A stretch of 64,000 nucleotides of DNA from Chlorokybus atmophyticus (Eukaryota > Plantae > Mesostigma and Chlorokybus algae). Made by a program: the position numbers and the translations under genes. Under the pieces are notes generated by a model that worked only from the letters and a program-made list of their open reading frames with translations, was not told where the DNA came from and searched no databases. Where the stretch lies: NCBI GenBank assembly GCA_009103225.1, contig RHPI01003369.1:503500-567499 (forward strand). The letters are read 5' to 3'. This document shows, piece by piece, positions 1 through 64,000 of this stretch (positions are counted from its first letter, which is position 1; each line of letters begins with the position of its first letter).

Positions 1-126
1 AGCCGTCCATGCTTGTGGCCTTGGTTGCCCCTCTGCTACTTGCAGACCTTACAACCTACTCCACACCAAGCAACTACAGCTACTCACACAATCGTAACAC
101 ACTCCATCAACCTACACAAGCATGTG

Positions 127-139
127 TGGGCCCATAACC
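127..139 (-). promoter_or_regulatory. Primer-binding site GGTTATGGGCCCA (internal/half tRNA-iMet type)
   Basis: Directly abuts the LTR end TCAACA. Matches the PBS sequence recalled for Drosophila copia and Volvox Osser (GGTTATGGGCCCAG). Confidence 0.8.
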
Positions 140-557
140 TGTTGACATACACACGTGCAAGTGACACGCCAACAACATCAACACAAGAGCATGACTGCTA
201 CTGCCATTAATGCCATACAAGTCCAGGGGCTTTATACCCCGCCAGTTTCTACACACATCTACATTTGCAAGCACCGCGTGCACAATACTTGGTCTTTCAG
301 CGCGCTCTAAGTTGCGCTTTTTAGCTCACAATCAGAGCTTTTCAACAAGCTAAGCCACGCCTGCTACGCTTACGTATCCACAAAGCTACGCGGTTTCTCC
401 CAACGCTCTACTCAGCATCTGGTCCGGAGTCCGTCCTGGCTCGACCGTCTTGCTAAGTCCGGAGTCCACGTGCTCAGCCCTTACCTTTTTACTCTCGACT
501 CCTGTGTGGAGGGCAAGCTGACCGGATACAAGTATCACCCGTGTGATACCTTCAACA
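140..557 (-). mobile_element. 5' LTR of a Ty1/copia (hemivirus/Osser-like) element whose body runs off the left edge of the window
   Basis: Minus strand reads TGTTGAAGG...GTCAACA (TG...CA inverted ends), has a TATAAA box (+231-236) and is followed immediately by the PBS GGTTATGGGCCCA. Homologous to the LTRs at 574-998, 5820-6266, 7185-7636 and 9952-10463. Confidence 0.85.
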
Positions 558-573
558 TCGACGGGGGTGAGCG

Positions 574-998
574 TGTTGAAGGACTAGCATGCACATGTAG
601 CTGAGGCAAGCATAGACACACAGAGACAGAGCTACCGCCACCAGAGCATACACAAGTCACATCACATTCATCTATTACAAGTTGTCCGCTGGTTTTTATA
701 CCAACCAATTACACACACGTCTACGTTTGCAAGCACTGCGTAAGCTATACTTAGCCTTTTGACGCGCTCTAAGCTGCGTTGTCTTTCTTACAACTAGAGC
801 TTTCCAGCAAGCTCTTACACGCCTAATATAAGTAGGTATACGCGGAGATACAAAGCATTTAGTAAGGCTCCAGTCTGGAATCCGGAGTCTAGTCCGACGA
901 CGCCATCTTGCTAAGTCCGGACCTAGTGCTCGTCCTTACGACCTTCTACTCCTGTGTGGAGGGTCGATGCTGATCGTATGTAGGAATGACTCTCAACA
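574..998 (-). mobile_element. Solo LTR (copia family) inserted at the RNase H/integrase junction of the gypsy element
   Basis: TGTTGA...TCAACA ends with perfect 5-bp TSD GAGCG (569-573 and 999-1003). Confidence 0.9.
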
Positions 999-1003
999 GA
1001 GCG

Positions 1004-1560
1004 CTGGCATCTCCTCTATTTCTGGCATTGTTGGGGCCGATCCTGTAATGGTGTCTCGTTCCGAACGTAATGCAGCTACGGCAAACATGGTGGCCACCTG
1101 TGGTGGTGGTGCCACTGGACCCAGCTCATGGCGGGCACCGCTGGCGTCGTTGGTGGAGAGGTGGGGGTTACGGCTGAGGCCGTCTGCGTCTTTTTTGACC
1201 AGGCCCGCCCGGTGTGTGATCTCAAAGTCGTATTCCTGTAGCAACAGGGCCCACCTGGCCAACTTGCCCGTAAGGTGCTGGTTGGTTATAAGCCAGCGCA
1301 GCGGTTGGTGGTCTGTGATCAGTGAGAACTGACTTCCGAACAGAAAAGGTCTAAAGAGGAAGATGGCCCATACTGCAGCAAGGCATTTGCCTTCATAACT
1401 GTTGTAGTTGGCCTAAGCGCTGTGGTTGCTGCGACTGGCGTAGGACACCACCCGTTCCCTCTTGTTATCGAGTCGAGATAAACTAATACAGCACTCATGC
1501 CGAGCTTGCTCCAGTCGGTGTGGAGAACAAAGGGCTTGGTGTAGTCTGGCCGCTGTAAAA
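1004..1560 (-). pseudogene. Ty3/gypsy RNase H domain (frameshifted, with stops)
   Basis: Hand translation: PILQRPDYTKPFVLHTDWS...VSYASRS...FSLITDHQPLRWL...KLARWALLLQEYDFEITHRAG...DADGLSR. Confidence 0.9.
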
Positions 1561-1584
1561 TGGGGGCTGATGTGAGCCTTTACT

Positions 1585-2358
1585 TCAGCTTTTCAACAGC
1601 CTATTGCTGGGCCTCCTTCCAGCTCCACTCTGTCTCTTCTTAAGAAGTTCGTTAAGGGGGCGCGCCACCTTGGCAAAGTCTTTACCGAACCTCCTGTGGT
1701 AGTTGGCGAGGCCAAGGAAGGCACGCAGTCGAGTCAGGTCTGTCGGGGCTGGGATAGATGCCAAAGCCTCCACCTTGGCCTGCTGAACGTACACGCCGTT
1801 GGGCACGATCATGTGGCCGAGGTAGGGGACCTTGTGGGTAAAGAAAGTGCACTTGTCGGGGTGCACAGTCATCCCTACTGCCTGAACTCTCCTTATCACC
1901 TCTTCGATGTGGAGGAGATGCTCCTCTGCCGTGTGGCTGAAGATTAGGATGTCGTCGATGTAGCACCGCGCGAAGGAGCATCCCTTAAACGCCTTGTCCA
2001 TCGCGCGCTTGAACTTTGCTGGCGCGTTCTTTAGCCCGAAAGGCATGACCTTCCAGTGGTAGAGCTGCCGGTTGCACCAAAATGCCGTCTTGTGCTTGTC
2101 TCTAGGCTTGATCTCGATCTGGTTGTACTCCTGCCGCATGTCCAGAATACTAAACACGGTGCACGAGCCGACGTCGTCAAAGATGCCCTTTGCGGTTTGC
2201 ATTGGGTACCGGTCCTGCTTGGTTTTGTTGTTGAGTGGGCAATAGTCCCCACGCATACGCCGTTCTGTCCGGTTGCCCTCCGAGTCCTTTTTGAGGGGCA
2301 TGACTGTGGCGGCGGCAAAGTCTGACGTGGACTCCTCGATGAGTCCCGCCTTCAGCAA
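1585..2358 (-). pseudogene. Ty3/gypsy reverse transcriptase
   Basis: ORF contains GLIEESTSDFAAATVMPLKKD, DRYPM, LDMRQEYNQI, MPFGLKNAPAKF, CYIDDILIFS and YLGH. Confidence 0.95.
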
Positions 2359-2749
2359 TGCTTTTCATCACTGCTCCACCAAGTCTTCCACCAACTTGGA
2401 CAGTTTGTACTGTCTTCTAAACATTGGCTCTTCATCGACGAGGTCGACGTCCATCTGGTACACTGAGTACTTGCCCGACGCCTTGACGTTAAAGCTGAAC
2501 TGAGCTCTCCACTTGTTGAGGAGAGCTTTCGACTGCTCCTTCACAGGCCCTGTAGCCAAGGGTCCCATGGCATGATCCCATGATGTGGCTGTTGCCTTCA
2601 CAGGGATATTTTCCACTGTGACTGCTGCCCGCTCCAGGGCGGTGTGGGCCACGACAGTATCGGAGCGATTGACCCACCCCCTAGACAGGTGTTTGAGATT
2701 TTTGAGAAACACCCGTCGGTTTTGGATGGCGAAGCACATTTCCAAGTAA

Positions 2750-3827
2750 CTAGACGCATCTATTTTGGTCCATGGCGCGACCTAGGAGTTGCCTCTGCTG
2801 AGCGTCAGTCAATGAGCAGCCTGTGATGCTCCTTGAGAAGAACCCCATGGCGCGTTTGCGCTCGCATGCGTTGGGTTCGTCCAGTCGGCCCGTGTTGCTG
2901 TCGAAGACCATGCCGTCCCCGCCATATCTGAAGGCATACGAGCCCGGGTATGAGACCAGTGTGGGGAGAGCTCGACGTGGTTCTCTAGGTTGATTGCTCC
3001 GATGGAATTGCGCGTGGTCGTGGCGAGAGACTGGTTGCAACGTTCTGCCAGCGTCGAGGATGTCATTCACCTACAGGTTCCAAGGATGCGAGATAAGGAG
3101 GTGCTCAGCGGCGGTCAGCTCTTCCACAGCGGCGGTTTGTCCATTTGGCACGGACGCGGTGTGTACGTGACCCATGGCGCACGAAGTTCATCTTGGACGG
3201 ATGGCCAAGGATAGAGCACACGACATGGTTGCTGTGCTGCACATGGTGGCGGCGATCATCCTCGGAGTGGACATTCTCGATGACATACGACAGAGGCTGT
3301 TGAATCTGGTGGTGCTGCGGCAGGTGCATAACTGGCAGCAGCTCCCAAATGGGTGTGGAGCGTGGATCGTTTAGCCCCTGTCCGGTGCCGGCCCTAGAGT
3401 GACCCTCGCACTCCCATCCAGCAATCAACAGATTCACATTGCCCAAGGCAATGAGATAATCAGCCGAGATGAGGCGGATGTCTTGCGATAGAGCCTTAAG
3501 ACTTCCACGCAATACAGACAACGGCAGGAGGTGTAGATAGCGCAAGTGCAATCGGCGTAAACAATGGCGAACAGCAGATCGACCATGCGGATCAAGGTCA
3601 CAGTAGTAATAATGTGTTACCTTGACACTGGTGTTGAGAAGAGCCGCCAAGCCGCTGCTGATCCCGCCGAATAGCTCCAGCAAGGTGACTCCTTGTTGGC
3701 GCCGCACCGCGCTGAAGTCCACGACTCCGATGGCCACGGTGAACCATTTCGCAACCGGGACATCTTCGTGGTAGTCTAGAAAGCGTGTAGGGAAAGGCTG
3801 TTTGTCCAGCAACACATGCGCATCCAC
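2750..3827 (-). pseudogene. Retrotransposon-encoded C5 cytosine DNA methyltransferase, DNMT3-like (frameshifted near 3105-3150)
   Basis: Motif I LLELFGGISSG; motif IV LIAGWECEGHS; motif VI YVIENV; motif VIII HRVRAKWTN; motif IX ERKRAMGF; motif X QRQLLGRAM. All lie in canonical order across ORFs 3105..3827 and 2750..3070. Confidence 0.88.
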
Positions 3828-4077
3828 CTCTGCTCTCTAGCGACGCTCTGCAGGGTCTTGCAAGGCCACCTCCTGGGTTGCTGTGTCCTGCGTGTCGGAG
3901 TATGGCATGGGTGACGTAGCGACACTTGTAGCGGTGGCCCCCATGAGTCGGCGTGCTCTTGTGGGCAAGCCCAGGTCGAGCGGGATGAACCCGATGGCGG
4001 AACCATCTTCGCTGCGCCAGCCGGGTTTGAACCATGCTTGCTTGGTCCAGTTGTCCATGCCAATGACTACGGGAAGC

Positions 4078-4345
4078 TGAAGTCCTGCCCGACCAGCAGG
4101 TCATAGCTAGTGACGTTGGTGACCACACACCGCTGAGCCGGTTGAGTGGTGTGAGTGGGGTCAAGCCCAGTCAGGACAATGAGGACTTCCCTGGTGATGC
4201 CAACGGGGCTTTCTGGTCCTCACGTGGCGGTGTCAATTCTAAAAGGGCAACTGTCCAGCGACGCTGCTGTGAGACCTAAGGCCTTAGCCAAGTGTCTGCC
4301 AATGATACATGGTTGTGCCCCTCAATCCAGCATGACGCGCTTGGG
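4078..4345 (-). pseudogene. Retropepsin-type aspartic protease
   Basis: RVMLD*GAQPCIIG: the D-S/T-G motif is broken by TGA at 4322-4324. C-terminal YDLLVGQDF flap motif present. Confidence 0.85.
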
Positions 4346-5819
4346 CGCACGTCCGTTAATCTGCACATGCTTGCCCTGTTTGGCAACCAGGACGGCGTTG
4401 ACGCTGAGCCGTGCGCGATCGTCCGGACGTCGGGAAACAGCATTTGCGGTGGGGTGTTGCTCCAGGGTGCTGAACCTCAAGGCTGCCATGGCTCCTCTTC
4501 CTGCAGCAAGAGCTGTGCCCTGTTTTTGTGCACTCCCTTGTTCTGTTTCACCCCCCTGCCCTGGCCCCTGTCCGGGTGGTGGATTGTGACGAGGAATTGG
4601 GTCAGTACCAGGAGCTGGTGGTGGTGGTGGTGGAGGACCGTGTTCCATTGCTGCCACTGCCTCCCTGTTGGTCCAGTAGAGTGCATGAGCGGCCTCACGC
4701 ACAAGTGTGCCCTCCCATGTGGCTGAGGGGTGATAACGTCAGTCGGCAAACTCCTCCACCCGAGGCATATGCGTGAGGTAGACGGCGCATACCAGCTGCG
4801 TTCTCAATGCGTAGCCAATGGTGGGTATTCCCAAGATGCTCCGCATGTACGTGTCCCACCGGCCTCCAGTAATCCCTACGTCGATCACTTTAATGGCTCG
4901 CCCTCTCAGGGTGTCGGATGAGTCCTGTTGTCGACACTGGTTGTCATAGGCCTGAGCGATGTGCCGAAGTTGCCGTGCTGCCTCGATGCCTGGTAGATGC
5001 ATGAGGGTGACCTCCATGGTGACTCTGTTGCGAATGCCATATTGACGCAACTGGTCCACCACTTGGTCGTAGGCTTGCCGTAAAGAGCGCATGAATGCAC
5101 TCATTCAATGCAGTCTTGATGGAAGCGCGAACAGTGGAACTGCAGGGTGGTGGTTGATCAACCATGTGAGTACTTGAGCCCGTTCTCCCGCGGTTTGCTG
5201 TAGTCGCAGCAACCCTCTGAGTGTGGCGCCTTCCGAGCCTTGTTGTTGCAACGTTCCCTGAATGGCTTCCTGCAGCAGGCGTGTGCGCAACCATTGCTCC
5301 TCGTGTGTTTGTTGACTAGAGAGATTCGGGTGGGCTCTTTGTTGAAGTAACCCTTCTTTGGTTGACGCTGAATTGCTGGTCAGGTGTTGGTCATGTTTAC
5401 AATGAGGGCAGCAATTTCCCCTTGAAATATCTCCTTAACGCCCTCGTTTGAGCGATCCTGATGCGCTCCCGGTCCCCGTCGGTGCAATGCTGCGGCCTGT
5501 TTACCCAAATAATGCCATATGCTTCAGCGCGGGTGTCGTTAATGACGACGCCAGGTGGTGCTTCGTTAATGTCCCGCTGGACATCTGCATGATGGTCCCA
5601 TTCGCGACGGCGAACCACCTGTTCTTGCTGTTTACAAAATTGGCGAGCCCAATCTAGTGAGTAGAAGCGGCGGCATTGCTCACGCCATGAGCATGTGGCC
5701 ATTGCAGGATCGTTGCCCAGCAGACGCGCAGCAAGTGCCCGAAACAGTTGAACCACCTGCGGGTCCTAGTCGAAGTGGTCCAGGTTGGACAGTTCTGGAA
5801 TGGATGGTTCGAGCAATGC

Positions 5820-6266
5820 TGTTGAAGATATTCCTACATCCAGGCGGACGGTCAGCTTGCCCTTTAATTAGGAATGGCCGCGAGAAGGCTCTAGGCGAGG
5901 ACTCAAGTCGAAAGTTCCAAGCGCGTGAAGGTTCCAGGCGCGGACTCAAGTCCAGAGTCTGGCGACTTCCAAGCCTGCACGAGAATCGTTATAACTCGAT
6001 GGTTACTGCACCGATTTGGGCGTTCTAAAGCTTAGTAGATAGCCCTTGAAAGTAGCTACAAGATGCTTCTTAAAACGCGTAATTCAAATAAGTGTAAGTG
6101 AGCAAACGTGGTGGCTTTTAGAGTAGATAGGTGTATTCCTGACGGGTATAAAACCCGCGGACATGATGGCAATAGATGGTCTTAGTTTTATTGTTGCAGC
6201 CTCTTGGCGTTGGTGTTGGGTGGCGTGCACACATGTGCATGTGTAGGTTTGTCAACGCATCTCAAT
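5820..6266 (+). mobile_element. Solo LTR (copia family), opposite orientation to the host gypsy element
   Basis: Starts TGTTGAAGATATTCC, ends ATCTCAAT(A), TATAAA at 6147. Flanking direct repeat AATGC (5815-5819 / 6267-6271). Removing it restores the host frame (HPALL-EPSIP). Confidence 0.9.
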
Positions 6267-6841
6267 AATGCCGGATGCTCCCGAGCCAACCGATTGCGGT
6301 TGTACAAAACCCAGAACATGGTGAGGGTCTCGTCAATGATGCGAAGGGTGCAGAAGTCGTGGCCCAGCTCCTGATGATGGAGAGGGACAATATCCACACC
6401 AGATAGCAGGGCCTCCTCGTCGATGCGCCACGTGAACTGGTCACCTCTAACGTGCGCCGGGGTGATTGGCATGCCAGCGGCTGTACGCGTTGGTCCTTGT
6501 CTAAGTGAAAACAGTGGCAGCCGGTGAAAACGCTGTGGTTGTTGCTGCTGTTGTTGCCGCTTGGTCAGCAACACCAGCTGTTCCACCTGTAGAGGATGGC
6601 CCGGCGGCCCCTCGGGTTCGCTGTAGTGGCTGTACGCGCGAGGCGGGGTGACTTCCTTACGATTCACTCCCAATGCTGCCCAACGTGCCATGTAGCATGC
6701 GCAATATTCATCCTCCCTGCCCTTTAGCATCGCTTGAAGCTCCTCCATCCATGTTGTGAGGGCAGCAACCACCTCTGTGTTTTCTACGACATGCGCCTTG
6801 CGGGCGGCGTTGCCTGCCTTGGGGCCACTGTAGTGGTTCTG

Positions 6842-8660
6842 TTATTGTTTCGGAGGGTTGTTCATCCCCCGATAGCCGTTGTTGGCTGGCTCCTTGCCCT
6901 TATTGCCGTTGTTGTTGTTGTTGTTGTTGTTGTTGTAGCTGCTGCCATCGTAGCTGCTTGAGGGTATCAACTCAGGGTGCTTGGCGTAGCAGGCTGCCTC
7001 CAAGTGTCCGGTCTTGTGGCAGTGGTCACACACCCGGTTCCCGTACTCCTCCATGCAGTTCTTCTGGTAGTGGCCGTGTCGACCACACCGATGGCAAACG
7101 ACGACAGGGGCAGATAGTGCAGCGTGAGCTGACTTCGCAGGAGATTTGGGTGTGCTGGTGGGATAAGACTTGCGGTCACGTCGGTGTTGAGATTCAGACA
7201 CTACTGATCATGCATGGAGTTGGTGGCAAGCACAAGCACACACACTCTACCAGAGCATACACACAAGGCTGATCCAAAAAGGCGTTCTAAGGATTATTAT
7301 AAAGTCACACCGCGGGCTTTTATACCCGCCAGTTCTGCACCTGTCTACTTTACAAGTCACCACGACTTCTACACGCAACCAATTCCTGCGCTCTAAATTG
7401 CACCACCTAGCTATTTTTAAGAGCTTTCCAACAAGCTATAACTCGCGCCATACAATGATGTAACCACCGAGCTACAATTTTTCTACTGCGCCTGGAAGTC
7501 TCCAGACTCCGGACTCGACTCCGCGCCTGGAACCTTATCGACTAAAGTCCTCGCCTGGACCTTTCTCGACTGGCACCTTCTCGCGCATGAATCTTCTCGC
7601 GGCTATTGCTGACCGGATACAAGAATATCCTCAACAGTTGTCTGGGGTCTTGAGCAGAGGCAGGAGCACGTGAGGGACCAGAGTTCATATCCAACACTGC
7701 TCTCATTCACCTGGTAGTTATGGATTGCCTGGGCTGTTTTAAAGGCTTGACGCAGCGAATACCCTTGTGATTGGGTACTGTTAAGAGCGTTGTCCACCGT
7801 CCTGTTCAGTGGAAGCTCTAGTTGGCAAACGAACACCACGGCGGCAACTTCATCGCTGAGGATCTTGTAGTTGGTGTCCTTCGGCAGCTTGATCATACGG
7901 GTGTATTTGCGCAGAGGATCCTCCCCTGCTTTGCGCCTGAAGTGACGCAATTCCTCCACCTTCTGGCTGGTCTGTGGTGGGAATGTGCACCGAAGCGCCA
8001 GATACAAGTTCTGCAAGCTTGAGGGTGACAACGTACGGTCCACCCTAAAGGTGAGGGCGGGCTTTCTCGCATGCTGACCGAGCCTGAAGACAGTGTATTG
8101 CCTGCAGCCGTGTCTCGGGTTCCCTGATTTCTTGTCCGGATTGGAGTATCAGATCCGGCGACGCGTTCGTGCTTGTGATTCCTCAAGCGCAGTTTGTTGC
8201 TCAGCCATTAACCTGAACACCAAAAGTTGCACCAAGGACCGGCATGCTTGTTGCGCTGCCGCCAACTCGCGGTCGACTAATGCGGGATTAACTGCTGGTA
8301 TATCTACTTCACTTGTCAATTGCACTGAGGCGAAAGCTTCTGTAAGGGTAGGGCCTTGCAGTGGGGCAGTTGGATTAATGGGCATGGCAGGGATGTCAGG
8401 ACTTGATGCCTCCATGGGCAGAGCTCTGGTGCCGGCCAGAACTCCATACCCTTAAATCTCATGCTGTGCAGAAACTGACCTATACACCTCATGTGCCTCG
8501 TGGTCTAAGCAAATTGCAGCCATGCGAAAAGACGTTACTCTGACCAGTTGGGAGTCTTGGTCGCGTGGTAGCTCATTCCTAAATCGAACTTGATGATCCA
8601 TTTGTCCAGTGGTGTTGTGCCAGGACATCCGAAAAAGGTGAGACCATGAGTGGAACCGGA
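6842..8660 (-). pseudogene. gag: capsid-like region and two CCHC zinc knuckles, split by a solo LTR
   Basis: LTFFGCPGTTPLDKWIIKFD (about 8580-8640); ELRHFRRKAGEDPLRKYTRM (7603..8043); CHRCGRHGHYQKNC and CDHCHKTGHLEAAC (6842..7201). Confidence 0.85.
7185..7636 (-). mobile_element. Solo LTR (copia family) in gag
   Basis: TGTTGAGGATATTCTTGTATCCGG...TCTCAACA. Imperfect 5-bp TSD GTCGG/GTTGT. Removal gives the continuous frame DPRQ-RDRKS. Confidence 0.82.
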
Positions 8661-9020
8661 TGCCTCCGTGTCGTTGCTGTCGAGCTGATTGATGAAGCTT
8701 CCACTTGATGACGAGACTGAGTATGTCTCGATCGGGTTATTGATGAAGACCGGGGGCTATCGCTGTTGTCGTCGCCCTCTTCTTCAAGAAGCCAGCAGCA
8801 GCTGCGACCACGGCGACATAATTGAAGGAACCAAACAAGACTGGCATAACCAAATTGGGATACAATGCACTGTCAATGCCATGCTAGGGTTCTTTTATCT
8901 TGCACATGCACAGCCTCAAGTATCTTGCACATGACATACACTGTCAATGCCACATGCACACCCTCATGCACAGCCTCTAGTGTCATGCACATGAACAGCA
9001 TGACCAATCTCGCAAATGCA

Positions 9021-9473
9021 CAGCCTATTTCTACTTGCGGGAGCTCACAAGTCGCAAAAGAGAAGCTGCGGAGTACCACGAACGGGTAATCCATGATCTA
9101 GTTTAATGTTTTCAGCGGCAATTAAGCAGTATGCTTGCAGATTGCCATGTTGGTCAGAGTGAACCAAGAGCAGCACGCCAGGCTGACTGTCCGCCTGGCG
9201 GAGTGCAACAAAGCGGAAGACGAGGTAAGCATGTGTATGCTGATGGGCTAGTCCTCTGGCAGCACGCCACTCTTACAGCATTATCAAATGCAGGTGGTCA
9301 CTCTCAAAGCGACCATCAAGCGCATGCGCGTGCACGGCGAGGTGCTGACATTCAAGCTGAAGGACGAAGTAGCCGCTGTATTGTCAACGAGCAAGGCAGA
9401 GGATTACTCCGATGTTGAAGCAGAAGACTTGTCGGAGGAGGAACAGGAGGAGGGGATTGAGGAGGAATTCTGA
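9021..9473 (+). other. Orphan spliced coding fragment (3 exons, acidic C-terminus), origin unknown
   Basis: GT-AG introns 9086-9140 and 9225-9293, both phase 0, join ...YFYLRELTSRKREAAEYHER/IAMLVRVNQEQHARL...AEDE/VVTLKATIKR...EEEQEEGIEEEF*. Confidence 0.45.
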
Positions 9474-9479
9474 GGTAGG

Positions 9480-9951
9480 CACCACGGGTTGACAAGCTGC
9501 GCATGAGTGCGACAGCTGGGTTCAATGTTGTAGGTAGTTTCATGCGCAAGTCGGCTGCTCAGTTGCAAGTGGACATACTCTGACCACTGCCGGTACATTG
9601 TATATGTTGCGGGCTTATAGTTGCAAGACCAAACAATTATGCCTTCGCAAGCTAAGGGCGGATCTGGAGCATCCCATGTATTGCATCACAATGAACTGTG
9701 ACAATTAAGGCGCCATGAAATTGCTGAAGCACCCTAGCGCTTTTTCACGCACGAAGCACATTGACGTCATGCATCATTTTGTGCGAGACAGAGTCACGAG
9801 AAAGGAGGTTACCTTCTCGTATTGCAAGACTGAAGACATGCTCGCGGACTTCATGACGAAGGCACTATCACAAGTGAAGTTTAAGGCATGCTGTGCTGGT
9901 CTTGGCATTTGTGTTTGAGTAGGAGCTTGGGTCAAGCTGCATGCGTGGGAG
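9480..9951 (+). pseudogene. Ty1/copia RNase H C-terminus and polypurine tract (5'-truncated element)
   Basis: LCLRKLRADL...ITMNCDN*GAMKLLKHP...RTKHIDVMHHFVRDRV...CKTEDMLADFMTKAL, then GCGTGGGAG immediately before the LTR. Confidence 0.9.
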
Positions 9952-10463
9952 TATTAAGGAATGACGTCCAGTCAGCTCGACCTCGACAGACAAAGGCATC
10001 GAGTGCTAAGAAATGGTTAAGTGCTTGTGCACGTTGCAGTTGCAGTAAGAGGACTGATATCGAGCAGTTGTGAGTCTAAAGCTCAATATCTGCATAGTCT
10101 AATGAAGGACGCTCGAAGACTCCGGACTTGGAGCTCTGGAACAGTCTGGCGAACAGTCCAGAGCTCCGGTAGAAGTAGTAGAACTTTCTGACTACTTAGT
10201 TGCTAGAGACGTGGCATAGCTTGTTGGAAAGCTCTTGAAGTTAGATACGCGGTGCAACTTAAAGCGTCGGATATAGACTAGAGTAGAAGGAAAAGGACCT
10301 TCTAGAGTACAAGTGTGCAATCTGGTAGAGTATAAAGGCACACGGACTTTGCATGTGTAGGAAGGAATAGTGATTGCTATTGGCTAAAGCCTTGGCGGCT
10401 GGTGTGTTGTGCGTGTCATGCTTAGTCCTGCTGCATGTGTGCACCAGCTTCCGAACAATAACA
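9952..10463 (+). mobile_element. 3' LTR of the copia element; same family as the four LTRs upstream
   Basis: Follows the PPT. Shares GTCAGC(T/A), AGCTTGTTGGAAAGCTC (10218-10234) and TATAAA (10331). The end lies at ...AACA 10457 or 10463. Confidence 0.75.
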
Positions 10464-13133
10464 ATCAATCCAAGGTTTGTACAAGCTGCATGGCATGTTA
10501 ATGTTGGCTTACAGCAAGAATTGCCAACTTTTGTCAAATGGTAAGGGTCACATATTAACAGCAGTGTAACGGCAAAGAAACGGCCGGCTATTGCTGTCAG
10601 CTGTCCATAACTACCGGCTAACGGCCGTCTATGCACATTGACCAAAGAGTAACCGGTTGACAACTCTCAGCCGGTCAGTGCCACTGACAACCACTTTTGG
10701 CCCGCGGCCGTCTGCGTCGATCCACTTAAGCCAATGGCAAACCCAACAGTCCAATTGTAACATTTCAGGCAGCGGCAGGCAGGCTCAGGCATCCGTCAGT
10801 CTCTGAGTCCTTAGTCAGTCACCGTGTAAAATTTGCGACGTTCGCCGTATCGTCCATAAGATAGGTTCAAGCCCAACCAGCTGTCGAGGTCGCTGGTGGT
10901 CTCCTCGGCCACAGGGGAAAGCCCGTAACGATGAGTGGACTCTCTGACTGCTGAAAACTCACTCATGCAAGTCGCACGGTGAGCGGCGGAGAGAGTGAGG
11001 CAAAGTGTGTGCTCTACTGGTGCTCCCCCAATGCTACCACTCAACACACTAGTGCTTGTGAATGCACTATGTGCTGGCAATATTAACACAACACTGATGC
11101 AACCAACGCCGCTGCAAGAATGCAAGCCACGCTGATGCACGACTCTCACTTGTACAAGGAGGATAACACTGTAAGTCAACAAGCCACTACTAGAGGTAGT
11201 GCTGCTTATACAATTCCTTGAATGAGGTCAAGATAATTCCACAGTTAAGTGAGCTGTATGAATGCGGCAACACATGGATGCCACACTCTGATGCGGACTA
11301 CACAACGTGCACTTACGCAACCACAATCGTGTCAAGTGACAAGCAATGCACGTGTACATACATTGCAATCTCTTACGTGTGCATGTGTCTTGGCAACCTG
11401 GCGGCGAGGTGATGCAGTCACATAAAGCCACAACCTTCAGCGAGCAAGTCCCGAGCACTCCGAAGATCAACATCCGTACTTCTTAAATACCAAGTTTCAG
11501 TTCTTACTTACAGTGTCAGCAACGTACAGAGACAAAGTCATAAGCCTTTATAGTCAAGTGACAACTGTTTAGTTTTAAGACAACGGCTAGTTTACAAAAT
11601 GACCTAAATTTAGCCTAGGTCAAACTCGCAACGGATCAGCTAGTACGGCTTATATTAGGTACATACGAAGACTGCTTGACAACTGCTCAGTGTCGCGCGG
11701 GACTCATGCCGGTAGCCGAGGTCGATGTCTAGCTGTAGGCATGGCTCGAAAGGGTTACTGATGCTGGTAGCACGGGAGCGATGTCTGGCTGTGAGCATCA
11801 ATGAGGAAGTTGGCCCCTCCTGGACCGCTGGCGTAACAACTACCCTATTGGAGTCAAACAAGATTGGATAAAGCTAGATTCTATATCCGTTTACTGGTCT
11901 GTTATTAAGCTATTGTATCTGGTTGCACTTGTCAGTGTTCGTCGCAAAGTCTGGCGATGCTAGTCAATTTGTTTTGGTTACCTAGTCTATCTGTCGCGGT
12001 TTTAATTTGCATGCAAGCAAGCATGAGACCCACGTGCGGTAGCGTGATGCTAGGATATCTGATGTGAATAGCCTTATCATGTAACCCAGATTATGTCATT
12101 CTGCAGCACACTTGGGCCGAATGACGTAATTGGGTATATTAATATACGTAACTCGTGTTTGGGGTTTCACGTTTGAAACCACTCAATTGACTTGTAAACA
12201 CACAAGTGCCGCCGCCATTGCTTGGTATATATTTGGCAGTTGGAGCTTGCGGCGGCGCCGGCGTAGGCGGCGGCGGCGGTGGCCAAGACGGCGGCCGCCG
12301 TCCTCACTGACCAGGCCTCCCTCCACGTCACCGCCTACACCAGGTTGATGGCCACGGCAACCACGGCGGCGGCGGCGGAGCTAACCTCTACAGCAGCTGT
12401 CGCTGACAGTTCGCCCTGGTAAGAGCGGCCTGCTGCTCAGCGAACGCAATGCTTGCGTTCAGTGTGCGATGTGCTCACAGTGTGCATTGTCCTGTTGCAC
12501 CTTGTGTATGGTGCAAAGATGTGTGAGTGCAAGCGCGTGTATGTGTTGCATGCCATCTGCAGTGCTAATGCGCATCTGCCATTTGTGCGTAAGTGTGTGC
12601 GTGCTGTGTATGCATGCGATGTTCTGCCATGCGTGCGATGTGCGTGTCTAGTGTGGGTAGCATATAAGATAGTTTGGATACTCTGCCATGTTTGGAATTA
12701 ATCTATCAAGTTTGTTGCATATTTCAATGTGGGATTAGCTACACTTAGTGTGCAGCTAGTCTCGTGCCTACTCTACATCTGGTTCTCTATGGCTGATCAG
12801 TACTCTAGCCTATCTGACTTTGATTTGTTGCATATCTGAATGTGCGACTAGCTACATCTACTGTGCAGCTAGTCTCTTATCTGGTCTGCATCTAACTCTT
12901 TATGGCTGGTACTCAAGCCTTATCTAGCTATTACCTAATTACATGTCTAGACCGCCCTTGTAGCTAGGTCATGGCCAGAGTTAGACTAGGGTGAACCCTA
13001 GTCCCAAAACTAGCTATATCTGATCTTCGTACCTACCCCACACCTATAGTAATATCCTCTAGAGCTAGTCTACTCCAGCAAACTAGACCCCAGCTACGTG
13101 AGGATGAGGTAGCCGTTTTGCGTAGCGCAAGTA

Positions 13134-13834
13134 CTAGCATATAGCCTGCCCAAACCGATTGGTGAACTTGGGATCACGGTTGGACACCAACTCTTGAGGC
13201 ACGCCGTGTAGTTCAAACACTATGTTCACAAAAGCGTACGCATACTCTTGCGCGCTAATCTCTGTGCAATACTGTGCAAACCGGACCATCTTAATCAATC
13301 GGTTAACAAAGATAATGATGGCATCGTGCCCTTGCTTTGTCTCCGGTAGATCTGTAATGAAATCCATAGTCACACACTCTCCCATTGATAACTTGGGATA
13401 GTTAGCGGCTTTAACGAGCCTGCTGGCTTACGGTGTAACGCCTTGTCACATTGACAAGTGTCACAGCACTGGACATACTTGATCGCATCTGCCACCAAGG
13501 TTGGCCACCAATATTGTCGCTGCAGCAGCTGGATGGTCTTAGTCATGCCCATGTGACCAATGTATACTGCATTGTGTGCCTCATGCAGACACTCTTGCTT
13601 TAGGCCGAGTGCATCTGGCATAATAAGCTTGCCTTCGGAGTACCATAACCCCTTATGACAGGTGACCTTGTCATCCGCTGGCCTCAACAACTCAATAAGG
13701 CAGTTGTTAAGTGCATAGGCTTGCGTCAGAAGTTCAATAATGTCCTTTGCATCAACAGCCAGTGGGTCCTTTCCACTTGCATTAAGAACTGCTATTGGTG
13801 TATCATTGCTAGCCGCTTCACATGCAATTGGCAA
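13134..13834 (-). pseudogene. Ty3/gypsy integrase fragment (HHCC zinc finger and start of catalytic core)
   Basis: EAHNAVYIGHMGMTKT...YWWPTL...CDTCQ...PAGSLKPLTIP..WE / TMDFITDLPET..GHDAIIIFV...HGVPQELVSNRDPKFT. Confidence 0.92.
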
Positions 13835-14249
13835 ATCGCAAGTTGCATGCTCAGTTCAAGGCTAAGGCTTACAAAATGCCTCTTGTGTCATATTCACAGC
13901 TTTCTTGAGCTCAACTGGCAATTTGCGAGTGCTGACATTATACTACGTACTACTTGTCTGTGCCGAAGTTGCACGATACAAAATACGGATACGATCAGTC
14001 ATGTACATTACTTTATTGAATTTTTACACATTTCGCATAACATACAATATGAATACGATTTCAACACACAAAACAATATGTATGTGCAAAGTGAGCCAAT
14101 GAGAGATTGCAGCTGACAATGCAATTAACGGCAATGCATGCAACCAATGACAAGGCTCAACCCCTCACAACCCCGGGACTGCATCACTATCACTATCACT
14201 ATCTGAACATAAACTTCTCCTCATAATCAATGCCTTTCACTCTATCCAT

Positions 14250-15420
14250 CCATTGAAGGTTGCTGTGGATGTACATCAAGTCTTCTGCACGCGGAGGTGT
14301 GAGGCGGTTCCGCTTCTTGCTGTTCGTCAACTATAGACCAGTTGCGCTCGCAAGCGAACGCGCTGCACACCTGCAACAGCACACGCACTGCAACGGTTTG
14401 TAGCTATGGCAAGCCTCCACCAAACTGCAGCCACCAGCGGTGTGCAGGCATTGTGGCTGCAGCCTCCTGCACGCACTTGCACGCAAACATGCCGTCATGA
14501 GCTCGGTAAGCAGCATGTTGCTTGACAGCTTTGAGCTGGTAGCGAACCTCCGCGGCCAGGTGGAAGCTATCAAGCATGCCCTCCACCATGTTGTGGAAGC
14601 CTCTCATAACCTCCTCATTGTCGTAATGCTTGTGGCTGCGAAACTCTGGGTCTAGCACAACCTGCTGCATGAAGGTCCGTGTGAAGCAATGCCCACCGCT
14701 TCTCCCATAGCAGCAGGACCTGCCTCTCCTTGCTGTGCTCAAGTTTCATACTGCGCAATGCGCAAATGCTCTTCCACCTCAAACATACCAATGTAGAGTT
14801 TACCAGCAGCCGGTTGGTTGCCGTCACGGTCCACAAGGCGCAACAACTTCATGACGGGTTCACTGAGCCCTACTATGAGCTTAACGCCTTGCCAGAAGTG
14901 AGAGCTGAGCAGGTTGGAGCGCACCTCATCAGCCTCGTTGGTGTACCTACTGCTTTCCGCCCAATCTTTCCACTCATAATCAACCACAACCTCTTGAAGC
15001 GCGTCCTTCACCTGCCAGCACAATCCACGCACTTGTTAGGGCAGTCTTGATGCATGCAAGACTGATTGGCAAGAAGACAACCACGTTGTCAACTTGCACC
15101 ACTTCGGCACATTATAACTTACGCTCAGCAGGCGCTCAAGCATGATGAAGTTGGTATCAAAGCAAGTATCTCAGGGCTTGAGTAACTTGCAATTAGCTTG
15201 GCTCTCGAACATTGCTGCGATGATGGTTGGTGATGAATTTGATAATGTGCTTGGCCTCGAGGATGGGAGAGCTCACCCAGTCCGGTTTACCAATGTCTTC
15301 CAGCAATAGAGATAAGCAATGTGCAGGACATGGAGACCACACAATGGCTGATTGGTCTTCCATGATCATGTCTCCTGCTACCTTACACACGGCGGCACTG
15401 TCAGTGCACACCTATACCAC
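14250..15420 (-). mobile_element. hAT-superfamily transposase remnant (DUF659-like region to dimerisation domain)
   Basis: TDSAAVC...WSPCPAHCLSLLLEDIGK; LLRLVD; LDPEF; WWLQFG; CERNWS; KKRNRL...EDLMYIHSNL. Confidence 0.88.
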
Positions 15421-15550
15421 GTGCTCTATGCCAACCTGCAGACGATAACTTTGACTCAATGCATTCTAGCAATGTCGTGCTGTAAACGCCAAAAAAGCAT
15501 CATATTTTCAATCGCATTTGGTTCGTATTTTTAAAGTTTTATTATAAATA

Positions 15551-16130
15551 TTATAAAATACTTGTATTTGTAGGGGCAAGGTGAGCGTATGATGCAACTA
15601 TGGATTGTGCCCACCCTTGGCTTCGTGCACGTGCATGTGTTGTCAATGCCAATAACAAAGGCGAGCGGCTCAAGGGGTCTGCTACGTTTACCCTATCTGA
15701 TCTGTATACCCAAGTAAAGTTGAAACGAGACAAGTACTCAGTCCATCTTGCTTGTCTTTATGACAAGGTTGGGTCTGAAAGCAAACAAGGAGGTCGTGGT
15801 CCGTAACCATTGTAAATCCACCTTCGACCCCCTCGAGATAGCAGCGCTACTCTTGTAGCGCATAGAGTACCCCAAACAACTCTTGCTCTGTTGTAGTATG
15901 GTTTCTCTCGGCTAGAGAGAACTTCTTGCTAAGACAAGCAAGTGGGCCCATTCTGGATCAACACAGCGCCAGTGCCAACTATGGATGCATCCGAGATTAC
16001 CTCCCAAGGTGTGGTGAAATCCGGCAGCTGTAACACCGATGCCGTTACGAACGCCTCTTTGATAAACTTAAAGGGGTCCTCCTGCCTTTGTGCCCACCGC
16101 CACTTGACTTTGTCACACAAAAGTTCGTGA
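15551..16130 (-). pseudogene. Ty3/gypsy RT-RNase H linker and RNase H fragment
   Basis: VLQLPDFTTPWEVISDASIVGTGAVLIQ; ERNHTTTEQELFGV; VTDH; SRFNFTWVYR...NVADPLSR. Confidence 0.88.
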
Positions 16131-16590
16131 GGGGAGCAACCCGTGATAAGTATGCAAGGATGTATGTACAGAAATAGTTGCTCAACTCAAAAGAATGCAC
16201 GCAACTCATGCACATTTCAAAAAGCTAGCTATCACAACCACCATCTCAGTGTAATGTAAACCACTCAGTGCTAGTCAGTGCATTAATGCAATAGCCTCGT
16301 AGCCCCGACTAATAGGTCATTCGCACAAAGGGAAGCATGTGGCATGACCTCATGGAGTCCACATTCCCAAGCAGGGATCGCAAGGATCACTCCGAACAGG
16401 GCAGGTCACCCATTGACCGCAATACCATCATCACCACAGTGAGAAACATCAGATGGAAGGGGCTTGCTAAGAGAGGCTCATCTAATGCATGAGCATGCAG
16501 CATGTTCTGTAGGATGCAGCCACGCATGCTCAGAACTGCAAGGCTATCGTGCATGCACACATGCCATGCACATCCTCAACATGCAAGAGG

Positions 16591-16640
16591 CACACACACA
16601 CACACACACACGCACGCACGCACGTACGCACGCACGCACA
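16591..16640 (+). repeat. (CA)n/(CGCA)n microsatellite
   Basis: Read directly from the sequence. Confidence 0.95.
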
Positions 16641-17534
16641 CTAGTGTGTAAGGCTACTGGATGCACATACACATGTATGCACTTTAAGCCATACAATGGC
16701 ATAACCAGCTAGGCATGGTTTGTCCACAACGACAGGTGGTCAAGGAGGACCACCAACAAGACCACCAACAGTTGCCTGAAGTGGGAGGCGTCTACTCTTC
16801 AGCACACGCGCCAACCACTTAGCTAAAACACCCCCGAACCTATGTAGGCGCCTCTTCTTCAGTGCAGGCGTCAACTACCACAAAAACACCTCAAACCCTA
16901 GCTGGAATACTCAAAAACGCCCCACACAAGAGGATAAGGAAGACCCCTTCAATAGTTTAGCAAAGTGCCCCAAACACACAGCAAGAAAGCACAAGGCTGA
17001 GTCCCACAGAACCCCCAACACTGTGCTGGTCTAGCTTCTTATACTTCTCACCGTTACCTTCCCACTTGGCCATAGGTGAGCTGAAAAGCCATCAACGCCT
17101 TTTTGCCCATCCTGTTCTGACACATATGATTATCTTAGCCACACATGACTTTTGAAAAGCCATCAACCCACAGTAACTGATGGCATGCACACGAACCAGC
17201 TCTGTGCAAGCTGCTTATCAATGTCTTGTACAGTTCGTCATGCTCAAGGCTCATGAGTTAAAGGACTAACTATATGAGCGAACCGCTTGGGTACTGCACC
17301 CACTTAAGCAGCTGAACTCCCATACAATCATGCTGTCAACATAGCAGCCTGAAAGTGAGATTGCCTTGCATGTTAGGCGTGACATTCCTTGCCACTTGCT
17401 TTGCAACGTCCCGTTGCAATAGGTTGGGTCCTGACCCGCACAGCGCTTGCCAGAGCAGGATGGCCAATCCTGCTGTAGCCTCTGTGCTCCACACGTGAGA
17501 ACTTGCAAGTCGCGGGAGTAACCGACCATCTTAC

Positions 17535-18133
17535 TGTCACAGCCCACTCGACCACAAAAGACTTGGTGCTTTTATGGTCGATTTGTGTTAATTCAGTACC
17601 TTCCCGTTACATTCCCCCCCACTTAAGAACGCTGACGTCCTCGGCAGCTGGCGGCCATCAGCTGGGGAATCTTCCCAGGGGTCTGATTTAGGGTCGGTCA
17701 CCGGCCCCACCATCCAAGGACCGGCCAATTTAGGCCCATACCGGTCAGCGCGCGCATAGCCCGCCGCTGCCGGCCCCACAGGTCGCGTCGCCGCGATAGG
17801 CAGGTCGCGCCCTGCCGCGCCGACTGAACTGGTCAGTTCGGCGCGACTGCCATTAGGCAAGTCGCGACCCATCGATGATGGCACTCATAAAGTGACCATT
17901 TACGGTGTTATTGGATCGAGAAACAACAACCGCGGAATTCGTGTGCAGGGCATCGAACCCGGGTCTCAAGCTCCGATGACCAATGTCACAGCCCACTCGA
18001 CCACAAAAGACTTGGTGCTTTTATGGTCGATTTGTGGTAACCTAATGTACCTTCCCGTTACATTCCCCCCCACTTAAGAACGCTGACGTCCTCGGCAGCT
18101 GGCGCTCATCAGCCGGGGAATCTTCCCGTTACA
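17535..18133 (-). mobile_element. TRIM-like non-autonomous LTR element, 599 bp, LTRs 77-79 bp, rearranged 5' end
   Basis: LTRs 17535-17611 and 17984-18062 (TGTAACGGG...GTGACA). PPT AAGTGGGGGG(G)AA precedes each. PBS-like TGGTCATCGGAGC. Perfect TSD CTTAC at 17530-17534 and 18134-18138. Confidence 0.88.
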
Positions 18134-19050
18134 CTTACAGTGAGCCCAAGTTGATGGTAGTCACAGCAGAGTTCACCTGTCAACATGTGCACGTGTTTTA
18201 TGGTATTGAGCAGAGGCCATAACATTTTACATTTTGTTAGAACATGCGATATGCATGGCCCGATTCGAGCGGTTTGCTAACGGTGGCGTTGCTGTGCCAG
18301 GTGGGAAGCAGCGCTTGGCTATCCTTTCTGTCCCTTGCTTGGCGTGCGGCTGTGGAGCCCAGCGCGTTGTCTTTGCTTTGCTTGCCGTAAGCTAACTTGC
18401 TATACATGCTGCCTACCAATCGATGCCATGGCCATCAAATACCAGCACTGCACCGTGCTGGTAGTTGCTTGCTTGTGAGCTTGCTATTGTACTTGCCTAT
18501 GCATGTTAGCTTGATAAGCCACATGGTCACAAGGCATAGATAAAGGTTACAATTTTACGATGCCACATTAGCAAAGTCAATTTAATTGCGCAAAAGAAAC
18601 CATCTAGCGCGCAATACTGCCACCACGTCCGCGGAAGCGTATCCATGCTGAGCGGCCAACAGCAATTTGTCGAATAACAACCGACATGCATGAGCGAGGT
18701 GATAGCAATGGTTTATTCCACACTGTCAATCCGTCTTGTACATGTGGAAATGCGATATACCGGAGTAGCTAGAACGGTTACCACCTACAAGGCACATCCA
18801 TCTTTGTTCAGACCAGCAAGTATCGACCATCTTACTTGTGTGTGCATCACATGATTGTTTTCGCTTCTGGCTTAATATTGTCTGCACATGTAAACTCATC
18901 CTGCAGCACAGCTTCATAGACTTCATGTCAATGTGCATCATATTCATATCTGTGTGTCTCGCATGCCAAGCATCGGTTTCACACCAACACCTGCCGCAGC
19001 TCGCACGGCTGCGTAACTTGATTAGCAATGCAAACATCTGCCATACGAGT

Positions 19051-19110
19051 AGTTGCTTTGCTTGCACGTTTGAGGCACACATGTGCCTCACACGTGCAAG
19101 CAAAGCAACT
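19051..19110. repeat. 60-bp near-perfect palindrome (29-bp arms, 1 mismatch)
   Basis: AGTTGCTTTGCTTGCACGTTTGAGGCACA-CA-TGTGCCTCACACGTGCAAGCAAAGCAACT. Confidence 0.92.
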
Positions 19111-19451
19111 GTTCAAAGAGCGGCATGAAGAACAGCGACTTGGGTGCAGAAAGGGGTTGGTATATACCAACCGCCAACCCAAACTGCAAGTGCTCAAACT
19201 GATGCAACTTCACCAATCTTATGGACAATCCTGACAACATAACCTCGCCTACTATTGTACATGCTAAGTTGAGCAGCAACATGGATGGAAGAAGAAACCT
19301 GGGGCAAAGTGCACGACTCCACACCAGGTTGTGTCAAGTTGCAATAAGCAATGCTCATTGCTTATTGCAATTGCGTACCCTCAATGGACACCCACTGGGC
19401 ATTGCTTGAAGCTCTGAACTTGACTGCCTTGTTATTGATCAACTGACATTG

Positions 19452-22400
19452 TCACATGCCTTGAATGGCCTGTTCCAGCTCTGCAATCTTGCGGATGAGC
19501 AAGTTGCGGTCGGCTTTGATTGCGGATATCTGCTTTGCATGCACCTCCTCCCGAGCACTGACCTGCTCCAACAGCTGCTTCATCTGCGAGTAAGTGTAAA
19601 CCTCTTAATTAGGACACATTCTGGCAGCAGGTTGTTCAAACACATCAAGCACATGCGCAGTTTGACGTCATGAATACATGCACAGCTGTGCTTGTGACCA
19701 TAGAATGGCCACCTTTGTGTGCACCAATTCAGCACCAAGCTACAAGCCATGGCCGTTACCTCTTCTAGGTCATCATCGTCACCATGGAGGCTGAGCTTCT
19801 CCGCTATGCTCATTTTGATCTTTTCAACGCTGAAGCGGAAGTTATTCCAAGACATTATCCTGGTCACCTTGTCAAAGCGGCTCTCCTCCTCGGGTTTCTC
19901 CTGTGGTATGGATAAAATGCTTGAGTCTGCATCCTGGCGACCAGGACCAACAAACAAGTGCTGAAACTTGTCATGAGACAACAGTCATCTTACCGTGGTT
20001 GCCAGCAAAGTGTTATAGCCTTGATGTGAGCTGCGCACCACACGGAACTTGGTTCAGACAAAAGGCTAGAAAACGAGTCTGACACAAATTACATAAACGC
20101 ACGATGTGCAACCTGCACTGCACTCGACCGACAGATTGTCAACTTGCACCTGGACTGGATAGTGATGATAAAATGCAGCAGCCCACTCTTGACATTCAGC
20201 AGTGGCACCCAGAAATCCACAGGAGCTCCAGGTGCAATGCTATCAAGTGGGATCTCACACACCCCAAGAGAGTCATCCCTGCAGAATCACCATGAATTGA
20301 GCCTCTTGCACAGGGTTTGCTCACAGCAATGCAGGCAATTTTCACCTGCCAATGTCGTCGTGATCTTTACAGTGAACACGAAGGGAGCTTCCGTCTTCCC
20401 TGAAAGTGATGGTCTCATTCCACACTGGATTCAATGTCTTTGAGCAAATTTTTGTTTTCTTCTTCAACTGCAAGCAGCAGACAGTAGGCTGGATACGTAG
20501 GAGCTGCTGGCCACAAGACATAGAATGAAATTAAGTAAACCGTACCTTGCCGTAGGTAAGCGTGCAGTAGGGGTCAGATGTGTTGCCCCTGTCCATGGCA
20601 ATCAGGTTCTTTCCTTCAATAACTTGAACCTCAACAAGACGAGGCCCTGTTGCAGAATATGAATGTCCGCTACATGCAACTGCGTTGCAAGTGCTCCTTA
20701 CAGCCCAGCTTGCCTCATTGAGAAGCATGCAACTTACCAACGGGGACGGACTCCTGCCGTACCGGGGGTTTTGTCCCTGGTGAGAGCGACAAAGACGACC
20801 TGCCAGAGTTGAACTGTGAGGCATGGCAGATAGTTTCCTGTTCAAAGGTCCAGGAACACTGCAAGTACAGCCAACACGTGTTTAATGTGACGTAGCATAC
20901 CCTTTCATCACGAGTTGAACGTGAATGGATCCTGACTCCACGCCTGTCAGCGGCAGCCACACATCTTTCACTTCACCATCTTGCAGGTTGGCGAGACCCA
21001 TCTCTCCCTAACATTAAACGCTCAGATGCTGGCCAAAGGCAAAACCAAGAAGAAGCCGTATAACACTTACCTCGCCCATGGCTTCATCTCCAAGCCTGTC
21101 TTGATCCATGCACTTGAAGGAAAGCGTCCCTCCACCTCCCATCTCCGCAAACTCAAAGCGCTCGTTCCACTTTGGATTAAGCGTCTTGCTGATGACCTTT
21201 GTGGTACGGCGCTCCTTGCCATATTTAATCTTCAGATAGGGATCCGACTTGCCATTGGTATCACGCGCTACAAGATCTTTGCCCTCGAGGACTATCACAG
21301 AAAGTAACCTGCCAGTGAAAGCCGACCTCGGCGACAACAAGTCGTTGACGCTCATAGGCCGCGTGTCCCCAACACCCGCCCGGTAGACCCACTGAGTCAG
21401 CTTGAAACTCATGTGGATCTGCGGCACGTGAGGTGTGGCAGTTGTCAGTACATGCAGGTGGCAGGACGTGCACTCCACAATCTGTATACCACTATACGTG
21501 TTGTCACTTACCTCGCCGGAACCGCTTTCCAAAGGTAGTGTAACATCGAACTCCTGACCGGGTGTGCAACGCTTGACAACAGATGCTCCGTCCTTATCGC
21601 TGGTCCAGTAGCAAGTGCTGTCGTCATCCATGTACTTGCACTGTAACGCAAACATTTATGCACTGGTCAACATGCAGACCATGAACCTCATGAGCCAGTA
21701 CACAACCTTATCGCACTCTAAGCCAATGCTTTATCAGCACCACCAGGCTGCAGGTAGCATGTGCGGGAAGGCTCACCCAAACATCGCATGTTCCAAGCAG
21801 CTCAATGCGTCCAGAAGCATCTCTGCCGGATACGCGGACATTGACCAGGCCATCATCATCTTTCAGTTCAAAGCCAAACGTCTCGTTCCATGCGGCTTGA
21901 CTGTTTGGTCTCATCTGGTCAGCATGTACTGTCAATTGATAAAGTCACACACCCAAGACATACACTGCAACAATCAACGTTCACTTACCGTTGTTTTCCT
22001 CGTGACGCCATAGCAGGTCATCTCCGCAAACACCTCACTTCCCGGCAGGTGAGGTGCCAGGCCAGTTGCATCCTGCACAGAAGAGTATGCACGTTTGTGC
22101 AGCTGTCTGCAGTATGCTCAAACTCCTGGGGACTTACCTTCACAATCATGTCGAGGGACCCTCCAATGGCTTGCTTGCCCAGGTCCACTAGTTCCAGCCC
22201 GATGCACTTGCGCTTTGGCTCCACCATTTTGCTGGCAATTGTGTCCGCAAGCAGTCGCTCCTGCAACACAATGCTTGAACTAAGGACATCAACCACACAG
22301 CAGACACCAACCGTTGCTTACCATCCATGTTGCAACACCGGGCAAGTCGCTTACAGAGATCTTGGCAATGCCAACTTTTAGGCTAATGGTAGGACGTTCA

Positions 22401-23807
22401 GTGAACGCAAATAGAACACATCTCTCTGATGGTACTGGTTGGATACGCAGCTGCATGCAGGTCCACGTTGTGATTGGTCATACTATCTGACTGCAGCATG
22501 TAATCTGCTATAGTCAGCCAAGCCTGTACCTTGCCAATGATCTGCAACTCTGAGACTATAATGCGTGCCACACGGCCCTTCAGAGGACCTGGGCCCGCCA
22601 GTGTGGCTGCAAAAATTATAGATAGCCCTTCACTTCTGTAGTCAAGGCCGAGGTCTAGTGCTGACTGGTGCAGACAACAAGCATCAACACATGCAGCTTG
22701 TACTTGGGGAAATTCGCTGTACATGAATGAGGGCCGAGGGCACTCACCATGCTTGCAGACTTCGTGCTGGTGTAAGCACGCGGATAGTTCAGCTGGAAAG
22801 GAGCACTCCCCAGAGTAAACGCCTCAACTTGGATAGATTTCTGCAATACGCCAAAGTATCAGACTTTTGTGGCAGTTCAGAAGCTTACGCCATGACGCCA
22901 CTGTGCTTATGCCGAGTCACTTACCAGTGACTTGGGCATCTTGTCGTTGATCCTCATCTGGTCAACAACACCAAACGATCGGTCTTACAAAGCACGCCCA
23001 GCACCAAGTGTGTGCCAATTCAAACCAAGCGTTGAAGATGACGAAGACAACAATGACACTGACAAGGTCAAGCCCTGCTGGCATGCTGACAAAGGAACCA
23101 ACCGTGATCTTAGGTAGCAGCTTGAGGTCCAGTTTCGGTTCTAAGAATGTCGGCCACAGGGAGGAGATCAGCTGGTTCAGCCATTCCACTGTCTCCACTG
23201 GGGTGCTGGGCTGCACAGCAAAGGCTTACAATCGCATCAGTCGACAGCAGCGACAAGCAAACCTCTTTTAAAAGGTATTGCATCACACTCTAGCGTCCAC
23301 AAGTTCACCGTCATCCCACCCATCCTTGCATGCATGCTAAAACTGGACAGAACTGCAAACAAGCAAAAGAATTGAACTTCTCAAGCTAAGAAGAAACGTA
23401 TCTTGGCCCCAAGAGATTGACAGCTTAGTTGGCAGCTAGAGCGCTCTGGTTGTGTGCACTACAACCGGCTTACCAGCTTATTCAGTGCAAGACGTTCCCA
23501 ATGCGCCTGCGCGTCCCTCACAGCCTTTTCCGTTTGGCGCTGGCCATGCTGCAGATGTGAAACACGACGACAAGAAAATCAGCCAGCTGACAATGACCAT
23601 GACAATTCAGACCAGCACAAGACTACATTGCACCCAGCACTGCTCGACCTGGAAAGCTATGGTTAGAGCAAGAAAAAGGGGCAGAAGAGCGGTTAACGGC
23701 GTCAACAGGGCGTCGGCGAGGAAGTTGACAAGGAAGAGCGGTAGGAGGTAGGCCACTGGTGGTACAAGGCGTAACCACTTGTCAACCTTCTCAACAGGGA
23801 ACTTCAT
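19452..23807 (-). CDS. SYT6: Synaptotagmin/extended-synaptotagmin-like protein (TM - SMP - multiple C2 - coiled coil), resembles Arabidopsis SYT6/SYTF; multi-exon
   Basis: N-terminal TM (MKFPVEKVDKWLRLVPPVAYLLPLFL...); SMP start VEWLNQLISSLWP; C2 domains GRLLSVIVLEGKDLVARDTNGKSDPYLKIKYG and VIEGKNLIAMDRGNTSDPYC; C-terminal coil ADRNLLIRKIAELEQAIQGM*. Confidence 0.8.
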
Positions 23808-24925
23808 GCTTACTCCCAACCACCCCTCAAGACTGAGTGCTCCTACTCATCCCGCGCATATACTCAAGCCGCCATGGCGCTGCCACTCCACCTCGACGGC
23901 ATCGCCGCCGCCGCCGCCCCAAACGCTCCACCACTGCACCAACCAAGAAGGCTCAAGCACGCCATGGCCTATTATTGCCTGTTTGTAGAGGACAGCATCT
24001 CTCGGTCAGCAAAACCACCCGTACAAAAGCGCTCATCCTGATATCCCGTTACGAAAGGCTTTGAGAAGAGGATATCCAGTTGCTTGCAGAGAATATCGCA
24101 GCTGCAGGTAACCGGCCTGCGGTGAAGGTTACGTCTTTGAGTCAACCGAGCTTCATGACTTGCAACCCGTGCGACGGGCGTGTTCCGTTAGGCCTACCCG
24201 TAGCGACCGGCATGGTTCGTCACAAGTTGTCGCTCACAACGCCATTACTTTTTGCGGTAGGCCTACAGATTGTAGAATACAACACCTGGCGCGACGCAAC
24301 CGACGACGACGCTGCAGCAGCGCGTTACAGCAGTGTCATGCGTACAGGCTGTACGGTACAGCGCTGCTGCAGCGGCATACTAGCCAAGCGCGGCACATGG
24401 CCTCTCACCAGAAAGCAGGTGTCACATCCTAGCATCGTGTGAACACAGCTCAAGGATCTTCAGCAGCTGCCTCAACCAAATAGCGACACATATGCATAGG
24501 TAGAACATAACATCCCAGAAGAGTTGCTTGAAGGCAAGTTCAAGGGTACCAACTCTGCCAGCGCAAGTGCATGCACATATGTGCAAAGGCAACCCAGTGA
24601 GCACTCACTCTGTAGTGGTTTGGTTGACAAAAATTGTTACCTTATGTACTGCTGCTTTCGGGTCTGAACATGTAATGTTGCATAGAGTGCTTGACGACAC
24701 TGGACAGGGATCATTGTCAAGCCTCCACTCACGCTTGACATGGCCCGCCATGATCCGCACAACTAAAAACAGCATTGCATGTTTCCCACGTTTTGTTCAT
24801 GGGTGAATAACTTGCACTACGTTGACAGCGTGCATTTGCCAAAACTAGCTACCCCTGTAGTTAGGTTTGGGGATGCAATAGTATGAAGTTGTTAAGCGCG
24901 CGCCCATGGACTCTGGTGCTGTTGT

Positions 24926-26251
24926 CTAGATGATGCCTAACCAGTCATCTTTGATAGACCCAATGCAGAACTGCGAAGCACACAGAGTGTGTTTGTTAGC
25001 ATTGCAGTTACAGACCGAGAAACAGACAAAAGAGCAGTGCAGCAATTGTACTCACAATTTCAGTTGCGTCGATGCGCGTGCCGACAACTCGTAATCGCAC
25101 CATGCTGTCCTTCTGCAATCTTTGCTGCAGCACATCAACTTGGGTTAGGAGAAAGCACACGCAATGAGTGGCACTACAACTTCAGGACAGCAGCTACATG
25201 TCAGAAGGGAGAACCAACCGATTCATCTTCAGCAACGTAGCATGGCTCTTCCTCCCCAGAAAACTTCATGTTATCTTGCATGAGCTGCGCAAACATCAAA
25301 GTTGATTGCACTTCCGGTGAGATGCTATGCAAGTGGTTACACAACGCATTTATCGCTGAATTTGACCCTTGCAACCTGTTTGAAAAGCATATCAGCACCA
25401 TTGCAGCAACAAACAAATGCTTACATGGTTTGAGACAAATACTTGAAGCGGCCCTGCTTCAGCAAAGAACCCCATCTTATTCACCTACACAGCACAGTCA
25501 GTCACGCAAGTAGTTCCTTAGCAGAGCAACCAATGAGTTCTCTCAAGAGATCAGGCCAACCTGTGTGACAATGCAGTCGAGGACTTCGCCTTTGAAAGGC
25601 CTGAAGACAATTGCACGGTACTTCATCTTAAACGACGCGTAGCCTGACGAGTCCTTCAGCTCACCCGCGCCAGGGTTAGTGACTTCTGTCACGGCCACCA
25701 CAAACCCTGGCAGATAAACGGCAAATGTTGAGCCAGTGAGTATGCCACTGCGATCAAGACCAACATGCAACACGCAAACAACGAAGCAAGCATGCATACT
25801 TGCATGCATGCAACAAGGAAGCTCAAAAAAGCAACTGCTTGTGTTAAGCTGCAAGCTAACAAGCAGGTTTGCATGCAAACCAGCAGTCAACCGTCTCAGC
25901 CCAGCTGAATTAGGATGGTCTGCAAGCAATGCTACGCAAGTGCAGGCTGCGCCACTCACGCATGCTGTTGTTAGCTGAAGTCAAGGGCAAGGGAATGAGT
26001 AAGTGGTTGTCAATCCAAAAGATTGCTACAATGGACCAGCATAAACCATACAATCTAGCAAGATGTGGACTAGCAATTACCACATTGCCTGACTGACTAG
26101 CTGGCTGAGTAACTGGTATTTTACCCTTTTTGCCGGCGCAGGTGCCCTCGACCTCCGTCACGAGGTTCTGTGTGAGGACGTCTCGCATGCGCGGGCCGAA
26201 GTGCCGCGGGTGCAGCCGCATAGTGCGCTCCAGCTCTAGGTGGAAAAACAT
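24926..26251 (-). CDS. RPB7: RNA polymerase II subunit RPB7; multi-exon
   Basis: MFFHLELERTMRLHPRHFGP...VEGTC / GFVVAVT...YRAIVFRPFKGEVLDCIVTQV / GFFAEAGPLQVFVSNH / ...VRLRVVGTRIDATEI / CIGSIKDDWLGII*. Confidence 0.95.
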
Positions 26252-27280
26252 GCCTCCCTTGCGTGCGTGTATGCTTTTGTCCTTGCCGCTTGTTTTAAAG
26301 ATAAGTGTAGGGAAGGGGAAGTGGTGGGGAGAAGTGTGATGGCTTCAACTAGCACAACACTGTCTTACAGGCTATCTATTGCAAGATCAGGCTTCTACCT
26401 TGTACATTGATGAGTACAACCGCAGGGGCTGCCTTGGCACACAACTGTGCAAGTGCTTGTTCAACGCTTGGGCCATGGCCCTGCTTGCTAACGGCATCAA
26501 CCGCAGCACTCATTCTCACTGAGCGGCTAGCTTGCACAAACGGCAAGCCATGCCAGGACTCATCGGCGGCCGCTGAGATACCGCAATTGTCCACGCCGCA
26601 AAGCCACAAAGCCCGCCGCCCCCGCCCCCGCCCCCGTCGCCGCCGCCGCCGCCGCCACGATCGTCTGCTGCACTGCGCATGCATTTTGGACTCTGTTCCA
26701 GCGGAGTCACTACCTTCGCAGAGCAGACTGACTTGACGGGACCCAACAGGATTGGCTGCCAAGTGTTCCTTAGGGCCTAGTGGTGGCTTGATGGTGGCAG
26801 AGCGCAGTGCACGCAAGCGCATCAATGCGTACTGGTGTACGTGTCATGTCATTTCATTTCTTTTTGTACGCCTGCACCTCCAAGGGGCATTGCACAGATG
26901 TTTCAGTTGACTGAACTCAAAGGTAATTGCCAGCACCAACGTGTGCACGGTGTCGAGGCATTGATTTGTAAGGTGAGTGTAGCTACAGAAGCATAGAGGC
27001 ATGAGATACTAGCATGAAACCAGTCAAAACGAACTCCATGTTTGTGGCTCAGGATTGCTGACTGAATCCTGCATTGCAATTGCATTGTGATGGAAAGTGC
27101 CAGCACTGAAGATAAGACTCGTCATATTCAACCCATGCACAACTCATGCACAGCTCATCATGAAATTGCACGCACAATACACACAGCAAGGGTGCAGCGC
27201 AATCTGTAGTCCATGCAACCTCTTTCTGGATGCAATCAATGCATTATCTGATTGCAGTGCAGACCAGTCAGTTTGGTATA

Positions 27281-29888
27281 TCATTTCAGTAACGATGTCC
27301 GTTCGACAGCTCCTAGGGAGACCAACAGCTCATCGAGCGAGCTCAGAGTTTGCAAGTCTTGCGCAGGGAAATCGGAGTCCGACGGTTTGCGTGAGAAGAA
27401 CGGTAACGCAAACGAGGTGTTTGCTTTCTGCCTGCCCCCAACACTCGCCAGATCGTAATAGCGAGCAAAGGCGGCCTTGAAACTGCGAGGACTGGCTGGG
27501 ATCGGCGCAGTCAGATGGCAAGGTATGATTTGTTTGAATTGCCAGTCTCTGCATATGCTATCGACCCAATCGCAGACCTGAGTGTCATGACACAATCAGT
27601 TTCTGCATTGTCCATCTTAAGGCGATCAATGCTCACTCGCAAGTGCAAGAGCTATATCACAAAGAAGTCGCACCTCGCCAGGAACTTTGTCAAAGACAAG
27701 TGTGCGGACGACAGGAGACACGATCAGTTTATTGCACACGGCCTGGAATGAGCGCTGCGGATCCAGGAGGTCGGAAGGGCCAAAGTACAGGATCTGCAAC
27801 ACCATTCTTTGCCAACCTATGGAGCGAGCGATCAGAGAACACATACGCAAGAATGCAAGGTTGCCAAACCATCTTCTTGCCAACACACCTAATCGTCGAT
27901 TTTGCGGCGTGTCTGTGACTGTCTTTGGACCACCAGTTGTGGTTTTCCCACCACTTAGGATGCGTACCGCCAGACCATCTTTTGCGGCATCAATGAGAGC
28001 ACTGGGTCGGATCACTGTACAGGAAGGCCACATATCAGCTGCAGTTAGCAAAAGCGCTGCCGGCATGAAACATGACTTGTGCAGCAGTATCAAATGTTTA
28101 CCTTCAGGTGCCTGTTCTGGCACCAGCACAACAGCGTCTGTCACAAGCAGCGTCTTGGAACTCTTGTGGAAGAATGCTGTCTCTATGTACGGGCCAATGC
28201 CTGCAACAACAAGATTAATGATTGCACCTTTGCAAACAGATATGGATGCATTCAGTTGTTGAAGTGCAAGAAACAGTGATGGCATATTCCGACGGTTTGA
28301 CACATACAATGCAAGAGCAGGAACTTGCAGAAACAATCTGCATAGAGTTGATGTCCATGATGTGCAACAGTGCTTATGTATATCGCTCACCTACAGCTGG
28401 TGGTCGAAACAGTTTGGTGTCAATCTCGCCCGCCCATGGTGCACCAGCAGCATCTTCCAGTGAGCCAGCACCGAAGATGCCAAAGAACGCTGGTGGCAAG
28501 TTGATAGGCCACGACCATAGCCCTGGGGGTATGTATATCTGTCATGGGTGCAATTGCCTTGCTTAATGATGGGTTTCAGCATTACAGACAAGCTGCATAC
28601 CTCATACACTACAAAGCTAAGGCAAGGCAAACAAGACGAAATGTTGAATACTGCACAACTGCTGGTGCCTGGATATTACACAACCGTACGCACATGCTCG
28701 CTGGCACTCATACACCCGTTAAAGTGCCCCCCNNNNNNNNNNNNNNNNNNNNNNNNNNNNNNNNNNNNNNNNNNNNNNNNNNNNNNNNNNNNNNNNNNNN
28801 NNNNNNNNNNNNNNNNNNNNNNNNNNNNNNNNNNNNNNNNNNNNNNNNNNNNNNNNNNNNNNNNNNNNNNNNNNNNNNNNNNNNNGCATCCTTTTGCATC
28901 CCCCCCCGCCCCCCCACTACCCCAACCAAGACATGCATGCCCATGCGTTGCTGCGGAGGGTGCTTTGCAACCGGTACAGTCTCCAGTTACCCAAAACACC
29001 GCTCACCTTGGCCTTGGGGAACTTCCGGCTGAATGGTGCGACAAAGATCTTGTGCTCGTACGCAAACGTGGGGAGCACAATGTACTCCACAGGTGCATCC
29101 AGCTCCTTCAACAGCTGAATGCACTCAGCTGTTGGCGCAATGGGAGCATGAACCCACAAACCTCCACTCTTCAGCTTGATGACCTGCACCAACACGAGAC
29201 AGGCTGCTGAGACAAGGCTGGCTGGGTAGGCTGGAGGCTTGCATTGCATGTGAAAGGTCTTGGCGGGGCAGTGTGCTCAATGCGCATCCAGGAAGACAAG
29301 ACAAGTGTGAGCTACAGGACGCACCGTCATGCGTGTGTTGGCTGTCACGCTGCTGAACCCCAGGCCCTGCTCTTGCTCAAACGTCCATATCTCACCTCGC
29401 TTGATCTGCGCATTCCCAAAAAAGGCCAAGACTGTCACACGTCTCCTCTTGCACAAGCATGATGATGGTTAAATGTTACACTGCTTGATCTGGCACATGA
29501 GTACTCTACATATACAGTGCACATGCAGTGGTCAAGCATGCAGCCACCTGTCACGCATTACCTCGTAGCGGATGGTGCGCCTGACAGCAAATGGGCCCAG
29601 CGGGAAGGGGAACCCTGTGACATTGAGGTAGAAACGGCTGAGAACACCTCCGCCAGCATTGCTCGAGGAACTTGAGGAAGTAGAAGCCTGGCTGCTGCTC
29701 CCGCTCCTGGTGCTAGCACGGCAATGCAGCGTGCTGTAACCCCCTGCTTGGTGCTGCTGCCTGCCTCCCCTTCTCACCACGCAGCGTCTCCCAGACGCCG
29801 TCGCCAGCTGACCCACTCTCTCGCCGTCGGTGAGCGCAGCAGGCAACCCCCGTGTCGCCGCCGCCGCCAGCGCCATGCTCGCCGCCAT
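27281..29888 (-). CDS. DUF4336-family protein with plastid transit-peptide-like N-terminus; multi-exon, one intron spans an N gap
   Basis: RFYLNVTGFPFPLGPF; VIKLKSGGLWVHAPIAPT; VLPTFAYEHKIF; PYIETAFFHKSSKTLLVTDAVV; WQRMVLQILYFGP; IIPCHL. Confidence 0.88.
28733..28885. other. Assembly gap (153 N) flanked by C-rich sequence
   Basis: Run of N in the sequence. Confidence 0.99.
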
Positions 29889-30154
29889 CTCTCGCCTCAA
29901 ACCGCCAGCTGGCAGGTCTACAATCTGACACCCAACACAACGCATTGACTCATGACTCAACTTGGATAGAAAGCAGCAGTGCTGCAGCACTGTAAAAGTT
30001 GTCCAAGTGTCCAGCCTTTCACCCAGTCAGAATTCATACGCATTTGTTTGTTTCATTTTGTGCAAACGGGTTTGCGTGATCTGGTGCAGTGGACCCCGGT
30101 CGTGGCCGCTCAAACCCTAAACCTTGTAGCTAAAACTAAGCCTGCGCAGCGACG
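29889..30154. promoter_or_regulatory. Short divergent (bidirectional) promoter region with telo-box AAACCCTAA at 30112-30120
   Basis: 266 bp lie between the two divergent ATGs; the telo-box is read directly. Confidence 0.6.
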
Positions 30155-33100
30155 ATGGCGGCGGTGGCGGTCGCCAGGTCGGCCACGGCCTCTGTTGCTG
30201 TACCTGAGGCCCGCATTGGCTTGAACAATGGCGGGGTGGGCCCTGGACGAAAGGCAGCCAGCCCAGGGTTGGGTTCTGCTGTGCGGTGGCAGCAGGCGGC
30301 CAAGGGCAGGGCTAAGCTGGGGATTTATGGGCATGGGCGGCGTAGGGAGGCGGACAAGCAGACCAGCGTTGTGCGTGCTGCTGTGTCTGCTCCCGCCGGC
30401 GCCCAGCAAGGCGAGGCGCAACAGTTTGAGCGTGGGTCGCAATGGGGAGTCATGAAGGTGAGACGAGTGACTGCGTTCTTGCAGTGGCCGGATGATTGCA
30501 TGCAGCGTACATACAGCGTAACGTAAACTAGCATTTGAAATTGCAAGGCATTATTTTTTGAGTTAGTACTAGAGACAGCACGTTTGTGCATGTTCTCACG
30601 TGGCCATTTGTCTGGACTGGACGTGTGTCACTGTCTGTCACGCGTATTGGTAGTTGAATAGCTGGACATGCACATCCCCCTGGTCACTACACAGGCAAAA
30701 ACCAACCATGTGGTCTGTACGCCGTGAAATAAATACTAGAGCAGCACGCGTGTCAGTTTCTTGCGAATGGTGTGCGTGTGTTTAGCTGATTAGCATCAAA
30801 GCACAACACGCATTGTCCAAGTGTTGCAATGCAGAAGTTTCACAGCAAGGCCACATCAGTTTTGAGTGTCTCAGTGTTCTCCATTATGTAATGATCATGT
30901 ACACAGTTTGGCGGTACCTGCATGGCCAACCACGAGCGCATTGCCACCGCAGCCAAACTGATTATGGAAGATTCCTCACCTCAAAAGGTATGCGCGTTGC
31001 TGTTCAGTTGTGACCATCATCGTGTGGTGCATCCAGTCAGTCCGCAGTCGAAATCCCTTAGTAATCGGTGATGTACGCACCTTACAGGCAGTTGTTGTGT
31101 CAGCAATGTCCAAGGTGACTGATGCTCTCATCGACATCATCAGTGCAGCTTCTAACAGAGATGGCAACTACTCAGCCCTTCTGCAGGTGAGCATGACCAG
31201 CTAGCTGTTGTCGTTGTGGGTCGAATTTATTGGATGCTTGGGTACAAAAGTGTTTGTTATGATCGGTCTTATTGGTGTAGTGTTCCTGTAGCCCCCGTGC
31301 GCGCGGGGGTGTGGGGTGGGGTGGGGNGCGGGGGTGTGGGGCGGGGTGGGGTGGGGTGGGGTGGGGTGGGGTGGGGTGGGGGGTGGGGGGGCAGTGCATG
31401 CTGCTACTGGGGAATGCTAAACTTGCATGCTATCCCAGTCAATGGTTATAAATCAGCTCTGCATAATGCAATGTGCTTCAGGCTCTACACGACAGACACA
31501 AGGACACTGCTTCGGCTTTGCTGGGGCCAGGCATCCTCTTGGACGAGTTTCTGGACAAGCTGAGTGCTGATGTGGAGGACCTGCGGTCCATGCTAAAGGC
31601 GATCTATGTTGGTGAGCAGTGGAACAAGTCTTCTTGTTCCTGACAATGACGACTTTGCATATCTTAACAGCACACTTAGCGTGTAGCAAGACATTTGTAG
31701 TGATGCAGTCTTGTCAGTGCTGCAAGTAGTACTGCACGTCCCTGACCATAGCTTGTTTGCAGCACGCAATGCTGCGCAAGCATTCCAAGAGTTTGTTGTT
31801 GGTCATGGCGAGTTGTGGTCTGCGCACCTGCTTTCGCTTGTGCTGCGAAAGGCAGGCCAATCCTGCACATGGATGGATGCGAGAGAAGTGTTGGTTGTCA
31901 GCCCTGCTCCTGCACCTCCAGGCGGTACGCATCAAGAATGCGCTGAGCCACGGCTAATGCTAGTGATTAAACCACATTGTTGAATGTGATGTTGTTCTGC
32001 ATGTGCAGGTGAAAGTGCAGCCAAGGCTCAAAACAACAAGAAGGGAGCTCTTCGGCAACAGGTGGATCCCAACTACGAGATGAGCGATAACAAGCTTGAC
32101 CAGTGGTTTGAGCGTTTATCTGAGCAACTTGATGGTGAGCATCAAATGTTCAGTAATATGTGTCCGCTCGGCTCTTAACTTGATTGATCTTGTTTTTGTG
32201 CAGGCAAGTCTCTTCCTGAGATCATTGTTGTTACTGGTTTTGTTGCATCCACTGCTGACGGTGTGCCGACAACACTCAAGCGCGACGGCAGTGATTTCTC
32301 TGCCTCCATCATGGGTGCTTTGTTTCGAGCCAAGCATGTGACCATCTGGACAGATGTTGATGGAGTGTACTCTGCTGACCCGCGAAAAGGTGGGGCCTCA
32401 TAAATGAATGCTGTCTTGCAATTGCAGCGTTACTGCTGCTGCTGACTAGATAAGACATATTTGTGTAACTGCATGTATGAGTACTTTGCGAGCATGCTAC
32501 AGCCTGAAAAGGCTTGTACCAAACATGTCTTGGGGCTGGGTGAGTCTTTGGAAGAACGAGCGCGCAGTGCATTGACTGTGTGCTCGACAGTTTCGGAAGC
32601 AGTGGTGCTTTCTTCATTGACATACCAAGAAGCATGGGAGATGTCCTACTTTGGGGCAAACGTGCTTCACCCCCGTACAACTCTTCCCGTCATTAAGTAT
32701 GGCATACCCATCACCATTCGCAACTTCTTCAACCCATCAGCGCCTGGTACACTTATTCAGGTAGCTGGAAGACGAAGCCTTGTGGGGTGCCTGCCTGTCT
32801 AAACCACTTGCTGTCGCATGAAGCATGACCAAGCATGCTGCACACAGGACTCTCCCATGGTGCGTGCTGACCGAGTCAACCAGCTGGTCAAGGGCTTTGC
32901 CACCATTGACAACGTGACTCTTCTGAATGTGGAAGGGTGAGGCTTGTGTCCGTCACTACTTTGCTCGGTGTTGTGTTGAGCTTGGTGGCCATGCGTTAAC
33001 ACCTATCACCGCCACAGAACGGGAATGGTTGGCGTGCCTGGCATTGCTAGCCAGATATTCACTGCGTGCCGTGATGTTGGTGCCAATGTCATCATGATTT

Positions 33101-35453
33101 CACAGGTGCGCCGTTGTTGCCATCGTCCTATTGGGTACCATGAACCACTCAAACAATAAGCCGCATCCCCTTCCGCACTCATCATGTTGCAGGCAGATTC
33201 TCTCAGGCATGCACAAATGACTGCCTACTGGTTGAATGCCTTCTTGCAGGCCTCTTCTGAGCACTCGCTGTGCTTTGCCGTGCCATCCGATGACGCAAGT
33301 GCTGCAGTACAAGCAATTGAGCGCTCCTTTGCGGCAGCCTTGAGATCTGGCGGAATCCAGAAAGTTGAGCGCTTTGGTTCCTGCTGTGTGATGGCCGTTG
33401 TTGGGCAGCAGATGGCTTCCACTCCTGGTGTCAGTGCCACAGTTTTCTCAGCACTGGCAAAGGCCAACATCAACGTAAAAGCTATTGCACAGGTGTGCAA
33501 GTTGTCACCCCAGAGGAGGTCGACCAATTGCACATGCAAGGGGATCAGCCTGTTGGGTGCTGAATCAACATTGTCACGCTTGTGCAGGGTTGCTCAGAGT
33601 ACAACATTACTGTTGTGCTAGATCAAGCAGATGGTGTTCGTGCACTGAATGCCGTTCATTCGCGATTTTACCTGTCAGAAACGACCATTTCTGTGGGACT
33701 TGTTGGGCCTGGTCTTATTGGGGCAACCCTGCTTGAGCAGATGCAGAGCCAGGTGATTGCCAGTCTCTGTGTCCCATATTCTGCATTTGCATTAGGCAAT
33801 TACATGACACAACATGGCTTTGACATGCGGTCCTGCAGGCGTCGTTTTTGAAAGACAAGTTTAACATTGATTTGCGTGTACTGGGTATCACCAATTCATC
33901 CAGCATGCTGTTGAGCTCAAGGTAAGCAGCTGCTACCATTTGCCCACTTGTTGCCATCAGTACGGAGTTGCTGTTCTTGGACACTCCAATGATAAACTAC
34001 TCCTATGACAGTGGTATCGACTTGAGTGAATGGGAAGCCGAATTTGAAAAGAGCAGCGTTCCTGCTGATCTTGATAAGTTCAACGAGCATGTCAAGACAG
34101 ACTACATTCCCAACGCTGTCATAGTGGATTGCACGGCATCAGACTTTGTCGCCAGCCATTATGTGAAGTGGATTGAAAAGGGCATTCATGTTGTCACCCC
34201 CAATAAGAAGGCCAACTCAGGGCCGCTGAATCAGGTATAACATTGAGTGCACCCACAGTGTCTGATCTGGCGGATGTCAGCGATGTCCTTCATCACCTCT
34301 GTAACACTGGTGTTGCAGTACAAGCGGCTGCGAGAGCTCCAAAGGAAGTCATACACCCATTACTTCTATGAAGGCACAGTAGGAGCTGGCCTACCTATCA
34401 TCAGCACGTTGCGTGGCCTGTTGGAAACAGGAGATAGCATTTTGCGTATTGAAGGCATATTCAGGTATGATGCGATGTCTGCAGCATGTGCGCTCCTTGC
34501 TGACCTACCCCTTGCGTTTGTTGCAGTGGAACTCTCAGCTACATTTTCAACACATATGATGGGTCAGTGCCCTTTAGCCAGATCGTGACATCTGCACGAG
34601 ACGCTGGCTACACCGAACCTGACCCACGCGATGACTTGTCTGGAATGGACGTTGCGCGCAAGGTTGGTGTGTGTTGGTTTCTTGCTTGATATGGTCAGCG
34701 CAATGTTAGTTGCCAGCACAGTGTAGTGGGCTGCCCGTTTGAGCTCACATGCGTTGCACCCAATTCTTCCTGCGTGTGTTGTAGGTCGTGATTCTTGCCC
34801 GTGAGAGCGGCTTGGACGTTGAGCTAGCGCAGGTTCCTGTGCAAAGTTTGGTGCCAGCTCCCTTGCGGGTGCGTATATGAGCAAAGTTGCAGTTATCTGC
34901 AAATCTATGCTGAATACCTTGTTGATGGTGCTTGACATTCTGAGGTGATGCTGTATCACATGCAGCATTGCTGACTGCTAATTCATGTAGCCTCATCATG
35001 TCAGTCTCTGAAAGACAGCTTAACAACAGTGTATGCGTCTGTCCAGACTGTAAAAAATGTTGAAGAGTTCTTGCAAAAGCTTCCCGGGTACGACGCTGAG
35101 ATGTTGAGGAAATACCAGGAGGCTGTTGACGCGGGCAAGGTGATTACCAGCGTCACTCTCATGCTTTGAAATGCGTGGCTGCGTATTCACACCGTATAAT
35201 ATGACAGGTTCTCCGATTTGTTGGGGTGGTGGATGTTGAACGCAGCGAAGCACGCGTTGAGCTACGAGAGTACCCATCATCGCATCCTTTTGCATCCCTC
35301 TCGGGCACGGACAACATCATCTCCTTCCAAACAATGCGATACAACGCACAACCACTCGTTGTTCGAGGACCAGGCGCAGGAAGGGAGGTCACAGCTGGCG
35401 GTGTTTTCAGTGATGTATTGCGACTAGCAGCATACTTGGGCGCCCCGTCATAG
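30155..35453 (+). CDS. AK-HSDH: Bifunctional aspartokinase/homoserine dehydrogenase, plastid-targeted; multi-exon
   Basis: WGVMK/FGG; [10 protein letters not shown]; GHGELWSA; [12 protein letters not shown]; [14 protein letters not shown]; [19 protein letters not shown]; two ACT regions; GPGLIG; IVDCTAS; [11 protein letters not shown]; [14 protein letters not shown]; [28 protein letters not shown]. Confidence 0.97.
31305..31391 (+). repeat. (GGGGT)n G-rich intronic tract, potential G-quadruplex
   Basis: More than 12 G-runs of at least 4 G; contains one N. Confidence 0.85.
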
Positions 35454-37305
35454 CTCAACAGCCTGAGCAGCGTGGGTTTTTGGGTGTACATTGATACATG
35501 CACGAGGTTGCAGAGTTGAGCTGTAGCGGATGAGGGTTGACTGCGGTTGAGAATCCCAACTTGGGCTGTTTGGGTGAGAGGGACGATGGCATTGCAGCAC
35601 CTGCCGGGTGCGACAGTCCAACACGCCCAAAGTGGAGTTGTGCAGGCTGATGCAGCGATTATTATTGCTGCTAAATGGTTATGGCATGATCAATTTCAAC
35701 GTGGAAGTGCTATCTGTCTTTAAATATCTGAGTACATAAATTGCAACCACGCATTATAGTATAGAAAAGTATAGCCCATCAGCAGCCTCCGTATGAAAAC
35801 TTCAAGAGTTGTAATTAAACCAACAAGTGGATTTACCACTTGCACCATAGCATGTGCAATGGTAGTGCATAAGAGAAGGATGTGCTATACGGAGCACATG
35901 CATGGTGTGAAGCAATCAGCACGCACAGTTGGTTAAACAACCATAACATTACTCCACCATTAGACTATTGCTATTCACATTTTGCTGACTATTTGCATAT
36001 TTAAAAATGATCACGTTACATTCAAGCGTTTCAATTATCACGTTACATTCAAGCGCTTAAAAGTGAAGATGCGCAACTTTTTCATCTCGTGCTATAGTTT
36101 GCATTGATGTTATCTACGCAAGTTGCGCGTTGTTGTTAATTACAAATGCATTTTTATCCAACTTTTTCCACACGTACAGTGCATAATCCAGCAACAATTT
36201 CGCAGCATTGTAGTAAGCAATCACTTTAGTCATGCACATTATGCGCCACTTGAACTTAGACCGTTGCCTATATGCATTATCATATTTATTTAATGTAATT
36301 GATGAATCCACATAATGTTGTCAAGACGTGCTACGAAACAATTCTACGAGTAACCTTTATAGTTGACCTCAGATTAACTCATGGCGTATAGAATGGTAAC
36401 ACGTCATTGCATTGACATCGCAAGGAGGCTTGTACCGCGTGCAACCTAGTTGTGTACCTAGATTGCTTATGGTTGTGCGTGCGTGGCAATGCTTTTGCTT
36501 GCTTGCGCTTGTGTCTACGCTTGGGGGCCCCCCTTTCACATACCCTATACACATTGTACTACCGTATGTAAGACGAGTGATGTAACACGAGTTGCAGGAA
36601 TATTCACCAGACGTTTCTGAGCCAGTCACACTGCCGTGGTCCAAACTTCTGATGAGTGCCACACAACAACCTCGGTAGCGAGTCGGCGCGCGCAACGCAA
36701 CATCGCCACCTTAACATGTTAAGGGCCCGTTCAGATGACATGACAAGGGCCGCGGGACCGCGGCCGTACCGTGTATGGCGCAAACGCAGTGTTGCACACC
36801 ATGTCCGAACGGGCCCGTTTTGATTGGCAAAAGCAAAACGCAAAGCAACACGGGAAGCAAAACTTTATGAGTAAACACTTTGCCGTTGAGGCTCCAACGA
36901 CATAGGCTTGCATTGACCCGGGGTCGGTGACACCTGCAAACCGGAACTGCCCGCAACAAACCTGCGGCAAGTTCCAGCTTCCTGCCGAAAGTTGGCCACA
37001 AACCAAACATGCATCGTAGAAAGCACAGTTCTGTGCTGCACAAAGCACGGAAAAGTGCGGCTTCCCAGACTTTTGCCTAATCAAGTGTGCCCTTGCCTTG
37101 CTCCCCGGGCCGGCGGCAGCGTCGATTGAAGCCAGACAGCGACCAGTGGTCGCCGACCAGTCGCGTACGGCCGGTAGGCTAAGGCGTAGAGCCTGCAGCA
37201 GCAAGCTAGCGCAGCATGCCGCGGGCAAGGCGGCGCTGTGTGTACACGCAGAGTAGTGTGTCTGGTGGAGGACGGCGACGGCGGGCGTGTTGGGCTGTGG
37301 CGTGC

Positions 37306-40300
37306 ATGGACAGGATGGCGGTGTTTGAAGGTCAGTGAGGGCGCAGGTACGTCCTTACGCCGGGAGTTGCAACGCACAGTGTTGAAGTTTGCACACGCAG
37401 GCACGCGTACACGCACACGCAACCACAATTGCGTCACACTCAAACTGTTAAGCTGCAAAGTCTTAGCACCAGCAGCAAGATGTAGTTTGTAGTCAAGCTC
37501 AGTCCCGGTAAGCTACGAGCTTAAAGCCAACGGTGAGTACCTCATGACATTGGCAGCGATTGGTTGATGTGGTTGATGTTGAACAGGCCTTGCCACCAGC
37601 TGCAAACGCGGCCTAACCTTGGTCGCAAACATGAGTTGGACAATAGAGATCACGTCGCACCTGCCGCAACGTATGCCCCTCTTGTTCATCTCAACCTCAC
37701 CATACATCGAGCGAACCGATGGCGCAGCTGTTGCATACACATGGCTTTCGGCAGCTTGACGTCATCTGACAGCTGCAGCTGTCAGAGATCACCAAGTGTC
37801 CTGTCATGCATGCACGAAATTGATGTCATGGCCGTTTTTTGTATTACGGTTCAGCATAGCGACTGGCATACAATGCTTGTGCCAGCTGTGCAAGAATGCC
37901 TGTTGACTTTGCTTGCAATCGCCAAGCGCCAACAGATTCTTTTCCTATGCCCAGCGTTGTGCGCCAATTCCTTGTGCCGATGACAGAGATGTGACGAAGT
38001 GCCGCTCGTGCATGGGTGATGATCAGGCTACATGTGGTGTGGCTTGACTTGTGGTCTGAACTACAAGCTTTGGGGGCATGTGGAATGCTTTGGTGGCTAC
38101 GTGGAAGCGGGTGCTGATGGCCTCACCCGCACCAGCCTCAGCTATGGAGGTTGTCACCACCAGACAGGTGAGCAGAAACGACCAACACTAACCCTTGCAT
38201 GCTCACAGCTAGCATTGAGTAGGACTGTAATTTACCATTCACTTAACTGCAGGAAGAATGCACAGCTGAGGAGGTGGATTGCACAGTTGAGGAGATTGTT
38301 CTCAGCAACGAGCGGCTTTGCGCCGATGTGGCGAGTCTCTTGAGGCAGCAACGCAGCATTACAGTTGGCGCTGATGTTATGCTTGATGGTCATGACAATG
38401 GTGGAAGGCTGGAAAAATCCAAGCTCGGTGCAGTCGCGCTTCCACAGCAGCCCCACATCCCGCCTTATGTGTCTTGGATGTCTGTTCTGCGCAACCAAGC
38501 CACCACTCTGGGAGGTGTGCACAAAGCAGCTGCATACAGAAACTCGCGCGCAACCAGTCGCCAGGCAAGATTTTGATGTTTTTCTCCAGGTATGCAAGCC
38601 CAATATGTGGCTTGACCTGGTGTTGTAATTTAACAGGGTGGTGCAGAAACAGCAACACAACATTTTTCTCTTTACTGCCGCCGCTGCCATGTGTACCTCT
38701 GTCGGCAGCACGCATTACTTCCTTTCACATCTGCGCGCACCCGCACTCGTTCACGAACAGCACCGGCAAGCGAGGCAGCCGCTTCTGCTTCTAAGTGCAC
38801 GGATTGCACTGAAATAGCTTTGCAAGAGAAGAAACAGCTACGCCGGTGCTACGGGTCGGAGGACCCACCCTGGACACCTGCTGCGATTGAGCTGTACCAG
38901 AAGGTCTGTTAACGCGTGTGTGCGTATGAAGTTGGTGATCAGCATTGCTCTCCCAACCAAGCATGAATATGACAAGTTGATGAGCCAGTTGAGTGTGGGG
39001 TTGTGGTGGGTGAAGTGCTGTTGTTGCGAGCCGACTGGACTTGTGTATCTATCAGGGCGTGCAGCTGTATGGAGTTGGCGGGTGTTGCTGCCGGATCGCT
39101 CGCTTGCTGCACGCAGACAAGACACCCGCAGAGGTTTGTGAGCATGTGTTACATAAACAGTACATCCCCCCCTCCCCTCATCCCCAAACGAAAAAAAACA
39201 CTTCACAGAAGAACACACGTGACCACCTGCCCCAAACACCCTGCACACGGGCACACATCGATACAGCAGTTGCTTTGCGTACACAAGAGCAGACACATGC
39301 ACATGCTCATCCCTGTTTATTGCACAAACAAATGTGCGCGCGCATGAACTAGCGTTTCTACGCTATAATCGGGCAATGCGGCTCCTGTGCACGATTACAA
39401 CTTTGCAGTGCTGTCTTTTCAGTTTCAGTCAAAGCTTGAGTTTTCAACTCTCTTATTCGTATTCAGGTTCGCAACTACATGTCGCGCAGCTTGTTGGAAG
39501 CAAAAGACAAAGCAAACGAGAATAGCCAGTCCGATGAGGATGGGAGTGACGCCAACGCTGCCGAAAGGCCTCGCAAACGACGCAAGCGCGGCATTGCGCT
39601 GCCACGAAAGCGACTGAGCCGATACCGGCTGGCCGCAAACGCCCTGAGACGCATTGTGCAGCAGCAAGCCATTCAGAATGGCTCAAAGCAGCGGAAAAGG
39701 TGTGCATATAAACGTCTATGGTTGCGTGCAAGTTTGCACCTACTTTATTAAAGTCCTTTCCTTGGCTTGTGCTCCATGTAGCAGCAGTCTGCATGTTGCA
39801 TGCAGTTGTACACACAGTGTATACACAGTGTACATAGCCACTGTGTATACACATTGCACCCGCCTGTGAGCATTGGCATGCACACTGCTGCATATGTTGA
39901 CACTTGCGCATGTACCATAAGTACAACTACACAACTGTACATTTAGGTGAGATTATGTACATGCACTGTACATATACAGCAATGTGTACACACATTGCAC
40001 ACGCCTGCTGCCACAACTACAACTATACACCTGTACATATGTATTGAATTATGTGCCAAAATATGTCCAAGAATATTACTACTGCAGGAAGCTGCCATCG
40101 CGTTTCATCGCATTCGCAGAGCGCGGCGATGAGGTGCATCTAACGGGGCGCAATGGCGCAGCAACGGCAGCAGCGGGGACGCAAGACGATGATCATAGGC
40201 AGCAGCAGATGCAAGTGTCTAAGAGCAACGCCGTGTTGTGCAACCGAAAGCTGCTGATGATGTACCCCAAGCAGACATACGAGCCCTGCTGCCATGACGC

Positions 40301-41865
40301 TGGGTGCAGTGCCTCAAACACAGAAGGCGGCACGCGCGTGTTCGCATGCAGCTGCGCCCGCAACGGCACGTTCTGTAAGTTGGGCATTACTGCAAGCACA
40401 TACAGTCTCAGATGGCATACACAGTACGCATCTTTGGCTTATGGGATGTCAAGAGCATAGCTGCAGACATGTTTCATAGTTGTGTAATCTGGATATTGAA
40501 TATATAATTCTGTTGGACTTCTCACAGGCCAGTAGATAGGTTTAGGAGTCATTTGCAGTTTACTGATTGTCTTAACAACAAGCAATGTTTGATGCGTCCA
40601 GGTGAGAAATACTGCAACTGCAGTTTGGACTGCCCTCAGAGGTTCAGAGGCTGCGCGTGCACTTCACCGCTGCAGTGCCGCTCAGACGCCTGTATTTGCA
40701 GGGCGCTGCATCGGGAGTGCGACCCAGATGTTTGCAGACAATGGTGAGCATCACAATTTTCTGCTGTGGTCACCTTGCATCAGTCTTGGTGCGACATGTT
40801 CATTGCTTGTGCGCTGCATGTGAAACAGCTTTCCATAGTTTCCATAGTATGCGGATTTATGAATATATGTGATGAAAGAAAATGCGCTGAGCTGATGTGA
40901 CTGTTGGCCGCAAGTGTTTGCGAAGATGGGACGCTGTGCACTAACACAGCCATCCGACAGCGCAAGCATGCGCGACTGCTGTTGGCACCAAGCGCTGTTG
41001 CTGGCTGGTAGGTTTGCACGTCACCAACCATTGCAAAGCAGCAGCTCAATTCTTCTCGTATTTCATGCCATTGGCAGAGCAGTAGAGTCAAATCACCGTC
41101 GATAGTCACTCGGTTGGTTATTTTTAGTGATGCTGTATGAGTCATATGTGTGCTGTAGGGGAGCGTTTCTGCGCGATGGTGCTCAAAAGGATGACTTCAT
41201 AGCTGAGTATGGTAAGGCGCTTTGAAGCCAACAGTTGCAAGGAAGGAAGATGTTATGTCGACTCATCCTTACTATCGTATCACTGCTATGTAGTTGGCGA
41301 GCTCATCTCTCAGGCAGAAGCCCAGAAGCGTGGCCGAGTATACGACCGCAAGAACATCAGCTTTTTATTTGAGGTAAGCTTCGCCTGTTGGTCACGTTTG
41401 TTAAGTTGTGCTTCTCCCAATGCCAACAGCTCAGCACGCTGTGTCTGGTGGATGCAGTTGGATGAGAGCTTGTGTGTGGATGCGATGCGTCTCGGCAACA
41501 AGGCCAAGTTTGCCAACCACTCAAGCTCGCCGAACATTTATGTCAAGGTGACATCTGTGGATGCTTGAGTGGTAGCACTACACCACTCCCCTTATGTGCT
41601 GCCTTACACAACAAGATGCCTTTACCAGATCATGTCTGTCTCCGGAGACCAGCGCATCGGGATGTATGCCGCCAAGGACATTGCGCACGGCGAGGAGATC
41701 TTCTTCAACTACCATCACAGCAAGGAGTGCCGCCCGCAGTGGATGAACGACCTCTCTCAGGACGAGGAGGAGGGGGGCCCCGCCATGGATGCGCACGCGA
41801 AGAAACTAAAGCTTGGCAAGCCTTGCAAGAAGCCGCCATCCAAACATGTGTGCGACACAAGGTAG
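37306..41865 (+). CDS. EZH2: Enhancer of zeste / EZH2 / CLF-like H3K27 methyltransferase (PRC2 catalytic subunit); 5' end uncertain
   Basis: YCRRCHVYLCRQH; CXC domain EKYCNCSLDCPQRFRGCAC...CRSDACIC...RECDPDVC; SET domain SAVAGWGAF...FIAEYVGELISQAEA...RGRVYDRKNISFLFE...DAMRLGNKAKFANHS...GDQRIGMYAAKDI..GEEIFFNY. Confidence 0.9.
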
Positions 41866-42521
41866 TGTTAGGTCATCGGGTAGGAGGGCTTCTTCGATTG
41901 GCAAATGACCCGTTTGCAGTCTTTCGTATTGTTGTGACAGTACCGTTCTTTGGTGAGCCGAGTGCTGGCTTCTGAATGCTAGCGCTCTCAAGCACAGCTA
42001 GTTCTCAAGAGCGAGTAAGCATATGATATGGTTGTGACACTTGGTTTGCACGAGCATGGTGCAGCATGGTGCAGCTGCCCTGAGATCTAGCAAGAAGCTG
42101 GTGAGCACTGTACTTTAGGCCCTGCAGCACAGCGCCACAGTACAGTGTAGGGGCTGCCAGTGTTCCCTGCGCACATGTTGAAGAGAGCCATGCGCTAAGG
42201 TGATTCCCTAGCTGCCGACGAACTGGCAGTTTGGGCAATGTCGTGTTTAGTCGAGAACTTAACCATCTCATGTACAAGTTGTGCAGTGAGGCATGCATCA
42301 GGCATTGCAAGCTGGCAGGGCATCTGTCTAACCATGCAACCCTTCTCTTCAAGCCTGCAACGTGATACTGCTTATTGCGTCCTGCAAGATGAGTAGCCCT
42401 ATCAATTAACTTGGCAGCGGTGCCGCATGGTAAACTTGACCTTCGAGTCGTTATCAGCTGCCACCGTTTCACATACTCAACGGTAGTCCTCACTTGTCAA
42501 CGACCGTTTTGACAACAAGTA

Positions 42522-43265
42522 GCTGCAACGGCGGTGGTGTCGCTCCCGGTTGTGGATGGTGGTGACGTTGGTGTTGGTGGCTGAAGAAAAGAGAGGCATG
42601 TAGCCTGAGTTGTTGCTAATAACAGGCTGAATCGTTTAAGGCAATTCATCAAGTGTGAGGGTGTAACATGGGAGCATGTAGGTAGGACAATGGTGAGCTT
42701 GGGTGTGAGAGACTACGCTGACCCCGATCGCTCCCGCTGCACATGACGTCACACACAATTCGCGCTTTTCGGGACTCGGGCGTTGTTGGTTGCTCTTTTG
42801 TGCTGCTTCACCATGTAACGAACAAACGCTATACCAAGCTATGTGATAGCTGCAATGCAAGTGACACAGGACTGCCTGTAGCACTTGCGGTGTTTAACAC
42901 ATAATTTGGTATTGATGCGTGTTACATCGTGGAGCAGCACAAACAAAAGGATTCTCTGTGCTGCTCCACGATGTAACACGCGTCAATACCAAGCTACTCA
43001 CGACGCTGGAGTGCCGACAAGCGCGCACTGCGTGTAACACCATGTGCAACAAGAGCGACTGGGAACAGCGCAGTCTACTCAACTCTAGCTCACTGTCGCC
43101 CTACCGGCGTGCTATCACGCCACACCCTTACGCTTGGCGGGTTGCCAGGGACACCCAAGCCTATCGATTGCAACAACTAGACTACAAGCCCCCCTCCCTT
43201 TCTTTCAGCCAACGCCAACGTCACCACCATCCACCACCAACAGCGGGGCTGCGGCCGTCGCAACC
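42522..43265. repeat. Long imperfect inverted repeat (arms about 42522-42837 and 42906-43265) with a nested 35-bp hairpin (42906-42992)
   Basis: Hand alignment of the reverse complement shows collinear blocks, e.g. TTCAGCC..CCAACGTCACCACCATCCAC and AAGCGCG...CATGTGCA...GAGCGA...CAGCG.AGTCT. Nested arms differ by one base, 17-nt loop. Confidence 0.8.
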
Positions 43266-43668
43266 AATGCGCCCAGGATCCCCAATCGTGTAGAAGGTTT
43301 GCATGGAACCAATCTCCCCCACAAGACGTTCGAGCATCTTCCGTCACTGCCAGACAAGCACCTTATCAACGATGCCACTCTCAATCCAATAGCTGTGCAA
43401 GCTGCAGCACCCGCTCACCTTGAAATCAACATGTAGTTAACAGCATCCATGTCCCTCGTCCATCCGCTCATGGCTAAAGAGGAAACCAGCGTCCACGCCC
43501 TTGTTGGCCCTTAGCCCAACCCTGGCTGAGAATCTGCTCTTGTTGGACAGAACCAGCAGGTCAAGTTCGGTGTGCAAAACAATGCCTCACACCGCACATA
43601 ACCGCCACCAATAACAGCACCTTAGTTGCGGGCCAGTCTGGAACTGAACCAACTTCAAGTGACCAGTG

Positions 43669-44405
43669 TCAGGCTGTGGCTTCGCTTGAACACAAACTGA
43701 CGCCAAGTGCGACCAACAGAATCCCCGGGATGGCGTCTGTGTGAAAAATGGTGTGTCACTGCGGCCGCAAAGCTTTGACATTTGCAGCGATAACTTTCAT
43801 ACTCTATCCCCAACAACTTCATCAGGCTTTGGGCATGCAAGACCTCATCTGTTGGTTCAATATCAATATAAGCATCAGCATGACCACCAACATCAGCATG
43901 CAGCATATTCGTTCACTTTGCATTCCTCCCAACTGATGCTTGTTCACATTCCCATCATGCAAGCATGCAATGTCATGCAAGTAATGCACAGCTTGTACTC
44001 ACATGCGAGGTTCAGATCTTCACCCAGCAGCGCCCCGACCGCAGCTGTGAAGGCGAAGGCGCTGGCGTTGGCTACCGGCGCCGCCACGGACACGCTGGAC
44101 CTGGACAGCGCCCACAGGAAGCCCACCGACCCGGCCAGGTTTACCAGGAAGGGGACCAAATACTGCATGTATTGGGTTCAGAGAGTTGCATGTGTGAATC
44201 AGGTGGGCATGCAGGTAAGCAGCATAGCTACCTGCCAGGTGGTCAGGTAGAGCGCCCAGTCACCCAGCAGCTGGACGCCAACAGCAGACTGCTGCTGCTG
44301 CTGCTGCTTGCTTGCTCGCAGCCGGGCGCGTGCGGCTCCCCGCTTGATCAGCGGGTTGGTACATCCCCAGCAGGCGCCCACAAGCACGACCTCCCACACG
44401 CCCAT
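43669..44405 (-). CDS. TMEM234: TMEM234-like small membrane protein (DMT/EamA-like); 3 exons
   Basis: VLVGACWGCTNPLIKRG / YLVPFLVNLAGSVGF...SVSVAAPVANASAFAFTAAVGALLGE / GILLVALGVSLC. Confidence 0.85.
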
Positions 44406-45284
44406 ACCGCCGCCGCCGCCGCCTTCTCCGCCTGGCTGGCTGGCTTGCCGCCGACCGTCAGCGCGGACGTTCGAGCACTCTGCGACGACACGTGCATTGC
44501 TCGGGGAAGCACTGCGAGGAAATGTCGGCACATGGGCGGCAGGCAGTCCAGGCTTGTCGGCGCCATTGACACTTATACTCCTGCTTGTGTGAAGCTCACG
44601 CTCACTGCTTGGGCTGCTTGAAGCCTGCAACGAGGAAACATCAAGGCAATGTGCACTTACACTCGTCCCGTGGCTGTGGTTGTTGTAGCCCAAGCTTGTA
44701 GGGAAATGCGCTGGATGTGTGGACTGCACTGTGCTTTCAGCCACAGCAGTTGGTTGTTGAGCTGTGCTAGCGTGTCAGGATGAGTGGTAAGTGGGCTGTG
44801 CGTGTAAGCGGCGGTGGCACTTTGGGCCATCAACAAAAACAGGTTGACTTGGTTCAGGCAACAATCTACTCGTGATTATGGTACGCGAAGACACTGGACT
44901 CATGCTGCATGCGCAAGCATATGTGTGCCTCTGTGACACACAGTCTGCATGTTACAGTTCCCCGTGTGTAAGTGTATGATAACAAGTGGCTCCTCGACTA
45001 CTATCAGTACATGGACACACCATAACTTGCCTGCCAACTGCGTGCAGATGTGTGCATACAGATACTGTGTCACACAACGCAGCAGCAAGCAAAACATGCA
45101 TCAGTGTGCGCGTGGGTGAGATACGAGCAGTGCTGATGCAACCATGCAAAATCTCAACCTTCATGCACACACTTGAAGGTTTCTGCAAAAAGAGCGTGTG
45201 TGGAGGTCAAGTTATGCCTCTGTAGAATTGCAAGCTGGTAATGATTTCCACACGAGATTTCCAGAACGGACACATTGAGCCAAC

Positions 45285-45456
<172 letters not shown>

Positions 45457-45764
45457 TTTCAAGCTTGATCTCGCACATGTGCATGCTTGTATAAGAGGTG
45501 TTGTTAGGTGTTCATGCTCACCTTGCTCGTCCGCATCTCTGGAGGGGGATTGTTCTGCACTGGTCCACTCTTTGTGTGCATGTGCGCGTTTGTGTGGGTG
45601 GGTGTATGCACTTGCGCGTGTGTATAGCCTTGTGTGCGTGGCGTGGTGTGGGGACATGCGCATTGTTGTGAGCGCGTATGCAAACCAATGCCTGGCAGTC
45701 TCGCCACGCTCGCAGCAAGGGAAACATTCCAGGCCATCAATGATACATCATCACACGGTCCCAG

Positions 45765-48004
45765 CTATATCAGCTTGCAGTTCATCCGATCCAGCAAGCT
45801 CTTCTTCCCGTGCGTCCGCATCCGCGAAGGCCTGCACAACCACACAACCACACGATGATGACGATGACGATCATCACTCTCTGTTATAGAAATATCACAC
45901 AGCCGGGCACAAGTGTACCTGTTGAGGTTGATGGTTTCAGCTGAGGTACTGACGTCCCTCCTGCTGGTACCCGCGCCTGCGCAATGCCACAGACGTTACT
46001 GTGTTGTGCTGCTCATGCAGCAGTGTGAGCTCTTTTCCAACATCATGCAATGCATTGCACCAAAAAAAAAGGCGACGACAAGGCACACCTCCTCCTTCCA
46101 TGAAGGGGTTGGGTGTGGCTTCTCGGGGCGTGCCGGGCCTCGAATCGCTCCCAACACCTGCTTGACAGTTGGTTGTTGAGCTACTGAACAGGCTGATCGA
46201 CTGCAACAACCATCAAGTGTTAGAGTGTGTGTGCGTGCTTGAACGCGCACGCGACTGTGCGCATACAGTATGCGTGCGTGTGCGCGAGCATGCGACTGTG
46301 CCTGTACACGCCTACGCCTACGCGCGCGAATGCGTGTGCATGTATGTTTGCATTTGCACGTGTGAATGTGCATGCACGTGCATGTCCGTGTCCGTATGGC
46401 ATGAAGATCCCTCAGCAACTCTACCGTTGCGCATGGATGCTTGGGCTTGCGGCATTTGCATCGGCAGCGGCGTCGGCAGCTGTGTCTGCGGTTGCGGTTT
46501 CAGCCCCATCACCTCGCGCCTGATCGCCAACTCGGCGAGATACTGAAACACTGCAGAGAAGGTTGCACACAAGACATAGATAAACCACCAACACACCACC
46601 ACAACCATCACCACAACAACAACGACAAGGACAACAACAAGAGCAGTGCAGTGCCATGACAACCACGGCGATGTTGTCGACAAAGATGACGACCACCAAC
46701 AAGCAGTACGTCAGCACAACGACTACACAACTCAAACAGCAACAACAACAACAACTATCGCAAGTACAACATCACCCAACCTGGTGCGACATTGAGGTTC
46801 TCCTTGACGCAAGTCCGGTAGAACTTCATGCCCAACTCCTTGGCCACCTGCTCAGCCTCTTGCCTGACGACAACAACATAGAAGCATAATACGTGTCAGT
46901 GCCATACAGTGTGGTCGATGTTGGTTTGTTGCGTGTCGTGTCGTGTCCTCTATTACGGTGTGAATGCTGCGTTGGGCAGCAGGTCCATCTTGTTCTGCAC
47001 CAACACGAGCGCGACGGCGGGGCCGCACTCGGCCTCCACCTTGGACTTCCAGCCGGACACCGCGTCAAGGGAGGCGCGGTCGTCCGTCGAGAACATGAGG
47101 ACCGCGGCGCTCGCACCTGCGTGTGTGTGTGTGTGTGTGATGATGTGGGCCAGAGACAAGCCTACGCACACACGGGCACACGCACACGCACGCACACGCA
47201 CACGCACACGCACACGCACACGCACACGCATGCATGCACGCGCTCACGCGCGCACACTATCACACACTGCAACGCACAACTCCCGCACACACGTTTGCAC
47301 GTGCGCACGTCTTCGCGCACGCGTGCGCATCCATACGTGCGCACGCAGACATACACCCCCGTGCATGCACACTCGTACTGGCGTGATCATGTCAACACGC
47401 ACGCACGCACACCCACACACCTCTAAAGTACGCCCTTGTCATCGAATCAAACTCCTCCTGCCCCGCCGTATCCCACAGCATCAGCCTCACGTCCTCCCCC
47501 AAGCTCTCCACATGCCTGCACACGAATCATAAGCCACACACAACCACAACAACGAGTGATTGTCTCATCCTCACAGCGAGGACTCGAAGAAGTCGACGCC
47601 GATGGTCTTCTTGGAGTCTGTCGAGAAGGTGCCGCGCGTGAAGCGGCGGATGAGGGAGGTCTTGCCGACGCCGCCCTGGCCGACAACCACCACCTTGATT
47701 TCCCCTGGACAGACAGAGTGTGAGGGTGGGTGCGTATCGTTTGCTTGCACGTGGGTATCGTCATGTGTGAATCGTACATACACGCGGTGCAACGCCTTGT
47801 GCGCTGTCACCGAAGCACAGCAGTGAAACTCAACTTGAGATATAAGACCATGTTGTCACGTCAGGAACCGTAGCGAAGATGTCTGCATTGTATGTACGAT
47901 ACAGGCATAGGACATGCTGATGCGCATCTCTTTTCCCAGAGAGTGAGAGGAGCGGCAACCAATCAAGCTGTTGACTACTTACTCTCAAAGTCTTCTTCCT
48001 GCAT
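45765..48004 (-). CDS. RAB23: Rab23 small GTPase; multi-exon
   Basis: MQEEDFER/EIKVVVVGQGGVGKTSLIRRFTRGTFSTDSKKTIGVDF / RLMLWDTAGQEEFDSMTRAYFRG / VQNKMDL / KFYRTCVKENLNV / ...PSRMRTHGKKSLLDRMNCKLI*. Confidence 0.9.
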
Positions 48005-48669
48005 CGCTGCCAGTCACTGACTGCACCTGATTGCTCCCTCGCAGCGCAGTTATCAACAATCAGGCAATCAGCTTGGACCGGCAATCTGCCGCCTCCATTT
48101 TCAACTTATTATCACAACAACAAAAACTAGGAGAACAAACCCTCAAACCAGAGTCTGGACTCCCCCACACCCAAACCTGCCAGGCCCCTGCTTACTCAGA
48201 TTTCTGTGTGTGATGCACACACGCAAACCAACAGACCCCCGGATGCACTCTTCCAGCAGCTGCACCAGGGCTATTGTCGCACCATGCAGCAAAAACAAAA
48301 ATGAATATAAACTTGATAAAACCAACGTTGTGTGTCTACCGCAACGACCGTTTGCAAGCATCACGTGCGCCGACCATCAGCGCACATCATTGGTGTCGGT
48401 GTGCGCGGTTAACCGCCGACTGTCGATGATCGAGCTGCTACGTGGAACCCCTATGGACCACCGACCGTCGGTCGTCGACGCAGAAAGCTGGCGGAAATAT
48501 CTCACGCTGATACGGCGGACTGGACCGGTGACGCACACTGCACCGAAGCGCAGATGTCCGCACCAGGGCAGCAGTCAGCAACTCGGGGAAAAGCGCAAAC
48601 ACTTGAAGAGAGATCGCTCTCTGTGTGACAAGCTTGTCACTGAGGTTGTTGGTGTCAAGGTTGTTAGTG

Positions 48670-50761
<2,092 letters not shown>

Positions 50762-52597
50762 AGTCGGTCCATGAGCATCATCTGTCCTGTTATTAATTAA
50801 TTGCAGTGCTTGAACGGGGATGTGTATATAGAGTGGGTGGTGGTTGTTTGTTCATTGTGATTCGTTGAGGGGCAGACATTTGTTCCTGCGGTAAGATTTG
50901 TACCTTCCGGACGTGTGCATGTTGCGAGTGCTGTATTGGTAGATTCATTCTTTTGCAGTGTGATACTTTGAGTTGCTCTGCTGGCTGTTTATGGTACAAA
51001 GACAGTTTCAACACAGTGTGTTAATTTGATCACTCGTCACTCCACACGCTTTGCTCCGATAGTAGGCCGCGCCAGTCGCAGTCGGCGTTGATGACCCTGC
51101 ATGCATCAAACACTGGTGTGCACTTCACCTGCCTTACCTATGCAGGGTGCTTTGCACCACCCATTGGCAACATCGTTGTTGTGAAAGAGTAACAAGTTGG
51201 CAACCAGTAAGCAAGCAAACAAGCAAGTCACAACTAAAAAGCTAAAGCCACAGATGGATTTTCAGCCTTCAGCCTTCAGTCACAGCGTTCATCAATTGGC
51301 TATACTGCCGGAACCAACACACCTGCTTTATGGTCCGTGTTTCGCTTGTAGTCGTGTGTTGCATTACAGTGTCACTTGGTAGTCTCTCCAACAACTATGC
51401 ACCGAGGTGTTAAGGCCAACACCTTCCTTGCCACCCGAGACTCTCTCCGGCGATGGCTTCTGAAACACACACCAACTGCAACTTACACAGACCCAGCTTC
51501 GCCTGCACTGTGCCTCTTTCCTTGCAAGTGCAAGCTAAGCTTTCAGCGCAAGACGGAGCAGAAGCCATACACAGTCTTGGGTTCTTGGCGCAGTGCTGCC
51601 GCCTTCTCTGTGGTTGCCCTCCATCACCTTGTTGCGACGGGAAACGAGGCTCGAGCGAGTATGTAATCGACAAACTTCTGCTGGCTCCACCACAGTGCAC
51701 TTCACACAGTCGTGTGCGTGCGTGGGCTTGGCCGCTGGGGCAGGCGGCCAGCATCTCTGTCTTGCGTTACTCGCTCGCTTTCCCACGTGGAAGTAACTAA
51801 GAGACCACGCATGTGTGCAGGTCGGAGAGACACAGCAAGGCCATCCTAGTCAACGGTTTGTGTTGGTGTGCTTCTTCTCGCCATGCACCCTGGGCTACCC
51901 TAACGCCAAGCGCATACCAACTCCGCCTGGTGAGAGCGAATGAACGCGTCTGGTTGGTTCTATCTGCTTGTGGCTGCTGTTGTATGATAGATGTAGTCTA
52001 TAGTTCCTTGCAGATCAACACTAGCTCGCTGCAGTCAAATCAAATCAAAACATCAAGATTGCTGGCCACAAAGAGACCATAGTCGAAGCAGGCAAGTGTT
52101 GTGGCAGTGTTGGTTGGATGTGTAGGGGACATGCTGAGCAAACAGAACACAGACACACACCAAAAACTTGTTCCCTTGATCCTGTACACACATGCGCACG
52201 TGCACGCACGCACCCACCAACGCATGCAGCCACGCACACGTGTCGCGCGTCATGCACTCTGCGCATAAAGACCACAACTCAGCTGCACGAAGCATTCATC
52301 ACTCAACGTGGCGGAGCCAATGCGATGACAATGTGGGCGTTTGCAGGGCGGGACGTACACGCTGTGGAGGCGGACAGCGTGGAGATAAACCACGGGCAGC
52401 GCTAGGCGGGACGGGTGGTGGGTGGAAAGCACCTGCGTTGCATGCTGTGGCTTTGCGCTGGTGCAGCATATGGACTTTGGGAAAGAGGACAGATTCCCGG
52501 TACGGTAGCGTTCTCACTCTCGTGATTGATCTGCGAATGTAGGGCAACCTTATGCTACTGCACACTTCTGTACATTGTTAACAAGTAGTAAGACTAC

Positions 52598-54231
52598 ATG
52601 GAGGACAAAAAGGAAGCACTGAAGCCGACCACAGGGATGTCGAGGTAAGTAGTAGTAGTTTAGCACATGCCTTTGTGCTAAACACCTCGACGGTGTGTGC
52701 TTGTTGCTTACACTGTTTTCCCTTTCACTTACTCTCCAGGAGCGAGCTGATGATGGTGCCAAGGGCGTCACTGACAGCAACACAGGCACAATCATCATCA
52801 CAGAGTCGGATGCGAGAGAGCAGCAGCAGCAGTCATCCAGTATTGCACAAGAAGGAGAAGTGATTCTGCGTGCAGAGACTTCGTGTCATGCGGCCTTTCA
52901 TGACTTTGACGTCGAGTTCGTCCCGTGCGCGTGTGGCAGAAGAGTGTGCCTCGCGTGCTTCGACCGCGCGCTCAGCCGCGGTGATGGAGGGTGCCAAGGA
53001 TGCTCGGTGAGTGAGATTGCTACACAACAAGCTTGTTGTTTCTTGTTGCTACCATGATCTGGCATGTCAGTCACTAGCACACACATGCGCGCGTAAGCGC
53101 ACTCATGCTTGAGCTTGAACACATATGCACAAACAAACACGCGCACAACCATCATCCCACCCACCCACAGACGCACACACACGTGCATACACAACCAATC
53201 ACCCACTCTTTTCTCAGATCATATACGAAGCTCCCGACCCCGCACGCATCCCGAGTACGACGCTCCTGAAGCCTTCATTGAAGCAGCTGAACATGCGGCT
53301 GCGGCCCCGCCTCAACCAGAAAGCATACTCGATGCACGGACCAAACAGGTCAGCTTGCTGCTTGCTTGCTTGCTTGCTTGAGGGTTGAACTATTGATACA
53401 ACTGTGTACATATGCAGGATGGCACCACAAGCTACTTGGTGAAGTGGCGTGATCATCCGAGCTCAGTATGTGTGTATGTATGTTTGTGCGGATTGGCTTG
53501 ATCGTGAAGTAATGATGCACGCACTCACTTTATCGTTTGCTCGTGTGCAGCTGACATGGAGATGGTCTTCAGCGAGCTGCCGGGAAGACTGCCCTTCTTG
53601 CTGCTGCTGCAAATCGAGTTTATCAGCAGACGAAAGGTTTGACAATCTCACAACATGCACATACTTGTGCTGCATTTTGCGTGGCTATCAAACACGTTCA
53701 TGTGCAGTTCAACAGGGAGCACACTATGGAGCAGCTTGAGCAAGCGCTGGGTAAGTGACTCTGAGAGCAAGTTCGAGGCTTCTCGAGAGTAGACTTTTTG
53801 TAAGACTAGTTGCATGCATCCTGCGTTATGGTCCCAGCCATGCTACTATTTAGCTGCAACAGCAGCAGCAATTCCATCAAGTGCGTTTTGTTATGTATTA
53901 TGAGCCAAGCCCTCCTGTCTACGCAGGTGATAGCGCTGAGATGCTCTTCTTCAAGTGCACAACAAGCGACTCCAGCATCTGCATCCTGCTGGCGTTCAGG
54001 AGTGTGGAGGATGCGTCCATCCACGCCTGCCTGCAGGTGTGCGCTTTATGATGGGCTTGTGTATGCGTGTTGTGTTAAACTACTACTGAATTGATTTGGA
54101 TTTGTATACATAATCTCCATAGTGGCACTGTGAACAGGTAGTGAAACACACAGCCCTGCAGTGAGGGAGGTCAAGTGCACGCCCGTGTTTTACAGAAGGT
54201 GATGGGCGTCATCAACACTGGCTGTGTCTAG
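52598..54231 (+). CDS. Protein with NOT4-type C4C4 RING-like finger and chromodomain-like segment; 3' exon structure tentative
   Basis: C-x13-CAC-GRRV-CLAC-x11-CQGC; PESILDARTKQ/DGTTSYLVKWRDHPSS; GT-AG bounded exons. Confidence 0.55.
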
Positions 54232-54767
54232 CGTGGTAGCCGCAGTGCCATTGTTTGGAACACTTGTGGGAACTCATCCGCACTGTGGCATGGCCTTGTG
54301 TTGGAGCGAAACGTGTTGTGCGACGTGTTGTCCCACATGCGGTTAGTTGGAGCAACAACAGTTGTGTACACAAAATAAATACTCAGCAGCATTCGTAAGC
54401 GTGAAGCTGTGGCAACATCCACGCGTTCCCAAGCACTCATGCAGACCACCTGTTGCACACACGTGCATGATGATGTTTTTCTTCGTGCAACCACCTGCTC
54501 TTTACATGAAGACGACTTGTACAGTACTTACAGGGTTGTTGATGTTGGTTCAGCCGCACGCTCGTACGCACGGGATGCAATGGCCCTGCTGCTGTCCATG
54601 CTGCTGCCATTGTTATTGTTGTTGTCCTTGCTGTAGGTGGATGGGGCCTTGCTAATGTTGATGATGGTGGCTTCACTGAGACACTGGACAACGCATGCTC
54701 TGTGCACAGTAAGTACAACCTGCGTGCGCACATGTGCTTGTGCACGTGGAGCAGCAGGTCATTTGCC

Positions 54768-54833
<66 letters not shown>

Positions 54834-55240
54834 TTATTGATTGACACAAACATCGCATGCGCAATGTATTCAATAGGAAGTTCGTATGGGAGGGTACAGC
54901 TGCTGTTACAATCACGAAACAAACTCCAGCACCATTGCTAAAACACAGCTTACCACCGCCACCAGCACTACCCGAGACACCAGGGTTGCGTCGCCAGGGG
55001 GGCGCAGCAGCAGAGGGTGGGGAGACAGGGGAGAGGGAGGGGGAAGGGGCGGTGTGGTGTGGTGTGGTGTGGTGGGAGACAGAGGGGGGAGTCCTGCTGG
55101 TCTGTTCCGTTGTCGTTGCCACTGCCGCCGCGTAGTACGGAACTGACTGCATCGGCCCTGTGGGCAGGTGAACGCATATGCATGGGCATGCTTGCGTCGC
55201 TAACGGGGTAGTAGGGGTAGACGTCGCGCTGCATTTGGCG
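54228..55240 (-). CDS. Possible spliced gene of unknown function
   Basis: Several short open segments bounded by GT/AG (e.g. MQRDVYPYYPVSDA..., ...LRMLLSIYFVYTTVVAP...). No recognisable domain; exon phases not reconciled. Confidence 0.25.
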
Positions 55241-56008
55241 TATATCTACATGCGTGGAGTTTAAACTCCTGCTGCACATGCGGGTTGTTGGTTATGATGA
55301 GAGCGATGATTTCATAAGATTGGTATGTCCTTGGAACAGATCGCAACATCAGCACTGAGCATATTCACTACATGGCATACAGGATAAGTGAATGCGAACA
55401 TACATCTCAAGGCGTACAGTTAACATTAGATGCACAGTGATGCGGCGGCTACATTGACAACTCCAACGGAACAACTCTAGTAATGTTTACGCTGTGGAAC
55501 AGACAGGATGCGTAATGACACAGCACTGTATCTGACTAGTGCACGTGTAACAAATTGCCACATACATTATCACAGCAACGGAGCAGCGGAAGCATACCAC
55601 ACGATGCATACATCACCACGTGCATTTAGCAAACTTCTATCTCCGGACTTGGTTCGCAATACGTTGCTTGCTGTTTGGCATGCTGTGAGTGATGTCATGC
55701 ATGTTCAACTACTGGCAGCATTTCCTGTACACCAAGCAACACACACAAGACTACGTTGCATTCTGTAAACCCACGCGCGCAAACAGATAGACAGAGCAAG
55801 CAATTTTTTATTCCGACTCCAGTCTTTTATACACACCAGGGCAAAAGCGACGATTCCTCTACATCTACACAAGAAAGAAAAAACCGAACGAAAGACACCA
55901 ACATCATCTCACAAAAGGTCTCCACAACCACCAGACCTTCTTCGAGCCAAGGGGCCGTACACCACCCAACTTCACTCATCTTCATCATCACACATGATAC
56001 AACTCCAT

Positions 56009-57611
56009 TTACGCGATGGGGATCTCCTCAATCTCCGCCCCCTCGCGCTCGACGGTGACGTGCATGGGTCCCTTGCCGTAGTGGTAGATGCCGCGGGCGG
56101 TCTGCGGGGCGAACAGCATCGAGGCCATGCGGGCGTACACAAGGGCAGCCATCGTCGCACCCACCAAGTAACTGCGGGTGAGAGGGGAGTGAGTGAGTGG
56201 GTGGTGTGTGTGTGGTAGTATGACTATGGGAGAGAACAGAGGCTTACCCGCCGATGACGTCTGCGGGGAAGTGCCAGTTGTTGCGGATGCGGTCGGCGCC
56301 GACCCACCCGGCCCAGAGGACAGGGACTGCGTACAACGTAGCACAGTCAGCATGACGATTGAAAGAGTCAAGCATCATGCATGCAGATGCACACGCGTGT
56401 TCGGGTAGGTCTGCATGATGTGATGTGTATAGAGGTTTGAGATGGTGGTGCTTACAGAAGGACAGCAGGTGGAGCAGCTGCGAGACCTGGTCGCTCCAGG
56501 CGATGGACGCTGCCGTGTTCAGGTACAGCACCTGGCATTGCAAACAGACAAGTAGTCAGAACCATCCGGCACAGGACCGCACAAGCCAGCTTATGTGTCA
56601 CGTTGCATACCGTGTAGGTGGCCATGGCAGCGGCGATGGCAGCGTCCTTGGACGGGAATGACTGGCGCTCCCATGAACCGATAGCTGCAAGAGAAACACA
56701 CTATGGTCAGCTGGTTGTCGGGCCACACATGCACACACAAGTGCACGCATGCCCGCATGACGCACTTACCGTGGGTGCACTTCTTGGGCGTGAAGGCAGC
56801 AGGCAGCTCTCCATCCAGGCAGGCGCGCACAGCGTTGGGACGCAGCCACCCCACCTAACCACACACTCACGAGTCAGCCTCACTCCCCCAAGCCAAGGAC
56901 TGCGTTACACATATCACCCTTCCCTCCCCTCCCCCTCCAACTCACATAGTTCTTGGCGAGCATGGTGACGCTCCACGTGAGCACCAGCGCCGTGACGAGT
57001 CCCAGCGCCAGTCGCAGCGCCCTCATCGACGCGGCCTCCCGGTGGCGGGTGCCCCACAGGCCGGACTCGACGAGGACGTGGACGAGCAGGACAGGGATGA
57101 GGAAGAGCCAGTTCCAGGTGGGGGTGACGGCCACGTCGTGGACCTCGTGCCAGTGGTGGGCGTCTGGGAGAGAAGGAGGAGTTGGCACAGTCACAAGCAT
57201 GGTAGGAAGTGACACCTCTTTGCAAGACGGACACAACAGAACTGCTGTGTCACATCAAACACGCACACATGCATGCATGCTTGTGTGCATGTGCATGCAC
57301 ACAACGTACGCACACACACTGGCTACGCATGCGCATGGCATGCAAGTGTGCGTGAGTTCGTCTGCTCATGACAGGATGCATGTGCATGTGCATGTGCATG
57401 CGCATGCGCATGCTTGTGTCTGTCTCTGTGTACCAGCTGGGTAGACATCGCGCAGGTACGGGTCCCTCTTGGTGTAGAAGTAGGCCCAGATCCACGCGGC
57501 GAAGGCGAGGAGGTAGACCCCCCAGTCTAAGGTGCGGGCCCAGGTGGCCCAGTCGGCCTTAGTGCGCTCGCCCAACAGGGGCTCGCGACGCTCATCGCCG
57601 GGACGAGCCAT
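56009..57611 (-). CDS. PAP2/lipid phosphate phosphatase-like membrane protein with altered catalytic motif; multi-exon
   Basis: C1 KNYVGWLRP; C2 position SFPSKDAA; C3 ADRIRNNWHFPADVIGG; several hydrophobic helices. Confidence 0.85.
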
Positions 57612-59198
57612 CTCTCGCAAACTGAACGAAACGAGACAAGACAAGACAGGCCACAAGGGTAAGAGATCACAATGGGGTGAAGTGCAGCTACACACCACAA
57701 TGTTGACTGACTGGATGGATGGCTTGCATGCACAAGAAGCAGAGACAGACGCAGACAGAATGACCAGCCATGCAGCTGTCTAACTGCAAGCATGCATGCA
57801 TGCGTGGCGTTATGCAGCTGTCGGACAGCTGCATGTTTGTATGCCCTTGTTTCTCGAGCTATTCCCAGCCAGCACGCATGCACATAAACGACTGTTTCCT
57901 ACGCTGGCAAGACGCAGTGTTCACAGAAACAAGCAGGCAAGGGGGGGACGACAAGGAGCACACAACAGGGGCTCAACCCAAGCACTGCTAAGCTTGCTAC
58001 CCGGCTGTGCCTGGCCAGAGCAGCCCAGGCAGAGGCACCGCAGAACGAGACAACAGCCTGCCTGCCTTAAAGATGGGCCAGCAGACAAGGAAACGACCAC
58101 AACACCCACACCGACGGAGCAACAAAGTAGCTAAGCTGGCACAAAGACGCTCACGCGTAACAACAGCACCGATAGTAGCGACACCCGCAACAACAACAGC
58201 CACAACCACCACCAGGGACACGCACCAGATCTCCCCAAAGCACAAGCGCAAGCTGAGGTTGCTGGGGAGGCACACAGGAAAGGCCTGCCAACGTCAATCA
58301 AAGTCTCTCCCAATGGGTTTGTGGGGTGTATATATAAGTACATGGCCTTTTCCACTTTGTCCCATGCAGCCAATCCCCTGTGAGAGACTGCTCTCAATGC
58401 GGCGCCGCATCAGTCAGTGACCGGCGCGTCGCCGCATCAGACGTGGCACGGGGGTGCATAGTGGATATGGCAACTCAGACTTTAGTCCTCAGCAGGTTGT
58501 TGACAAAACCAGGAAAGGTAAGTTCTTTGTTAGGGAGTTGTACTGTGTCCTCATTCGTTTGTTTTTGCTGCGGAGAGGTGATGGTACTACGCCCATACCA
58601 TTACGACTGGCCAACCAACTAACGAAGCCATGCATAGCAAAAGGAGGTAATTTGAGTGAATGATGAAAGAAGGGAAAAGAAAATCTCTTTCACGCCCCGA
58701 AGAAATTGTTGCCATTTCGCGAACGCGTTAACGCGAGGAGGAGATCTATTGCACTCTGCCACGTGAGCTGCCTGCCGGTCCAACCGATCGACGGCTGTGC
58801 TTGCATCATCTCAGTCTATCGACGGCCCGATCTGTCCTAGACAGCATCTTCTCGAAGGATGCTGGTTTCTGCGCGTGTTTCGAGCCAAATTGTTGCGTGT
58901 ATCTGCCACGTCGGAACTGACGCCACCTTCGGGCACCAGAGGTCAGATCTGACACGGTCGTAGGCACTTCTGGTATTGCGCTGCAGTGGGATCGCCTGTG
59001 CCGCGATACACAGGGTTTATGTACAGCGGTGTACAGGACTAAAGGGTACCCAGAATGAAGTACACATGAGATACCAAATGTAATCAAGATACCGTCTGTT
59101 GCATACAGTAGTAACGTTAGTCTGCCTCCGGCGGCGGCGGTGGTGGTGGTGTGGGCGGAGGTGAGGTGGATGTGCATGGTGTATGCGTGCGTGGAAGC

Positions 59199-61456
59199 AT
59201 GCAATTGAAGGTTGCGGCGCGGGTGGAAAACGCTCACGACGAAGGGGTATGTGTATGTGGGTTCTTTCATACGATGGTGGAGATTTAATTGGCTCAGCAT
59301 GCGCAACGTCTATGCATTGTACATTTTTAATGATTTAACTGTTATTAAATATAGTCATATAGATATAAGGCGTTACGTGACCTGTATGTTGAGAAATGAT
59401 ATACTTGAAATACATGCTAGCATTTCGCTTCAACGTCACTGGGTATGCGCAGACAGCAGTGATGAACCGAGAGTGCACGCATCCAACTGCTATCCTTCAT
59501 GCATGCGTAACGCCATCGCCTTGCACATTTTGTGTGTCTGTATGTACAATCTTTCCTCAACAAGAGAAGCTCTATGTGTCGTATGAGCGAGAACGCATTG
59601 TCCAACCGCACAATATGTCACAATGTGCACCTGTTTTGCTTTCTTTCATGCCAGATCCATTATGGCAACCCGATGTGCGCATTACCCACATACAACAGCA
59701 GCTACACACATTTCATTGACTCACCATCATGTCACATCGTACTTTGCTTCCGCCTAACACCGCAACCCAACACACACACACACACATCTCACGCGGCATC
59801 CCGACATTCAGGTCTGGAGTGTTTCTTTTGGCGGCGGCGACTCCCTCCTCACCGGCAGCGTCGACGAGACCGTCAAGCTGTGGGACATCCCTGCTGTCTC
59901 AATCTCAGAGGGGGGAGAGAAGAGCGATAGTAAAAGCGACAGTAAAACAACAACGTCGTTGGGGGTGAAGCACACGTACACGGGGCACTCGCTCGGGGTG
60001 GTGTCGGTCATCACGCACGCGGAGAAGGACCTCGCGGCCACGTCGGCGATAGACTCCGTCGTGAGGTGAGAGGAGGACGGTTGTGATGTGTGAGTGTGGG
60101 TGTGCGTGTGCATGTGCGTGTGTGCACGTGTGCGCGTGCGCGTGCGCGTGCGCGTGTGTGTGCACGAGAACGTGTTTTGTGCACGTGTTTGCGTGTTGGT
60201 CTGTCTGTTTGAAGGAAACCGCCAGGCCTACTCTTTGCTTTGTTCTCTGTGCGCGTGCAGAGTGTGGGACTTGAGCACCAATGAAACCAAGGCCACTATG
60301 GAGCTGCCGCCCTCGGAGGCGTGGGCGATAGCGTTCAGCCCCGATGGCCGCCACATCGCAGTGGCCGGTAACACAAGAAAGCAACAACTCTCATACTTGT
60401 TGTGTGTGTCACTAGCCGTGTCATTTTACAATAAACATACGCTTTGCGGCGCAATGACAACTCGCAGTATGCGCATGGACGCATGCTTGTGTGCAAGCAC
60501 GTGCGTGTGTCAACACATGCACACGCACACATGCATACATATCACGCACGCCTGCACATATCGGTGTATCTGCCCGTATGCATCAGGTGGCAGCAGCGAG
60601 AGCGTCACAGTGTGGGACGTGTCCGACAGCAAGCAAGTGGCTCACCTCCCTCTCCCCCCCTCCTCCTTATCCTCCGTATCAACAACAGATATTGTGAGGA
60701 AGAACTCCAACCGCGTGCGGCAGACGCGGTTCGTGCTGTCCGTGGCGTACAGCGCGGACGGGCGGCGGCTGGCGTGCGGCGCGATGGACGGGACCGTGTG
60801 CGTGTACGACGCGGAGACGTGGGAGAGGGTGGGGGAGGTGGGGGGACATCACCTGCCGGTGAGGTCGCTGGCGTTCACAGCGGACTCAAAGTGAGTGTTG
60901 GCACGCCCGCATGCATATAAGCGTGTTTGTGTGCGTGCACCTTTGCATCCACATGCACAGACGCATGCACTGGCACGCATGCTCCAACCTATGTACATGT
61001 GGCAATATGTGTGTGTCCTCGTGCGCGCGCGCACGCGCACCACACACACATGTGTGCGTGTTTGTGTCTATGCACATATGCTTACTTCTGTCTTCGTGCA
61101 GGACCCTGTTGACGGCATGCGACGACATGCACCTCCACATGTCGGACGCCGCCACCGGCCACCCCATCGCTTCTCTTGCCGGCCACTCCTCCTGGCTCCT
61201 GTCCGTTGCTGTCTCATCCACCAAAGCCTTGACGGGTTCCAGCGACCGCAGCGTCAGGCTGTGGGACCTGACCACGCGCACTTGCGAGCACGTGGCTAAG
61301 GAGCACGCCGATCACGTGTGGGGAGTCGCGTTCTCAGGGGATGAAAGGAGAGCGGCGTCGGTATCGGATGATAAGAGCGTTGTGGTGTACGATGTGGTTG
61401 ATAACAAGGGTGTGGGTGACAATGACAACAAAATCAATGAGATGTCGGTGGTGTAG
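59199..61456 (+). CDS. VIP3: WD40 protein VIP3/SKI8/WDR61 (PAF1 and SKI complexes); multi-exon
   Basis: MQLKVAARVENAHDEG/VWSVSF..LLTGSVDETVKLW; GHSLGVVSV; PPSEAWAIAFSPDG; FVLSVAYSADGRRLACGAMDG; GHHLPVRSLAF; GHSSWLLSVA; TGSSDRSVRLWD; HADHVWGVAF. Confidence 0.92.
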
Positions 61457-62510
61457 CCCTTGATAGGTTTTATGTTTCTTCATATCTATCTGGCACACAC
61501 CTCTGCGCAGCAGAGGTGTGTACCAGATAGACACCGACTGCATCAATTGAACCGAAGCCACTGTTGGTCGTTGCCAGGACATAGCACAGGATTAGTTCAT
61601 TCTGGGTACATCATGTGCATGGTCACACCATTTGTTTCTTGAAGTAAATCAACTGCGGCTGCTATTGCATACGCAGTATTGAAGTGACATCCCTTGACAC
61701 TACACTCTACTGTATACAACTGACCTCCTCACTCAAAAGTGTCCCAATTGCGGTATCTGGTTGTAGTTCAAGAAACACAATGGGGGTGAAAACTCTACAC
61801 ATCACACAAACAGCCCACTGTGTTCACTCAGGTGAGTGCGGGTGTACAGATTAGTGTCATGTGCAAGGTTCGTCTTGTTGCACGCTAGGGGTTTGGGCCA
61901 CCCCCCCTGCGTGCTGTTGTTGTCATCTATATTATCATGTCTTCGTCTGATTGATCCTTATATGCTTTGTGTACTCCGCTACTAGAGGCATGGGTGTGAA
62001 TGCATGATGTGCATAGTGCATAGCATAACGCAAAAGTTCTACCCTAATTTGCACACACATGATGCAGCTTGCATCTTTTGTACATATGCAGGTGTAGATG
62101 GCAATGGTTGAGGCGTATGCTGCTCACTACACACCACATTGTTTGTGTCACAGTCCAAACGACACAATCACTACCCAGGATGAGTCCAGCATGATTCAAT
62201 TACAGTCATGGGTCCTAACTGTGAGTAACAACCAAAATTTGGCCTACTACACATGAAGTTCAGCTCAGCAAGAATTGGCCTGATGCAGAGCGCAAGGTCC
62301 AGCTCCACATAACCACTTGAACATGACTATGCAAGAAAAATGTGCCCGCCCTTATATTCCTCTGCATGCATGTGTGTGCTACTGCGGGTGCCCTATGCAT
62401 AGACAACCAAGCGCATGCAAGCAGCACACACGCACCAATGCGGCACAATTGGCGTGAGAGAAGCTTAATATTGTTTACACAAAGCACTGCATAGAGCACA
62501 ATGTCTGCTT

Positions 62511-63352
62511 TCACCGCAGGCGCCTGGCCTCGCGCTCTGACTCCAGCAACGTAAGGATGTCACCTAAGAGCACAAAGCAACTGTTCTACCACAAGTTCGA
62601 CACCAACATTGCAACACGTTGATAGTGCGTTCTGACTGTGGATGCGTCAATGCCAAAGAGAACGCAAACCACACAGCAACCGCTTTCGTCATGGGCTGTT
62701 GCTAAACCATGCACGAAATCAATATGGCTGTGTAATTGTGTAACTGGATGGCGCACATGGATGTGTGGTTTGTGTAGAAGCACATACCTGGGTTGACCTG
62801 CCTGTACAATCAATGCGTGAAGGCAATGTGTTTACGTGCACACTCAGTTACTAGTGATTCGCGTAAACTGACACACTGATGGCCCATGCTGCTTGGGAAC
62901 TACACGTAAATGATAATGTCATGACGATCGCCAGTAGTATGCTGTTGAAAGGAACAACTTGTGACGGTAAACAACAACGTGTTTGGTCTGTGACGATGCA
63001 ACTTCAAAGTAGCTAAACCGAGTATGAACAGACTGCAATTGAAAGCCGCTTGTGAGGGATATTCATTTGTGACTACCTTCGCGGACGGGTCCCTTGACGT
63101 TGCGCATGATGAGGCGGTTCTGATCGTCCAAGAACTTGACGCGCACCTGGGTGACCTGACCTCTGCTTCCCGTGCGGCCCATCACCTTCATCACAATAGC
63201 CAGCTTCACCGGCGCATCCTGCAACACACAAGACAACGTCTCAACCCTTGTCTGGAAGCATCCTCTGCTCCCCATAACACCCGCTCCACCAAATCATAAT
63301 CCCGACGACGTATATCTCCCCAAGGCAATGACGCATCCAGCTTCCTCACCAT
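62511..63352 (-). CDS. RPS28: 40S ribosomal protein S28 (eS28); 3 coding exons, the first is the ATG alone
   Basis: [65 protein letters not shown]. Confidence 0.97.
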
Positions 63353-63449
63353 GACTTCAGCCGACGACGACCACGATGCCCACAAAGACAACGCCCGCGC
63401 GGCGGCGGCGGCAGCGGCGGCAAGAGCGGCGGTGACCAGAGAGGGCGGA

Positions 63450-63458
63450 TTAGGGTTT
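63450..63458 (-). promoter_or_regulatory. Telo-box (AAACCCTAA) about 100 bp upstream of the RPS28 ATG
   Basis: + strand TTAGGGTTT; a site-II-like TGGGCT also lies near 63632. Confidence 0.6.
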
Positions 63459-63668
63459 CAGCCGCCGATTTGCGCTGCAAAGCAAACCAATGCCCGCCTG
63501 CAGTCATCGCTCTGCAAGTACAGCGTGCAACAGTCAGTCCAATTTGGACGGCTGAGATTAGGTTAGATTAGGGCGTTTCGGGTTCAGAGTTGGATCACTT
63601 GGCTCACCTGGGTTCGGTTTACGCTCAGCTTGGGCTCACTGTTGCACCTCAGGGTGCTTGTCTTCCCT

Positions 63669-64000
63669 ATGGCGGAGGGGATGGCGGAGCTATGGGGGGC
63701 AGCGGCGGCGCGCCGGGAGAGTGAGGGTAGTCTTAATGACGAGGATCATACGGAACTCCTTCCTGCCATGCGTGTGAGTAGCGAATTGTGCAACTGCACA
63801 CAGCTTGGACGCTGAAGCTGTGAGCTGCTGTCTGCTCAGCTCACAGCTGTGAGCAACCAAGCCGTGTGCAGTTGCAGCTGGAAGCGTTGGCCACTGATTG
63901 TTGAGCAGTCTCAAGCCATTTAACATTGAGAAGCTTGGAGCTAGTTGATTGTATGTATGTTCTGCAGGAGTCCGTTGGTCCGTTTGCTAGCGACGAGCCA
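63669..64000 (+). CDS. 5' end of a gene divergent from RPS28, truncated by the window edge; product unknown
   Basis: ATG 63669 opens MAEGMAELWGAAAARRESEG..., with a GTGAGT donor near 63773 and a TGCAG acceptor near 63968. Confidence 0.35.

What the first reader, a model, noticed from the sequence alone, without database searches (positions are those of the whole stretch)
2750..3827. DNMT3-like cytosine methyltransferase embedded in a Ty3/gypsy pol between protease and reverse transcriptase
Seen: C5-MTase motifs I, IV, VI, VIII, IX and X in canonical order. The N-terminal part is in frame with the post-protease linker (3837..4058, one TAG), and the RT linker follows. Motif VIII (HRVRAKWTN) and motif X (QRQLLGRAM) resemble DNMT3 (HRARYFWGN; RQRLLGRSW). 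Established, from memory: DNMT-carrying retrotransposons were reported in Symbiodinium and the charophyte Klebsormidium, so the concept is not new, but it is rare. Inference: the enzyme would be released from Pol by the protease and could methylate the element's cDNA inside the particle or alter host methylation. This may be a new lineage or host. This copy is a pseudogene.
Basis: partly seen in the sequence, partly recalled or inferred. Interest (0 to 1): 0.9.

Follow-up and report, generated by a model that had tools for sequence, protein, structure and literature searches.

The report
Dead copy of Gypsy-DNMT3 retrotransposon
This is a broken, truncated copy of a jumping gene that carries its own DNMT3-type DNA methyltransferase between protease and reverse transcriptase. 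The same kind of element was described in the alga Klebsormidium in 2018, so this is a further member, not a new kind.

Summary
On the minus strand, 3713-2759 encodes a C5 cytosine methyltransferase domain with motifs I, IV, VI, VIII, IX and X in canonical order. It is split by one frame change at about 3105-3073. Against a profile of 30 intact relatives the two pieces score E 3e-65 and 9e-37.

It lies collinearly between an aspartic protease (4453-4055) and RT/RNase H (2664-1041) of a Ty3/Gypsy Pol. The family profile matches DNMT3A/3B best (E 2e-24, versus DRM 1e-14 and M.HhaI 1e-9). A confident model of a relative matches only DNMT3 structures in its top 50.

The kind is already known. In Klebsormidium nitens scaffold DF238327, the species of the published KnitGypsy-Dnmt3, I found the same order: zinc knuckle, protease, DNMT, then RT-RH-IN. 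The window falls in the same clade in both the DNMT and RT-RH trees.

This copy is dead: five frame changes, at least nine in-frame stops, lost invariant residues, and no integrase.

The scan already noted this family several times in this genome, which earlier notes call Chlorokybus (not verified here). Self-methylation of the element's cDNA remains an inference; the Klebsormidium domain showed no activity in yeast.

Side result: a second, larger branch carries the DNMT between RNase H and integrase.

The parts
7729..7950 (-). gag capsid-like part
   Evidence: tblastn of class A polyprotein N-termini (P0166 residues 221-293), E 0.002, collinear with the rest. Weak.
6953..7180 (-). gag CCHC zinc knuckle(s)
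   Evidence: Pfam zf-CCHC 19 bits, below the cut-off of 20.8. tblastn P0197 E 1e-7 and P0166 residues 386-412.
4454..6952 (-). unexplained stretch between zinc knuckle and protease, about 1.8 kb longer than in relatives; holds an inverted copy of repeat R (5928-6160)
   Evidence: No Pfam or family match. Repeat R.
4055..4453 (-). aspartic protease, broken: in-frame stops at 4324, 4222 and 4069; the TGA at 4324-4322 sits right after the catalytic Asp (VMLD*GAQ)
   Evidence: tblastn P0160, P0005, P0166 and others, up to E 8e-24; stops.
3714..4073 (-). post-protease linker, in another frame than the protease; TAG at 3839-3837
   Evidence: tblastn P0166 residues 777-800 and P0169 residues 782-837, frame -3; stop.
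3108..3713 (-). DNMT3-type methyltransferase, N-part (motifs I, IV, VI, VIII)
   Evidence: 210 bits, E 3e-65 against the A1 profile, positions 11-207. phmmer against 1.84 billion representatives: 745 hits.
3071..3107 (-). break in the DNMT: frame change and a stop at 3073; about 21 profile positions lost
2753..3070 (-). DNMT3-type methyltransferase, C-part (motifs IX, X)
   Evidence: 117 bits, E 9e-37 against the A1 profile, positions 229-332.
1630..2664 (-). pre-RT linker and reverse transcriptase; two adjacent stops at 2370 and 2367
   Evidence: Pfam RVT_1 E 8e-29. tblastn P0176 residues 1306-1656, 45% identity. Stops.
1041..1630 (-). RNase H in two frames with three stops; homology ends at 1041, so integrase and PHD finger are missing
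   Evidence: tblastn P0176 residues 1657-1848; stops.

Best explanation
Window 1041-7950 (minus strand) is a degenerate, 3'-truncated copy of a Gypsy-DNMT3 LTR-type retrotransposon. Intact relatives have the layout gag(CCHC)-protease-DNMT3-RT-RNase H-integrase(-PHD), and the elements I found in Klebsormidium nitens (the species of the published KnitGypsy-Dnmt3) and in Closterium share it.

Shown here:
- the domain identity, its DNMT3 affinity and its place in Pol;
- membership of the same clade as the K. nitens element;
- the decay of this copy, which cannot encode any working protein.

Shown for the family: the methyltransferase is a stably inherited Pol domain. It keeps the catalytic Cys, ENV, RxR and the motif IX/X residues at only 30-45% overall identity. 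It is better conserved than the protease.

Inferred, not shown: in active elements the domain is made as part of Gag-Pol. It either stays in Pol or is cut out by the protease. It then puts 5-methylcytosine de novo on the element's own reverse-transcribed DNA or on the new insertion. That could, for example, make the copy resemble methylated host DNA or damp its own expression.

My odds are about 0.95 for the identity. They are about 0.6 that the domain is an active C5-MTase in intact copies, and about 0.3 that the element's own cDNA is the main target.
For: - Profile matches of both pieces: E 3e-65 and 9e-37.
- 745 homologues, many of them 1,500-3,400-aa polyproteins.
- Collinear tblastn with intact polyproteins P0160, P0176 and P0173 from protease to RNase H.
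- The A1 profile hits DNMT3A at 2.4e-24 and DNMT3B at 1.6e-22. DRM follows at 1e-14, M.HhaI at 1.6e-9 and DNMT2 at 1e-6. No DNMT1 or CMT hit appears at E <= 0.01.
- The AlphaFold model of relative P0016:955-1295 has pLDDT 94.9. Its top 50 Foldseek PDB hits are all DNMT3A/B/C, E about 1e-18, target TM 0.82-0.85.
- K. nitens P0265 has zf-CCHC at 297, protease at 598-691 and DNMT at 833-1141, with RT-RH-IN in the next gene on DF238327.1.
- The careful DNMT tree puts the window in the clade with K. nitens and Closterium, 98/96 support.
- The RT-RH tree shows the same split, SH-aLRT 100; the window is 64% identical to P0175.
- Across seven divergent polyproteins the DNMT averages 45% pairwise identity, against 39% for the protease and 56% for RT.
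- Published background: Ka/Ks below 0.2 for K. nitens DNMT domains (PMC5890265).
Against: - The window piece alone is below Pfam's cut-off: 19.4 against 22 bits.
- Invariant family residues are lost in this copy. LDAA has become MNFV, an invariant Ala in the motif VIII region is now Thr, and the near-invariant Gln of motif IV is Glu.
- No integrase, PHD finger or terminal repeats are present, so the element's ends cannot be defined.
- About 1.8 kb between zinc knuckle and protease has no match in relatives.
- On the mechanism, the K. nitens domain gave no detectable methylation in yeast, which the authors call inconclusive (PMC5890265).
- CpG observed/expected in the element (0.79) does not differ from the window average (0.73), so the sequence shows no special methylation footprint.
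Confidence: 0.9

Rival explanations
1. In active elements the DNMT3-like domain no longer methylates DNA. It would serve as a DNA- or chromatin-binding or oligomerisation module, a DNMT3L-like role. It might work with the C-terminal PHD finger to guide integration.
For: The K. nitens domain gave no detectable methylation in yeast (PMC5890265). Most relatives also carry a PHD finger after the integrase, which fits a targeting role. Motif IV in this clade reads ECQ or ECE instead of the usual PCQ.
Against: Across 30 sequences at 30-45% identity, the catalytic Cys, ENV, the two Arg of motif VIII and the motif IX/X residues are invariant or nearly so. A purely structural role does not predict that. 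Human DNMT3B was also silent in the same yeast assay, so that negative result is uninformative.
Confidence: 0.2
2. The methyltransferase is a fragment of a host DNMT3 gene that lies next to, or was interrupted by, an unrelated Gypsy element. In that case the protease-DNMT-RT order is an accident of nesting.
For: The copy is heavily broken and each domain sits in a different frame. The stretch upstream of the protease holds unexplained DNA and dispersed repeats.
Against: The same order, with similar linkers, occurs as one uninterrupted ORF in many intact polyproteins, such as P0016 and P0176. The window aligns collinearly with them. The DNMT and RT-RH parts of the window both fall in the same clade. 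There is no sign of introns or of PWWP or ADD domains.
Confidence: 0.02
3. The motif series is a chance resemblance in a non-coding or otherwise coding stretch.
For: Pfam PF00145 is below threshold for the window's piece. phmmer against PDB with the single piece gave only M.HaeIII at E 0.32.
Against: E 1e-33 to database proteins, and E 3e-65 and 9e-37 to the family profile.
Confidence: 0.01

Closest known systems
KnitGypsy-Dnmt3 of Klebsormidium nitens (de Mendoza et al. 2018, Nat Commun 9:1341, PMC5890265)
   Same: Ty3/Gypsy-type Pol with an unrearranged DNMT3-type domain. I found the same order in a K. nitens scaffold: zinc knuckle, protease, DNMT, then RT-RNase H-integrase. The window falls in the same clade in the DNMT tree (98/96) and the RT-RH tree (100).
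   Different: The host differs; earlier notes of this scan call it Chlorokybus, which I did not verify. Identity to the K. nitens protein is only 32-43% in the DNMT. This copy is dead and lacks integrase, PHD finger and the DIRS-like A..B-A-B repeats, so that hallmark cannot be checked here.
Mammalian DNMT3A/DNMT3B catalytic domain
   Same: It is the best profile match (E 2e-24) and the best fold match for a relative. The motif order is the same. Motif VIII (AHRxRxxWxN) and motif X (RxxLLGRxx) are similar, and the stretch between motifs VIII and IX is short.
   Different: There are no PWWP or ADD domains. Motif IV reads WECQ/WECE instead of SPCN. The domain is part of a retrotransposon polyprotein. 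Only about 20% identity.
SymbioDIRS-Dnmt3 and SymbioLINE-Dnmt of Symbiodinium (same 2018 paper)
   Same: Retrotransposons that carry a cytosine methyltransferase. SymbioDIRS-Dnmt3 domains methylate CG de novo in yeast.
   Different: They are different retrotransposon classes: DIRS with tyrosine recombinase, and LINE. The paper regards them as independent acquisitions.
RT-RH-DNMT3-IN-PHD Gypsy elements ('class B' in this report; e.g. Monoraphidium neglectum MNEG_11595, P0205)
   Same: A related DNMT3-type domain, RT, RNase H, DDE integrase and a C-terminal PHD finger.
   Different: The DNMT sits between RNase H and integrase, not between protease and RT. One well-supported branch separates this group from the window's group in both trees.

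Membership tests
C5 cytosine DNA methyltransferase (Pfam PF00145) | Motifs I (FxGxG), IV (catalytic Cys), VI (ENV), VIII (RxR), IX and X, in this order | tested here: met
   All six are present in order in the two pieces when aligned to the A1 profile. The Gln of motif IV is Glu in this copy.
C5 cytosine DNA methyltransferase (Pfam PF00145) | Score at or above Pfam's gathering cut-off (22 bits) | tested here: not met
   The window's N-piece reaches 19.4 bits. However, 27 of 30 intact relatives pass, best E 8e-16. The shortfall reflects decay and a split domain.
C5 cytosine DNA methyltransferase (Pfam PF00145) | An intact reading frame able to give an enzyme | tested here: not met
   There is a frame change and a stop inside the domain at 3105-3073, a TAG just upstream at 3839-3837, and invariant residues are lost.
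DNMT3 clade of eukaryotic DNMTs | Closer in sequence to DNMT3A/B than to DRM, DNMT1, CMT, DNMT2 or bacterial enzymes | tested here: met
   A1 profile against PDB: DNMT3A 2.4e-24, DNMT3B 1.6e-22, DRM 1e-14, M.HhaI 1.6e-9, DNMT2 1e-6, and no DNMT1 or CMT hit.
DNMT3 clade of eukaryotic DNMTs | DNMT3-like fold with a short target-recognition region and an unpermuted motif order | tested here: met
   The model of relative P0016:955-1295 (pLDDT 94.9) has DNMT3A/B/C as all of its top 50 PDB matches. This was tested on a relative, not on the broken window copy.
DNMT3 clade of eukaryotic DNMTs | Placement inside DNMT3 in a rooted tree with all eukaryotic DNMT families | not tested
The 2018 paper reports this placement for the K. 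nitens elements.
Gypsy-DNMT3 retrotransposons (KnitGypsy-Dnmt3 type) | DNMT domain inside Pol between protease and RT of a Ty3/Gypsy element | tested here: met
   The window is collinear with P0160, P0176 and P0173. K. nitens shows the same order.
Gypsy-DNMT3 retrotransposons (KnitGypsy-Dnmt3 type) | Same clade as the K. nitens element for both DNMT and RT-RNase H | tested here: met
   DNMT tree 98/96; RT-RH tree SH-aLRT 100. The window's position inside the clade is unresolved.
Gypsy-DNMT3 retrotransposons (KnitGypsy-Dnmt3 type) | DDE integrase (with a C-terminal PHD finger in many members) | tested here: not met
   Homology ends at window 1041, and there is no integrase or PHD finger downstream. 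I read this as truncation of this copy, not as a different design.
Gypsy-DNMT3 retrotransposons (KnitGypsy-Dnmt3 type) | DIRS-like repeat layout A-coding-B-A-B | tested here: inconclusive
   No long direct repeats flank the element. The 3' end where B-A-B would lie is missing. The layout is stated in the legend of Fig. 4 of PMC5890265.
Gypsy-DNMT3 retrotransposons (KnitGypsy-Dnmt3 type) | Methyltransferase activity of the encoded domain | not testable with these tools
   The K. nitens domain gave no detectable methylation in yeast, which the authors call inconclusive.

The most novel reading that the evidence does not exclude
Gypsy-DNMT3 elements would be an old, two-branched lineage of the green plants and algae, not a Klebsormidium oddity.

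- One branch holds this window, Klebsormidium, Closterium and many metagenome contigs. It carries DNMT3 between protease and RT.
- A larger branch, which includes the chlorophyte Monoraphidium, carries it between RNase H and integrase.
- The DNMT and RT-RH trees agree on this split.

The domain would then have been captured once and moved once within Pol, or captured twice from similar sources. Either way it was kept through a very long co-divergence with RT, which would argue for a strong, lasting benefit of self-encoded methylation. I found no paper in the library that describes the second layout.
Probability: 0.45. Interest if true: 0.5.

Novelty: new member of a known kind. Interest (0 to 1): 0.22.

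Why it matters
Retrotransposons that carry the very enzyme hosts use to silence them are a notable case in the conflict between genomes and their parasites, but they have been known since 2018. This copy adds one more host of an early-branching streptophyte type. Together with the Closterium, Monoraphidium and metagenome relatives found here, it shows that the family is widespread and old. The copy itself is dead and can teach nothing about activity. The open question is whether Gypsy-encoded DNMT3 is catalytically active and what it methylates. That needs intact copies and bench work.

Tried and rejected
- The search for related loci in genome contigs found nothing, because that collection holds only bacteria and archaea.
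- phmmer of the single window piece against PDB gave only M.HaeIII at E 0.32. The family profile was needed.
- Searches for long direct or inverted repeats that could be LTRs or A/B repeats of this copy found none. They turned up only a dispersed repeat of about 230-280 bp.
- Rfam and tRNA scans of 1-12000 found nothing.
- The stretch 4454-6952 matched no Pfam family and no relative.
- CpG depletion is no different from the rest of the window.
- Host identity: the sequencing-run search gave coded names only, and an exact look-up of a host ORF found nothing. 'Chlorokybus' therefore rests on earlier notes of this scan.
- Contigs of run X1 laid on 1100-7000 include three exact short pieces and many at 90-95% identity, deepest over the RT. 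None covers the break at 3070-3266, so the frame change could not be confirmed independently.
- The search for close relatives of 132-420 aa found only two distant fragments and no intact copy from this genome.
- The ESM Atlas look-up gave no taxa.
- The careful 93-row DNMT tree did not finish in time. I used the quick tree and a careful 38-row tree. In one search I mislabelled P0270 as class A. It has no flanking domains and groups with class B, so the apparent second change of label there is my error.
- No host DNMT outgroup was available, so the A/B split is unrooted.

Full report
**1. What is there**

The element lies on the minus strand.

On its own the N-half is a weak Pfam hit: PF00145 at 19.4 bits against a cut-off of 22. 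It is also only a marginal PDB hit, M.HaeIII at E 0.32.

An exhaustive phmmer search of 1.84 billion representative proteins tells a different story. It found 745 homologues at E <= 1e-3, 339 at E <= 1e-10, and a top hit of 1e-33. Many are polyproteins of 1,500-3,400 residues.

I aligned 30 intact domains (A1) and built a profile from them.
- Piece 3836-3108 scores 210 bits, E 3e-65, over profile positions 11-207.
- Piece 3070-2753 scores 117 bits, E 9e-37, over positions 229-332.
- About 21 positions are missing at the frame change between about 3105 and 3073, where there is also a stop at 3073.

Motifs I, IV, VI, VIII, IX and X are all present in canonical order.

**2. Context**

tblastn of intact relatives onto the window is collinear.

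| Part | Window coordinates | Notes |
|---|---|---|
| gag capsid-like | 7950-7729 | weak match |
| CCHC knuckle | 7180-6953 | |
| protease | 4453-4055 | |
| linker | 4073-3714 | |
| DNMT | 3713-2753 | |
| pre-RT linker and RT | 2664-1630 | Pfam RVT_1 E 8e-29, |
| RNase H | 1630-1041 | homology stops at 1041 |

Homology stops at 1041, which corresponds to residue 1848 of the 2,358-residue P0176. Integrase and PHD finger are therefore absent.

From protease to RNase H the reading frame changes five times. There are at least nine in-frame stops, at 4324, 4222, 4069, 3839, 3073, 2370, 2367, 1603, 1582 and 1415. One of them is a TGA directly after the catalytic Asp of the protease.

Within the DNMT, family-invariant residues are replaced. 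LDAA has become MNFV, an invariant Ala next to motif VIII is Thr, and the Gln of motif IV is Glu. This copy is a dead, 3'-truncated relic.

Two features of the surroundings remain unexplained.
- The zinc knuckle and the protease lie about 2.6 kb apart, against about 0.8 kb in relatives. The extra DNA matches nothing.
- That stretch holds a copy of a dispersed repeat R of about 230-280 bp.

No LTR-like or A/B repeats of this copy could be found.

**3. What kind of methyltransferase**

The A1 profile was searched against all PDB sequences.

| PDB family | E-value |
|---|---|
| DNMT3A | 2.4e-24 |
| DNMT3B | 1.6e-22 |
| DNMT3C | 7e-22 |
| plant DRM | 1e-14 to 1e-11 |
| M.HhaI | 1.6e-9 |
| DNMT2 | about 1e-6 |
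| DNMT1 / CMT | none at E <= 0.01 |

The alignment shows the DNMT3A strings AHRARYFWGN and RQRLLGRSW opposite the family's AHRLRxYWTN and RxxLGRAMD.

An AlphaFold model of an intact relative (P0016:955-1295, with A1 as its alignment) is confident, at pLDDT 94.9 and pTM 0.93. Its 50 best Foldseek matches in the PDB are all DNMT3A, 3B or 3C catalytic domains, with E about 1e-18 and target TM 0.82-0.85.

27 of the 30 aligned domains pass Pfam PF00145.

I could not root a tree with host DNMT families, because no such sequences were available by reference.

**4. Comparison with what is known**

De Mendoza et al. 2018 (PMC5890265) described KnitGypsy-Dnmt3 in Klebsormidium nitens.
- It is an unrearranged Dnmt3-type domain in the Pol ORF of a Gypsy element.
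- It has DIRS-like A..B-A-B repeats.
- Ka/Ks is below 0.2.

The text does not give the domain order, so I looked it up.
- The K. nitens protein KFL_013780020 (P0265) turned up.
- Pfam places zf-CCHC at 297, an aspartic protease at 598-691 and the DNMT at 833-1141.
- On scaffold DF238327.1 the next gene encodes RT, RNase H and integrase.

That is the window's order.

In a careful maximum-likelihood tree of DNMT domains, the window sits inside a clade with 98/96 support. That clade also holds K. nitens, several Closterium strains and metagenome polyproteins. The window's position inside the clade is unresolved, and its branch is long (0.92), as expected for a decayed copy.

A quick RT-RNase H tree gives the same clade with SH-aLRT 100. 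The window's closest relative there is P0175, at 64% identity.

A 2026 preprint still refers to this family simply as 'streptophytes (Gypsy-DNMT3)' (10.64898/2026.05.21.726589). I found no paper on it in Chlorokybus.

The finding is thus a new member, in an additional host, of a kind known since 2018. This scan had already noted the family repeatedly in this genome. One copy lies about 32 kb before this window, and earlier follow-ups reached the same verdict. Those notes name the genome as Chlorokybus. I could not verify that. Host-type exons in the window (C2, DUF4336, WD40) are compatible with a green-lineage genome.

**5. How it most likely works**

Shown for the family:
- The DNMT is a stably inherited Pol domain.
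- Across sequences that are only 30-45% identical, the catalytic Cys, ENV, the Arg pair of motif VIII and the motif IX/X residues are invariant or nearly so.
- Among seven divergent polyproteins of the window's branch, mean pairwise identity is 45% for the DNMT. It is 39% for the protease, 56% for RT, 63% for RNase H and 55% for integrase.

Inferred: the domain is translated within Gag-Pol. It then methylates the element's reverse-transcribed DNA or the new insertion de novo. This is the idea already put forward in 2018.

Evidence against the inference is thin but real. The K. nitens domain produced no detectable methylation in yeast. DNMT3B was also silent in that assay, so the authors call the result inconclusive.

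The element's CpG observed/expected ratio (0.79) does not stand out from the window's (0.73).

The main rival for the family's function is a non-catalytic, targeting role together with the PHD finger. I give that about 0.2.

**6. Side result**

The homologues fall into two Pol layouts.
- Class A is gag-PR-DNMT-RT-RH-IN(-PHD). It holds the window, K. nitens and Closterium.
- Class B is RT-RH-DNMT-IN-PHD. It holds most database hits, including Monoraphidium neglectum MNEG_11595.

Both trees separate the two layouts by a single well-supported branch. Each layout therefore arose once, and the DNMT has co-diverged with RT. Without an outgroup I cannot tell one capture plus a relocation from two captures. 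I did not find the second layout described in the papers I could search.

Two further observations:
- An intact class A element occurs as a perfect head-to-tail concatemer of an 8,261-bp unit, 2.2 units long, on a metagenome contig (L002).
- A 240-residue PF00145 fragment from the liverwort Calypogeia fissa is 44% identical to the window's domain.

**7. Reads**

Contigs of the one public run that holds part of the stretch include three exact short pieces. Most of the rest are 90-95% identical and lie deepest over the RT and over repeat R. This fits a multi-copy family in the same or a close organism. None of the contigs covers the DNMT break.

**8. Verdict**

- The copy is dead.
- The kind is known.
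- Interest is low to moderate. It comes mainly from the breadth and the two-layout structure of the family, not from this locus.

Noticed in passing
database proteins, e.g. P0003, P0013, P0205 (Monoraphidium neglectum MNEG_11595): A second, more numerous Pol layout of DNMT3-carrying Gypsy elements: RT-RNase H-DNMT-integrase-PHD. One strongly supported branch separates it from the window's PR-DNMT-RT layout in both the DNMT and RT-RH trees. I did not find it described in the papers searched.
   Followed up: partly
L002:1-18272 (ENA ERZ25067493, contig ctg159469_5x_c): An intact gag-PR-DNMT-RT-RH-IN-PHD element is present as a perfect head-to-tail concatemer of an 8,261-bp unit (2.2 units, 100% identical). 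It could be a tandem array, circular or concatemeric DNA, or an assembly artefact. This bears on the A..B-A-B repeat layout of the family.
   Followed up: partly
window 231-513, 695-963, 7310-7536 (direct); 5928-6160, 10216-10266 (inverted): A dispersed repeat of about 230-280 bp, roughly 70% alike between copies. Two tandem copies lie just past the truncation point, and two lie inside the gag-to-protease region in opposite orientations. Contig depth in run X1 is high at 5828-6024. There is no Rfam or tRNA match.
   Followed up: partly
window 4454-6952, minus strand: About 1.8 kb more DNA between the gag zinc knuckle and the protease than in relatives. It holds ORFs of 119-194 aa that match no Pfam family and no relative. 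It may be a nested insertion or a lineage-specific region.
   Followed up: partly
window 13253-16216, minus strand: Remnant of a second, different Gypsy element (RNase H and integrase only; 27-35% identical to the DNMT-carrying family). No DNMT.
   Followed up: no
P0276 (Calypogeia fissa, liverwort): A 240-residue annotated protein with PF00145, 44% identical to the window's DNMT over about half its length. This hints that relics of this family also occur in land plants.
   Followed up: no
window 21014-21655 (-), 27626-28390 (-), 60094-61456 (+): Host-type exons: a C2 domain, DUF4336 and WD40 repeats. The rest of the window is ordinary eukaryotic gene space.
   Followed up: no
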